Positions 1 through 64,000 of a DNA stretch of 64,000 bases are shown one piece after another. The stretch spans positions 186,001 to 250,000 of the forward strand of contig NIVC01000945.1 of assembly GCA_002269645.1 (NCBI GenBank), read 5' to 3'. The notes under the pieces were generated by a model. That model was not told the DNA's origin and did no database searches. It saw only the letters and a program-made list of their open reading frames with translations. The translations under genes and the position numbers were made by a program. Position 1 is the stretch's first letter. The number at the start of each line of letters is the position of its first letter. This stretch comes from Macrostomum lignano. Taxonomy: Eukaryota.

Positions 1-1272
1 AAATTCTCTTAAGCTGCGGCGATGAAAAGCTTTGATTAGACTGCATCGCGACTTTTGTGTTGGCTAAGTAACTTTGTATTGCACTCGGTGACCCTTTGAT
101 TGTAGAGCCATGGTTTGAACCCTCATATAAACGAACAAGCATCGATAGTGAAAATGGCAAATATGGAATAACACTATCATTTATAGGCAGTTTATACACT
201 ATTACTCACTTTGGTTAGCTCGTATTTAAGGTGTTGTGAGCTGAATGGAGCCCTCTAGAGGCTTCTAGCACTAGGTTGAACAACTCCAATTTTGAGATGG
301 ACTGATCAAAATTATAAATTGCTTGTTCGACAAATATTGAGTTTTCTTCAATATCTACGTGACAGACTCGCTCTGGTAGTTATGATTTGTAACTGGTACT
401 GCTGCTATCTTGAAATATTTGCAGTAGGGTTGTGGCCTCCCTGGTGCAATGTCTGTTGCGAAATAGTCTCAGAACCAGCACTGAGACAATTCTGCCCAAT
501 TCACTGACTCCTGAGCACATAAAGGCACGCCAATACGCAAGCACGCACTCATACGCACGTTCACACAGGGTGTACAGCGGCCCGAGTTCCTAATCGTAGG
601 TGTAAACCAAACGGCAACTCCCCCCGACCAATGCATATGCACCAAATAATTAAATCGAACCACCTTGCACCTAGGGGTGTTCGGGATATGGCTTTTGGAG
701 TAACCTCGTTCCCAAACATTTTTCAGTAACCCCGAACCCCGTCCCGAACCCCGGAAACTCCGACGTGTACACGAACCTACCCATCTTAGTCAGGGGGCAA
801 GGCACCAAGCGTAATAATAATCTCTGCGTGCATATCTGTTATTTAATGATGTGCCACACGACATAGCAAATTTACCTTTTAAGTTTAGCTTACTTGCAAA
901 CAGCATATGAGTATGAGCTTCAGCCTCCTTAAGTAACCTTTCTCTATTCAGTTTGGTTCTGTGATCAGTTCCTGATTTCAATTTTTCTTTAATTCCTCTG
1001 GATCTAAAAGGTTAGCATCAATGTTCTGGCCTACAAAAGCCAGGGAAGACAAGAATACTGGCGACTACTCTCGACAATTGGTTTGCTTCCGTTCAATACA
1101 TAATTTATGTCAAATTCAATTAAGCACATCAAGACAGGTGTGAGTCAGAGACAGGTGTGGATACGGAGTTTAAAATACATAATTCTATGGGAATTCAGAC
1201 AATTCGCGAATTCCCGAAAATCACGCTCCAGAATTCCGTCTTGAACCCGATCCCGAAAAAGTCGACTGCCTG

Positions 1273-1354
1273 CATGGCTGATGCCGGCGCCCTGGACACT
1301 GCCGGCCGGCGGTGCGGCCTACGTTCGCACCCAGGCCCTGAAACGCGTCCTGTG
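1273..1354 (+). ncRNA. Degenerate hammerhead-like structured motif
   Basis: CATGG-CTGATG(C)..CCTGG..CCAGG..GAAACGCGTC-CTGTG; two internal hairpins in the stem II loop; A9 is not conserved. Confidence 0.3.
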
Positions 1355-2084
1355 ACGTTGTCTCCGCTTGACTGGCTGACAACTTATTTTGTTTTTATTT
1401 TTGTCGTGAGCAATAGTTTCGTTCATTAGTAAAAAAGACAAGATGAATTCCGAAATCTGTACTTACATGTAAAACTGGTCTGAGAAAAAGCATAACCATT
1501 CCAGATAGCTATGTTTAGACCTCCATGAATGAACAACGCTGATGGCCTGATTAAATCCAAGTTCGAAAGGGTTAACTAATTATTAACCCTAACAAATTGC
1601 ATTAAAATGGCCAGTGATTTATCAGTTTAAGCGGGGCAGCGCCCGAGCCCTAATCTAGAGTGGCCATCTGTCTTTCAGGTGAGGTTTGCGATTTTTTACC
1701 TTTGGCGTGCCGAAAATTGTTAAACATTTGTCAACCGGAAACACAGCCCTTGTCTACCATCAAAGGGAGCGTTTGAAACTGCGATCAAGTAAACAAAATA
1801 GCACTCGATTGGCAGAGCTCCACTACTTTTATCAGATGATAAAGGCATCTGTAAATATTTAAGGCAAACAATTTCAACGGAAGCTTGTTCTGGAAAGAAA
1901 AAGTAAGAGAGGTGGGGAGAGGTGAAGATGAGGTTAAAAGATTAGGCGCATTTTTTAAGCTTGGCTTCTGTTTACGAAGCAATATATTATTATACTTCAT
2001 TTACCATTAGTGTGAAGAATTAAATATCTAACCCAATGAAAGATGAATAGCTTACGTGCTTAATGAGTATTCGGAATAACCCTG

Positions 2085-2308
2085 GGACTACTTAATAACT
2101 AGGGAGGGAAACTACAAAATTTGGAGGCCAATCTGTTAATAAATTAGTCCTCGAAAAGCATTAGATCGTACTTACAGATAGGTTTTTACCACAGCTTTTA
2201 CCTTGATAAAAAGTTTGCGTCTATTTAAGTAATGCTTTTCGAGGACTAAGTTAAAAACAGATTGGCCTCCAAATTTTGTAGTTTCCCGTCCCGAGTATTG
2301 AATTGTCC
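2085..2308. mobile_element. MITE-like long inverted repeat
   Basis: 2107-2163 and 2230-2287 are near-perfect reverse complements (GGGAAACTACAAAATTTGGAGGCCAATCTG..), extending imperfectly outward. Confidence 0.65.
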
Positions 2309-3029
2309 TTGTACAAACCCTAAAATATATCGATGCCCTGATCGTCTTTGATTTCGGTACTGACAATCAAAAGCCACAGGCCATAATTTTATAGCAAAAA
2401 GTATCATGCTTATTACTAATTATAGTCACAATCAACCGCTGTTACGGTAGAGAGAGCTCGGGACAATTGAGTTTTCCATTGTGTTGTATTGTATTGTATT
2501 GTGTGTGTTTATCATCGTAATTTTTACCAGTCTTTAGGAAAGGCTGACACAGCTGTGTCAGTCCAAGTCAAAGTATTCAAAGCATAGAAAATATACTCTA
2601 GTCTTACAGTTCCTTATAATTTAATTGATCCTGTTAATTTATCTAATTAATTTAGCCGCAACCCCTGGCTTGATTCCATGCACGGCCAAATTCATTTGAG
2701 GCTTACGCACACGAAAATTGGCCGGTGAGAGTGTGCATTGCCTGACGATCAGGCCTGAGTCAATGACTACTCAAGTAACATGTATATAGGGCCGTACACT
2801 CGAAATCAATGGTAAATGTTTTCAAGGCAACTTTTCGCCGGAAAAATACACTACAGAGACAGGAAATTTCAGTATTTTCAAAACTAAAACAGTTATTGGG
2901 TTTCTTAACAGTGTCAGAGAAAGCTCTAATCACACTATTTTGTGCCTCACATGCTGCTCTAACGACGCATTAATCGATTTTCATGTTAAATTGGTCTTGT
3001 CATTATTTTAAACCTTTATTCCAATAAGA

Positions 3030-3215
3030 TGCTTTCCAATTTTCAATAAGATTTCAATAATTTCCAATAAGATATTGACTATGAGCAGAGCTCTGGAAAA
3101 GCGAATGAAAATTGTTGGTAGACACACTGATATTCCAGCGGTACGCAACAACCCGCAGACGGTTGCAAAAAGACAGGAGTTTGCCGAATGGCTCACGAGC
3201 GTTTTTTGGACCACA
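3030..3215 (+). pseudogene. Possible IS630/Tc1-type transposase remnant
   Basis: SRALEKRMKIVGRHTDIPAVRNNPQTVAKRQEFAEWL resembles the linker before the first catalytic Asp; truncated by the 20-bp array. Confidence 0.3.
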
Positions 3216-4078
3216 TTGATGCTTGTTGGACCAAATTGATGCTTGTTGGACCAAATTGATGCTTGTTGGACCAAATTGATGCTTGTTGGACCAAATTGAT
3301 GCTTGTTGGACCAAATTGATGCTTGTTGGACCAAATTGATGCTTGTTGGACCAAACTGATGCTTGTTGGACCAAATTGATGCTTGTTGGACCAAATTGAT
3401 GCTTGTTGGACCAAATTGATGCTTGTTGGACCAAATTGATGCTTGTTGGACCAAATTGATGCTTGTTGGACCAAATTGATGCTTGTTGGACCAAATTGAT
3501 GCTTTTTGGACCAAATTGATGCTTGTTGGACTAAATTGATGCTTGTTGGACCAAATTGATGCTTGTTAGACCAAATTGATGCTTGTTGGACCAAATTGAT
3601 GCTTGTTGGACCAAATTGATGCTTGTTGGACCAAATTGATGCTTGTTGGACTAAATTGATGCTTGTTGGACCAAATTGATGCTTGTTAGACCAAATTGAT
3701 GCTTGTTGGACCAAATTGATGCTTGTTGGATCAAATTGATGCTTGTTGGACCAAATTGATGCTTGTTGGATCAAATTGATGCTTGTTGGACCAAATTGAT
3801 GCTTGTTGGACCAAATTGATGCTTGTTGGACCAAATTGATGCTTGTTGGACCAAATTGATGCTTGTTGGACCAAATTGATGCTTGTTAGATCAAATTGAT
3901 GCTTGTTGGACCAAATTGATGCTTGTTGGATCAAATTGATGCTTGTTGGACCAAATTGATGCTTGTTGGACCAAATTGATGCTTGTTGGATCAAATTGAT
4001 GCTTGTTGGATCAAATTGATGCTTGTTGGACCAAATTGATGCTTGTTGGACCAAATTGATGCTTGTTGGACCAAATTA
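3205..4078. repeat. 20-bp minisatellite GATGCTTGTTGGACCAAATT, ~43 copies
   Basis: Visible 20-bp period. Confidence 0.97.
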
Positions 4079-4217
4079 AATGCCGCTGTACCAGCCTTGC
4101 TACCATGGACAAAAGCTCCATTACATTGGCAAGCATATCTTAGATTAAGTTAAAGTTGATCGCTTTAACAACCATGCAAATAAAAAACTAATTATCAACA
4201 TTCTGTAATTTGTAACA

Positions 4218-4257
4218 TTGCGACGCGTTTCGATCACCATTGATCATTCTCAAGCAA
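4218..4257 (-). ncRNA. Minimal type I hammerhead ribozyme motif, Penelope-element type
   Basis: Minus strand TTGC-TTGAGAAT-GATC-aatggt-GATC-GAAACGCGTC-GCAA: stem I TTGC/GCAA, stem II GATC/GATC, palindromic stem III ACGCGT, GUC cleavage triplet, core with U3-A8 covariation and a 1-nt insertion. Confidence 0.6.
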
Positions 4258-6721
4258 ATCTTAGTTATATTTGAAAACGAAACGGAGTTTAAACGACGAC
4301 ATATATATAAGATGTGTTAAAAAAATCAAATATTACGCAGTCAGTAGAATGAAGGAAATACAGTCACCAGTCACAATCCAATGTACAATAGAGCTGAAAA
4401 GAATCATGTACATTCAGCCTCAAGCTACTACACATATTGGTATGCTTTGGATATACACTGGTAGCGTGATGACAAAAAAGCAATGCTGTGCAAGCTACTA
4501 ACAGTAGGTCTGTAGCGGATATTAAATGACTTTCTTATTAAAAGCGGTACTACTGAGAATAAATACGTCTAGAGTAATTATTAAAAGTATGTAGAGACTA
4601 GACAATAGCACATATAGCTCGTACGAGCTAAAAATCTCAGTAAAAAAACTGAAATTATCCGTTTGTGCCGTCTCAGTCAACCCGTTCTCAAATATTTTGA
4701 CTAGCTATTTCAAAGGCAACACGTTTGTAATTTTTAAATATGGATACTAAATTCCTACATTTTCGATTATCTAAGACTAAATTAGTCATACGTAGCACGT
4801 CCCTAATGGCTAATTTAATCTAGCCAGCGTCATTAGTACCTATGTAGAGACCCTACAGAACTGTATATATACTAGTATAGCGGTAGGGGCACAACTACTA
4901 GCAGACCATAGTTAAGGCACCTATTAGCACGTGTACTTGATTATTTTTATCAAAAATGGATCCGCCAACAAACACTGGACCGGGCGATGGTGATCAAGGC
5001 ATTATTTGTACCATCTGGACGATAATCAGCCGTTAGGGTGAGTAACCAACAAACAAGTCAAATCTGGTGATTGTACTATCAGATATCTGAGTGGATACGA
5101 GTGATTCCCCATCGGAATATAATTTATACCAGATTATCTCAACCATCCGTTTTACAGCTGCAACATGCATATCGAGTAAATGCTCCCATGCTTCAATTTT
5201 GCTTTGCTACGAATCCAGACTGTGCCAAATGACGATTACTTAGAGTTTTCTCAATCGGATCTACATTCTACTAAATAACAATGGGTAATAATTGACCTTA
5301 TGAACAAGGTACCTTACTCATGTACTACGAGTAAATCTACTTTTTCACCGCTTTTTCACTTTTTGGCAAATCAAGAAAGCATTCAAATGTACGCATTAAA
5401 CAAGTGTTTTAATTGCGTTGAATAGTTCAATAAACCAGTGCTTCTGTACCGGTATTCAGACGCGAAGTCTTGTTAAAAAAGGAAAACTTTTCGTGTAATG
5501 AGAAAGCATAGGTTTTCTAAGCATCCTCATATCACCACATTCGTTTTTTATTGCCTAAAAATACCGTGTAGTCTTGTTTTCTAGATGGATTTATTTATTG
5601 ATGACTTCTTTAAAATGCTATATACACGTACTGATATCCAGAATGTAACCATCGATTGTAAATAATTACTGAATAAATATTTTAGATCGCGCTATTTTGT
5701 GAGAATTGGCAAAAATATAATAAAAAATGACATTTAATTTATTGCCTTCATTTCAATATGCATGTTTAAAATTCTTTTCAATAAAACAACAGCACAATGG
5801 TCCACTTATAGCTCGTATACTCCCTAATGATTCAGTGAACAGAGATCCATCGACCCTAAAAATCAGAGAACCAAATACCGACAAGGTATAGGTCGTACGG
5901 TGAACAAGCTTTCTGGCTTAGTTTCTACTGAAGTTTACCGTAGCTACGTGGCTTGCACAAGCGTAGTATAGCTTTTGTCTTGCTATGTGGAACAGAGGGC
6001 ACGCAAACCGGAACGTTGAATTACCTCAAGAAAGTAAGCCATAGAAAAGTCGATTTGTTTTCCACAAAGATGACAACAAGACGATTTCATTTCATTTCGG
6101 TTGATGGAGTTCAGCTAGAATGGCGCCGCAAATTTCGGTACGCGATTGATAGCGTATGATAGCGTATCGTCGCTGCTTTGCACCGTGGACTGTCGATGAA
6201 GGATGTCATTGTTGTTAGGAATTGCGGCTCGTGGACACTCACTAAATCGCACGGTGACAACCCATAGGGTCCTGACATTACAGTTTGCATGGAAATTCCT
6301 CGGAGTGAGTTTAGATTGGTGCATTCTGTCATCTAGAGAGGTGGCCAAACGAAGCAATGATTTCAGGTCTTTTTAGAGTTTACCTAACGGGAAATTTTTA
6401 GACTTCACTGTAACGTGGAAATCACAGAGAAACATCTGGACAGGTTAGTGCAGATGCCAGCAAAATACTACAAACGACAGCTTGTCTAAATGGTACACAA
6501 GCGTCTCTTTGAGAGCTTTAATTTCCAAGGTACAACCTTGTACGCCTGTACTAATAATATGAAAACATCATTTACGACCTACCTAGTTATTCAGCTCAAT
6601 TTTATTCGATGCTTTCTGAAGTAGACTGTTAGCTAGTTAAGCTTTTTATAGTAAAATCGTAATTTCTATACTAGACTCAACTATATTTGTGCCTTATAAA
6701 ACTTCAGCAGACTCCATCCAA

Positions 6722-6830
6722 CATACTAAAAATGGTTTGTCGGTATCTACGTGTGTGTGTCTGTCGGTATGTGATCGGTTTCAGCAAAAACGGCTCAACC
6801 GATTTTCTTCATTATGTTTCTAAATTAGCA
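6722..6830. mobile_element. HINE-like terminus
   Basis: ATACTAAAAA..GTCTGTC..AAAACGGCTCAACCGATTTTC, the reverse complement of the GAAAATCGGTTGAGCC motif at 30.3 kb. Confidence 0.45.
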
Positions 6831-7711
6831 GTGAAAGCTTTTAAAGCGTCATCGTCATTGGTACCTGTGAATTCTCCCAACGCAAGTGCATATGAATGAC
6901 AGAGCCTTAAGAATGCTTCGTTAACCATAGTCAGTGCTATAACTTTGATAGTCGACCGATGGGTTTGAAAAAGGAGCCGGTAAAGAATACCACCTCAGTT
7001 GGGAGTCACCAGGATTCCAGGACTCCATGAATTCTAGATACATCTCTAAGTGATTCGCATTGGTTTAACATCGCGAGTGACATTAATCTCATACTTGTAA
7101 ATGATTCCAAACGATTCAAAAAGTGTAAATTATTACAAACAACGCGCATTCAATTCTTCATGGTTTCCGTTCAGATAGAACTACTTTTTGTCTTGAAAAA
7201 TATTTTTCATTTCATGGAAACCAATCGTCGAATTGGATAGTTCGTTTCAGTAGGTTAAATATAATATTTTTTCATTGCAAGTGTCATTTTTGAAGGTCAA
7301 ATTTGCATAAAGGTTGAGAATAAAAGCAAAATACGTTAATAGGATCTTGAAGAAAACCATTTAATATGTTATTATTAGGGAATCTGATCGAGTAATTATT
7401 TGATATCATTGCCTGAGACAATCTAGGAAATTGAAAATATTTAAGTACAAAGTTCAATATGCAATCAAATCATTGAATCGGAAAATGATAGTCGACGGTA
7501 ATACACAGAAAAAAATAGGGACGACAATATAGGAAAAACAGAAAATCATTTGTTCGTTTGTATCGCAGCTCAACTGGTAATTTGTAAAGTTTGATAATCT
7601 CTATGATTACAGATATATATGCAGTAGATTAAAAACAATATATATTGTTTATATAATAATAACAATATATATATCTAGACAGTTTTAAGCTTCCGTATTT
7701 GAGGCTGAATT

Positions 7712-7828
7712 TCAATCGTAGTCATCGCCGTTCTCGTCTCGCAGTCTGCGCTCTCGTTCGGCGTCCCTCAAGCTGGCCGCCAGATGGGGATACCCCGATG
7801 CGTTCAGCGCCCTGCAGAGGATCAGAAC
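7712..7828 (-). CDS. DTHD1-like exon 10 (death domain last helix, stop)
   Basis: gccag|GTT; VLILCRALNASGYPHLAASLRDAERERRLRDENGDDYD*; absent from the ORF track. Confidence 0.85.
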   Translation of the reverse strand, partial: VLILCRALNASGYPHLAASLRDAERERRLRDENGDDYD

Positions 7829-10800
7829 CTGGCGCGAGCCAATGAGGTTTATGATTAGGAGCATTATATCAGCATGTCAGCAAGGACTTGTCGCCAGCGA
7901 ATTGATGCTGCAGAATAATAATAATATACTTTAAATAATAGTCAGACGAATACAATTTCATCGCCAATTAGTTTTGTGGACTGGTGTACTGCCCCCCCAT
8001 TGGGCGGGGGCTTTATGGAAGACAGCTCGGCGAGCCTACTTGGGCTTACTGCAGTATATGAGCCATTGTATTGTCGCCAGCGACTAACTGGTTAAGAATA
8101 TGCAGTTATGATTACACGAGGGTACTTCTCAAAGTACTTTGAGTTTACTTGCAATCAAAGAAAATGATTTCTCACCTTATTTTTCAACACGGGCAGCTTC
8201 TTAACCCAGGTAATTAACATATCATAGGCTTGGGTCTCCTGTGACTCGCTCGTCTTCTTAATAACTGAGCATCGTTTCTTAGAAACCTCCAACTTATCGG
8301 CCAGCAATTCCCAATTGTCGCAGACAAGTTCAGCAAGATCGCGAAGATATTCCATTGTCACCGAGTCTATAAATAAAAATCGATCAGTTTGTACTCTTGA
8401 TAAACATTCCTGACTTACTTAGCTATCAGAAGGTCTCACCTTTCGATTTGAAGACAAAAGGCGTTGCCCTAGGCGACTTGACTCGCAACTCCTCCTCAGA
8501 TTTGGGCACGCAGATGAGCATCTTAGCAACCACAGCCTCCTCCATCACAGTCACTGTCTGATGAGGGTTTCCCTTCTTTGCGTCCTTTACTGGCTTCTGC
8601 ACCGCCATGTCCGTAGTGACCTCGATATAGCCGCGGAACTGGTCAAGAGCTCGCTGGGCAAAGCGATCTCGTTCCGTAACGCTGCATAGTTTTGAAAGGC
8701 AAAGCTTACTACTAACAGTAACCAATAAGTTCCGAAGAAAATGTATAAAACCATCTATAGTGATTGAAAGGTTGAGCTATAGCTTCTTCCACGTTCGAAT
8801 CCTTAAAACAGGTCTATGAAGTTCTCCCGCAGTAAGGTTTTCCCGCAGGATGTTTTCCCACAGCGAGATTTTCCCGCGAGATTTTCCTGCGGCGAGGTTT
8901 TCCCGCAGGGTTTTTACAGTCGGAATTGGATTTGAAATCTAATCTAGTCTAGTTCTAATCTAGTCTAGCCTTTAATCTAGTCTAGTTTTTAATATAGTCT
9001 AGTTTATGTCTAGTCTAGTCTAGCCTAGCCTAGTCTAGTCTAGTCTAGTATAGTCTAGGCTAGTTCTAATCTAGTCGAGCACTGTCTATAGACTGGATTT
9101 GACTAGAAATTCCGACTGTAGAAACCCAGCCGGAAAACCTCGGCGGGAAAACTCTTGCAGGAAAACCTCCTGCGGGAAAACCTCGCCGCGGGAAAGCTTC
9201 CTACGGGAAATTCTCGTGGTCCCCTTAAAAGACTACAACAGCTAGAGGCTACCAATAACTTAGAGCGTACCAATACAAGTATCCTAAAACTGGATTTTTC
9301 TTTTTAGTCTGCAACATACTAACATAGTCTCTTCCAATACCCTACGGCTGAATCTACCAATATCCCATATAGTATCTAAAGTATTTATAAATACCCTACC
9401 AGAGTCCACAGACACTCACGAAAGCTCGAGTCGATTCTTCATCTGAGAATTAAAGTGCAACACAAACTCTGACGGCCTGTCCGGGTCGTCATCCTCGCAG
9501 ATGATGTTGCCGCGGAATCTTAATCGAAATTGCTGCCTCTCGCGAACTCGAATGTCTTCGCTGACGCCGGGGCCGTTGCTGCCACCGCCGCCACCGCCAA
9601 GACCGCCAGAGATTCCGTCATAGTCATAGCCGGCTTCTTGAAGCTGCTTCAGAGTCCGATCGAGGCGACCGCTGGCTGTGAGTGCCAGAGACACCTGCGG
9701 GTAATTGTTTGTAACTAATTTTGTAGTTTGAAAATTAACATTACATTTTCAGCTAACCATCGTTGTCCTTAAAGTGCGAAAACCCGCCTGAATTGGTGTC
9801 TTCAGTTGCAACATCAACCATCTCTATCGGTGTGTTAAGTTGCAACAGCATCCACCTCCATTGGTGTGTTGAGTTGCAGCATCATCCACCTCCATTGGTG
9901 TGTTGAGTTGCAACAGCATCCACCTCCATTGGTGTGTTGAGTTGCAACAACATCCACCTCCATTGGTGTGTTGAGTTGCAACAACATCCACCTCCATTGG
10001 TGTGTTGAGTTGCAACAACATCCACCTCCATTGGTGTGTTGAGTTGCAACAACATCCACCTCCATTGGTATGTTGAGTTGCAACAGCATCCACCTCCATC
10101 GGTGTGCTGAACTGCAACAGCATCCACCTCCATCGGTGTGCTGAGCTGCAACAACATCCACCTCCATCGGTGTGCTGAACTGCAACAGCATCCACCTCCA
10201 TCGGTGTGCTGAGCTGCAACAGCATCCACCTCCATCGGTGTGCTGAGCTGCAACAGCATCCACCTCCATCGGTGTGCTGAGCTGCAACAGCATCCACCTC
10301 CATCGGTGTGCTGAGCTGCAACAGCATCCACCTCCATTGGTATGTTGAGTTGCAACAACATCCACCTCCATTGGTGTGTTGAGTTGCAACAACATCCACC
10401 TCCATTGGTGTGTTGAGTTGCAACAACATCCACCTCCATTGGTGTGTTGAGTTGCAACAGCATCCACCTCCATTGGTGTGTTGAGTTGCAACAACATCCA
10501 CCTCCATTGGTGTGTTGAGTTGCAACAACATCCACCTCCATTGGTGTGTTGAGTTGCAACAACATCCACCTCCATTGGTATGTTGAGTTGCAACAGCATC
10601 CACCTCCATCGGTGTGCTGAACTGCAACAGCATCCACCTCCATCGGTGTGCTGAGCTGCAACAGCATCCACCTCCATCGGTGTGCTGAGCTGCAACAGCA
10701 TCCACCTCCATCGGTGTGCTGAGCTGCAACAGCATCCACCTCCATCGGTGTGCTGAGCTGCAACAGCATCCACCTCCATCGGTGTGCTGAGCTGCAACAG

Positions 10801-13800
10801 CATCCACCTCCATCGGTGTGCTGAGCTGCAACAGCATCCACCTCCATCGGTGTGCTGAGCTGCAACAGCATCCACCTCCATCGGTGTGCTGAGCTGCAAC
10901 AGCATCCACCTCCATCGGTGTGCTGAGCTGCAACAGCATCCACCTCCATCGGTGTGCTGAGCTGCAACAGCATCCACCTCCATCGGTGTGCTGAGCTGCA
11001 ACAGCATCCACCTCTATCGGTGTGCTGAGCTGCAACAGCATCCACCTAGCTCCATCGGTGTGCAGAACATTTTTCGTCCGGGAGTACTTCCGAAACCAAA
11101 ACAATTAGTCCGGTGTTTTTTATACTTGCTACTTAAAGTAATGTTATGACGATATTTTACTGAAATCAAAGTTTCGTTATAGAGCGTGCACATGTATCTT
11201 ACACAGGACACCAATTTAACTTCTTATATACTCGTACAATACCTAGATATATCGGACAAAATGTCTTGATTTTCGGACAAACTGTCTTGCACTTCGGACG
11301 ATATGACTTGGATAACAAAGCCGGACGAAGTGTCCCGGATGAGAAGTCTTAAGACGAAGTGTCCGCAAACTATTGAGATTGTATATTGTTGCAACTGAAC
11401 ACACCATAGTTTTACAGTAGCTTGTATCAGAGACTTAATTTGCTTCAGTACCCTTGTAGTGCAACAGTACCCTTATAATTAGCAGTGCATGTTCCTAGAA
11501 CTTGTAAGTTGTAAGGAAATAATTAGGTTCAACCCGACAGAATATTATCTAAGGCCCTGATATTTACGACCCCCAATATAGCTCCTGCTCGTTCTTTAGT
11601 GACCACGAAGGTGAGGGATTGGCTAGTATACCCTGAAAAGTTAAAATCATAGGAAATCTCTGGCATCGCTGCAAGTTTGGTCAGGTGTGGCAGCAAAAGG
11701 TTGTGTACTTTAAGATCCCGAGACCGATGAAGAGGTTGTTACGGTTTCTGTAGACTCCGAGGCAGATTTATTATTTTAGGAACTATTACGAGAGTGGATG
11801 AGGACTATTTCATCACGCCGGCAGTTCCTCATCAGTGCAGACCCAGATGAACCCAGCGCATAACAAATATTATTCGTTTGCGTGTTTAGCAACCTTACCA
11901 GAAAGCTTCTAAGAATAATGGTCTGGTTAGCACGACTTGTAGCTATAATATTTGCACAAGACAAAAGCAACGTGATTAGAATTGATATAAAATGAGTAAA
12001 ATTAACAGTTCTCAAAATGAACTAATGGATGATGCCATCTGTAGTTGCTCTACCTGTACCGACAAACCATTTTTATTAGATGGAAGACAAGCTGTTGAAA
12101 CCCGCGGATTTTGAACCCGGGGAACTCCATTCCCCAGAATTATTTTTGCATGTATTCTAAAATCTGAGGTCAAACTCAAACAAAAACTTGTTAATAGTTG
12201 GGATAGAGTTAAACATAAAATAGTGTACATTCATGTAAAATTAGGATTTGAGGCAAACATTGATATTGTTGGCTGGGGTGCTGCGCAGAATGTCAGGAAA
12301 ACTGTGGCCTCTACCTCTGCCTCTCCCTATGTCCTTTTGCATCCTTTGAAACTTCCATCTTCTTTTCTGTTTCCTATCTTCTCTCTCGTCTCTTCTCTCT
12401 CTCCCCTCTTATCTCTTCTTTCTTCTCTCCTCTCTCGTCTCCTCTCTCGTCTCTTCCCTCTCCCCTCTATTCTTTTCTCTCTCTTCTCTTCTCTTCGCTC
12501 TGGTCTCTGGTCTCTCATATCTCCTTTCTCCTGTTTTATCTTTTCTCATTTCTCTCTGCTCTCTACTCTCTCTTCCCTCACCTCTCTTCTCACTCCTTAC
12601 TCTACCCTCTCTCAACACTTTCCTTATCTCTACTCTCTCCTTTTTCCTCTCTTCTCTCAACTCTTTCCTCTCCTCTGTCCACTCTCTCCTCTAATCTCTT
12701 CTATCGTCTCTTCCCTCACCTCCCTTCTGTCTCGTCTTTGCTCTCTTATCTCTCATTTCTCTTCTAACAAAACAAAACGAACAAAATTGTCCACAGACAC
12801 ACCAGACACACAGACAGAGTTTTGATTTTTATATGTAGAGATTTAGTATAGTTGGATTTCACACTGGCCATAGTCAACAGTTAGTAGGGTCGTAGTCCAG
12901 TGGTCTAACCTGGGGCTCTGATGTGCCAGCGGTCCAGGCTCGATTCCAAGTGCAGTCACATTAATTTGGGGCTGAATTGGAATCTCGGCTTGGCTCTGCT
13001 CGTGCAATTAACGGCCTTGAGGGCCAACCCCCCAAGGCAAAGTGAAGTGTACATGCCTAACGATAAATAAAGTTAGGGCCGCTGTACACTCCTGTGTATG
13101 TGTGCCTGTGTGCGTATGACTGCGTACGTATCCGTGCGCTTGTGGGCCTCCCCAAGCCCAAGCAGCCCTCTAAAAATAACAAACCTCGGTCAAATTATCC
13201 GACTTTTGACGCAGAACAAAGCAGGCCGATTTGTCTTCCAGATTGGTCTCGATTGCTTCGCAAATTCGACTCGCTGTGTCCGTGTTGAACTCGGGCTTTA
13301 CTCGGAATGCGATAAACCTGCGGGTTAATTGTGGTGGCTGCTGTGGTGGAGTTAGGGCTCCTTTAGTTGAAGGGGGCTTATGCTGCATTTGAATTGGGTA
13401 CAATGTGGCAGGGTGGGATTAAAGCTTTAGAGGATTAGGTGATTTGAGATAAGGAGGATTAGAGATTCAGAGAATCCGGGGATTTGAGATTCAAAGGATT
13501 CGGGATTTGAGATTTAAGATTTTGTTATATCGATTTGTTGTGTCTTTTATTACCGAACTAAAGACTTAGAAATTAAAGCCTAGGGACTAGAGTTTTAGGG
13601 ATTTGATAAGAATTTTGGATTTGGGGAATTGGGATTAGGGGAATAGGGATTTGGGGATTTGGGATTAGGGGCTTTGGGATTAGGGGATTGGGGATTAGGG
13701 GATTTAGGATTAGGGGATTTGAGATTAGGGGATTTGGGATTTGGGGATTTGGAATTAGGGGATTTGGAATTAGGGGATTTGGAATTAGGGGATTTGGAAT

Positions 13801-16800
13801 TAGGGGATTTGGAATTAGGGGATTTGGGATTAGGGGATTTGGGATTAGGGGATTTGGGATTAGGGGATTTGGAATTAGGGGATTTGGAATTAGGGGATTT
13901 GGAATTAGGGGATTTGGGATTAGGGGATTTGGGATTAGGGGATTTGGGATTAGGGGATTTGGGATTAGGGGATTTGGGATTAGGGGATTTGAGATTAGGG
14001 GATTTGGGATTTGGGGATTTGAGATTAGGGGATTTGGAATTAGGGGATTTGAGATTAGGGGATTTGGGATTAGGGGATTTAGGATTAGGATCAAGGATTA
14101 AAGCAAACAACAAAATTGTTTACCGTCTATCGTAGAATCGAGTTGTCCTGAAGCCCACAATATCCTTTCCGGGCTCCTCCTCAATGTCGAGCTGGTCGAG
14201 GACGCTCCAGCTGCCGCCACCGCTGCCACCGACACCGACGCATCGACGCTGCCCGTCGCAGCCGAGCAGCACGACGAGCTCGTCTTCCTCGTCGCTGTTT
14301 GGCGTCGCCTTTGGCTTCGCCGTCATCGGGCGGCCGGAAGCAGCCACGGAGGACGCAGCGCCGCCAGCTGCACCAGCAGTGGCGGTGCCCGGTCGGGTCT
14401 TCTTTGCGCCAGCCGGGTTCAGCGGCAGCTGGAAGTTGAAGGTGACCGGCCGAAGAGTGTTCTTGCAGATCGAGGCTGCGGGTGGATTGATTTTTTGGTG
14501 AGCGTCTGGTGTTGCATTCTTGCTGGAGATTGGGGCGGTTTCTGAGTAGATACGAGCGTAAAGTAGAGCCTGAAGTAGATTCTGAGTAGATAAAGTAGAG
14601 CCCGAGCTAGATTCTGAGCAGATAAGGTAGAATCCGAGGTAGATTCTGAGTAAGATAAAGTAGAGTACGAGGTAGATTCTGAGTAGATAAAGTAGAGCCC
14701 GAGGTAGATTCTGAGTAGATAAAGTAGAGCCTGAAGTAGATTCTGAGTTAGATAAAGTAGAGCCCGAGGTAGATTCTGAGTAAGATAAAGTAGAGTACGA
14801 GGTAGATTCTGAACAGATAAGGTAGAGTCCGAGGTAGATTCTGAGTAAGATAAAGTAGAGTACGAGGTAGATTCTGAGCAGATAAGGTAGAGTCCAAGGT
14901 AGATTCTGAGTAAGATAAAGTAGAGTACGAGGTAGATTCTGAGCAGATGAAGTAGAGCCTGAAGTAGATTCTGAGTAAGATAAAGGGGAGCCCGAGGTAG
15001 ATTCTGAGTAGATAAAGTAGAATACGAGGTAGATTCTGAGTAAGATAAAGTAGAGCCTGAAGTAGATTCTGAGTAGATAAAGTAGAGTCTGAACTAGATT
15101 CTGAGTAAGATAAGAAGAGTACGAGGTAGATTCTGAGTAGATAAAGTAGAGTCTGAAGTAGATTCTGAGTAGATAAATTAAAGCCTGAAGTAGATTCTGA
15201 GTAGATAAAGTAGAGTCTGGAGTAGATTCTGAGTAGAAAAAGTAGAGCCCGGAGTAGCTTCTGAGTAGATAAAGTAGAGCCTAAAGTAGATCCTGAGTAG
15301 ACACGCTCGTAAAGTAGAGTTTGAGGCGGAATTTAAGGAGAGAGACAGTCACATCCTGAACAGTGAACTCACTGTGCTGAATGATGGAGCTGCAGGTGAG
15401 CAGGCCGTGAGTCTCCCGTGGCAGCTGCGACTTGATGACAGCCAGAGTCGAGGAGTCAACAGGCTGAACTTCAATGGTTTGGTCAAGCTGGATTTTTAAC
15501 GCGTCCTCAGGCACGGTGAGGCAAATTCTGTTGTCAACGGAGCTGCTGTACCGGATGCCGGGTTTGCCAACGCTGAATCTGTCCGTTTTGAGTTTGTTCA
15601 CCACCACCGCAGTGACTGAAGTGTCCGAGATTTTGGTCTCCACCCAGCGGGCTGGAAGGCCCTGAATATCGATGTGCGTCTCAGCCGATGGGCGCTCCTG
15701 CCAACGACCGTCTTCGTAGATCTGATAGAATTTTAGTATATAGAAGTAACATAGGTTTCTTAGAAATGCAGACTCCGAATAAGTTTCCTAGAAATGGAAA
15801 CGTATTCTTAGAATACGAATATGTTTCTTATAGAATGCCATCCCATTCTTGGGAATCAAAATAAGTTTCCTAGAAATGGAAACGTATTCTTAGAATACGA
15901 ATATGTTTCTTATAGAATGCCATCCAATTCTTGGGAATCAAAATAAGTTTCCTAGAAATGGAAACGTATTCTTAGAATACGAATATGTTTCGTATAGAAT
16001 GCCATACCATTCTTGGGAATCAAAATAAGTTTCCTAGAAATGGAAACGTATTCTTAGAATACGAATATGTTTCTTATAGAATGCCATCCCATTCTTGGGA
16101 ATCAAAAAAATTTTCTTAGAAATATAGAACCATTCTTGGAAACTCAGTAACTTCGTCTAAGACGATAAATAAGTTTCTTTGAGATAGCAAGCTATTTTTA
16201 AAGTTTCTTAGAAATGCTAATCCGTTAGTAAATAAATACACATAAAAAAATTTATTAGAATTAGGCACAAAAAGTCTCCGATTGCTAAGTTAAATCTAAG
16301 TGCTATAAAGTTAAATAGTAAGCCTACCATAAGATTTTTATAAATATAAGCCTATTCGTAGAAAGGCAGATTCTTCCCTAGAAACAATCTATTTTCTAAA
16401 TATTAACCAATCGATTAGGAAATAAAGAAGCCATTCTCCTCAAAGAATTTTTTTCCGAGAAAGCTGATTCAAAACACAAACCGATTTCGTAGAAAGCAAA
16501 TTCATTCCCTAGAAGAAAACCTATTTTCGAGAATACATCAAATTTCTAGGAAACAAACCCATTTCCTAGAAAACAACTTGGATTCCAAGAAAGTACATCA
16601 AATTCCTGAAAAACAAACCCATCTCATAGAAAATGCTTTTATAAAAAAACGATTTGATTTGCTAGAAGGCTCATTCTTGATTTGGAATACACAATTAGCG
16701 ACCATTTCTTAGAATGCAAATCGATTTTGTTTTACTTAGAGCAGCTCAGCCTGCACCCATCTCACTCACGTAGACCACGGTTTCCCTGGCCGCTTGCCGC

Positions 16801-19800
16801 TGAGCGCAGTGCGGCAGCATGAAGTACCAGTGCCGCCGGCCCTCGCCCCCGCCGCTGATCTGCACCCGGGACAGCCCTGCCGGTTCCAATCGCACCACGC
16901 CGCTGACCAGCTCGTCACCTGGCGGAATCGAACCCACGTCGGCCTGGTCGAGCGGCACCAGCGTGCACTTAAAGTCGTCCGGCTGTACCGCACCGTCCGG
17001 AGCTCGAATCGCGCAGGCGGCGTTGTCGGCTTCTGCGGCGGAGGCGTCGTCGGATTCGTCGGCCATCGAGGCAGCGAGCACCACCGGCCGCCAGCGACGC
17101 TCCGCCTCCTCCGCCGCGGCCGCGGCCGCGGCCGCTTCAGCCTCGCGTTTCCGCTGCGCCTCGGCTTCGGCGCGGGCGCGCGCTCGGCGCCTCGACGACG
17201 ATGACTTTCGACGGTGCCGACCGCCGCCGTCGTCGCCGTCCGAGTCTTCGCCGGCCGCCTCCTGGGCGCGGCGCCGACGTTTGGCCTCTTCGGCGGCGGC
17301 CGCTTTTGCAGCCGCAGCCTCGGCCGCCTGGCGCCGCCGGAGCTCCTCCTGGCGCCGGCGCTCCGCCTCTTCGGCCTCCTGGCGCTGGCGCTCCTCTTCG
17401 CGCCGTTTCGCCTCTTCAAGCTGGCGACGTCGGAAGGGGAGGTGAGCTGAGCTGATTGATCAGGACAGAGTCGCTTCAGCGACGCTTCAGGGACATTTTA
17501 GTAACACTTCAGTAACACTTCAGTAACACTTCAGTAGCACTTCAGTAACACTTCAGTAGCACTTTACAGACACGCGTTACTCTAGTGACCTTAATGACGT
17601 TTTTGAGAATCTGAAGGATTTTGTAAACAAAGCTCACCTCTTCTTGAATAGCGGCAGCCCTTTTCCTCGCCTTAGTGCAGTTGATTGCGCTCTCCTTCAG
17701 GGTGTTTTCAAGCCTTTGAAACTGGTCGCCAATGTCTGCAACCGTGGACTTCAATCGCAGGCCGTTGGCCAACTGCTTGTTCTCCTCTTCGCTTGCTGCC
17801 GCTCGCTCGTCCAGCTCCCGGTGGTCCTCTATGGAGTTGATCGCGTCTGAAGTGGTCGCGACGGAGTTGGGATCGGCTGAATATTGGGCATTTGTTTTTA
17901 TATCCGATTTTCAGTGTGCTTGCATCTTTATAACTGGCGCACTTTAATTATTTTTTACACTTTTTAATGTACCTGAGTCTCGCATCGGTCTCACTTTTGC
18001 TTCCTTCATCCAAAAAAGCGATGAAGGAAAGTTTGCTTTTCTCCTGTTTTTCCTGTTTTCTGTTTTCTGTTTTCTTCTGATTTTCTCTGTTTTTTTCCTT
18101 CCTTCACATCCCTCTCACCTCTCTCCCTCCTCTCACTCCGCCTCTCCCTCTCCATCTCCCCTTCTCTATCCCCCATCCTCTCGCTCTCTTTCTCTCTCTC
18201 CTCCTCTCCCTCTCCTTCTCTCCCTCTCCCTCCCCTTCTCTCCCTCTCCTTCTCACCCTCTCCTTCCCACCCTCTCTCTCTCCCCCTCCCCTTCTCTCCC
18301 TCTCCTTCTCACCCTCTCCTTCCCACCCTCTCTCCTTCTCTCCCTCTCCTTCTCTGCCTCTCCCTCTCCTTCTCTCCCTCTCCCTCTCCTTCTCTCCCTC
18401 TCCCTCTCCTTCTCTCCCTCTCCTTCTCACCCTCTCCTTCCCACCCTCTCCCTCTCCCTCTCCCTCCCCTTCTCTCCCTCTCCTTCTCACCCTCTCCTTC
18501 CCACCCTCTCCCTCTCCCTCTCCCTCCCCTTCTCTCCCTCTCCTTCTCACCCTCTCCTTCCCACCCTCTCCTTTCTCTCCCTCTCCTTCTTCTATCTCCA
18601 TCTCGTCTTACTCTCCTTCTTTCCCTCTGTCCCTCCTTGCAGCCCTTCTATCACCATCTCCTCTCTGTTCTCTTCGCAATTCTTTCCACCATTCTCTCGC
18701 ATCTGACTTTGTGTCTCCCTACAAAGCATTTCTCTCTTCCAAGCTATTCATGTCTTCTTTAGAGCAGCAGCCAATTCTTTCTGGAAAAAGCATCAAAAAG
18801 CATTTTGAGACTGTCAAAAACTTTACTGACAGAACGCAGGTGTGGAAATAAAAAGATTTTATCGACAGAATGTGAAACAGTTGCCAATTATAATTTTTCA
18901 TTCCAGCGCGCACTTTTGTAGCAATTTTTTTAGCCCAGCGTTAGGGATTCAGAATTTCTCCCATTCTCGCGAAATCCTCCACTCATCTTCCAACCTCGCC
19001 TCTCTCGTCTGCAGCGGATTCTGTCCTCCCCCATGGCAACCAAGTTGATGCGCAGGGAGACGCGGGTGGAGACAGAAATAGGGATGAAGACTCAAGAAAT
19101 CAGCTTCATCTGATGCAGATGTAATCCCATAGAAATGCGTACAGACCGCCCCGTAAGTGGGAAAGTATACCTTACCAGTGAGTGATGACTATTTATATTG
19201 ATATTATTCTGTGTGGCCAAACAATTAATTATTTAAGCAATGCCTCAACTGTACTTATCCACTGGCACCTTTGTAGATTGTGTTTTCACTACGTCTCATG
19301 GTTATAATGTCTAATCCAATGTCCATCATTATTCACTCATTTGTCACTTTCATTATTCACTCATTTGTCACTTTCATTATTCACTCATTTGTCACTCTCA
19401 TTATTCACTCATTTGTCACTCTCATTATTCCCTCATTTGTCACTCTCATTATTCACTCATTATTCACTCTCATTATTCACTCATTTTTCACTCCCATCAT
19501 TCACTCATTTGTCACTCTCATTATTCACTCATTTGTCACTCTCATTATTCACTCATTTGTCACTCTCATTATTCACTAATTTGTCACTCTCATTATTCAC
19601 TCATTTGTCACTCTCATTATTCACTCATTTGTAACTCTCATTATTCACTCATTTGTCACTCTCATTATTCACTCATTTGTCACTCTCATTATTCACTCAT
19701 TTGTCACTCTCATTATTCACTCATTTGTCACTCTCATCATTCACTCATTTGTCACTCTCATTATTCACTCATTTGTCACTCCCATCATTCACTCATTTGT

Positions 19801-21414
19801 CACTCTCATTATTTACTCATTTGTCACTCTCATTATTCACTCATTTGTCACTATCATTATTCACTCATTTGTCACTCTCATTATTCACTTATTATTTACT
19901 CCCATCATTCACTCATTTGTCACTCTCATTATTCTCTTTTTATTCACTCTCATTATTCACTCATTTTGTCACTCTCATCATTCACTCATTTGTCACTCTC
20001 ATTATTCCCTCATTTGTCACTCTCATTATTCACTCATTTGTCACTCTCATTATTCACTCATTTGTCACTCTCATTATTCACTCATTTGTCACTCTTATTA
20101 TTCACTCATTTTTCACTCCCATCATTCACTCATTTGTCACTCTCATTATTCACTCATTTGTCACTCTCATTATTCACTCATTTGTCACTCTCATTATTCA
20201 CTCATTTGTCACTCTCATTATTCACTCATTTGTCACTCTCATAATTCACTCATTTGTCACTCTCATTATTCACTCATTTGTCACTCCCATCATTCACTCA
20301 TTTGTCACTCTCATTATTTACTCATTTGTCACTCTCATCATTCACTCATTTGTCACTATCATTATTCACTCATTTGTCACTCTCATTATTCACTTATTAT
20401 TCACTCCCATCATTCACTCATTTGTCACTCTCATTATTCTCTTTTTATTCACTCTCATTATTCACTCATTTTGTCACTCTCATCATTCACTCATTTGTCA
20501 CTCTCATTATTCACTTATTTTGTCACTCTCATCATTCACTCATTTGTAACTCTCATTATTCACTCATTTGTCACTCTCATCATTCACTCATTTGTCACTA
20601 TCATTATTAACTCATTTGTCACTCTCATTATTCACTTATTTTGTCACTCTCATCATTCACTCATTTGTCACTCTCATTATTCACTCATTTGTCACTCTCA
20701 TTATTCACTTATTTTGTCACTCTCATCATTCACTCATTTGTCACTCTCATTATTCACTCATTTGTCACTCTCATTATTCACTTATTTTGTCACTCTCATC
20801 ATTCACTCATTTGTCACTCTCATTATTCACTCATTTGTCACTCTCATTATTCACTCATTTGTCACTCTCATTATTCACTCATTTGTCACTATCATTATTC
20901 ACTCATTTGTCCCTCTCATTATTCACTTATTATTCACTCCCATCATTCACTCATTTGTCACTCTCATTATTCTCTTTTTATTCACTCTCATTATTCACTC
21001 ATTTTGTCACTCTCATCATTCACTCATTTGTCACTCTCATTATTCACTTATTTTGTCACTCTCATCATTCACTCATTTGTCACTCTCATTATTCACTCAT
21101 TTGTCACTCTCACCGTCGCGTCGCCGCAGCGCTTCTTCATCAGCCCCCACTGCCTCGCCGAGCGCCTTGTAGAAGTTGCGAGCGTCTGCCGCTGCCAGCT
21201 GACTCTCCCGCAGCTGTCCCTCAACTTCGGTCAGGCACTCAGCCAGGCTTGACCTCAGCTGCTCCAGCCTGTCAGCCAAATCTTCCACATCCAAACTGCT
21301 CAATCTGGCCATTCCTTGATCGCTTCGTCCATTCAATCGAGTCTGTTGAAGCGTTTTAAATTCGTGCGAAATTTCACGAAACGCTTTGACTAATTCGCCA
21401 TTCGAGGATGGCAT
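7712..21414 (-). CDS. DTHD1: DTHD1-like protein (N-terminal coiled coil - ZU5 - ZU5 - UPA - death domain), 10 exons, 949 aa
   Basis: complement(join(21114..21414,17638..17876,16770..17420,15373..15721,14124..14475,13185..13317,9420..9694,8440..8681,8176..8366,7712..7828)). All introns are GT-AG, all phases are compatible, total 2850 nt from ATG to TGA. ZU5-like GVVRLEP..YFMLPHC, second ZU5-like RFSVGKPG..TVPEDAL, UPA-like FRLRFRGNI..LHFNSQMKNRL, death domain MEYLRDLAELVCDNWELLADKL..AYDMLITWVKK..VLILCRAL. The architecture, with no ankyrin repeats or LRR, fits DTHD1; orthology was not tested. Confidence 0.8.
8176..8366 (-). CDS. DTHD1-like exon 9 (death domain)
   Basis: tatag|AC; SVTMEYLRDLAELVCDNWELLADKL..LITWVKKLPVLKNK; donor gtgaga. 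Confidence 0.9.
8440..8681 (-). CDS. DTHD1-like exon 8 (UPA end)
   Basis: tgcag|C; VTERDRFAQRALDQFRGYIEV..KMLICVPK..FVFKSK; donor gtgaga. Confidence 0.9.
8811..9222. mobile_element. Foldback/MULE-type MITE in DTHD1-like intron
   Basis: ~110-bp TIRs built of TTTTCCCGC(A/G)G subrepeats, termini GGTCTATGAA / (rc)GGACCACGAGAA, central (TCTAG)n; flanks CCTTAAAACA and CCTTAAAAGA form a 10-bp TSD with 1 mismatch. Confidence 0.7.
9420..9694 (-). CDS. DTHD1-like exon 7 (UPA)
   Basis: cgcag|GTG; VSLALTASGRLDRTLKQL..FRLRFRGNI..KNRLEL; donor gtgagt. Confidence 0.9.
9826..11060. repeat. 34-bp minisatellite GCAACAGCATCCACCTCCATCGGTGTGCTGAGCT, ~36 copies
   Basis: Two variant classes in alternating blocks; source of three artefact ORFs. 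Confidence 0.97.
11055..11368. mobile_element. Degenerate MITE with CGGACGAA subrepeats
   Basis: Left GTGTGCAGAACATTTTTCGTCCGG versus right (rc) GTTTGCGGACACTTCGTC; repeated CGGAC(A/G)AA. Confidence 0.35.
12322..12762. repeat. CT-rich low-complexity tract
   Basis: Degenerate (CT/CTT/CTC)n. Confidence 0.9.
12887..13095 (+). mobile_element. tRNA-derived SINE
   Basis: A-box TAGTCCAGTGG and B-box GGCTCGATTCC followed by a non-tRNA body. Confidence 0.55.
13185..13317 (-). CDS. DTHD1-like exon 6
   Basis: cgcag|G; FIAFRVKPEFNTDTASRICEAIE..DNLTE; phase 2/0 bridges exons 5 and 7. Confidence 0.85.
13600..14090. repeat. 15-bp G-rich minisatellite GGGATTAGGGGATTT, ~32 copies
   Basis: Visible period; contains TTAGGG. 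Confidence 0.95.
14124..14475 (-). CDS. DTHD1-like exon 5
   Basis: cgcag|CC; SICKNTLRPVTFNFQLPLNP..WSVLDQLD..FRTTRFYDR; donor gtaaac. Confidence 0.85.
14540..15300. repeat. 32-33-bp minisatellite GTAGATTCTGAGTAGATAAAGTAGAGCCCGAG
   Basis: Fills most of DTHD1-like intron 4. Confidence 0.95.
15373..15721 (-). CDS. DTHD1-like exon 4 (ZU5-1 end / ZU5-2)
   Basis: atcag|ATC; IYEDGRWQE..RFSVGKPGIRYSSSVDNRICLTVPEDAL..SSIIQH; donor gtgagt. Confidence 0.9.
15780..16107. repeat. 82-bp tandem repeat x4
   Basis: Units start at 15780, 15862, 15944, 16026. Confidence 0.95.
16770..17420 (-). CDS. DTHD1-like exon 3 (E/R-rich helix + ZU5-1)
   Basis: gccag|CTT; LEEAKRREEERQRQE..GVVRLEPAG..FMLPHC..VVY; donor gtgagt; 651 nt, phase 0/0. 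Confidence 0.9.
17638..17876 (-). CDS. DTHD1-like exon 2 (coiled coil)
   Basis: ttcag|CC GAT; DPNSVATTSDAINSIEDHRELD..AAAIQEE; donor gtgagc. Confidence 0.8.
18050..18720. repeat. CT-rich (CTCTCC/CTCCCT)n tract
   Basis: Polypyrimidine on the + strand. Confidence 0.9.
19325..21113. repeat. 24-bp minisatellite TCACTCATTTGTCACTCTCATTAT, ~74 copies
   Basis: Runs up to the donor of DTHD1-like exon 1. Confidence 0.97.
21114..21414 (-). CDS. DTHD1-like exon 1 (coiled coil)
   Basis: ATG at 21414; MPSSNGELVKAFREISHEF..EALRRRD; donor G|gtgaga, phase 1. Confidence 0.8.
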
Positions 21415-22164
21415 TTTTCTTGCTATTCTTTGTTATAATTCTATTTGTTAATTTTTTAAATATTTAGTTCTAAGGTTTGCTTGGCTAGTCTGTTTCTCTG
21501 TCACGGGCTTCGAGCTGCAGTCCGGCGTTCTAATAATGCTTAATAATGCCCTGAGTGGCTGAGAATACTACTGGAGAAGCTGTTGCTATGGACGCCTCCA
21601 ATGGAAGGGAAAGAGAGAGGGAGGGAGGGGAGAGAGAGGGAGAAGGCAACGGTCAGAAGTTTCCAGCACAGAAAGAGAAGATATAACAGACTTTGTTGAT
21701 GGGGTGGCCCAGCATCCATGCCTGTCTCTCAGAATTGAGAAGTGTACTGAATAACAAAGCATAGCATAGCTACTGCTCAGATAAATATACACGAATGCTC
21801 AATGGGAGGGCTTGGGTTATTAAGCACCTATAGATAGAGAGAGAGAAGTTCATTTCGTCTCCTAAAAATGCGTGGTTCTAGGAGCGCATGTTGAATGATT
21901 AGAAAAAAATAGCTGTGCACACAAAGCGTTAGGTTAAAACACACAAAATGATAACTGTTATTACTCTTACAGGGAGTGTGGCTACTAGATGTGTGAGTGT
22001 CCGGTTTCCTTGGGTAGGCAAGGCAATAGGTAGCTGAAATAACAATGCGGCTTGTAGTAGAAGTTTGCGTTTAACTGGAGCTGACGGAGTTTTTACTTTT
22101 GCATTCGAAATCCTGTTTTTTGGAGCCCAGCCAAGTGGCGAATACGAAGCCAAGTTTGAAGCTA

Positions 22165-22683
22165 AGAGAAAAGAGAGGGGAGAGAGGAAGGTGGAGAGAA
22201 GGTAGATGAGAGAGAAGGGTAAAGAGATCGGTAGAGAGAAGGGTAGAGAGATGGGTAGAGAGAAGGGTAGAGAGAAGGGTAGAGGGATGGGTAGAGGGAA
22301 GGGTAGAGATAAGGGTAAAGAGATGGGTAGAGAGAAAGGTAGAGAGATGGGTAGAGAGATGGGTAAATAGATAGGTAGAGGTATAAAGAGAGGGGTAGAG
22401 ACATGGGTAGAGAGGTGGATAGAGAGAATGTTAGAGAGAATGTTAGAGAGATGGGTAGAGAGATGGGTAGAGAGATGGGTAGAGAGATGGGTAGAGAGAA
22501 GGGTAGAGAGGATAGAGAGAAGGGTAGAGATAAGGGTAGAGAGAAGGGTAGAGAGATGGGTAGAGAGATGGGTAGGGAGATAGGTAGAGAGAAGGGTAGA
22601 GAGATAGGTAGAGAGATAGGTAGAGAGAAGGGTAGAGAGATGGGTAGAGAGATGGGTAGAGAGGTGGGTAGAGAGGTGGGTAG
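22165..22683. repeat. 12-bp purine-rich repeat GGGTAGAGAGAT
   Basis: Visible period. Confidence 0.93.
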
Positions 22684-22701
22684 ATAATTGGAGAGTTACA
22701 G

Positions 22702-25700
22702 GAGCGAGACGCATCTTTGTCAGTCCCGTGGACACTCACTGTCATTGCCAAAACAATACCTTGAACTTTTCGCCAATGGCCTGAGAAAATGTCTAGAGGC
22801 ATCTATCACAAGTACATCCCAAAACAGACAGACGTAATCTGTGGAATCGTCAGAAATATATTAGTAGAACTGCTATAGAAAAGGAAAGTGCAAATGGAGT
22901 TTCAATCAGCTGGGAATGCGTATTAGCTAGCTACTCAGCAGATCTAGCTCCGCGTTCTGCATGGCTCATAAAATTTGCAGCTTACAGTTCACAGTCAGAC
23001 ACGTGGTTGGCTACTGTCCAATCATTAATTTAGTTGTTCTCAGCACAGTCTCGGTTGAATTCTTGCCTCCGATTTTTGTATAGACCCTAGAATTTTAGAA
23101 ATTGGGCAATCAGAGCTTAGAGCGACAGTTACTGAGCTTAGAGTGACAGATACGGAGCTTAGAGTGACAGATACGGAGCTTAGAGTGACAGTTACTGAGC
23201 TTAGAGTGACAGATACGGAGCTTAGAGAGACAGATACGGAGCTTAGAGTGACAGATACGGAGCTTAGAGTGACAGATGTGGAGCTTAGAATGACAGATGT
23301 GGAGCTGGAGCTTCGAGAAACATATATCGAGCTTAGAGTGACAGATGCGGAGCTTAGAGTGACATATATTGAGCTTAGAGTGACAGATGCGGAGCTTAGA
23401 GTGACAGATATGGACTATTGAGTTCATAGCTAGGCTACCTTGGCATACCTACATACCTATGTACACTAGTAAAATGTTATGAATACGGTGTTTACTATCA
23501 CATCACAACAGCTTATAGAAAAGTGACAAGTTCAGTCAAAAAGCGCCAAGCTGTCACGCTCTCTTTCACAATGCTTGAAGCCAGAAGAAAGAGGATTGAA
23601 ATCCCCCCTCACAATGGTGGGGCAGTCAGGCGTCGCAACGATGGAACTTCCCATTAAATTGGTTACCAAGCGCTCACAATGGCAGTCATGAAAAGAAATC
23701 AATTGTGGACCTCATCTTCAAGGTGAACTATTTGCATAGCAACTGAGTTGCCATACAACAATAGAAGGAAAGAGTTTATTCTAAGAGCTACTCTTAGCGA
23801 GTGCTGATAAGTGCTGCTTTAAAGTTCTAAACATTCTGCATGTATGAGCCAAGTGTGATTCTATCCCATTCACGATTGAATTTAGTCTACTCACTAGCAA
23901 TCTACGCCCCCCGTTGGGGAGCCAAAGAAATGCAATACACGTTATTTTAATACGCTACATGTATCCTTGAAATCTTAAAAAATCTACTATCAAACCTTGT
24001 AAGCCTTGACATGTCAGTAATTCCCCCCCACAAGCTTTAACATATCAACTTCCCCCCCTTGACATCTCAGCCATGCCCCCAATAAGCCTTGGAAATCTAA
24101 AAATATCTGTCAACCTTCTAACCCTAACCCTAGCCTAACCCCTACCCTAACCCTAACCCTAACCTAACCCTAAAGCATTGAAATTTCAGTAATTCTCTCT
24201 AAGAGTCATTATAGCACTACTACAGCATTATAGCGATTCCCTGCAAGCCTCGACATCGTAGGGATTCCCAAATGAATATCTTAATTTCGACATGAAGCTT
24301 CTTTTATTTTTTACATTACGCTTTTTTAATCAGCGATCCCTCCCCTGAGGAGGCATCAAATAATGTAATAAAAAGTTTTCAATAAACTACATGTAGCTTC
24401 TGACTTTAGCCTTGAAATCTCATTTATACCCCCGTGAGCCTTGACATCTCAGCTATTCCCCCGTAAGCCTTAACATGTCAGCGATGGCGCCCATAAACCT
24501 TGAAATCTGAAAAATCCCCTGCTAACCTTGAAACCCGATAAAATATAACCCTCAACCCACACCTGACCTAAACCTAACTTTAACCCAACCTAAAGCCTTG
24601 AAATCTCAGCAATTCTTCTCCCCTAAGCCTTGACATTTTAGTGATTCCTTCTTTAAGAATCACAGCACTATAACGATTTCCACCTAGCTTTGACATCGTA
24701 GCAATTCCCAAATGAATCTTTTAACTTCGACATGACTTTTCTTTTATGTATACATAGTTCTACTTTTATTTTTTACATGACTCTTCTTCTATCAGCGCCC
24801 CCCGTGGCGAGCCAACAAAGAATGCAATAAAAAAAATTGAGTAAAGTACATGAACTTTGAACTAGCTTCTGACTATTGCTTTGACATCTCAGAAACCCCC
24901 CCGTAATCTCAGTTATTCTCTGAGAGCCTTGACGTCTCAGTTTTTCTCCCCAGCACAGCATTATAGCTGCATTTAATTTTTCCATGACACCTTTCATGTC
25001 TGACATGACGCTTCTTTTATTCTACTATGATGCTTCTTAATTTTTTAAATGACACTTTCATTAGTTTTTAAATGACGCTTCTATGATTTTTTCATGACGC
25101 TTCTATGATTTTAACATGACGCTTCTATGATTTTAACATGACGCTTCTATGATTTTTTCATGACGCTTTTATGATTTTTTACATGACGCTTGTATGATTG
25201 TTTACATGACGCTTCTATGATTTTTAAAATGACGCTTCTATGATTTTTTAAATGACGCTTCTATGATTGTTTACATGACGCTTTTATGATTTTTAAATGA
25301 CGCTTCTATGATTGTTTACATGACGCTTTTATGATTTTTACATGACGCTTCTATGATTTTTTACATGACGCTTCTATGATTGTTTACATGACGCTTCTAT
25401 GATTGTTTACATGACGCTTCTATGATTTTTTAAATGACGTTTTTTTGATTATTATATGACGCCTCTATGATTTTTTAAATGACGCTTCTATGATTTTTAT
25501 ATTACGCTCTTACGATTTTTTACATGACGCTTTTATGATTGTTTACACGATGCTTCTATGATTTTTTACATGACGCTTCTATGATTTTTTAAATGACGCT
25601 TCCATGATTGTTTACATGACGCTTCTATGATTTTTTACATGACGCTTCTATGATTGTTTACATGACGCTTCTATGATTGTTTACATGACGCTTCTATGAT

Positions 25701-28700
25701 TTTTTAAATGACGCTTCTATGATTTTTATATGACGCTTCTATGATTTTTTACATGACTCTTTTATGATTTTTTACATGACGCTTCTATGATTGTTTACAT
25801 GACGCTTCTATGATTTTTTACATGACGCTTCTATGATTTTTTACACGACGCTTCTATGATTTTTTACATGACGCTTCTATGATTTTTACATGACGCTTCT
25901 ATGATTGTTTACATGACGCTTCTATGATTGTTTACATGACGCTTCTATGATTGTTTACATGACGCTTCTATGATTTTTTTAGTTTTCTTGGCGTTAAAAA
26001 GCTTTAATTAAAAAAACTCTACTCTCTAAAAATTCGAACCATCGTTTCTGCATTTAGCAGTTCAGTCTGTTTACCTCTAGGCTAGCTCTCATCGTTTTGA
26101 TAACATGAATTCAGCACTTAAAATTATAATAAAAAAAACTCCAAGCATAGAGTAAATCACACGAGGCAGTTATTACATAATCAATTTCTCAGTCAGTCAG
26201 TATCAGTTAACAATATGGTTGCGCAATCTAAAACAAGTCTGGTGCTACGCTTCCACACTGCATTTTCAATACTGTGACGCAATTCAAGTCGGAGTTACAA
26301 TTCAGTTATGATGTAATCCATTTCAGAATCAGAATTCAACCAGTCAGTTTTTTCTCTAGCATTCTTACAATGCATTTCAAGTCGAAAAGTTTGCTTGACC
26401 TTTGCAAAAAAGCATGTTTTTCGAATATTTAATCGCTTTAACATGGAGCAATTTCTTAGCCAAGATGCATGTACCGTCCCAGGAAAATTTCTGATCGAAC
26501 AGTGCAAGTTCGAAGAAAATCGGTCCAGCCATTTTTTCTCTAATCGATTGCGTACAAACAAACAAGATTTTCATTTTTAGTATATGGACTAGCAATCTTC
26601 GCCCCCCGTTGGGGGACATCTGTATAGAATCTCTGTTCTCTACAAGTAATAAGAAAATAGCCAAATAAAGCTTTCACAAAGAAAACAGACAAACTACTCA
26701 AATGAAGTGCAATGCAAAAAGAAATCATCCCAAGACAGCAAGCATCCCCCAGATAGCAAGCATCCCCCAGATAGCAAGCATCCCCCAGATTGCAAGCATC
26801 CCCCGGATAGCAAGCATCCCCAGATAGCAAGCATCACCCAAATAGCAAGCATCCCCAGATAGCAAGCATCCCCGGATAGCAAGCATCACCCAAATAGCAA
26901 GCATCCCCAGATAGCAAGCATCCCCCAGATAGCAAGCATCCCCAGATTTCAAGCATCCCCCGGATAGCAAGCATCCCCCAGATAGCAAGCATCCCCAGAT
27001 TTCAAGCATCCCCGGATAGCAAGCATCCCCAGATAGCAAGCATCACCCAAATAGCAAGCATCCCCAGATAGCAAGCATCCCCCAGATAGTAAGCATTACC
27101 CAAATGGCAAGCATCCCCCAGATAGCAAGCATTACCCAAATAGCAAGCATCCCCAAATAGCAGGCATCCCCCAGATAGCAAGCATTACCCAAATAGCAAG
27201 CATCCCCAGATAGCAAGCATCCCCCAGATAGCAAGCATCACCCAAATAGCAAGCATCCCCAGATAGCAAGCATCCTCCAGATAGCAAAAATCCCCCAGAT
27301 AGCAAGAATCCACCAGATAGCAAGCATCACCCAAATAGCAAGCATCCCCAGATAGCAAGCATCCCCCAGATAGCAAGCATCCCCCAGATAGCAAGCATCC
27401 TCCAGATAGCAAGAATCCCCCAGATAGCAAGAATCTCCCAGATAGCAAGCATCCCCCAGATAGCAAGCATCCCCCAGATAGCAAGCATCCCCAAGATACA
27501 AGCTAGCAAGCATCCCCCAGATAGATAGCATCCTAGATAGCATAATAAGTAGCTAGTGCGACAATTTCCTTAGCATTATAGTGGCTCCTTTAAAATTCGC
27601 AAACTTTTACGTTTGAAATTGTGTATCTTTTATGTTTGACATGGTAGCCCTTTAATGTTCAACATGGTGGCTCTTTTATGTTCGACATAGTGGCTCCTTT
27701 ATGATCGACATGGTGGCTCTTTTATGTTCGACATAGTGCCTCCTTTATGTTCGACATGGTGGCTCCTTTATGTTCGACATGGTGGCTCTTTAATGTTTGA
27801 TATGGTGGCTCTTTAATGTTTGACATGGTAGCCCTTAAATGTTCAACATGGTGGGTCTTTTATGTTTGAAATAAAGTCTCTTATATGTTTGACATGGTGG
27901 CTCTTTAATGTTCTACATGGTGGCTCTTTTATGTTCGACATGGAGTCACATATATGTTTGACATGGTGGCTCTTTAATGTTCTACATGGTGGCTCTTTTA
28001 TGTTCGACATGGAGTCACATATATGTTTGACATGGTGGCTCTTTAATGTTCGACATGGTGGCTCTTTAATTTTTGACGTTGTGGCTCTTTAATGTTCGAC
28101 ATGGTGGCTCGAATGTTTGACATGGTGGCTCTTTAATGTTCGACACGATGGCACTTTAATGTTTGATATGGTGGCTCTTTAATGTTTGACATGGTAGCTC
28201 TATAATGTTCAACATGGTGGCTCTTTTATGTTTAAAATAAAGTCTCCTATATGTTTGACATGGTGGCTCTTTAATGTTCGACATGAAGTCACGTATATGT
28301 TTTATATAGAGTCATATATGTTTTACATAGTGGCTCTTTTATGTTTGAAATGGTGGCTCTTTAATCTTTGACATGGTGGCTCTTTAATGTTCGACATGGT
28401 GGCTCCTTAATGTTCGACACGATGGCTTTTTAATTTTTGACGTTGTGGCTCTTTAATGTTCGACATGGTGGCTCAAAAGTTTGACATGGTGGCTCTTTAA
28501 TCTTTGACATGGTGGCTCTTTAATGTTCGACATGGTGGCTCCTTAATGTTCGACACGATGGCTCTTTAATGTATGACATGGTGGCTCTTTTATGTTTTAC
28601 ATGGTGGCTCTTTAATGTTCGACATGGTGGCTCCTTAATGTTCGACACGATGGCTTTTTAATTTTTGACGTTGTGGCTCTTTAATGTTCGACATGGTGGC

Positions 28701-31700
28701 TCAAAAGTTTGACATGGTGGCTCTTTAATCTTTGACATGGTGGCTCTTTAATGTTCGACATGGTGGCTCCTTAATGTTCGACACGATGGCTCTTTAATGT
28801 ATGACATGGTGGCTCTTTTATGTTTTACATGGTGGCTCTTTAATGTTCGACATGGTAGCTCTTTAATGTTTGACATGGTGGCTCTTTTCTGTTTGACATG
28901 ATGGTTCTTTTATGTTTGAAATGGTGGCTCTTTAATGTTTGATATAGTGGTTCTTTTATGTTTGACATGGTGGCTCTTTTATGTTTGACATGGTGGCTTT
29001 TTAATTTTTGACATTGTGGCTCTAATGTTTGACATGGTGGCTCTTTGATGTTTGACATGGTGGCTCTTTAATTTTTGATATAGTGACTCTTTAATGTTCG
29101 ACATGGAATCACGTATATGGTCGACATGGTGGTTTTTTAATGTTTGACATGGTGGCTCTTTTATGTTTGACATTGTGGCTCTTTAATGTTCGACATGGTG
29201 GCTCTAATGTTTGACATGGTGGCTCTTTGATGTTTGACATGGTGGCTCTTTGATGTTTGACATGGTGGCTCTTTAATGTTTGAAATGGTGGCTCTTTAAT
29301 GTTCGAAATGGGGGCTCTTTAATGTTCAAAATGGTCGCTCTTTAATGTTCGACATGATGCCTCTTTTAGGTTTGACATGATGGCTTTTTTATGTTTGACA
29401 TGGTGGCTCTTTAATGTTCGACATGGTGGCTCGTTTAGGTTCGACATGGTGGCTCTTTTTTAATGTTTTACATGGTGGCTCTTTAATGTTTTACATGGTG
29501 GCTCTTTTATGTTCGACATGGTGGCTCTTTTTTATTCTACATGGTAACTCTTTTATGTTTGATACGGTGGCTTTTTAATGTCTGACATGGTGGCTCTTTA
29601 ATGTTCGAAATGGTGGCTCTTTAATGTTCAAAATGGTGGCTCTTTTATGGATGACATGGTGGCTTTTTAATGTTTGACATGATAGCTCTTTTATGTTCGA
29701 TATGGTGGCCCTTTAATGTTCGACATGGGGGCTCTTTAATGTTTGACATGAAAACTCTTTTATGTTCGATATGGTGGCTCTTTAATGTTCGACATGGTTG
29801 CTCTTCTATGTTTGACATTGCGCTTCTTTTATGTTTAGCAGTTTTGTGTTTTTAAGGTGTTTTAATAAAAAAATTTTTGCACTACTAAGATTCGAACTCA
29901 GGTCGCTACTTTAGCATTCCAGTCTGTTCGCATCTGGGCTATCTCTTTTTAATTGGAGAATGTGAATTGTGGCCCTTATAATTTAATTCTTACAGCAAGT
30001 GAGTTAGAGTAAAAGTTATGACATAATCAATTTCTCAGTCAGCCAGTATCAGTCTCAATTTAAGTTAGCAATATTGTTACGCAATTTTAATCAAGTCGTG
30101 TGTGCATTTCTTTGACACTGTTTTCAACTTGTGATGCAATCTTTATCACAATTGAAATTCAGTCAGTGAGTTTTTTCTCTCGCATTTTTACAATGCATTT
30201 CAGGTCAAAAGAGCTGCTTGACCTTTGCAAAAAAGCATGTTTTTCGAATATTTAATCCCTTTAGCATTTAGCAATTTCTTAGCCAAGATGCATGTACCGT
30301 GCCAGGAAAATTTCTGATCGAATGGTGCAAGTTTGAAGAAAATCGGTTGAGCCAATTTTTCTGAAATCTATCGCATACCCACAGACAACTCATTTTTAGT
30401 ATATAGGACTAGCTAATTAGAGCTGGCTGCCAGCATCCAGAATAATTTTTATTGCCCCCACCCTTTAAGTGGGTCCAGTGAGTTTTCTTATCAGTTGGCT
30501 CTGGCGCAATCAATTAAAATTGACTGTGAAGTTTCTCGCTGATAAAATTTGCATTGAAAAAGGCCATTTAAAACAGTTTTTCGAATATTTAATCCCTTTA
30601 GCATTGAAGCAGATACAAGAAATTTTAACTGTCTTCTTTCCAGACAATTTTGAATGTTTTGGCGAAAACGCGATCAAAATCGGTGAAGAATTGCAATCTC
30701 TAGAGCGTTATGGACAAACATACAAACAAACAAACAAACAAACAAACAAATATTAGAGATTTAGTATATTTAGATTGGTGTTAATCTACCTACAGATGAG
30801 AGTGTGTCTATATCTACCTACAGATTAGAGTGAATCTACTCAAAGACTATAATCAAATCTACCCAGAAAGGTTAGGGCCTTATCTATTAATTTTTCATCC
30901 ATAGTGCAAATTAGGCAATAAAATAACTGCGCCGCTTTGAAGAACTTCTATAACTTGGTTTTTAAGAGCTGTGCTACCGCTGTAGCAAACGGGACAATTA
31001 GCACAGCGGCTTCAAGATAAGATAAGATAAGATAAGAGATGGATGGAATCGGCTGCACACAGACAAATGCTAATTAAGTGCTTTAGCGGCATGGACAGGG
31101 GGTTGAGCAAAAGAACAATAAAAATGAATTGAAAAGGTACAGAAAGAATTGTGAGTCTACCCCTCTGAGAACCTGCTCCATATCTTTCTATCTCACCGCG
31201 TATGTTGTATTAGCACTTTTAACTCACCTTTCATGCCCGCTGTGATGTATCTCACTGATTCATGTGTCTCTCTCAGAAGGTTCTCACTGATTCATGTGTC
31301 TCTCTTAGAAGGTTCTCACTAATTCATGTGTCTCTCTCAGAAGGTTCTCACTAATTCATGTGTCTCTCTAAGATGTTTCTCACTAATTCATGTGTCTCTC
31401 TTAGATGTTTCTCACTGATTCATGTGTCTCAGCTATCAATGTTTCTCCCTGATTCGTGTGTCTATCTAAGATGTTTCTCCCTGATTCGTGTGTCTCTCTC
31501 AGATGTTTCTCACTGATTCATGTGTCTCTCTCAGATGTTTCTCACTGATTCATGTGTATCTCTCAGATGTTTCTCACTGATTCATGTGTATCTCTCAGAT
31601 GTTTCTCACTAATTCATGTGTCTCTCTTAGATGTTTCTCACTGATTCATGTGTCTCAGCTATCAATGTTTCTCCCTGATTCGTGTGTCTATCTAAGATGT

Positions 31701-34700
31701 TTCTCCCTGATTCGTGTGTCTCTCTCAGATGTTTCTCACTGATTCATGTGTATCTATCAGATGTTTCTCACTGATTCATGTGTATCTCTCAGATGTTTCT
31801 CACTGATTCATGTGTATCTCTCAGATGTTTATCACTGATTCATGTGTCTCTATCAGATGTTTCTCACTGATTCATGTGTCTCTCTAAGATGTTTCTCCCT
31901 GATTCGTGTGTCCCTCTTATATGTTTCTCATTGTTTCAACGTGCTACTTCGCAATTACGAATTAATTGCGTAATTTTTGTTTCAAGTAGATTTTTTGTTT
32001 CACTCGTTAGCTCTAGAGATATGTGCAGGTCTGTGCCTCTCCATGCTGCTTGCTTGAGCATTCGGTCTTTCCAGGAAATGCAAACGCTTCAAGACTTCGC
32101 AAACACCTAACTCGGGTAAATACCAGAACAGGCTGCTGCACCGGAGAAAAAGATAGAAAAGATGGTTAAGCCATGTTTGCATAGGCGGCCAAAATAGTTT
32201 GTTTTAGTTTTCTGTTTGCCTAACTGAATCGCTTGGCTTGCCATTTCTTGTAGAGGAAAATGGAATCTGTCTTGTCGGCGGTCCGGATGATGCATTAACA
32301 ACTTTATCTTCATTGCCTCACCTGTTAGACAGGTCAGTGTCACCTGTTAGACAGGACAGTGTCACCTGTTAGACAGGATAGTGTCACCTGTTAGACAGGA
32401 TAGTGTCACCTGTTAGACAGGATAGTGTCACCTGTTAGACAGGATAGTGTCACCTGTTAGACAGGACAGTGTCACCTGTTAGACAGGATAGTGTCACCTG
32501 TTAGACAGGATAGTGTCACCTGTTAGACAGGATAGTGTCACCTGTTAGACAGGATAGTGTCACCTGTTAGACAGGATAGTGTCACCTGTTAGACAGGATA
32601 GTGTCACCTGTTAGACAGGATAGTGTCACCTGTTAGACAGGATAGTGTCACCTGTTAGACAGGATAGTGTCACCTGTTAGACAGGATAGTGTCACCTGTT
32701 AGACAGGACAGTGTCACCTGTTAGACAGGATAGTGTCACCGGTTAGACAGGATAGTGTCACCTGTTAGACAGGATAGTGTCACCTGTTAGACAGGACAGT
32801 GTCACCTGTTACACAGGATAGTGTCACCTGTTAAACAGGATAGTGCCACCTGTTAGACAGGATAGTGTCATCTGTTAGACAGGATAGTGTCACCTGTTAG
32901 ACAGGATAGTGTCACCTGTTAGACAGAATAGTGCCACCTGTTAGACAGGATAGTGTCACCTGTTAGACAGGATAGTGTCACCTGTTAGACAGGACAGTGT
33001 CACCTGTTAGACAGGATAGTGTCACCTGTTAGACAGGATAGTGTCACCTGTTAGACAGGATAGTGTCACCTGTTAGACAGGATAGTGTCACCTTTTAGAC
33101 AGAATAGTGTCACCTGTTAGACAGGACAGTGTCACCTGTTAGACAGGATAGTGTCACCTGTTAGACAGGATAGTGTCACCTGTTAGACAGGATAGTGTCA
33201 CCTGTTAGACAGGATAGTGTCACCTGTTAGACAGGATAGTGTCACCTGTTAGACAGGATAGTGTCACCTGTTAGACAGGATAGTGTCACCTGTTAGACAG
33301 GATAGTGTCACCTTTTAGACAGAATAGTGTCACCTGTTAGACAGGATAGTGTCACCTGTTAGACAGGATAGTGTCTCCTGTTAGACAGGATAGTGTCACC
33401 TGTTAGACAGGATAGTGTCACCTGTTAGACAGGATAGTGTCTCCTGTTAGACAGGATAGTGTCACCTGTTAGACAGGATAGTGTCACCTGTTAGACAGGA
33501 TAGTGTCACCTGTTAGACAGGATAGTGTCACTTGTTACACAGGTTTAATTTAATTTCTACATTAAAGATTCTGAGAAAACACTTAGGGGTGCACATAACT
33601 ATTTCTTTCTTATTTTTTCTAGTTAATGAATATTCCTCATATAAATTCTGTTTAGAAAAAAAGTAATATTAAATGAAGCAGGTGGTGGAACAGCTGACTG
33701 CTTCGGGAGTCAGTTTTCATTCCTTAAGCCTGCTTAAGTCTGCTGCACCCGAACAATCGTGTATTGCATAATCCCAGCCGAGTGGATCTCTATTAATATT
33801 TCTCACTGATTCATGTGTCTCTCTCAGATGTTTCTCCCTGATTCATGTGTCTCTCTCAGATGTTTCTCACTGATTCATGTGTCTCTCTCATATGTTTCTC
33901 ACTAATTCATGTGTCTCTCTTAGATGTTTCTCACTGATTCATGTGTCTCTCTCAGATGTTTCTCACTGATTCATGTGTCTCTCTCAGATGTTTCTCCCTG
34001 ATTCATGTGTCTCTATTAATATTTCTCCCTGATTCATGTGTCTCTCTCGGATGTTTCCCACTGATTCATGTGTCTCTATTAATGTTTCTCACTAATTCAT
34101 GTGTCTCTATTAATGTTTCTCACTGATTCATGTGTCTCTCTAAGATGTTTCTCCCTGATTCGTGTGTCTATCTGAGATGTTTCTCCCTGATTCGTGTGTC
34201 CCTCTTATATGTTTCTCATTGTTTCAACGTGCTACTTCGCAATTAGATTTTTGTTTCACTCGTTAGCTCTAGAGAAATGCACAGGTTCGCCTCTCCATGC
34301 TGCTTGCTTGAGCATTCGGTCTTTCCAGGAAATGCAAACGCTTCAAGACTTCGCAAACACCTAACTCGGGTAAACACCAGAACAGGCTGCTGCACCGGAG
34401 AAAAAGATAGAAAAGATGGTTAAGCCATGTTTGCATAGGCGGCCAAAATAGTTTGTTTTAGTTTTCTGTTTGCCTAACTGAATCGCTTGGCTTGCCATTT
34501 CTTGTAGAGGAAAATGGAATCTGTCTTGTCGGCGGTCCGGATGATGCATTAACAACTTTATCTTCATTGCCTCACCTGTTAGACAGGTCAGTGTCACCTG
34601 TTAGACAGGATAGTGTCACCTGTTAGACAGGACAGTGTCACCTGTTAGACAGGATAGTGTCACCTGTTAGACAGGATAGTGTCACCTGTTAGACAGGATA

Positions 34701-36278
34701 GTGTCACCTGTTAGACAGGATAGTGTCACCTGTTAGACAGGATAGTGTCACCTGTTAGACAGGATAGTGTCACCTGTTAGACAGGATAGTGTCACCTGTT
34801 AGACAGGATAGTGTCCCCTGTTAGACAGGACAGTGTCACCTGTTAGACAGGATAGTGTCACCTGTTAGACAGGATAGTGTCACCTGTTAGACAGGATAGT
34901 GTCACCTGTTAGACAGGATAGTGTCACCTGTTAGACAGGATAGTGTCACCTGTTAGACAGGATAGTGTCTCCTGTTAGACAGGATAGTGTCACCTGTTAG
35001 ACAGGATAGTGTCACCTGTTAGACAGGATAGTGTCACCTGTTAGACAGGATAGTGTCACCTGTTAGACAGGATAGTGTCACCTGTTAGACAGGATAGTGT
35101 CACCTGTTAGACAGGATAGTGTCACCTGTTAGACAGGATAGTGTCACCTGTTAGACAGGATAGTGTCACCTGTTAGACAGGATAGTGTCACCTGTTAGAC
35201 AGGATAGTGTCACCTGTTAGACAGGATAGTGTCACCGGTTAGACAGGATAGTGTCACCTGTTAGACAGGATAGTGTCACCTGTTAGACAGGACAGTGTCA
35301 CCTGTTACACAGGATAGTGTCACCTGTTAAACAGGATAGTGCCACCTGTTAGACAGGATAGTGTCACCTGTTAGACAGGATAGTGTCACCTGTTAGACAG
35401 GATAGTGTCACCTGTTAGACAGAATAGTGTCACCTGTTAGACAGGATAGTGTCACCTGTTAGACAGGATAGTGTCACCTGTTAGACAGGACAGTGTCTCC
35501 TGTTAGACAGGATAGTGTCACCTGTTAGACAGGATAGTGTCACCTGTTAGACAGGATAGTGTCACCTGTTAGACAGGATAGTGTCACCTTTTAGACAGAA
35601 TAGTGTCACCTGTTAGACAGGACAGTGTCACCTGTTAGACAGAATAGTGTCACCTGTTAGACAGGATAGTGTCACCTGTTAGACAGGATAGTGTCACCTG
35701 TTAGACAGGATAGTGTCACCTTTTAGACAGAATAGTGTCACCTGTTAGACAGGACAGTGTCACCTGTTAGACAGGATAGTGTCACCTGTTAGACAGGATA
35801 GTGTCACCTGTTAGACAGGATAGTGTCACCTGTTAGACAGGATAGTGTCACTTGTTACACAGGTTTAATTTAATTTCTACATTAAAGATTCTGAGAAAAC
35901 ACTTAGGGGTGCACATAACTATTTCTTTCTTATTTTTTCTAGTTAATGAATATTCCTCATATAAATTCTGTTTAGAAAAAAAGTAATATTAAATGAAGCA
36001 GGTGGTGGAACAGCTGACTGCTTCGGGAGTCAGTTTTCATTCCTTAAGCCTGCTTAAGTCTGCTGCACCCGAACAATCGTGTATTGCATAATCCCAGCCG
36101 AGTGGATCAAATGTATGGGACTAACAGGCACGAGTACTACATAGCCAAGCCCCAAGCTCAGAAAGTGTACAAGCCTGCGCCGCTGTACACCATGTGCGAG
36201 GTGTGTTTGAGTGCTTTATCTATGTGGCGTGCTCGGGGTCAGCGGGATGGACTTGACTGCTCGTTGGCTGCTGGGTAG
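22702..36278 (+). CDS. Candidate multi-exon gene of unknown function, first exon not resolved, partly duplicated
   Basis: Phase-compatible GT-AG chain 22702..22833, 23519..23616, 32075..32164 (copy 34329..34418), 32254..32332 (copy 34508..34586), 36059..36200 or to TAG 36278. Peptide ..LSLPKQYLELFANGLRKCLEASIT..EENGICLVGGPDDALTTLSSLPHLLDRSLLHPNNRVLHNPSRVDQMYGTNRHEYYIAKPQAQKVYKPAPLYTMCE. Some donors are weak (gttaag, gtgggg); no family recognised. Confidence 0.4.
23112..23410. repeat. 21-bp minisatellite GAGCTTAGAGTGACAGATACG
   Basis: Visible period. Confidence 0.93.
23940..25000. repeat. Diverged ~450-480-bp tandem units with AAGCCTTGACATCTCAG subrepeats and CCCTAA tracts
   Basis: 23990-24310 aligns by eye with 24435-24750; partial third copy follows. 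Confidence 0.6.
25000..25978. repeat. 22-23-bp minisatellite ATGACGCTTCTATGATTGTTTAC
   Basis: Visible period. Confidence 0.95.
26160..26590 (+). mobile_element. Helentron-associated non-autonomous element (HINE/DINE-1-like), copy A
   Basis: Similar to 30020-30412; ends GAAGAAAATCGG..ACAAAC..TTTTAGTATAT; followed by a CCCCCGTTGGGGG hairpin. Confidence 0.5.
26725..27540. repeat. 17-18-bp minisatellite GATAGCAAGCATCCCCCA
   Basis: Visible period. Confidence 0.95.
27630..29820. repeat. ~23-bp minisatellite TGTTTGACATGGTGGCTCTTTAA, ~95 diverged copies
   Basis: Visible period, heterogeneous units. Confidence 0.95.
30020..30776 (+). mobile_element. HINE-like copy B plus an adjacent related 3' end
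   Basis: Direct-repeat similarity to 26160-26590; second end CAAAATCGG..GGACAAACATAC(AAAC)n..GATTTAGTATAT. Confidence 0.5.
31250..31925. repeat. 32-bp minisatellite ATGTTTCTCACTGATTCATGTGTCTCTCTCAG (second block 33795-34215)
   Basis: Visible period. Confidence 0.95.
32318..33543. repeat. 22-bp minisatellite GTGTCACCTGTTAGACAGGATA, ~55 copies
   Basis: Highly homogeneous; no spacers. Confidence 0.97.
34572..35863. repeat. 22-bp minisatellite GTGTCACCTGTTAGACAGGATA, ~58 copies (duplicate block)
   Basis: Shares variant units with 32318-33543. Confidence 0.97.
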
Positions 36279-37069
36279 TTTACTGTTGCCTTGAGCACTG
36301 GATTTGTGAGTTAATGAGGTCATGCTAAAGTCGCGTGCGTGATTAAAGTAACTGATATGATGCATTTTACAGTAGGTATATTACATTTACGAGCTAGTAG
36401 TAGTAATAGTAGTAGTAGTAGTTATCGTGCATCAGGTTTCACAATAATTTCTTCTGTTTCATAAGCAAAATACTATTTTGTTATAATTATGGAAAAACAA
36501 TAAAGTAATGGGCATGCATAATTCCTACAATTGATATAATAATCAATAATGAAAATTGAAATATTTAGTTTTATTTCGTAGAAAAGCCACATAAACGATA
36601 GTCTTAAATATTTTTATTTATTTGTAAAGCTTTGCAGTACACTTAGAAAAATACATAATTTTAATTTCTACGAAACCAAGTCTTATCTAAAATCTATGCG
36701 AACACGCGAGTCATCTACTCATCGCATTCAGTAGCAAGTAGAGGCTGTGGAGAATATACAAAAACTATGGAAGGAACATTTAAAAGGAACTTGACGCAAA
36801 CATTATTAAAATCTAAAAGTTGTAACAAAGCGCCAGTGTTAAAATTACAAAGCATTTGAACCGTCTGCTTCCAAATGTGACTTTTTTACAACGCACCTCT
36901 TTCTACATTCCTTATGCGTACCTATAACTACAGGTAAAGCTACGTATTCCACAAAAATCGTTTAGCCCGAAAATGCTCTCCTTCCAACTATCTACGATAC
37001 ATAATTGTAGTCTGAACTTCCTGTGTGTGATGCTCCAGTTTGACATTGACTTTAAAATCTACGCGAACA

Positions 37070-37255
37070 ACCTTACGATTGAAAGGTCGGGGTTCGATTA
37101 TTGACCCGCTCGGAACAATTTGTGTCCTTGAGCAAGACACTTAACTCTACATTGCTTCAGTTCACCCAGCTGTAAAATGGGTAATTGAGGGTGTTTTTGG
37201 CGACCCCCAGTACGCAGCTGTTCAGATGGCAGGTGTAATCAATTATTTGTTATTA
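37070..37255 (+). mobile_element. CORE-type (MIR-like) SINE, 5'-worn copy
   Basis: B-box GGTTCGATT, then TGTGTCCTTGAGCAAGACACTTAACTCTACATTGCTTCAGTTCACCCAGCTGTAAAATGGG (37121-37181), matching the MIR CORE pattern. Confidence 0.7.
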
Positions 37256-37480
37256 CATAACTAACCAGTAGTTTACAGCAGTCTACCATAGTCTACCCCA
37301 GTTTACGCTAGTGTACTCCCAGGTTTAATCATGATTTATGTCAGTTTACCCAAGTTTTACCATGGCATACCCTAGTTTAGCTGGCTGAAGTCAGTCTAAC
37401 CCAGGTTTAAGCAAATTTGCTCCCAAGTGACATCCGCGTGTCACTAGGAAAAGTCGCTCCAACGCAATAGCAGTTAGTTG

Positions 37481-38443
37481 TCACAACACCTGGCAATAAG
37501 CTTCTGCTGCAGCATCCGTGGCGGCGACGGCGGCGGCGCCTGCTTCATCTTTTCGTCTCGTCCGACGATAGCCGACAAACTCAGCGACGGGGCAGTCCAG
37601 CGGCGTCAGCTCGATGCAGTCCAAATAGACGCCCTCCTTCAGATGGCTCTTGCTAATCCGGCTGTTGACAATCTGGACTCGGACGCCGCTGCAGCGCGGC
37701 AGGCTCAGGCGGCCGAGTCGAAGGCAGAACCAGCGCTCGAAGCCGTATCTGAAGGCCAGACTGCGCCACTTCCGCTCGGGAATGCGAGCTCGGAGCAGGC
37801 AGTCGAGCCTGGGCGCATCCGGCACCAGCAGCACCTCAGTGACGCCCTGTAGGCGCCAGTGAGCACCGAGTTTCGCCCGCAGAGTCACCTGATAGATGCC
37901 TTTAGGCAGGCCCGGCACGTAGTCGTGAATGCTCAGACGGTTGCCCTCTGATCCGATGCCGGACCTGCCGGAGCCCGCGACAACCGCTGCATTGCGACAG
38001 TTCAAATCGTGCAGGTAGACAACTCGGCCAGAGTAACTGTCTGCTTCTTCAAGCGACGGCAGGTAGGTGCCATTGTTCAAACTCTCCACAGGGATGCAGA
38101 GCTTCCGTTCCAACGCGTGGTTCAAGGATTCGTACAGCGATTCTCTGGAGCTGGATCGCGGTCCAGCCGACGTCCAGAACACCTCGGCGCCGAACAGTCT
38201 GCAGTTCTCCGGGCTGGTCTGGCACAGGCTGAGCAAGTCGTCGCTGCTCAAATGAGAAGAGATCCTACGGAGACACTCGTAGGGTAAGCGGCTGAGGGAA
38301 AACTCGAATTGTTGTTGATCGTCACCTGCTGTTGCCACCTCCAAGCCATCGATTTCGTCTGATCTCGTCGACTGAACTGGAAACTCGTCCAATATTGACA
38401 ACTGTTGAGTACGCTTACTCAATGCTGAGCTGCTGGAGCCCAT
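37481..38443 (-). CDS. Intronless F-box protein with PP2 (phloem protein 2)-like C-terminal domain and N-myristoylation motif, 320 aa
   Basis: First ATG at 38443 gives MGSSSS (G2/S6). F-box LSRLPYECLRRISSHLSSDDLLSLCQTS..AEVFW. PP2-like motifs TYLPSLEEADSYSGRVVYLHDL, LPKGIYQVTLRAKLG, WFCLRLGRL, HLKEGVYLDCIELTP. Uninterrupted ORF with GC-rich codons. F-box is secure; PP2 assignment is by eye. Confidence 0.8.
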   Translation of the reverse strand: MGSSSSALSKRTQQLSILDEFPVQSTRSDEIDGLEVATAGDDQQQFEFSLSRLPYECLRRISSHLSSDDLLSLCQTSPENCRLFGAEVFWTSAGPRSSSRESLYESLNHALERKLCIPVESLNNGTYLPSLEEADSYSGRVVYLHDLNCRNAAVVAGSGRSGIGSEGNRLSIHDYVPGLPKGIYQVTLRAKLGAHWRLQGVTEVLLVPDAPRLDCLLRARIPERKWRSLAFRYGFERWFCLRLGRLSLPRCSGVRVQIVNSRISKSHLKEGVYLDCIELTPLDCPVAEFVGYRRTRRKDEAGAAAVAATDAAAEAYCQVL

Positions 38444-38664
38444 TATTAGGGAGTAGAACTGTGACGCAAACTTGCGTGGTGGTAGACGTGTAATCGACCT
38501 AGACACGGGAGATAGAGAGTTATAATTTATCCCCACCGGGGAGGCGGCGGTGGGGCTGGGCGAGCCCTCTCGTGCAGCCTTCGCGTCCAGTAGAATTCGA
38601 CCGACCAGTTTTGTCGATTCCTTTTTTCAGACACGCGGAAGAACACCAAACTTCCTGCTTGGGG

Positions 38665-38694
38665 CTAACCCTAACCCTAACCCTAACCCTAACC
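38665..38694. repeat. Interstitial telomeric repeat (CTAACC)x5
   Basis: Reads as TTAGGG-type repeat on the minus strand, ~220 bp upstream of the F-box ATG. Confidence 0.85.
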
Positions 38695-40189
38695 GTAGGC
38701 CTGCGCCAGAAGAAGCCGGGCTACAATGATCCGTTTTCTAAAATCCATCCCGAGACCATGCAACGCGCTTTGGGATCTGCGACTAATAAAAGTGCAAAAC
38801 TCCTGCCCCACTCCCACCAGCGGATTTGGACGCACAAGCAGAGATATACCCGCAGTAGAATTTGTGTTCCTCTAATTCCTTCAACCCCAATCGCCTCGGA
38901 CAAGCCCCTGGATTTCTGACCCCGCGTACCCCACAGCGCCCTTCTCCCAACCCAACGGCCGTTCAAGCAAACGCAATCCCGGAAGTATAAAAAGCAACGC
39001 ACTCGGCTTGCATGGCCTTTTTGGGTTCCTCGGCTTCAGCCGGTAGGTCGGTTAAGAAATCTCTTCGAATGAGGCCCAGAATGGAGGGTGAGGGGGGTTA
39101 GGCAGGGGCTTATCGAGGGCGATGGTGGTCTAAAAATAGATTTTCCACTTTAGGCTGGTAGGAACTTGGCGATTAAACGGATCGAGTGTGTATTGGGAAT
39201 ATTTATTATCATTTGCAGTACACATACTGCCCTATCCAAATGAGAGCTCCTGGAGCTCTCATGAACATCTGGATAGGAAAATCAAGGACGCCCTGTCCAA
39301 AGCCCACCCAGACAATCAGCTTTCGGAGAGACAGATCTACCCACTAATCCGGCAGGTGAAAGACGGATTTGATACGGAAAAACAGCGACAGTTCAACCGC
39401 TTGGTCAGCAAAAGACCAAGTGACCGGTAGAGACAATTGCTACTGTTCAGGAATTATAGCAACAGACTTCAGCCTTTCTGTCTGCACTTTTTCACTTAAT
39501 CCTTCGGCTTGAGCAGCAATGGTTTTCCATTGGGACAATGTGCGGAGTTTCTGGAAAGATATTTAATCCAGGTAACTTCTTCATCGACTTTACACCCAGC
39601 TTGGTGGCAACTCAAGTCAGGAACAAGTGCGGGAACGGGATGCAATAGGTCTCCCAGCAGACGCCTTTGTCCTGGCCTTCAGGTGGTGGATAGATTGTGT
39701 TAGATCGAACTCATCGGCTACGAGTAGAAGTGTGAAAATATAAAGGAAAGAAGCTTCAGGAAAGAGTTGAAACTGGTAGCTGCAGAAACGGTGTCCCTCC
39801 CCGGATCACAAGGAGCAGTATTCCACGACTCCGGTGGCCTGGGTTGCTGGCTAAAAATAGGCCAACTACTGACTGCACTTTAGGACGCGTCAGAGAAAAG
39901 CCTGCACAGACTTCGACTGGAGAGGAGTGGCGGGATGCGAAGGAAACTTTCTAAGGTCCCTTCTGCGGCGATCTCGCTCGCCTTTTTTACAATGCTTTCG
40001 CTCGCTCCGATCCTCTTCCTAAGTTTCTAGCAGGATAATTGGTCATTCATGGACAATCCAGGGCAAACTGCATTGCTACCGCTGTGCAGCCTCTGACGTC
40101 AGCAGAATTTTGTCCTGCGAATGCACTTTAATAGCCAAGAGAATTCGGGGATTGTCACTTTCCCGGAACACTTAGCTGTCGTTCCGGCT

Positions 40190-40314
40190 GTCTCGGTGTC
40201 CGTCTTTTGTGTCTCAGTGTCTGTCTTTTGTGTCTCAGTGTCTGTCTTATGTGTCTCAGTGTATGTCTTAGTGTCTCAGTATCCGTCTTTTGTGTCTCAG
40301 TGTATGTCTATCAA

Positions 40315-40361
<47 letters not shown>

Positions 40362-40500
40362 GCTTGTCTGCCTGTGTCTGTCTATCTTAGTGTCTATTTT
40401 TCTGTCTGTCTGTCTGTTGTCTGTCTAAGTGTGTTTGTCTGTCTGTATGTTCGTTGTTCGTAAGTATGTCTGTCTGTCTGTCTGTCTGCCTGTTTGTGTG
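40190..40500. repeat. (TGTC)n and 21-bp related repeats
   Basis: Visible. Confidence 0.9.
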
Positions 40501-40899
40501 TCTTACTGCCACAGTGACTGTATGTTACAAATCTAAGAAGACAAAGTGACAAATCCCGCTAATAAAAAAGCAAGCAATAAAAAGCCAAAGTCTGGCTGAA
40601 ATTATCCAACGGTAGCTGGAGCTACATCAAGGCTCTCCGGGCAAGAATTACTAATCTAATTTATGCTAATGCACTTCGCCGGGAATTCCCAATGGTGAAA
40701 TGAACTTCTGTGGCCAACTCCAGAAGCCGGGGCTTCATACCTGATTAACGGGTTAGTTGATTTTCTTGCTGGCTGCTGAGTTTTTATGCTCTGCGACTTT
40801 TTTTACAGCTTAGGGACGCTTTTGGTAAAAGCATTGCTCCAACTCCCTAATTGACTTCTCGTTTTTACACTTAATCTCTAATCTCTATTCTTTTCTCAT

Positions 40900-41297
40900 G
40901 GCACAAAGTCTCTAATCTCTCTTTAAATCCCTTGAATAACATATAGAATCTCTAATCTCTCTTGTCACGTGTCACTAAATCTTAAATCTCTCTCTTCTTG
41001 TGTCACTGGATCTCTAATCTCTCTCTTATTGTGTCACTGGATCTCTAATCTCTCTCTTATTGTGTCATTGAATCTCGAATCTCTCTCTTATTGTGTCACT
41101 GAATCTCTAATCTCTCTCTTATTGTGTCACTGAATCTCGAATCTCTCTCTTATTGTGTCACTGAATCTCTAATCTCTCTCTTATTGTGTCATTGAATCTC
41201 TAATCTCTCTCTTATTGTGCCATTGAATCTCTAATCTCTCTCTTATTGTGTCATTGAATCTCTAATCTCTGTTCTTGTGTCACTGAATCTAATCTCT
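40900..41297. repeat. 31-bp minisatellite TGAATCTCTAATCTCTCTCTTATTGTGTCAC
   Basis: Visible period. Confidence 0.93.
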
Positions 41298-41596
41298 GAC
41301 TTTACGATCATATTTACTAGCACACTCAGAACTTATTGCTGATGACATAGGAATAAATAAGCATAGATGATTATAAACATTTTATGATTTATTGATAGAC
41401 CAGCAGCTTAAACAAATTAGTCAATAATTATAGGCATCGTAGGGTGTGGGCACAAGAATTATTAATAACACGAGTCCGGTTAAGACACAGCTAACGTGTT
41501 GGCTAAATATATGCAGTGAAAAAAACTAAGCAACAACCGCTTATTCCAACTTGCCAGTCAAACAGCATAGGAGGGCGCGGCGAGAGAGAGACTTGT

Positions 41597-41911
41597 TTAG
41601 CGTTGCTTTCCAGGAAACTGACGCCTCTGGCACAGGTGCTGTTTCTGCCGGTCCTGCAGCGCCTCATCAGCCATGTACTGTTGACACCTGCTGTTGGAAT
41701 TTTCCTCAGCTACTTTAAATGTTTTCACCGACGGTCGAGAGTGCGACACCGGACTGCTGCTGGATTCTTGGTTCACGGATCGGAGATTGCCGTGCCGGGA
41801 CAGCAGGGGTTTGTAGGCCTCAGCTGCCTGGCTTGATGAGGCCGCCGCTGGCTTGTTGGCGAACGGCGGCAGGCAGAACACATTCGAACGGAGTGTCAGC
41901 TCCGACATGAC
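41597..41911 (-). CDS. Probable RhoGEF terminal exon
   Basis: gacag|GTC; VMSELTLRSNVFCLPPF..QFPGKQR*; phase 0 matches the donor at 46210. Confidence 0.55.
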   Translation of the reverse strand, partial: VMSELTLRSNVFCLPPFANKPAAASSSQAAEAYKPLLSRHGNLRSVNQESSSSPVSHSRPSVKTFKVAEENSNSRCQQYMADEALQDRQKQHLCQRRQFPGKQR

Positions 41912-44900
41912 CTGTCTGGGCTGAGGATGTGTCAACCTGTGTCACTAATTAGACTGCCTCTCTGTGTCTCAGACAGGTGTGTCAGCAATCAGAGATCGTC
42001 TCTCTATGTCAGACAGGTGTGTCAGCAACCAGAGATCGTCTCTCTATGTCAGACAGGTGTGTCAGCAATCAGAGATCGTCTCTCTATGTCAGACAGGTGT
42101 GTCAGCAACCAGAGATCGTCTCTCTATGTCAGACAGGTGTGTCAGCAATCAGAGATCGTCTCTCTATGTCAGACAGGTGTGTCAGCAACCAGAGATCGTC
42201 TCTCTATGTCAGACAGGTGTGTCAGCAATCAGAGAGATGGTTTCTCTATGTCAGACAGGTGTGTCAGCAATCAGAGATCGTCTCTCTGTGTCGTCAGACA
42301 GGTGTCAGCAATCGTGTTTGTGTCAGACGTGTGCAATACGCCAAGATGCCAAATACAATAACATACTTACAGTTAATAAAGTCAAATGAACGGCGAAAAT
42401 GATTGCACAAAAGCAACGCTGGCTTTCTTTAAGCAATGATGTTTATGTAAATTTTCTACACCGATACCGGCAATATATACTTTTTTAGTCTCACGATCCA
42501 TCGACCACCGCATTCTCATCTTTTGTAAGAAAGAAAATTAGCTACGAAAAAAGTAATTTGTGGAATTTTTTGCGTAGAAAAGTTGTATTAATTGCACCAG
42601 TAAATTGGCCAGATGAGGCGGCTGCTTTCCACTTCTGTAAATAATTAAGTTGAGAATGGCCTGCGCATTTAAAAATCAACTTTTTACGATAGCACTCGAT
42701 TTCCCATGGTAAATTACAATACTTCTCTATTCAGCTTTGGTTTAAGGGCGATTATCATGGTAGATGCAATTCTCAGGGTGGGTTAGTGGCGATTCTCAGG
42801 GTGGATAAGGGGTGATTCTCAGGGTGGATTAGTGGCGATTCTCAGGGTGGATAAGGGGTGATTCTCAGTGTGGATTAGGGGCGATTCTTAGGCTATTTTG
42901 GTGGCGATTCTCAGGTGGATTAGGGGCGATTCTTAGGCTATTTTGGTGGCGATTCTCAGGTGGATTAGGGGCGATTCTTAGGCTATTTTGGTGGCGATTC
43001 TCAGGTGGATTAGGGGCGATTCTTAGGCTATTTTGGTGGCGATTCTCAGGTGGATTAGGGGCGATTTTCAGGGTGGTTTAGTGGCGATTTTTAAGGTGGA
43101 TTAGGGGCGATTCTTAGGATGGATTAGGGGCGCTTTTCAAGGTGGATTAGGGCGATTCTCAGGGTGGATTAGGGGCGATTTTTAGGCGGATTAGTGGCGA
43201 TATTCTGTGTGGCTCAGCAGAGTCGGATAACAATGCACAGTTGCGCTCTGTTCCAGCAATTACTATGAAAGCAGCTCTCCTAATTGGCCTCATCTGCGCA
43301 TAAAATTTTGTCCATTTTCTGGAGCTTCAAATCGAGTAGAGTTTACAAATTGAAAGACACGCGTAGTTCATTCGTAGAAAGTAATTAGCCAACTGGAAAA
43401 AAATACTGCATACAGATAGGTAATGAATGATGCAATTCATTACCTGATTTTTAATTTTGCAGTTTCAACTCTGCAGCTATAGGATAATTTGCTCTATAAG
43501 ACATGGCCTACAAGAAATTGAGGCGAACAGTTAAACAAAAAATCAATTGATAAATAACCAGACTGAAGTTAATGCCAACAATATATATATTTATATTTAT
43601 ACTCATACGTATGCATGTATAAACAATATTAAATAGCAACAGCATATTAAGCAATGGCGGGAGCTTAAAAACAAATTGATACAATAAACGAACAAGAACA
43701 AGTTTACTTATCTTACTACTAACTTGAATAGTAGAGTGTAGCAGGCGCATTTGAAGAGGGCAGCAAGACAGGAAGGAAGGAAGGAAGGAAGCAATCGAAG
43801 CGGAGAGAATATTGAGTTGCCAACAAGATGAAAGACGCGACAATCAATTGTGCGAATGTATCGATATTATCGCTTAGTAATCTTTCAAAATATTCTACTC
43901 GTATTTAATCGCTTCAACTTGGCGAGGCAGTTGAATTGCAATTCAATTTCCAGATGTTGTTTTGTTACAATGTTTGAAAATTACTTTCAATGTGCGCATT
44001 GCACTACTATTCAATACGAATTTAAGTAGAACATTTGGGATATTAAATAAATTTATTACTAAGAGTTCAATTACGGAACAATCAATTTAAATTTCAGCGC
44101 AATGCAGAGCGAGTAGTTGACTGGGCATTTGTTAAAATCAGAAAACAATTGGCCACAAAAAATCAATGATGATGATGTGAAATTGAGGTGTGAATCGTAC
44201 GTTAAATATGTAGTATTGACTTATTCAGGATATCTGTGCTTCTGATATGTTTATGTATATATATATTAGATAAGAGAGAAAAAACACAAATTTAGGCAGC
44301 TTAGGTAAAGGTACACGCAGGAGCAAGTCACACAAAATGCCTGTGAAAATATCCTAGGCAAATATTACCTATGCATATACAGTATTAGCATTAAGTATCA
44401 TATACAAGTACACATTACACCTTTAATTAAATTTCATTGGTACTTGTATTGGCTTACACAGTAGACTGTGGACTTTTAAGGCCGAAAGATTACAGTGAAA
44501 AATGAGCACAAGAAGATTTAAAATTAGTAATAAACTGTTAATGGATAGAAATGGGGTGGTGAGTTTTGGTGGGGTGGTGGTTTAGAGTGGGGTAGTGGGT
44601 TGGATTGGGGTGCTAGGTTAATAATAATAATAATGAATAATTGATTAGACCTACTACTAAGGGCAGATGTGCAACCGACAGCTCAGCCGCAGCTATTGCG
44701 CGGCGCATCTGAAGGCTGCGTACGGCTGTTCAGTCCAATGACTGGGGAGGGGGGGGGCCTACACAGCCTCAATTACCCCAGCTTATGCTGGCACCCATTT
44801 TACAGCTGGGTGAACTGAAGCAATGCAGAGTTACAGCGTCTTGCTCAAGGACACAAATTGTTTCAGTGGGATCGGGAATCGAACCCCCGACCTCCAAGTC

Positions 44901-47900
44901 GTGAGTCCGACGCTCTAACTACTAGGCTGCTGGGTTAGAATGGGGTGGTGGGTGAGAATGGGGTGGTGGGTTACAATGGGGTGGTGGGTGAGAATGGGGT
45001 GGTGGGTTACAATGGGGTGGTGGGTGAGAATGGGTTGGTGGGTGAGAATGGGGTGGTGGGTGAGAATGGGGTGGTGGGTTACAATGGGGTGGTGGGTTAG
45101 AATGGGGTGGTGGGTTACAATGGGGTGGTGGGTTAGAATTGGGTGGTGGGTTAGAATGGGGTGGTGGGTGAGAATGGGGTGGTGGGTGAGAATGGGGTGG
45201 TGGGTGAGAATGGGGTGGTGGGTGAGAATGGGGTGGTGGGTGAGAATGGGGTGGTGGGTTACAATGGGGTGGTGGGTGAGAATGGGGTGGTGGGTTAGAA
45301 TAGGTGAGGATTGGAACGGGTTCTGATCAAACAAGATGGCATGGAATGTGCAATATTGGCAACAGACGTGTGGCAGTGTATAGAAAAGGACGCAAAATAA
45401 ACTCACAGCGCAGATTGTATACATTGTTATAGTATTGTAAAGCAAAAGAATTGGGCTTTAACTTGATGACTTGGCGCTGGACAATTACCTTATAACTAAG
45501 ACAAAAATTTCAAAAAGTAAATTACAATTTGGATTTATTTTGAGAATGTTCGAGAAAATTAATGAATATCATACAGCACTAAGTGCCCGAACAAGCTTAC
45601 GAGTATAAATATTTAGTACAGTAATCATAAATCATTCGAAAAAAATGAGCAGAATTTAGCAGAAAAATATCGAGAAAGGAACTGCAAATAGGTTATATTA
45701 AAGGTCAGTATTAATATATATGACTGCACTGTTAATTATCATGAACTAATTTAATTATCTTCCAAAATATTTCATAGCACAAAGATTAATACAATACTTA
45801 TAAAATGACTCCCAGCAGAAATTATTATTTTTGATAACAAGTAAAACAAATTTGGCGCAAATTTAATATTCCAACCGCAGAGTTGACTACTTAGTTTAGA
45901 GAAATATCGTGAGCAGAGTAGAAACAATATGAGTCACTTCGAAGTAGCAAAAAACACAATCGAGCACAAATGTTTGAATTGAAAAAAATACAAAAAATCG
46001 TAATACAATACATTAATCTGCACAAAACACGAAAGCTACTGCAAGTAGCAATGCGACGATACTAATGTAGATTTACAGTTTCTTCCTTTCTTTCTCTAAG
46101 GCACGCCAGAATTCGGATTGGCAAAGTTTGGAGCAGCTAGGTTTCTAATCAGCGTGGCCGAGCTCGTACGAATCAGCCTGGGCGTCAGGTAGCTGCGCCT
46201 GCGGCTCACAATGCCCGCTGCTGGGGGCGGCGTCTGCGTCTCCGTCGACCAGCGGCGGCTGCCCGCTGAAGAGGTCAGGCCTGCGGGCGGAGTGGGGTGG
46301 GTGACTGGAGTGAGGTGGGTGACTGGAGTGGGGTGGGTGACTGGAGTGGGGTGGGTGACTGGAGTGGGGTGGGTGACTGGAGTGAAGTGGGTGACTAGAG
46401 TGAGGTGGGTGACTGGAGTGAGGTGGGTGACTGGAGTGGGGTGGGTGACTGGAGTAAGGGGGGGACTGGAGTGAGGTGGGTGACTGGAGTGAGGTGGGTG
46501 ACTGGAGTGAGGTGGGTGACTGGAGTGAGGTGGGTGACTGGAGTGAGGTGGGTGACTGGAGTGAGGTGGATGACTGGAGTGAGGTGGGTGACTGGAGTGA
46601 GGTGGGTGACTGGAGTGAGGTGGATGACTGGAGTGGGGTGGGTGAATGGAGTGGGGTGGGTGAATGGAGTGGGGTGAGTGAATAGAGTGGGGTGGGTGAC
46701 TGGAGGAGGGAGGTGGGTGTTTGGGTGTTAAGATAATTAAAAGTAATAAGAGGCTACCCTCGTAATTGGAGATTGACTGAGTGTTGAAAAAGTTTACAAT
46801 CAGCAGAGTTAGCCGTTCCAATTCAAAAGCATATTAGCACAACTTACAATATAAATATGAAAAAGTGAAATTAATGGCATGAAGGAATAAAATCAATGCA
46901 AAAGTGAGTTTTCTACTCAAATCGAAACTAAATTTGTCACTGTTTAACTCGATATTCTAAATTTTTGTTAAAAAATAGAAGTTCCAGATTGTTTAACAGT
47001 AATTTCTGGCAAGCAATATTTTCATCAGGTGATTCTGATTAATTTGGTTGATGAGGAAATGCGATTATCCATAAAATCCAATATAATAAAAGGGGATATT
47101 TAAAATATGAAACAAATTACTTGAAAAGTGAAAACTGTATCCTTCGTCTGCAAATTAAAGATGAGGATTGAGCAAATCTAATATCAACAGGTTAAATTGG
47201 GCTATAATTCAATCACGGCAGATAATAAATTAAGATAATTAACATAATAATGTTCATTAAGCAAGTTATTTACTACAAAGCTGAACAATAGTTGTGATAA
47301 TTGAGACCTCAGCTTACCCAGACGCCTTTTCAACAGACCAACTAAACAATTCACTTTGAGCAGAATCCAGCCCGCTTAAGTCGCCCACCGTTTCTGCTTT
47401 TGTTGTTGCTTTTAGCAATTTAAAGAAAAAGAAAATAAATATGATTAAACAGAATAAGGATAGGTGGAGACGATTTGATTTTAGCGTACTAATCAAATTT
47501 CAAATTTGTCAATGTAGAGATCTCCAAGCATAGTAGGCTACTAAAAGTAGCAAGATAAAAACATGAATACTACGGCTCGTATTTAAAATTAACATGCGTC
47601 ATACTCTATTTTCAGTAATGCATGCAGTATCACGTAAACAGCGAGTGATCGTTACATAGTCCAAAAAACCGGTTTTCAACCTAAATTTCCAAATATGGTA
47701 AAGGTCAAGTTAAATGCGATTTAGGCTTCACCCCTTTCTATGTAAAACCCCACAGGTCAGGAGACAAAGTCCATCTTTTGATTCTTATCAATAAAACCAG
47801 TTTGAAGCTCAAGGTCGAATGAAATCGTGTATAAATACAAGCAAAAATCCGAGCTGAAACCTCAGACTCGGAGCAGCCTTAAGAGATCTTAGGCTTAGCC

Positions 47901-50900
47901 AGAGTTACTAAGCAAGGCTATATCTCTGAGAGAGACAAACACCAATTGGTAAGCCTTTGTTAGAGTCTTTGTTATTTGAAGTCTTTGTTATTCGATTATT
48001 GAGAGCTGTGTCATTGCCGGCCGTTACTGATAAGTCGATTTATTGAGTTATTGAATTTGAGGCCCCCCTATTCCTAAGGGATTGGATAGGATCGGCGGAC
48101 CGGTTCCGATACTCTTAGTTGATTACTGATTGATTGATTTTGGTACCCTAGAGTAACCGATAGGAGCAAACGACTCCGATTCCGTTATTTCTAGAAGAAG
48201 ACGCCCTTTCGGAGGACCTCGTTATTGTTATAGAATTGACTTTGTTATTAGGGCGCATCTCTGCACTCGAGGAATATATTGATTTCTGCACTCGAGGAAT
48301 ATATCGATTTCTGCACTCGAGGAATATACTGACGTCGACGGACTAAGTTATTAAGCTCTCATATTCGGCCGATTCTATAATTCAAGACTACTCCGGAGGA
48401 AGAATATTTGAAGAGACGAGCTCGGAGAACCTGCCCGACAAAGAAGAGGAGCCCGCATCAGTAAGTGAACACTGAACCTTGTTCCCAGGCTTGAGGTCTG
48501 GAAGTGGGAGTTCGTGCGTTTAGACACTAGATTAATTTCTCTCTCTCTTCTCTTTCTCTCTCTCTCTTTCCCTCTCTCTCTAGTGTGCTAAAGCGAACTC
48601 TTCATCAAATTTGATTGTGCAGGTTTTAAGGTCAGATTTGACTGGGTGGACTTAAAGGTCAAATTTGATTGGGTGGCCTTAAAGGTCGAATTTGACTGGG
48701 TGGCCTTAAAGGTCAAATTTGACTGGGTGGCCTTAAAGGTCAAATTTGACTGGGTGGCCTTAAAGGTCAAATTTGATTGGGTGGCCTTAAAGGTCAAATT
48801 TGACTGGGTGGCCTTAAAGGTCAAATTTGATTGGGTGGCCTTAAAGGCCAAATTTGACTGGGTGGCCTTAAAGGTCAAATTTGATTGGGTGGCCTTAAAG
48901 GTCAAATTTGATTGGGTGGCCTTAAAGGTCAAATTTGATTGGGTGGCCTTAAAGGTCAAATTTGATTGGGTGGCCTTAAAGGTCAAATTTGATTGGGTGG
49001 CCTGACAGATACTAAAAATAACTAGATGGGCCACTCAGGCGTATATTAGTAACTTAGTAAAACAGCTTTCTACTTTTTAGTTCAGTAGCAAAGAAGAATA
49101 CTGCTGAAATGACTTTGATAAGTTTAGAAGCCCAAGCTTGCAGGCGTAACCAGCTTGCTTATTGGTTCAGCAATAATGTACATTAGCCAGTCCATTGAAA
49201 TGTACATGGCAGCTTTAGACTGGAACAACGGAGGAAAGTAATAAAAATTGGGCGGCGGGGCGGGGGTAGAGGTTCTGCGTGAAGTTTGAGGGTTTAAGCT
49301 GGGGGGGGGCGAAGAGCCAATAAATGCGCCTTATCTTTAAAAAAATAAAATGCTTCAGTTTAACTTACTACTAAACTGAAAGTAGCTTACACGCAAATGT
49401 GCTGAGTGGCCCATCTAGTTATTCTAGTATTTGTGGGTGGCTTAAAGGTAAAATTTAATTGGGTTGATTCTAAGGGTCAAATTTTATTGGGTGGCTTTGA
49501 AGATCAATTTTTATTGGGTGGCCTAGAAGGTCAAATTTGATTGGTTGGCCTTGAAGGCCAAATTTGATTGGGTAGATTTCAAGGTCAAATTTTATTGGGT
49601 GGCCTTGAAGGCCAAATTTGATTGGGTAGATTTGAAGGTCAAATTTTATTGGATGGCTCAATTATAATTACGAGCGTAGGTTTCCCCCTGGGAGCTTAAT
49701 AATGATAATCAGTAATCACGCCACCCCGAAAGCCAGTTTTAGTATCAAATAAAAACTTGAATTTCAATGAATAAATAAATATTGTCTACTTTAATTCTTA
49801 GGCGCCAAAGCATATATAATAATTAATATAATCATAATTAAAATTTACCTTCATCATCGGAATGAGTCATCGCCAATGAAGTGTCGGTGAATTCGTGTTT
49901 CTCCTGCTCAATATTAGCAGTCTGCTCTTCATGTTGCTCCTGTTGTTGCTCTGATTGTTGTGAATCTCGGGGAAAATCTTCAACACCAGTTGTTGTAGGG
50001 TTGCAGACTTGTTGTACAGCTTCCTGTTGCTGATTATTGGCAAGGGGTAAGGTTTAGAGATGCAGTTGATTGAATGCCGAGCATCAATTGTTTATTGATT
50101 GCATTTATTCTTAAAATGGGTACCTGGGGTGCATTAGGTGACTGTGAAGTGGCATCGGTGAATGTAGTGGGTGCGTGATTATAGTGGGTGGGTGAAGAGT
50201 GGGTGTGTGATTGGAGTGGGGTGGGTGAATGGAGTGGAATGGGTGAATAGAGTGGGTGGGTGAACGGAGTGGGTGGGTGAATGGAATGAGGTGGGAAAAC
50301 GGAGTTGGGTGAGTGAATGGAATGAGATGGGTGAACGGAGTTTGGTGGGTGAACGGAGTAGTGTGGGTGACTGGAGTGGGATGGCGTGGGTGAATGGAAT
50401 GAGGTGGGAAAACGGAGTTGGTGATTGAATGGAATGAGATGGGTGAACGGAGTGTGTTGGGTGAACGGAGTAGTGTGGGTAACTGGAGTGGAGTGGGTGA
50501 ATGGAATGAGGTGGGAAAACGGAGTTGGGTGAGTGAATGGAATAATATGGGTGAACTGAGTCTGAGTGTGGTGGGTGAACAGAGTTGGGTGCGTGAATGG
50601 AGTGGAATGGGTGATTAGAGATCTTCGACGTGAACAAAGCTCCAATGGCTATTGATTCATATCGTGTACTCTAAATATTGGCACTTTGACACAAGAAACG
50701 CACCTGATCAGGATTAACCGATTCCGCCGAAGCTCCAGCGTCCGCTACGTCATTTAAATCATTTTCTTTGTCGTCATCAGATGACTGGAGGCCACTGAGT
50801 TGTTGGAGAACTTTGGCCGTCTTACCGGTTCCAACGGTCAGCTGATCCAGCAGGGTCTCAGCTGCGCCGGGCCCTTCTGACGAAGGTAGCAATGCTTTCA

Positions 50901-53900
50901 TTAGGCGGGGCAGCGTCTCCAGCAGCTGCTCGAACTGCTTGTAGGCAACCAGGACGCCATCCTTGGTGTCGGGCTGGTCGGACTCTTGAGCGAACTGGGA
51001 TATCCGTATTGAATAAGTTGGATCATATATTATATTTACATAATTATAAAGGTGATTCTGTAGGGTGATTTGGGGCGATTCTGTAGGGCGATTCTGTAGG
51101 TGATTAGGGGCGATTCTGTAGGTGATTAGGGGCGGGTCTATGAAATTTGCTAGCAGGAAATCTGCTAGCCGAAGTTTGCTAGCCGAAGTTTGCTAGCGAT
51201 AATCTAACCAAAACCGGCGAACAGCAATTTACGAAGTTGTAATTTGCTAGAGACATTTATTCTTGTCCAATTTCGCAAGAAACTTTGCAGGACTTATCAT
51301 GCAGGACAAATAAATTTGCCTTTTTCGCTCTAATGACTCTCTTTGTCGTGCTTATTAGCAGTGATTTGCAAATTGCAATATATAATAATAATTGCAGCCT
51401 GCATTGTTGTATCGTAATATAATGCAATTAAAAATTACTAAATCAGAAATTTCTTTGTAGCTAGCACTCGTATGACAAGAATCTGAATGTAATTTATATA
51501 CAAAATGTGCTTGTTAATTCTATTCTTCTTAACACCTTTTAAAATGTGGCTACTTTGGTCAAGATAAATTACCGATTTTCTTTTTTTAAGAGTTTAGAAA
51601 GAGGCCGATCGCGGGCTAAAATAAAATTACGCAGCTGTAGTTCAGGTAGTTAAATTTAAACTTATCTATACACACAACTTTCAGTCTTAATGGCTGGTAG
51701 TGGCAGTATATAAGTATATGGCAGTGTGTGGTATATATTTATAAGTTATATATTTACTCGTACGAATCAAAGCAGCTCAAATCGGAATCAAAACACAGCA
51801 AATAACATGCAACAGCTACGAGAGCAAGGCAGCTAGCAAAATCCTTGCTAGCAAAATTCCTGCTAGCAGATTTCGGCTAGCGGATTTCGGCTAGCGGATT
51901 TCGGCTAGCACATTTCGGCTAGCAAACTTCGGCTAGCAGATTTCGGCTAGCACATTTCGGCTAGCAAACTTCGGCTAGCAGATTTCGGCTAGCACATTTC
52001 GGCTAGCAAACTTCGGCTAGCAGATTTCGGCTAGCACATTTCGGCTAGCAAACTTCGGCTAGCAGATTTCCTGCTAGCAGATTTCGTACTCCCTATATTT
52101 ACATAATTGTAAAGGCGATTCTGTAGGTTGATTTGGGGCGATTCTGTAGGGTGATTCTGTAGGTTGATTAGGGGCGATTCTGTAGGGTGATTAGGGGCGA
52201 TTCTGTAGGGTGATTAGGGGCAATTCTGTAGGGTGATTAGGGGCGATTCTGTAGGTTGATTAGGGGCGATTCTGTAGGGTGATTAGGGGCGATTCTGTAG
52301 GGTGATTAGGGGCGATTCTGTAGGGTGATTAGGGGCGATTCTGTAGGGTGATTAGGGGCGATTCTGTAAGGTGATTAGGGGCGATTCTGTAGGGTGATTA
52401 GGGGCGATTCTGTAGGGTGATTAGGGGCGATTCTGTAGGGTGATTAGGGGCGATTCTGTAGGGTGATTAGGGGCGATTCTGTAGGGTGATTAGGGGCGAT
52501 TCTGTAGGGTGATTAGGGGCGATTCTGTAGGGTGATTAGGGGCGATTCTGTAGGGTGATTAGGGGCGATTCTGTAGGGTGATTAGGGGCGATTCTGTAGG
52601 GTGATTAGGGGCGATTCTGTAGGGTGATTAGGGGCGATTCTGTAGGGTGATTAGGGGCGATTCTGTAGGGTGATTAGGGGCGATTCTGTAGGGTGATTAG
52701 GGGCGATTCTGTAGGGTGATTAGGGGCGATTCTGTAGGGTGATTAGGGGCGATTCTGTAGGGTGATTAGGGGCGATTCTGTAGGTTGATTAGGGGCGATT
52801 CTGTAGGGTGATTAGGGGCGATTCTGTAGGGTGATTAGGGGCGATTCTGTAGGGTGATTAGGGGCGATTCTGTAGGGTGATTAGGGGCGATTCTGTAGGG
52901 TGATTAGGGGCGATTCTGTAGGGTGATTAGGGGCGATTCTGTAGGGTGATTTGGGGCGATTCTGTAGGGTGATTAGGGGCGATTCTGTAGGTTGATTAGG
53001 GGCGATTCTGTAGGGTGATTAGGGGCGAATCTGTAGGCTGATTAGGGGCGATTCTGTAGGGTGATTAGGGGCGATTCTGTAGGTTGATTAGGGGCGATTC
53101 TGTAGGGTGATTAGGGGCGATTCTGTAGGGTGATTTGGGGCGATTCTGTAGGGTGATTAGGGGCGATTCCGTAGGTTGATTTGAGGCGATTCTGTAGGGT
53201 GATTAGGGGCGATTCTGTAGGGTGATTAGGGGCGATTCTGTAGGTGATTAGGGGCGATTCTGTAGGGTGATTAGGGGCGATTCTGTAGGTTGATTAGGGG
53301 CGATTCTGTAGGGTGATTTGGGGCGATTCTGTAGGGTGATTTGGGGCGATTCTGTAGGTTGATTAGGGGCGATTCTGTAGGGTGATTAGGGGCGATTCTG
53401 TAGGGTGATTTGGGGCAATTCTGTAGGGTGATTAGGGGCGATTCTGTAGGGTGATTTGGGGCGATTCTGTAGGGTGATTAGGGGCGATTCTGTAGGGTGA
53501 TTTGGGGCAATTCTGTAGGGTGATTAGGGGTGATTCTGTAGGGTGATTAGGGGCGATTCTGTAGGGTGATTTGGGGCGATTCTGTAGGGTGATTAGGGGT
53601 GATTCTGTAGGGTGATTAGGGGCGATTCTGTAGGGTGATTAGGGGTGATTCTGTAGGGTGATTAGGTGCGATTCTGTAGGGTGATTAGGGGTGATTCTGT
53701 AGGGTGATTAGGGGTGATTCTGTAGGGTGATTAGGGGCGATTCTGTAGGGTGATTAGGGGCGATTCTGTAGGGTGATTAGGGGTGATTCTGTAGGGTGAT
53801 TAGGTGCGATTCTGTAGGGTGATTAGGGGTGATTCTGTAGGGTGATTTAGTGATCCCTTTGCAGAGCTCAAATACAAGCATCTCACCTCAGCAACAGCGT

Positions 53901-56134
53901 CAAAAGATTCCGGGTTGAGGTTGAGCACCGAACACAGCTGGCTGCGCAACTCCGAAGCTAACTGCAATTGCCTGGCTGACAAGCTGTCAATCTGAGCTTC
54001 ATCTACGCCGACAGCAGAGAGACTGGAAGGTTGATCCTGCAACGGTTCTAACTGGGATTGATCGGCGGCTCTATCAATCGACCCAGGACTAACTATCAGA
54101 GACGAGTCTTCGTTAGCAATCGGAGTTGAAGGCGACGATGACGAGTCAGGCGAGTCGGAACGATTGTGCAGCATCTCGCCAGCTGATGAAGCCTCTGACT
54201 GAGGCAGCGAGGGCAACGGCATGTCCTCCTGGTCTTCAATGTCGTCTTCTTTCTCTTCCGTCAGAGTTGAGCCTCGAGTACTGCTGATAAAATGGGAGAC
54301 GGAATGTTAAAGAGATTGCAAGTCAGTTACTTGAAAGGTCAGACCACCAACTACTGACAATTAGGTCAGACCACCAACTACTGACAATTAGGTCAGACCA
54401 CCAACTACTGACAATTAGGTCAGACCCAACTACTGACAATTAGGTCAGACCCAACTACTGACAACTAGGTCAGACCACCAACTACTGACAATTAGGTCAG
54501 ACCACCAACTACTGACAATTAGGTCAGACCCAACTACTGACAATTAGGTCAGACCCAACTACTGACAACTAGGTCAGACCACCAACTACTGACAATTAGG
54601 TCAGACCCAAAAAACCAAAATTACGTAGGTTAGCACCTACCCAAAAGCTGGCCAGATTAAGGTACTCAAAGTTTATTTCAGACCCAGACACTCTAAGGTC
54701 AGGTCAGATCCCCAGAAACTCAAAGGTCAGGTCAGATCCCTAGAAACTCAAAGGTCAGGTCAGATCCTTAAAAACTCAAAGGTCAGGTCAGATCCCCAAA
54801 AACTCAAAGGTCACGTCAGACTCCCAGAAACTCAAAGGTCACGTCAGACCCCCAGAAACTCAAAGGTTAGGTCAGATCCTTAAAAATTCAAAGGTCAGGT
54901 CAGACCCCCAGAAACTCAAAGGTCACGTCAGACTCCCAGAAACTCAAAGGTCATGACAGACCCCCAGAAACTCAAAGGTCAGGTCAGATCCCTAGAAACT
55001 CAAAGGTCACGTCAGACCACCAGAAACTCAAAGGTCACGTCAGACTCCCAGAAACTCAAAGGTCATGACAGACCCCCAGAAACTCAAAGGTCACGTCAGA
55101 CCCCCAGAAACTCAAAGGTCACGTCAGACCCCCAGAAACTCAAAGGTCACGTCAGACTCCCAGAAACTCGAAGGTCATGTCAGACCCCCAGAAACTCAAA
55201 GGTCATGACAGACCCCCCAGAAACTCGCAGGTCAGGTCAGACTCCGGATACTCTAAGGTCATGTCAAACCCCTAGACTCTAAGGTCAGGTCAGACCGCCA
55301 GACACAAAAAAAAATCACTGTGGGTAGGTCAGTCTAAGCTACTCAAAAATCCAGGTCAAACACACTCACCTTGAAGCGACCGCATCCTCACTCAATGGAC
55401 TGGACCCGCTGGCCATCTCAGCCGGAGCGGAGGTGACAGAGCCAATGCTATTAACCGAACCCGATCTGTTTATGTTGACAGCTTTAAATCGTTCCTGTAA
55501 TTTTTTAATCGACTCAACAATATCGCTAGCTGAAGTGTCGGTCTCTCTGTCTGAGAATGGCATTTTAGGCTTGTCTTTGCGCAGGTTGAACACCACTAGA
55601 AGAGACTCGGTGCGGCTAGTGCTCGGGTGGTCAATCACCATGCGGAACTCCGTAGGTTGGCGACCGCTAGATGACGATTTCTGTTGGCGGCCTTCGAACA
55701 CGTGGATAACGTTTGGCATAGGGATGATAGGCGGGCAGCTGACAGCTCGCAGGCTGCCCATATTGCCAACGTCTGAGGCCTCTGAGGAGCCTGAGCCGCC
55801 CACTGACATGCTCTGGCCTGAGGTGGGAAACGATGGGGCATTACTTAAATACAAAATTAATAAGAGACAGCCCTGTGCGTCTATGCGGACCTAATATTGA
55901 TTTCTATCTATACAGCCCTTGCCCGACTACCTGTGTTTCTATCTACCGGTATATATGCCATTCTGCCTGTCTCCCTCTCGACCTGCATCCCTCGCTGTAT
56001 GTCTGGTCTGTCTGTCCTGTCTGCCTGTCTTAGTGTCTGTCTGTCTGTCTGTCTGTCTTAGTGTCTGTCTGTCTGTCTGTCTGTCTATCTGTCTGTCTGT
56101 CTGTCTGTCTGTGTGTCTGTCTGTCTGTCTGTCG

Positions 56135-56166
<32 letters not shown>

Positions 56167-56167
56167 G

Positions 56168-56216
<49 letters not shown>

Positions 56217-56219
56217 TAG

Positions 56220-56270
<51 letters not shown>

Positions 56271-56271
56271 G

Positions 56272-56354
<83 letters not shown>

Positions 56355-59300
56355 TCATCAATCAATCCGATTCACCTACAAGTCCATCATCATGCTATTT
56401 TACCTACCTATTACCTAACAATAACCTAGCAAACTAGCCAGCCACCCCAGACCAGCACTCACCTAGATGCCGCAGCAGCTGGTATTTAACAACACCCTTG
56501 GGCTCCTCGGTCTCGGACACGATGAGCAGGAACTCGCTAAACACTAACAATCTCAATCGATAATTCTCAAATCCGGGCATAGCAACCTCGCGAGTCTGTA
56601 CCAGCTGACAGGTGTGCAAATGGGAGATCTGATCCCTGACTCGGTCCACGTGATCTTTGTCTAGTTTGCAGCGAACCCAGAATGATTTGAATGTTGAACT
56701 CAGAACCAGCTGTCTGCTCAGTTCTTTCAGTCGTACGCTGGTGAAATTGCTGTAGTCAACCACCATCTTGGCTTTCTCTTGGCACTTCTCTAGGTCGGGA
56801 AGATCTCTCTCTGGGGTAGGGTTGGGAAGTTGGGGCAACATCAGGGACAGAGCAGATAGATGGCACAGACATATCAGGGACAGAGCAGATAGATGGCACA
56901 GACACATCAGGGACAGAGCAGATAGATGGCACAGACACATCAGGGAGAGAGCAGATAGATGGCACAGACACATCAGGGAGAGAGCAGATAGATGGCACAG
57001 ACACATCAGGGACAGAGCAGATAGATGGCACAGACACATCAGGGACAGAGCAGATAGATGGCACAGACACATCAGGGAGAGAGCAGATAGATGGCACAGA
57101 CACATCAGGGAGAGAGCAGATAGATGGCACAGACACATCAGGGAGAGAGCAGATAGATGGCACAGACACATCAGGGACAGAGCAGATAGATGGCACAGAC
57201 ACATCAGGGACAGAGCAGATAGATGGCACAGACACATCAGGGACAGAGCAGATAGATGGCACAGACACATCAGGGACAGAGCAGATAGATGGCACAGACA
57301 CATCAGGGAGAGAGCAGATAGATGGCACAGACACATCAGGGAGAGAGCAGATAGATGGCACAGACACATCAGGGAGAGAGCAGATAGATGGCACAGACAC
57401 ATCAGGGAGAGAGCAGATAGATGGCACAGACACATCAGGGAGAGAGCAGATAGATGGCACAGACACATCAGGGACAGAGCAGATAGATGGCACAGACACA
57501 TCAGGGACAGAGCAGATAGATGGCACAGACACATCAGGGAGAGAGCAGATAGATGGCACAGACACATCAGGGAGAGAGCAGATAGATGGCACAGACACAT
57601 CAGGGAGAGAGCAGATAGATGGCACAGACACATCAGGGACAGAGCAGATAGATGGCACAGACACATCAGGGACAGAGCAGATAGATGGCACAGACACATC
57701 AGGGACAGAGCAGATAGATGGCACAGACACATCAGGGACAGAGCAGATAGATGGTACAGACACATCAGGGAGAGCTCCAGACTGAACTCTGTGCCACAAT
57801 AAAGACACTCACCAGCCAGTTTGTAGGAACTCTTGGCCTTCCTGGCGCTCTTGACCGCAGTCTGCAGCAGCAGGAACATCCGCATGGTGAACTGCATATT
57901 CATAGAATAATAGGCTTTGAAATCCAGCCTCTGAGCGGCCTCATGGTGCTCAGCCAGCTGAATAAACCGATTCAATTCGGCATTCTCTCGCCTTAAGGAT
58001 TCCAGCCTGAGTATAATATCGTCTTCATTTCCGGTCGACCGTTTACTTCCGGTGTGAGATCTGCTGCTACGCGAGAAGCCAAAGCTCAAGCTGAGCAGTT
58101 TGAAGTTGAGAAAGTTCTGCTCATCGCTGTACCAGGCTAGCAGTCTCTGACCGAAGCCGGTTATTTTGCCCGTAGCAACAAACTCGTTTAAACTGGGCTT
58201 GCCGATGCACTCTAACAAATTCTTATACAACTGGATGCATCTCGGCACAAAGTGCAAGCCTAATTGTTTCATAATCTCTTGACAGCTCTCCGGCCAGGTG
58301 CGAACGAACAATAAATCCAGAACGGTGAGAGCTCGAACGTGGCTCATGCAAGCAAATAAAATCTCGTGCAAAGCCAATTGATAATCTTTCAATCGATCAA
58401 AGTCCGATTTTGAATCGCCGGTAGTTGAGCGAAGCTGTTGCAAACGGGTGTCAACCTTGTGCTGCACAATGTACTGACCGAAGTCTGACGGCACGTTCTG
58501 TATGTTCTCGTGACTGCTGATGCTCTGGTAGATCTTCTGCCGCTCCGAGTCTGGGTCCTGCGAAATTGCAGATCCAGTGGAGCGAGATCGTTCCCTCTTG
58601 TTCTGTGTATGACTCTAACTGACCCTGTCTGAGTCTAACTGACCCTGTCTGACTCTTACTGACTCTATCTGACTCTTACTGACCCTTTCTGACTCTTACT
58701 GACCCTGTCTGACTCTTACTGACCCTGTCTGACTCTTACTGACTCTATCTGACTCTTACTGACCCTTTATGACTCTTACTGACCCTTTATGACTCTTACT
58801 GACCCTGTCTGACTCTTACTGATCCTGTCTGACTCTTACCGATCCTGTCTGACTCTTACTGATCCTGTCTGACTCTTACTGACCCTGTCTGACTCTTACT
58901 GACTCTATCTGACTCTTACTGACCCTTTATGACTCTTACTGACCCTGCCTGACTCTTACTGACCCTGTCTGACTCTTATTGACTATGTCAGACTCTTATT
59001 TAACCCTTACCTTCTTATCAGCGGGAGAAGAGAAGAATCGAACGTGGTCGACTTTGCCGCCCGTCTCTCTGTCGCTGCTGGAACGGCCGACAGCCACGCC
59101 GCTAGAGGGAGGCGCCAGCTCTCGGCCTGCATGGCGACGGATTCGCATGGGCGATTGAAAAACTGGCTGTGCAGCAAGGCAGAGGGGAGCTGGACAGACA
59201 GACAAGACAAACAGACAGCAGGACAGACTCGCAGATGCAGACAGAAAGACACACACAGCCACAGACAGCCAAACAGAAAGACAGACGCATAGCCAGACAC

Positions 59301-62300
59301 ATAGCCAGACACACAGCCAGACACATAGCCAGACACACAGTCAGACACACAGCCAGACACAGCCAGACACACAGCCAGACACAGCCAGACACACAGCCAG
59401 ACACATAGCCAGACACACAGCCAGACACATAGCCAGACACACAGCCAGACACACAGCCAGACACATAGCCAGACACACAGCCAGACACATAGCCAGACAC
59501 ACAGTCAGACACATAGCCAGACACACAGCCAGACACAGCCAGACACACAGGCAGACACAGGCGGACACATAGCCAGACACACAGCCAGACACAGCCAGAC
59601 ACACAGGCAGACACACAGCCAGACACACAGCCAGACACACAGCCAGACACACAGCAAGACACAGCCAGACACACAGGCAGACACAGGCGGACACATAGCC
59701 AGACACACAGCCAGACACAGCCAGACACACAGGCAGACACACAGCCAGACACACAGCCAGACACACAGCCAGACACATAGCCAGATACACAGGCAGACAC
59801 ACAGCCAGACACAGGCAGACACACAGGCAGACACAGGCAGACACACAGGCAGACACACAGGCAGACACACAGGCAGACACACAGGCAGACACACAGGCAG
59901 ACACACAGGCAGACACACAGGCAGACACACAGGCAGACACACAGCCAGACACAGGCAGACACACAGCCAGACACACAGCCAGACACACAGCCACTCACTG
60001 AAGCTGCCAGCCCGAGGCGGCTGCTGGTCATCGGCATCCAGCGGGCCGACATTTGTCTCGCTGCGAGCGGCCGGCAGAGAAGCTGGCGGAGGCGCCAGCA
60101 TCAAGTCGGCTGCAGATGGTCGGGAGGGCAAAGGTCACGCAATGAGCGCACACTGGGCAGATGACGAGATGATCATATAAACATAGCAAACGATGGGACA
60201 AATCATGCACCAGTGCACAATAGGATTAAAAATTCTGTATTGCATTTAATTGAATTGGCGCGCTGCAGTATTTGTTTATATGCTTAAAGTATAAATATAT
60301 TACTTACGAAGGCAAGCAGAAGTAGCAACTTTGCAATTTGTAATTAAAGACAGACAAAACGGCGGGAAAAGGTGCGAAGCAAGCACACCGACATAAAAAA
60401 CGTCGCATTGAGACAAACCGCAAATTCAACCAATTATTATTAATATGCTCATTATAGTATTGTTACTTTTATTACAGGTTAGATGGTGGTTATAAATTTT
60501 TTTATATTTTTAGTTACGAAACCGCAATTAGCAGGCGTTTCAAGTTTAACTTTAATTTTACCTCATTAGCACCACTTGTGTTAACTAGTATGATTGTTAG
60601 CAATTCAGTTTTGAGTATGCGAAGATTAAGACATTAGATAGACATGAGACTGAGAGATTAGATAGACATGACACTGAGAGTTTAGATAGACGTGAGACTG
60701 ATATGAGATAGACATGACACAGAGAGTTTAGATAGACATGAGAGTGAAAGATTAGATAGACACTGAGAGATTAGATAGACGTGAGACTGAGAGATTAGAT
60801 AGACATGAGAGTGAAAGATTAGATAGACATGACACAGAGAGTTTAGATAGACATGAGACTGATATGAGATAGACATGACACAGAGAGTTTAGATAGACAT
60901 GAGACTGAGACATTAGATAGACATGACACTGAGAGATTAGAGAGATTAGAGAAAAGACATGAGAGTGAGAAATGCGATTAGACACGAGATCAGAGAGATT
61001 AGATTTTACTAACTCTGAATGCAGAAGTTACCCAAGGCCGGATCGCCAGCAGCAGAATTATTAGCACTAGAATAGAGCATAGTAGACGCCGGCCTCTTAT
61101 TGGTAATGACGCCAAAAATGTTAGGCAAGCCTAGCCGGGTCGCAGTGGGGGTGCTGGGAGGATCGCTTTCCGAAGGCGTCAGTGGCTCAAGCGAGAGCGG
61201 AGAAGTCGGCTGCTGCGGCGCCGCGATAGTCAGCTGACTCGGCGCCAATGCACTACCGGCGGAGCCTTTCCGGCCACCGGCGGCGGCGTCGGTTTGGAAT
61301 TCGACGCGATGCTCCTTCGTTGCGGTATTAGTCGACGAAGAAGAGCTCTTACCGCGAAAGCTTTTCGTCTTACCGACTGTCAGAGACAATTGGCGAGTAG
61401 AATAGAGGGAATAAATAGAAGAAAGACTCTTATACCGCTAACTAAAAGTGCACCAGTCAGGTAACGCGTGAACGAAATAAAAATGGAATGCGATACAAAA
61501 CTACTTATAGATTATTAGTAGTATGATGATGATGATGCAGCGTTTAATAAATTAATTTTTATGCATGCGAAATTATAAAATATTTGGCATCGAGAAATGC
61601 CAATTTACGGTGTGAGGGGGCGCTAAATTAGGGGTGTCGCTAGAATAGGGTGTCAGGGAGCGCTAAACTAGGGAGTCAGTAGTCACTAAATTAGGGTGTC
61701 AGTAGTCGCTAAACTAGGGTGTCAGTAGTCCCTAAACTAGGGTGTCAGTAGTCGCTAAACTAGGGTGTCAGCATACGCTAAATTTGGGTGTCAGCAGTCG
61801 CTAAACTAGCTAGGGTGTCAGCAGTCGCTAAACTAGGGTGTCAGTAGTCCCTAAACTAGGGTGTCAGCATACGCTAAACTAGGGTGTCAGTAGTCCCTAA
61901 ACTAGGGTGTCAGTAGTCACTAAATTAGGGTGTCAGTAGTCCCTAAACTAGGGTGTCAGTAGTCACTAAATTAGGGTGTCAGTAGTCCCTAAACTAGGGT
62001 GTCAGCATACGCTAAGCTAGGGTGTCAGCAGTCGCTAAACTAGGGTGTCAGCATACGCTAAACTAGGGTGTCAGTAGTCCCTAAACTAGGGTGTCAGCAT
62101 ACGCTAAACTAGGGTGTCAGTAGTCGCTAAACTAGGGTGTCAGCATACGCTAAATTTGGGTGTCAGCAGTCGCTAAATTGGGGTGCGCCTATTTAATAAA
62201 AATTCGCTAATGACAAATCAAATTTCAATAGGAATTAATAATTTACTATTGCCTCACAGTATGAATCGAGAAAGCAGATGAAGAATTATCACAGCCAAAT

Positions 62301-63952
62301 AATCAATAAATAGCCATATTAGTAGTAACATTTACCTCAGGCAAAGCAAAGAAACTAAAAGCAACAACAACAACAGACTATGAATTTCTATACAAAATTT
62401 AGCACTGATTGTTCACCTTGGTCCTCGCGTATTATACACGAAGCAGGTCTGGGTCGCTTGGCTGTACAAAGTAATTAGTAATAAATTGATGACATAATTT
62501 CGCTTGTATAATTTAACAAAACTAAATACTATAATGAATTGAATGTAAAAAATCAAAAAACGATCTGTAAATCTGAAATGGAAACCGGAAGAACTAACAA
62601 AACAAATACGTCAGCAGTTGCACTCACTTGATAAGCTTTTGTTGGAGTTCCGTTTGCAGGGTAGTGCGGCCAGTTTGTCAGCGCAGTCTTTCACGCGATG
62701 AATTGTGTGACCGCATTCGCCTGTTGTAAAAGTGATGGGTGGGCAGCCATGAGATCCCAGCCCAGTTATATAGGAGGGGCAGCCATGAGATCCCAGCTCA
62801 GTTATATAGGAGGGGCAGCCATGATATCCCAGCTTAGTTATATAGGAGGGGCAGCCATGAGATCCCAGCCCAATTTTGGGAGAGGGGCAGCCATGAGATC
62901 CCAGCCCAATTCAGCCATGAGATCCCAGCTCAATTTCAGCGGTGAGAACCCAGCTTAATTTACCCATGAGATCCCAGCTCAATTCAGCCATGATACCCAA
63001 GCTCAATTTACCCATGAGATCACAGCTCAATTATGGGAGGGGAGCACCCATGAGATCCCAGCTCAATCCAGCCATGAGACCCCAGCTCAATTTACCCATG
63101 AGATCACAGCTCAATTATGGGAGGGGAGCACCCATGAGATCCCAGCTCAATCCAGCCATGAGACCCCAGCTCAATTTACCCATGAGATCACAGCTCAATT
63201 TACCCATGAGATCACAGCTCAATTTACCCATGAGATCCCAGCTCAATTCAGCTATGAGATCCCAGCTCAATTTACCCATGAGATCCCAGCTCAATTCAGC
63301 CATGAAAACCCAGCTCACCGGTGCACAGGTATCCCTGCGGCCCCGGGCCACTCAGCAGAGCCTTGCAGGAGACGCAGTGCCTGATGCTGTGAAAGGACGC
63401 CAGCTCAACGGAATGCGACCCGAAGCGGGTTTTCTCCGACCGACTGCCAGTAAAGATGGACAGTCGTTGCCGATTAACCAAGCCGGCCGCGCCGCTGTTG
63501 CTCCGCTGACAGTTGAATAGCTGCTGACCGACTGGATGATGATCGGAGGACAGAGACGAAGACGGCCCAGACAACGCCATCGAAGAAGCATCGACAGCGG
63601 ACGTGAGGCTGTCAACACTGGCCCCGATATCTGATTGGCCAACTTTCAAATTGTGCGCCATTATTGTAGCCAAGCAGCTGGCTATCAGCTGTTCGCCTAA
63701 GCCGGGCTGCTGGCGCAACAGGCGAAGCTGCTCAGACAGATGAGGCTGCAGTTTAGCCGTGAGAAGGCGCTGCGCGTCAGAACTGCTGGAGCTGACGCCG
63801 CCGCCACCGCGTAGGAGACTGGCGATGGCGGACTCGCAGCCGGGCGGCAGGAAGTCGCCGCCGCCGAGTACGTCGAAACCGTCGCGTTGACGAGCCCGAA
63901 GCCAGGCGCCAGCTGATGAGACTAGATTGGCCAGGGCTGGTCGGACGGCGTT
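41597..63952 (-). CDS. RhoGEF, RGS-RhoGEF family-like (Drosophila RhoGEF2 / ARHGEF11/12-like): RGS-like end, C1, DH, PH; 5' end outside window
   Basis: complement(join(63319..63952,62628..62720,61032..61376,59999..60109,59011..59162,57813..58602,56463..56810,55370..55817,53887..54280,50704..50994,49849..50029,46210..46280,41597..41911)). GT-AG, phases compatible, 4173 nt. C1 HSVELASFHSIRHCVSCKALL..YLCTGECGHTIHRVKDC..C; DH YQLALHEILFACMSHVRALTVLDLLF; PH LRLLVFSEFLLIVSE..KYQLLRHL and CPPIIPMPNV. The last two exons are uncertain. Confidence 0.8.
41960..42320. repeat. 40-bp minisatellite CAGACAGGTGTGTCAGCAATCAGAGATCGTCTCTCTATGT
   Basis: About 8 copies, alternating AATC/AACC variants. Confidence 0.95.
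42760..43200. repeat. ~23-bp minisatellite GATTCTCAGGGTGGATTAGGGGC
   Basis: Related to the 52-54-kb array. Confidence 0.9.
44620..44927 (-). mobile_element. CORE-type (MIR-like) SINE, near full length
   Basis: Reverse complement has A-box GCCTAGTAGTTAGAGCG, B-box GGTTCGATTCCC, a CORE block nearly identical to the 37.1-kb copy, and a (TTA)n tail. Confidence 0.75.
44925..45300. repeat. 18-bp G-rich minisatellite GAGAATGGGGTGGTGGGT
   Basis: Visible period. Confidence 0.95.
46096..46280 (-). CDS. RhoGEF penultimate or terminal exon (internal donor at 46210; alternative stops at 46145 or 46096)
   Basis: cgcag|GC; GC-rich island; GLTSSAGSRRWSTETQTPPPAAGI then gtgagc donor, or read-through to TAG. 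Confidence 0.65.
46285..46710. repeat. 18-bp G-rich minisatellite GACTGGAGTGAGGTGGGT
   Basis: Abuts the acceptor at 46280. Confidence 0.95.
48605..49640. repeat. 27-bp minisatellite TTTGATTGGGTGGCCTTAAAGGTCAAA, split by a MITE
   Basis: Homogeneous at 48605-49003, diverged at 49432-49640. Confidence 0.93.
49009..49430. mobile_element. MITE with ~30-bp TIRs splitting a 27-bp minisatellite
   Basis: ATACTAAAAATAACTAGATGGGCCACTCAG at 49009 and its reverse complement at 49402-49430. Confidence 0.65.
49849..50029 (-). CDS. RhoGEF exon (Q/E-rich)
   Basis: atcag|CAA; QQEAVQQVCNP..HSDDE; donor gtaaat. Confidence 0.7.
50185..50615. repeat. Degenerate G-rich repeat GAATGGAGTGGGTGGGT
   Basis: Related to the 46.3-kb array. 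Confidence 0.85.
50704..50994 (-). CDS. RhoGEF exon (C-terminal region)
   Basis: cccag|TTC; FAQESDQPDTKDGVLVAYKQFEQLLETLPRL..VNPDQ; donor gtgcgt. Confidence 0.85.
51134..52093. mobile_element. Foldback/MULE-type MITE with GCTAGC subrepeat TIRs
   Basis: Left GGGTCTATGAAATTTGCTAGCAGGAAATCTGCTAGCCGAAG; right (rc) GGGAGTACGAAATCTGCTAGCAGGAAATCTGCTAGCCGAAG; same terminal motif as the 8811 element. Confidence 0.75.
52094..53850. repeat. 23-bp minisatellite GATTCTGTAGGGTGATTAGGGGC, ~75 copies
   Basis: Visible period; short seed copy at 51050-51133. Confidence 0.97.
53887..54280 (-). CDS. RhoGEF exon (C-terminal region)
   Basis: agcag|T; TRGSTLTEEKEDD..LQLASELRSQLCSVL..FDAVAE; donor gtgaga. Confidence 0.85.
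54335..54610. repeat. 25-27-bp minisatellite GGTCAGACCACCAACTACTGACAATTA
   Basis: Visible period. Confidence 0.93.
54690..55295. repeat. 28-bp minisatellite GTCAGACCCCCAGAAACTCAAAGGTCAC
   Basis: Visible period. Confidence 0.93.
55370..55817 (-). CDS. RhoGEF exon (PH end)
   Basis: ctcag|GC; QSMSVGG..CPPIIPMPNVIHV..DIVESIKKLQERF..VAS; donor gtgagt. Confidence 0.85.
55990..56355. repeat. (CTGT)n microsatellite
   Basis: Visible. Confidence 0.97.
56463..56810 (-). CDS. RhoGEF exon (DH end + PH start)
   Basis: cccag|AG; RDLPDLEKCQEKAKMVVDYSN..LRLLVFSEFLLIV..LLRHL; donor gtgagt. Confidence 0.9.
56836..57775. repeat. 33-bp minisatellite CATCAGGGACAGAGCAGATAGATGGCACAGACA, ~28 copies
   Basis: Fills a 1002-nt intron within the DH domain. 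Confidence 0.97.
57813..58602 (-). CDS. RhoGEF exon (most of DH domain)
   Basis: cacag|AAC; NKRERS..YQLALHEILFACMSHVRAL..MRMFLLLQTAVKSA..YKLA; donor gtgagt. Confidence 0.9.
58610..59000. repeat. 20-bp minisatellite CTGACCCTGTCTGACTCTTA
   Basis: Fills the intron from donor to acceptor. Confidence 0.95.
59011..59162 (-). CDS. RhoGEF exon (linker)
   Basis: gccag|TT; FQSPMRIRRHAG..FFSSPADKK; donor gtaagg. Confidence 0.75.
59190..59992. repeat. 10-12-bp CAGCCAGACACA repeat
   Basis: Fills the intron. Confidence 0.95.
59999..60109 (-). CDS. RhoGEF exon (linker)
   Basis: tgcag|CC; DLMLAPPPASL..PRAGSF; donor gtgagt. Confidence 0.75.
60630..60970. repeat. 24-bp minisatellite GATAGACATGAGACTGAGAGATTA
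   Basis: Visible period. Confidence 0.9.
61032..61376 (-). CDS. RhoGEF exon (S/P-rich linker)
   Basis: gacag|TC; GKTKSFRGKSSSSS..AGDPAL; donor gtaact. Confidence 0.8.
61620..62190. repeat. 23-bp minisatellite GCTAAACTAGGGTGTCAGTAGTC
   Basis: Visible period. Confidence 0.95.
62628..62720 (-). CDS. RhoGEF exon (C1 second half)
   Basis: aacag|GC; GECGHTIHRVKDCADKLAALPCKRNS; donor gtgagt; completes the Cys/His pattern. Confidence 0.85.
62740..63318. repeat. 24-bp minisatellite CATGAGATCCCAGCTCAATTTACC
   Basis: Runs up to the donor at 63318. Confidence 0.93.
63319..63952 (-). CDS. RhoGEF exon (RGS-like end + C1 first half)
   Basis: cgcag|AAC; NAVRPALANLV..LIASCLATIMAHNLKV..HSVELASFHSIRHCVSC..YLCT; donor gtgagc. 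Confidence 0.85.
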
Positions 63953-64000
63953 CTGCGCGGCGAGCAGACGTTTCTTTATTTATTCATTAATGAATCAGTG

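What the first reader, a model, noticed from the sequence alone, without database searches (positions are those of the whole stretch)
37481..38443. Intronless, myristoylatable F-box + PP2-like lectin gene: a plant-type architecture in an animal genome
Seen: a single uninterrupted 320-aa ORF starting MGSSSS, with an F-box at about residues 45-90, followed by motifs TYL..EADSYSGRVVYLHDL, LPKGIYQVTLRAKLG, WFCLRLGRL and HLKEGVYLDCIELTP. It has no introns, while both flanking genes have 10 or more exons. Known: MGxxxS + F-box + phloem-protein-2 domain is the layout of the plant AtPP2-A/B F-box proteins, and PP2 domains bind glycans or RNA. I know of no characterised animal example. Inference: this could be a membrane-anchored SCF adaptor that recognises glycans, acquired by horizontal transfer or retained from a patchy ancient family. 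Codon composition resembles the neighbouring exons, so any transfer would be old or ameliorated.
Basis: partly seen in the sequence, partly recalled or inferred. Interest (0 to 1): 0.78.

Follow-up and report, generated by a model that had tools for sequence, protein, structure and literature searches.

The report
Animal F-box gene with plant-lectin-type domain
An intronless 320-residue gene sits between intron-rich animal-type genes and joins an F-box to a very divergent copy of the PP2/Nictaba lectin fold; that layout is studied only in plants, but unstudied relatives exist in bdelloid rotifers and this copy has lost the sugar-binding tryptophans.

Summary
There is one uninterrupted 320-codon ORF on the minus strand (37481-38443) with every quoted motif. 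Pfam finds an F-box above threshold (residues 50-83).

The PP2 call is right, but only by indirect evidence. The protein alone scores 12.4 bits against Pfam PP2 (cut-off 25). Its only detectable relatives are 35 F-box proteins that all match PP2. A profile built without the query scores it at 72.6 bits. A profile comparison with tobacco Nictaba gives E=8.5e-6. The AlphaFold model is a jelly-roll that matches PP2 and Nictaba structures as well as carbohydrate-binding modules, and does not match FBXO2-type domains.

The named relatives are all bdelloid rotifers, where the gene is also intronless. So the layout is not unique in animals, and nothing points to a recent plant transfer.

Nictaba's key sugar-site residues Trp15, Trp41 and Trp151 are Leu, Val and Leu here, so glycan binding is doubtful.

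The N-terminal MGSSSS fits a myristoylation pattern. I also found a C-terminal CQVL (CaaX-like) motif. Neither is conserved in relatives.

My best reading is a divergent, lineage-restricted SCF substrate receptor, a new member of a known family. Interest is moderate.

The parts
37481..38443 (-). Single-exon coding sequence, 320 codons plus TGA stop
   Evidence: ORF list and translation. It is the only copy in the window by tblastn. GC3 is 0.70 and CpG observed/expected is 1.0.
38420..38443 (-). N-terminus MGSSSSAL: Gly2 and Ser6 fit the permissive N-myristoylation pattern
   Evidence: Read from the sequence. The pattern G-{EDRKHPFYW}-x(2)-[STAGCN]-{P} is quoted from memory of PROSITE PS00008. 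It is not conserved in any of 35 relatives. The model shows residues 1-40 as disordered.
38171..38296 (-). F-box, residues 50-91 (LSRLPYECLRRISSHLSSDDLLSLCQ...VFW)
   Evidence: Pfam PF00646 at 23.7 bits, above the 20.5 cut-off. The family profile matches the F-boxes of FBXO31 (5vzt_B, E=3.4e-5) and FBXW7. Modelled as helices 55-91 with pLDDT 84-87.
37601..38101 (-). PP2/Nictaba-type beta-sandwich (jelly-roll) domain, residues 115-281
   Evidence: Pfam PP2 gives only 12.4 bits on the query, but 35 of 36 family members match PP2. The leave-one-out family HMM scores the whole query at 72.6 bits. hhalign against Nictaba gives E=8.5e-6. AF2 pLDDT is about 90 over most strands. Foldseek finds PP2 (7vs6, 7w4b) and Nictaba (8ad2) at E about 1e-3.
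37925..37999 (-). Query-specific insertion and loop, residues 149-173 (NCRNAAVVAGSGRSGIGSEGNRLSI), replacing the conserved VCWL(D/E)I(S/T)G strand that holds Nictaba's Trp41
   Evidence: Alignments A1 and A3. hhalign. pLDDT is below 50.
37484..37537 (-). Ala-rich C-terminal helix (residues 303-319) ending in CQVL, a CaaX-like prenylation motif (residues 317-320, 37484-37495)
   Evidence: Sequence. Predicted helix 303-319. Absent from all relatives. The analogy to the CaaX F-box proteins FBXL2 and FBXO10 rests on PMC9988375 and PMC11042265.
38664..38694 (.). Interstitial telomere-like repeat, (CCCTAA)4-5 on the plus strand, about 220 nt upstream of the ATG
   Evidence: Sequence. A second short run lies at 24145-24162, so the repeat is not specific to this gene. 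Any role is unknown.
38519..38531 (-). TATA-like GATAAATTATAAC about 80 nt upstream of the ATG; a possible core promoter, unverified
   Evidence: Read from the sequence only. No test was done.

Best explanation
This is a stand-alone, intronless gene for a 320-residue F-box protein. Its C-terminal half is a strongly diverged member of the PP2/Nictaba jelly-roll family.

It belongs to a small set of intronless animal F-box+PP2 genes. That set is otherwise seen across bdelloid rotifers and in one unidentified eukaryote (P0001). The query is the most divergent member.

The likely mechanism is inferred, not shown. The F-box would dock on Skp1 and so recruit Cul1/Rbx1, and the beta-sandwich would present a substrate for ubiquitination. 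In other words, it would act as an SCF substrate receptor.

The tryptophans that form Nictaba's GlcNAc pocket are replaced in this protein. The ligand is therefore probably not bound in the canonical Nictaba mode. It may not be a glycan at all.

The MGSSSS start and the CQVL end could add myristoyl and prenyl anchors and place the receptor on membranes. This is a motif-level inference only.
For: **ORF and F-box**
- Intact ORF with an F-box above the Pfam cut-off.

**Relatives**
- Exhaustive phmmer over 1.84 billion representatives gave only two hits. P0001 scored E=3.2e-6 over query residues 46-298, and P0002 scored E=4.5e-5. Both carry PP2 above threshold, at 41.6 and 40.7 bits.
- A profile of the C-terminal domains found 39 proteins, almost all F-box+PP2. 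The named ones are all bdelloid rotifers.
- 35 of 36 aligned members match PP2 and none matches FBA.
- A family HMM built without the query scores it at 72.6 bits, while 200 shuffles score 0.9 bits or less.

**Link to Nictaba and fold**
- The family profile against Nictaba gives hhalign E=8.5e-6 and hmmsearch E=0.0078 over the whole Nictaba domain.
- The AF2 model has a beta-sandwich at pLDDT about 90. Foldseek hits PP2 and Nictaba structures.

**Gene structure in relatives**
- Rotifer-type genes are also single-exon. In two loci they sit between an ankyrin gene and an Exo_endo_phos gene.

**Sugar site**
- Mapped from the Nictaba structure paper (PMC11632377) onto alignments.
- The query has L122, Y127, A-A-V and L268 where Nictaba has W15, Y21, V39-A40-W41 and W151.
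- P0001 keeps all of these residues.
Against: - There is no expression evidence, no ortholog close enough for a dN/dS test and no interaction data.
- The query alone fails the Pfam PP2 cut-off.
- Foldseek does not separate PP2/Nictaba from CBM6, CBM35 or Cry domain III. All score E about 1e-4 to 1e-3 with TM-scores of 0.5-0.66 on the target.
- Loss of five family-conserved Trp residues could mean relaxed constraint rather than a new ligand.
- Both lipidation motifs are short and unconserved, so either could be chance.
- The source organism was not identified.
Confidence: 0.6

Rival explanations
1. One reading: a membrane-anchored SCF adaptor that recognises glycans. It would be a lectin-type F-box protein working like plant F-box-Nictaba or mammalian myristoylated FBXO27 (Fbs3).
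For: - It is homologous to the Nictaba/PP2 lectin family.
- Tyr21's equivalent (Y127) is kept.
- MGSSSS fits the myristoylation pattern and CQVL is CaaX-like.
- Fbs3/FBXO27 is a precedent for a myristoylated sugar-binding F-box protein (PMC6389600).
- Relatives P0001 and the rotifer proteins keep most of the pocket residues.
Against: - In the query the equivalents of Trp15, Trp41 and Trp151 are Leu, Val (or Arg in the alternative alignment) and Leu. These residues make the GlcNAc hydrogen bond and the stacking contact in Nictaba.
- The strand carrying Trp41 is replaced by a disordered insertion.
- The lipidation motifs are not conserved in relatives.
Confidence: 0.2
2. A decaying or non-functional relic. 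The reading frame is still open, but the gene is no longer under selection or is not expressed.
For: - It is the most divergent member of its family, at 24-33% identity.
- Five Trp positions conserved in relatives are Leu or Val here.
- It carries a 25-residue disordered insertion.
- No identical or close protein exists in 5.8 billion clusters.
Against: - 320 codons are open with no frameshift relative to relatives over residues 46-298.
- Codon-position periodicity is strong: GC3 0.70 against GC2 0.49.
- F-box consensus residues are intact.
- The core strands of the fold model confidently.
Confidence: 0.15
3. A recent horizontal transfer from a plant, alga or fungus into this animal genome.
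For: - The gene is intronless while its neighbours are intron-rich.
- Its G+C is somewhat higher (59%) than most neighbouring exons (40-61%).
- PP2/Nictaba domains are concentrated in Archaeplastida and fungi (PMC6362431).
Against: - No plant or fungal protein reached E<=0.001 in the exhaustive search. The only hits were a bdelloid rotifer protein and P0001.
- The rotifer homologs are also intronless, so lack of introns is a family trait.
- CpG observed/expected and GC3 fall in or near the range of host exons.
- There are no flanking inverted repeats and no poly(A) remnant.
- IMG/VR and JGI metagenome scans found nothing.
Confidence: 0.05
4. The ORF is not a separate gene but a terminal or alternative exon of the upstream RhoGEF-like gene on the same strand.
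For: - All exon-like ORFs from 50.6 to 64 kb are on the minus strand, upstream of this ORF.
- The frame stays open for 62 codons upstream of the ATG.
- A CAG lies 20 nt before the ATG.
Against: - Relatives are stand-alone proteins of 290-342 residues that start near the same point.
- The putative acceptor has no polypyrimidine tract.
- The ATG has a good start context.
Confidence: 0.05

Closest known systems
Plant F-box-Nictaba proteins (e.g. Arabidopsis At2g02360; the AtPP2-B group)
   Same: The domain order is the same: an N-terminal F-box followed by a C-terminal PP2/Nictaba jelly-roll of about 150 residues. Homology is supported through profiles. The inferred role as an SCF receptor is also the same.
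   Different: - The animal family is too far from plant sequences for single-sequence detection.
- The query lacks Trp15, Trp41 and Trp151 of the sugar pocket.
- It has a 25-residue insertion and an Ala-rich C-terminal helix ending in CQVL.
- The plant protein binds N-acetyllactosamine-type glycans and acts in defence (PMC6389600). Nothing comparable is known here.
Uncharacterised bdelloid rotifer F-box/PP2 proteins (Didymodactylos carnosus, Rotaria spp., Adineta spp.; P0002-P0035)
   Same: They are the closest named relatives. They share the F-box+PP2 layout, are intronless and come from an animal (spiralian) host.
   Different: - Identity is only 24-33%.
- Rotifer proteins carry a conserved linker of about 100 residues (…IPLMKLIYFYLIDRKR…) that the query and P0001 lack.
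- They end right after the domain, and they keep VCW and the WK(S/T)G Trp.
- Synteny is not shared.
Nictaba and Cus17/PP2 phloem lectins (PDB 8ad2, 7vs6, 7w4b)
   Same: Same jelly-roll domain family. Foldseek gives E about 1e-3 and target TM-scores of 0.48-0.58. Sequence profile E-values are 0.0078 and 8.5e-6.
   Different: They are single-domain soluble lectins with no F-box, and their GlcNAc pocket is intact.
Mammalian sugar-recognising F-box proteins FBXO2, FBXO6 and FBXO27 (Fbs1-3, FBA domain)
   Same: A functional analogy only: an F-box plus a beta-sandwich lectin domain. Fbs3/FBXO27 is N-myristoylated and membrane-bound (PMC6389600).
   Different: The domain family is different. There is no Pfam FBA hit and no FBA structure in the Foldseek top 50.
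Prenylated F-box proteins FBXL2 and FBXO10 (CaaX)
   Same: A C-terminal Cys-x-x-Leu motif on an F-box protein, which could direct geranylgeranylation and membrane targeting (PMC9988375, PMC11042265).
   Different: The substrate-binding domains are unrelated. The CQVL motif here is untested and is not conserved in relatives.

Membership tests
F-box proteins (SCF substrate receptors) | Sequence match to the F-box domain above the curated threshold | tested here: met
   PF00646 at 23.7 bits against a 20.5 cut-off, residues 50-83. The family profile hits the F-boxes of FBXO31, FBXW7 and SKP2 in the PDB.
F-box proteins (SCF substrate receptors) | Binding to Skp1 and assembly into an SCF complex | not testable with these tools
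   Needs co-immunoprecipitation, yeast two-hybrid or complex modelling with the host SKP1.
PP2 / Nictaba lectin domain (PF14299, IPR025886) | Sequence match to PF14299 above the gathering score | tested here: not met
   The query alone gives 12.4 bits against a cut-off of 25, E=0.16.
PP2 / Nictaba lectin domain (PF14299, IPR025886) | Homology to bona fide PP2 domains shown through intermediate sequences or profiles | tested here: met
   - All 35 relatives match PF14299, with a best E-value of 7.8e-14.
- The leave-one-out HMM scores the query at 72.6 bits and shuffles at 0.9 bits or less.
- hhalign against Nictaba gives 83% probability and E=8.5e-6.
PP2 / Nictaba lectin domain (PF14299, IPR025886) | Jelly-roll fold like Nictaba and Cus17 | tested here: inconclusive
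   The AF2 model is a beta-sandwich with pLDDT about 90. PP2 and Nictaba chains are hit at E about 1e-3, but CBM6, CBM35, CBM4 and Cry domain III score as well or better.
PP2 / Nictaba lectin domain (PF14299, IPR025886) | Conserved carbohydrate-site residues Trp15, Tyr21, Val39, Trp41 and Trp151 (Nictaba numbering) | tested here: not met
   The query has Leu, Tyr, Ala, Val and Leu at these positions. The site is defined in PMC11632377. P0001 keeps all five.
PP2 / Nictaba lectin domain (PF14299, IPR025886) | Binding of GlcNAc oligomers or N-/O-glycans | not testable with these tools
   Needs a glycan array or ITC/SPR on the recombinant domain.
FBA-type sugar-recognising F-box proteins (FBXO2/6/27) | FBA (F-box associated, PF04300) domain after the F-box | tested here: not met
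   No FBA hit at E<=10 for the query or at E<=0.01 for any of the 36 members. No FBXO2 or FBXO6 chain is among the 50 best Foldseek matches.
N-myristoylated proteins | Met-Gly start with a small, uncharged residue pattern and Ser/Thr at position 6 | tested here: met
   MGSSSSAL. The pattern is permissive, and no relative begins with MG.
N-myristoylated proteins | Actual modification by N-myristoyltransferase | not testable with these tools
   Needs metabolic labelling and a G2A mutant.
CaaX-prenylated proteins | Cys at the fourth position from the C-terminus followed by a-a-X | tested here: met
   The protein ends ...AYCQVL*. Gln at a1 is non-canonical, and X=Leu would favour geranylgeranylation by general knowledge. 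The motif is not conserved in relatives. Modification is untested.

The most novel reading that the evidence does not exclude
The gene could be a working member of an old, patchily kept (or anciently transferred) animal lineage of Nictaba-type F-box proteins. In this lineage it would have swapped the GlcNAc pocket for a new ligand and gained two lipid anchors (myristoyl and prenyl). That would make it a membrane-bound SCF receptor of a kind described only in plants.
Probability: 0.15. Interest if true: 0.6.

Novelty: new member of a known kind. Interest (0 to 1): 0.42.

Why it matters
[quoted passage not shown] This gene and its rotifer relatives show that the "plant" F-box-Nictaba layout also exists in animals as an intronless family. 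That is a concrete starting point for two questions. One is whether the family is ancestral to eukaryotes and mostly lost, or was transferred. The other is what such receptors recognise in animal cells. The loss of the sugar-binding tryptophans in this copy is a natural contrast to P0001 and the rotifer proteins for testing how ligand specificity changes in this fold. The practical weight is modest until expression and binding are shown.

Tried and rejected
- **Single-sequence searches.** The word-index search of 5.8 billion clusters gave nothing, phmmer against PDB sequences gave nothing and no exact product is on record.
- **AF2 without an alignment.** Unusable, with pLDDT 35.
- **Full-length 3-sequence profile.** Found only P0001, probably because F-box and low-complexity words filled the candidate list. 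Restricting the profile to the C-terminal domain fixed this.
- **Scans of JGI metagenome contigs and IMG/VR viral contigs with the profile.** No relatives, so there is no sign of a viral or environmental donor.
- **Rfam on the window.** Nothing.
- **Attempts to name the source organism.**
  - PDB searches with neighbouring exons gave only weak ARHGEF11/12 hits.
  - Pfam gave a near-threshold Death domain and a weak RhoGEF hit.
  - DRR639055, the source of P0001, appears in no paper held.
  - The species of the window and of P0001 remain unknown, and 'Lophotrochozoa' is unverified.
- **Synteny with rotifer-type loci.** None by tblastx.
- **Transposon or retrocopy origin.** No inverted repeats of 40 nt or more around the gene and no poly(A) tract after the stop.
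- **NJ tree with Nictaba as the only outgroup.** It pairs the query with P0001 at only 52% bootstrap.
- **FBA identity.** Rejected.

Full report
**1. Observation**

The window has one uninterrupted ORF on the minus strand. Its ATG is at 38443 and its TGA stop at 37483-37481, giving 320 codons.

Met1 is the only methionine in the protein. The frame is open for 62 more codons upstream but holds no other ATG. The ATG has A at -3 and G at +4.

The ORF is 59% G+C, with GC1/GC2/GC3 of 0.59/0.49/0.70. This periodicity is typical of coding sequence. No second copy or fragment exists in the window (tblastn).

**2. Domains**

Pfam finds an F-box at residues 50-83, at 23.7 bits against a cut-off of 20.5. 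The PP2 model (PF14299) is only hinted at: 12.4 bits against a cut-off of 25, E=0.16, residues 180-281.

**3. Relatives**

- The word-index search found nothing.
- An exhaustive phmmer over 1.84 billion representatives found only two proteins. P0001 scored E=3.2e-6 with query 46-298 aligned to 34-268. P0002 scored E=4.5e-5.
- Both carry PP2 above threshold (41.6 and 40.7 bits). F-box and F-box-like also clear their cut-offs in P0002 (33.0 and 32.6 bits). In P0001, F-box-like reaches only 21.3 bits against a cut-off of 24.3.
- P0002 is from the bdelloid rotifer Didymodactylos carnosus. The assemblies GCA_905250885.1 and GCA_905249995.1 are named in PMC7943196.
- A profile of the three C-terminal domains then recovered 39 proteins, nearly all annotated F-box+PP2. 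The named ones come from Didymodactylos, Rotaria and Adineta.
- Scanning the 36-row alignment A3 against Pfam, 35 members match PP2, 35 match F-box-like and none matches FBA.
- An HMM built without the query scores it at 72.6 bits (59.5 bits with P0001 also removed). Two hundred shuffles of the query score 0.9 bits or less.
- The family profile aligns to tobacco Nictaba over the whole domain. hmmsearch gives E=0.0078 and hhalign gives 83% probability and E=8.5e-6.

Homology of the C-terminal half to the PP2/Nictaba family is therefore well supported through intermediates.

**4. Structure**

- With alignment A3, AlphaFold2 gives mean pLDDT 68.
- The F-box helices (55-91) reach pLDDT 84-87.
- An eight-or-so-stranded beta-sandwich spans 115-281, mostly at pLDDT 85-96.
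- The N-terminus (1-40) and a loop (149-173) are disordered. A C-terminal helix covers 303-319.
- Foldseek against the PDB returns carbohydrate-binding modules (CBM6, CBM35, CBM4), Cry-toxin domain III and hinokiresinol synthase. It also returns phloem lectin PP2 (7vs6, 7w4b, 7vub) and Nictaba (8ad2). All of these sit at E about 1e-4 to 1e-3.
- The fold agrees with PP2/Nictaba but does not single it out.

**5. Sugar site**

The Nictaba-chitotriose structure defines the pocket as Thr14, Trp15, Tyr21, Val39, Ala40, Trp41, Asp148, Lys149 and Trp151. Trp15, Tyr21, Val39, Trp41 and Trp151 are conserved in plant relatives (PMC11632377).

| Nictaba residue | Query | P0001 | Rotifer proteins |
|---|---|---|---|
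| Trp15 | Leu122 | Trp | mostly His |
| Tyr21 | Tyr127 | Tyr | Tyr |
| Val39-Ala40-Trp41 | Ala-Ala-Val (Asn-Arg-Leu region in the alternative alignment) | Val-Cys-Trp | mostly Val-Cys-Trp |
| Trp151 | Leu268 | Trp | mostly Trp |

This mapping comes from three independent alignments.

- The Val39-Trp41 equivalent in the query lies inside the disordered insertion.
- Two further family-conserved Trp positions (the WR and WDC motifs) are also Leu in the query.
- The canonical GlcNAc pocket is thus degenerate in this copy.
- Glycan binding cannot be assumed. The changes could reflect a new ligand or relaxed constraint.

**6. Lipid-anchor motifs**

MGSSSSAL fits the permissive myristoylation pattern. 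I also noticed that the protein ends in CQVL, a CaaX-like motif preceded by an Ala-rich helix.

Membrane-tethered F-box proteins are known. Fbs3/FBXO27 uses myristoylation (PMC6389600). FBXL2 and FBXO10 use CaaX geranylgeranylation (PMC9988375, PMC11042265).

Neither motif occurs in any relative. They are leads, not findings.

**7. Genomic setting and origin**

*Neighbourhood.* The gene lies in a G+C-rich island (37.4-39.1 kb, 56% G+C) within a 44% G+C, repeat-rich window. On the same strand there are two sets of exon-like ORFs, from 8.1 to 21.4 kb and from 50.6 to 64 kb:
- The first set includes a Death-domain exon at 8158-8418, scoring 22.1 bits against a cut-off of 22.6.
- The second set includes a DH/RhoGEF-like exon with weak ARHGEF11/12 similarity.

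*Animal versus plant.* A Death domain, a DH-type RhoGEF, long introns and the lack of any plant hit all argue for an animal genome.

*Composition.* CpG observed/expected in the ORF is 1.0, against 0.7-1.3 in neighbouring exons. GC3 is 0.70, against 0.44-0.67. The ORF is therefore host-like, at the high end.

*Signs of mobility.* There are no flanking inverted repeats, no poly(A) remnant and no viral or metagenomic relatives.

*Gene structure in relatives.* Rotifer-type genes are also single-exon. In two loci they sit between an ankyrin gene and an Exo_endo_phos gene. Lack of introns is therefore a family trait, and the family is inherited vertically at least within that group. The window shares no synteny with those loci.

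*Tree.* A rough NJ tree pairs the query with P0001 (52% bootstrap) beside the rotifer clade. Both also lack the conserved linker of about 100 residues found in rotifer proteins.

*Bearing on the second refutation test.* Relatives do exist in a spiralian group, but no close orthologs appear anywhere. This fits a patchy family. It is neither a broad vertical distribution nor a recent transfer.

**8. What is known**

A 2019 survey found the Nictaba domain mostly in Archaeplastida and fungi, with 'three hits' in Metazoa. It favoured differential loss over transfer (PMC6362431). A review of sugar-recognising F-box proteins treats F-box/Nictaba as a plant group, with only At2g02360 characterised (PMC6389600). 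I found no paper describing an animal member. This locus is a new, very divergent member of a known family in an unusual host, not a new kind of system.

**9. Verdict**

The layout holds, while lectin function, uniqueness in animals and transfer do not.
- The most likely role is an SCF substrate receptor with a diverged PP2-type recognition domain and possibly lipid anchors (confidence about 0.6).
- Main rivals are a true glycan-binding receptor (0.2), a relic ORF (0.15), a recent transfer (0.05) and an exon of the neighbouring gene (0.05).

Noticed in passing
It follows an Ala-rich predicted helix (residues 303-319).
   Followed up: partly
window 38664-38694 and 24145-24162: Short interstitial telomere-type repeats, (CCCTAA)4-5 and (CCCTAA)3. 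The first lies about 220 nt upstream of the F-box gene's ATG.
   Followed up: partly
window 37050-37200: A SINE-like element just downstream of the gene. It has a tRNA-like 'ggttcgattc'-type box and the segment 'gtgtccttgagcaagacacttaac...cagctgtaaaatgggta'. Next to it, at 37250-37420, is a degenerate short tandem repeat.
   Followed up: no
window 32164-~35000: A long minisatellite with a 22-nt period and more than 100 copies. Two near-identical 79-codon ORFs at 32110-32346 and 34364-34600 show that a block of about 2.25 kb is duplicated.
   Followed up: partly
window 56756-57808 (-): A tandem repeat of about 1 kb stays in frame inside a 686-codon ORF (SALSLMCLCHL repeated about 30 times). It lies between two exon-like parts of the RhoGEF-like gene. 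It could be an intronic minisatellite or a coding expansion.
   Followed up: no
window 3008-3834, 9824-11104, 13573-14135, 18104-18601, 19653-21359, 44915-45445, 46096-46821, 48588-49034, 59102-60131: Many further minisatellite arrays create long spurious ORFs in several frames. The window is unusually rich in tandem repeats.
   Followed up: no
window 8158-8418 (-) and 17545-17910, 21100-21432 (-): A Death-domain exon just under the Pfam cut-off, and coiled-coil-like exons further upstream on the same strand. These probably belong to one large multi-exon gene to the left of the F-box gene.
   Followed up: partly
L001 43-130: The called N-terminus of P0001 (MFLNYLKLVYASFIYYMLLYLQSVFFLTD) is probably not real. 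A splice-acceptor-like 'tttttccttacag' sits right before a second ATG (MEAALSV...), so the true protein is likely about 261 residues.
   Followed up: no
L002 1983-18253 and L005 4420-9183: The rotifer-type F-box/PP2 genes are flanked by an ankyrin-repeat gene and an Exo_endo_phos gene. This holds both in D. carnosus and in a contig of metagenome assembly ERZ26165376, so synteny is conserved. L004 and L005 are 50% and 44% G+C, unlike the 31% of the D. carnosus loci.
   Followed up: partly
A3 columns about 100-225 (P0002-P0035): Rotifer-type proteins share a strongly conserved linker of about 100 residues between the F-box and PP2 (…SATHYNDEAIE…IPLMKLIYFYLIDRKR…). It has no Pfam match and is absent from the query and P0001.
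   Followed up: no
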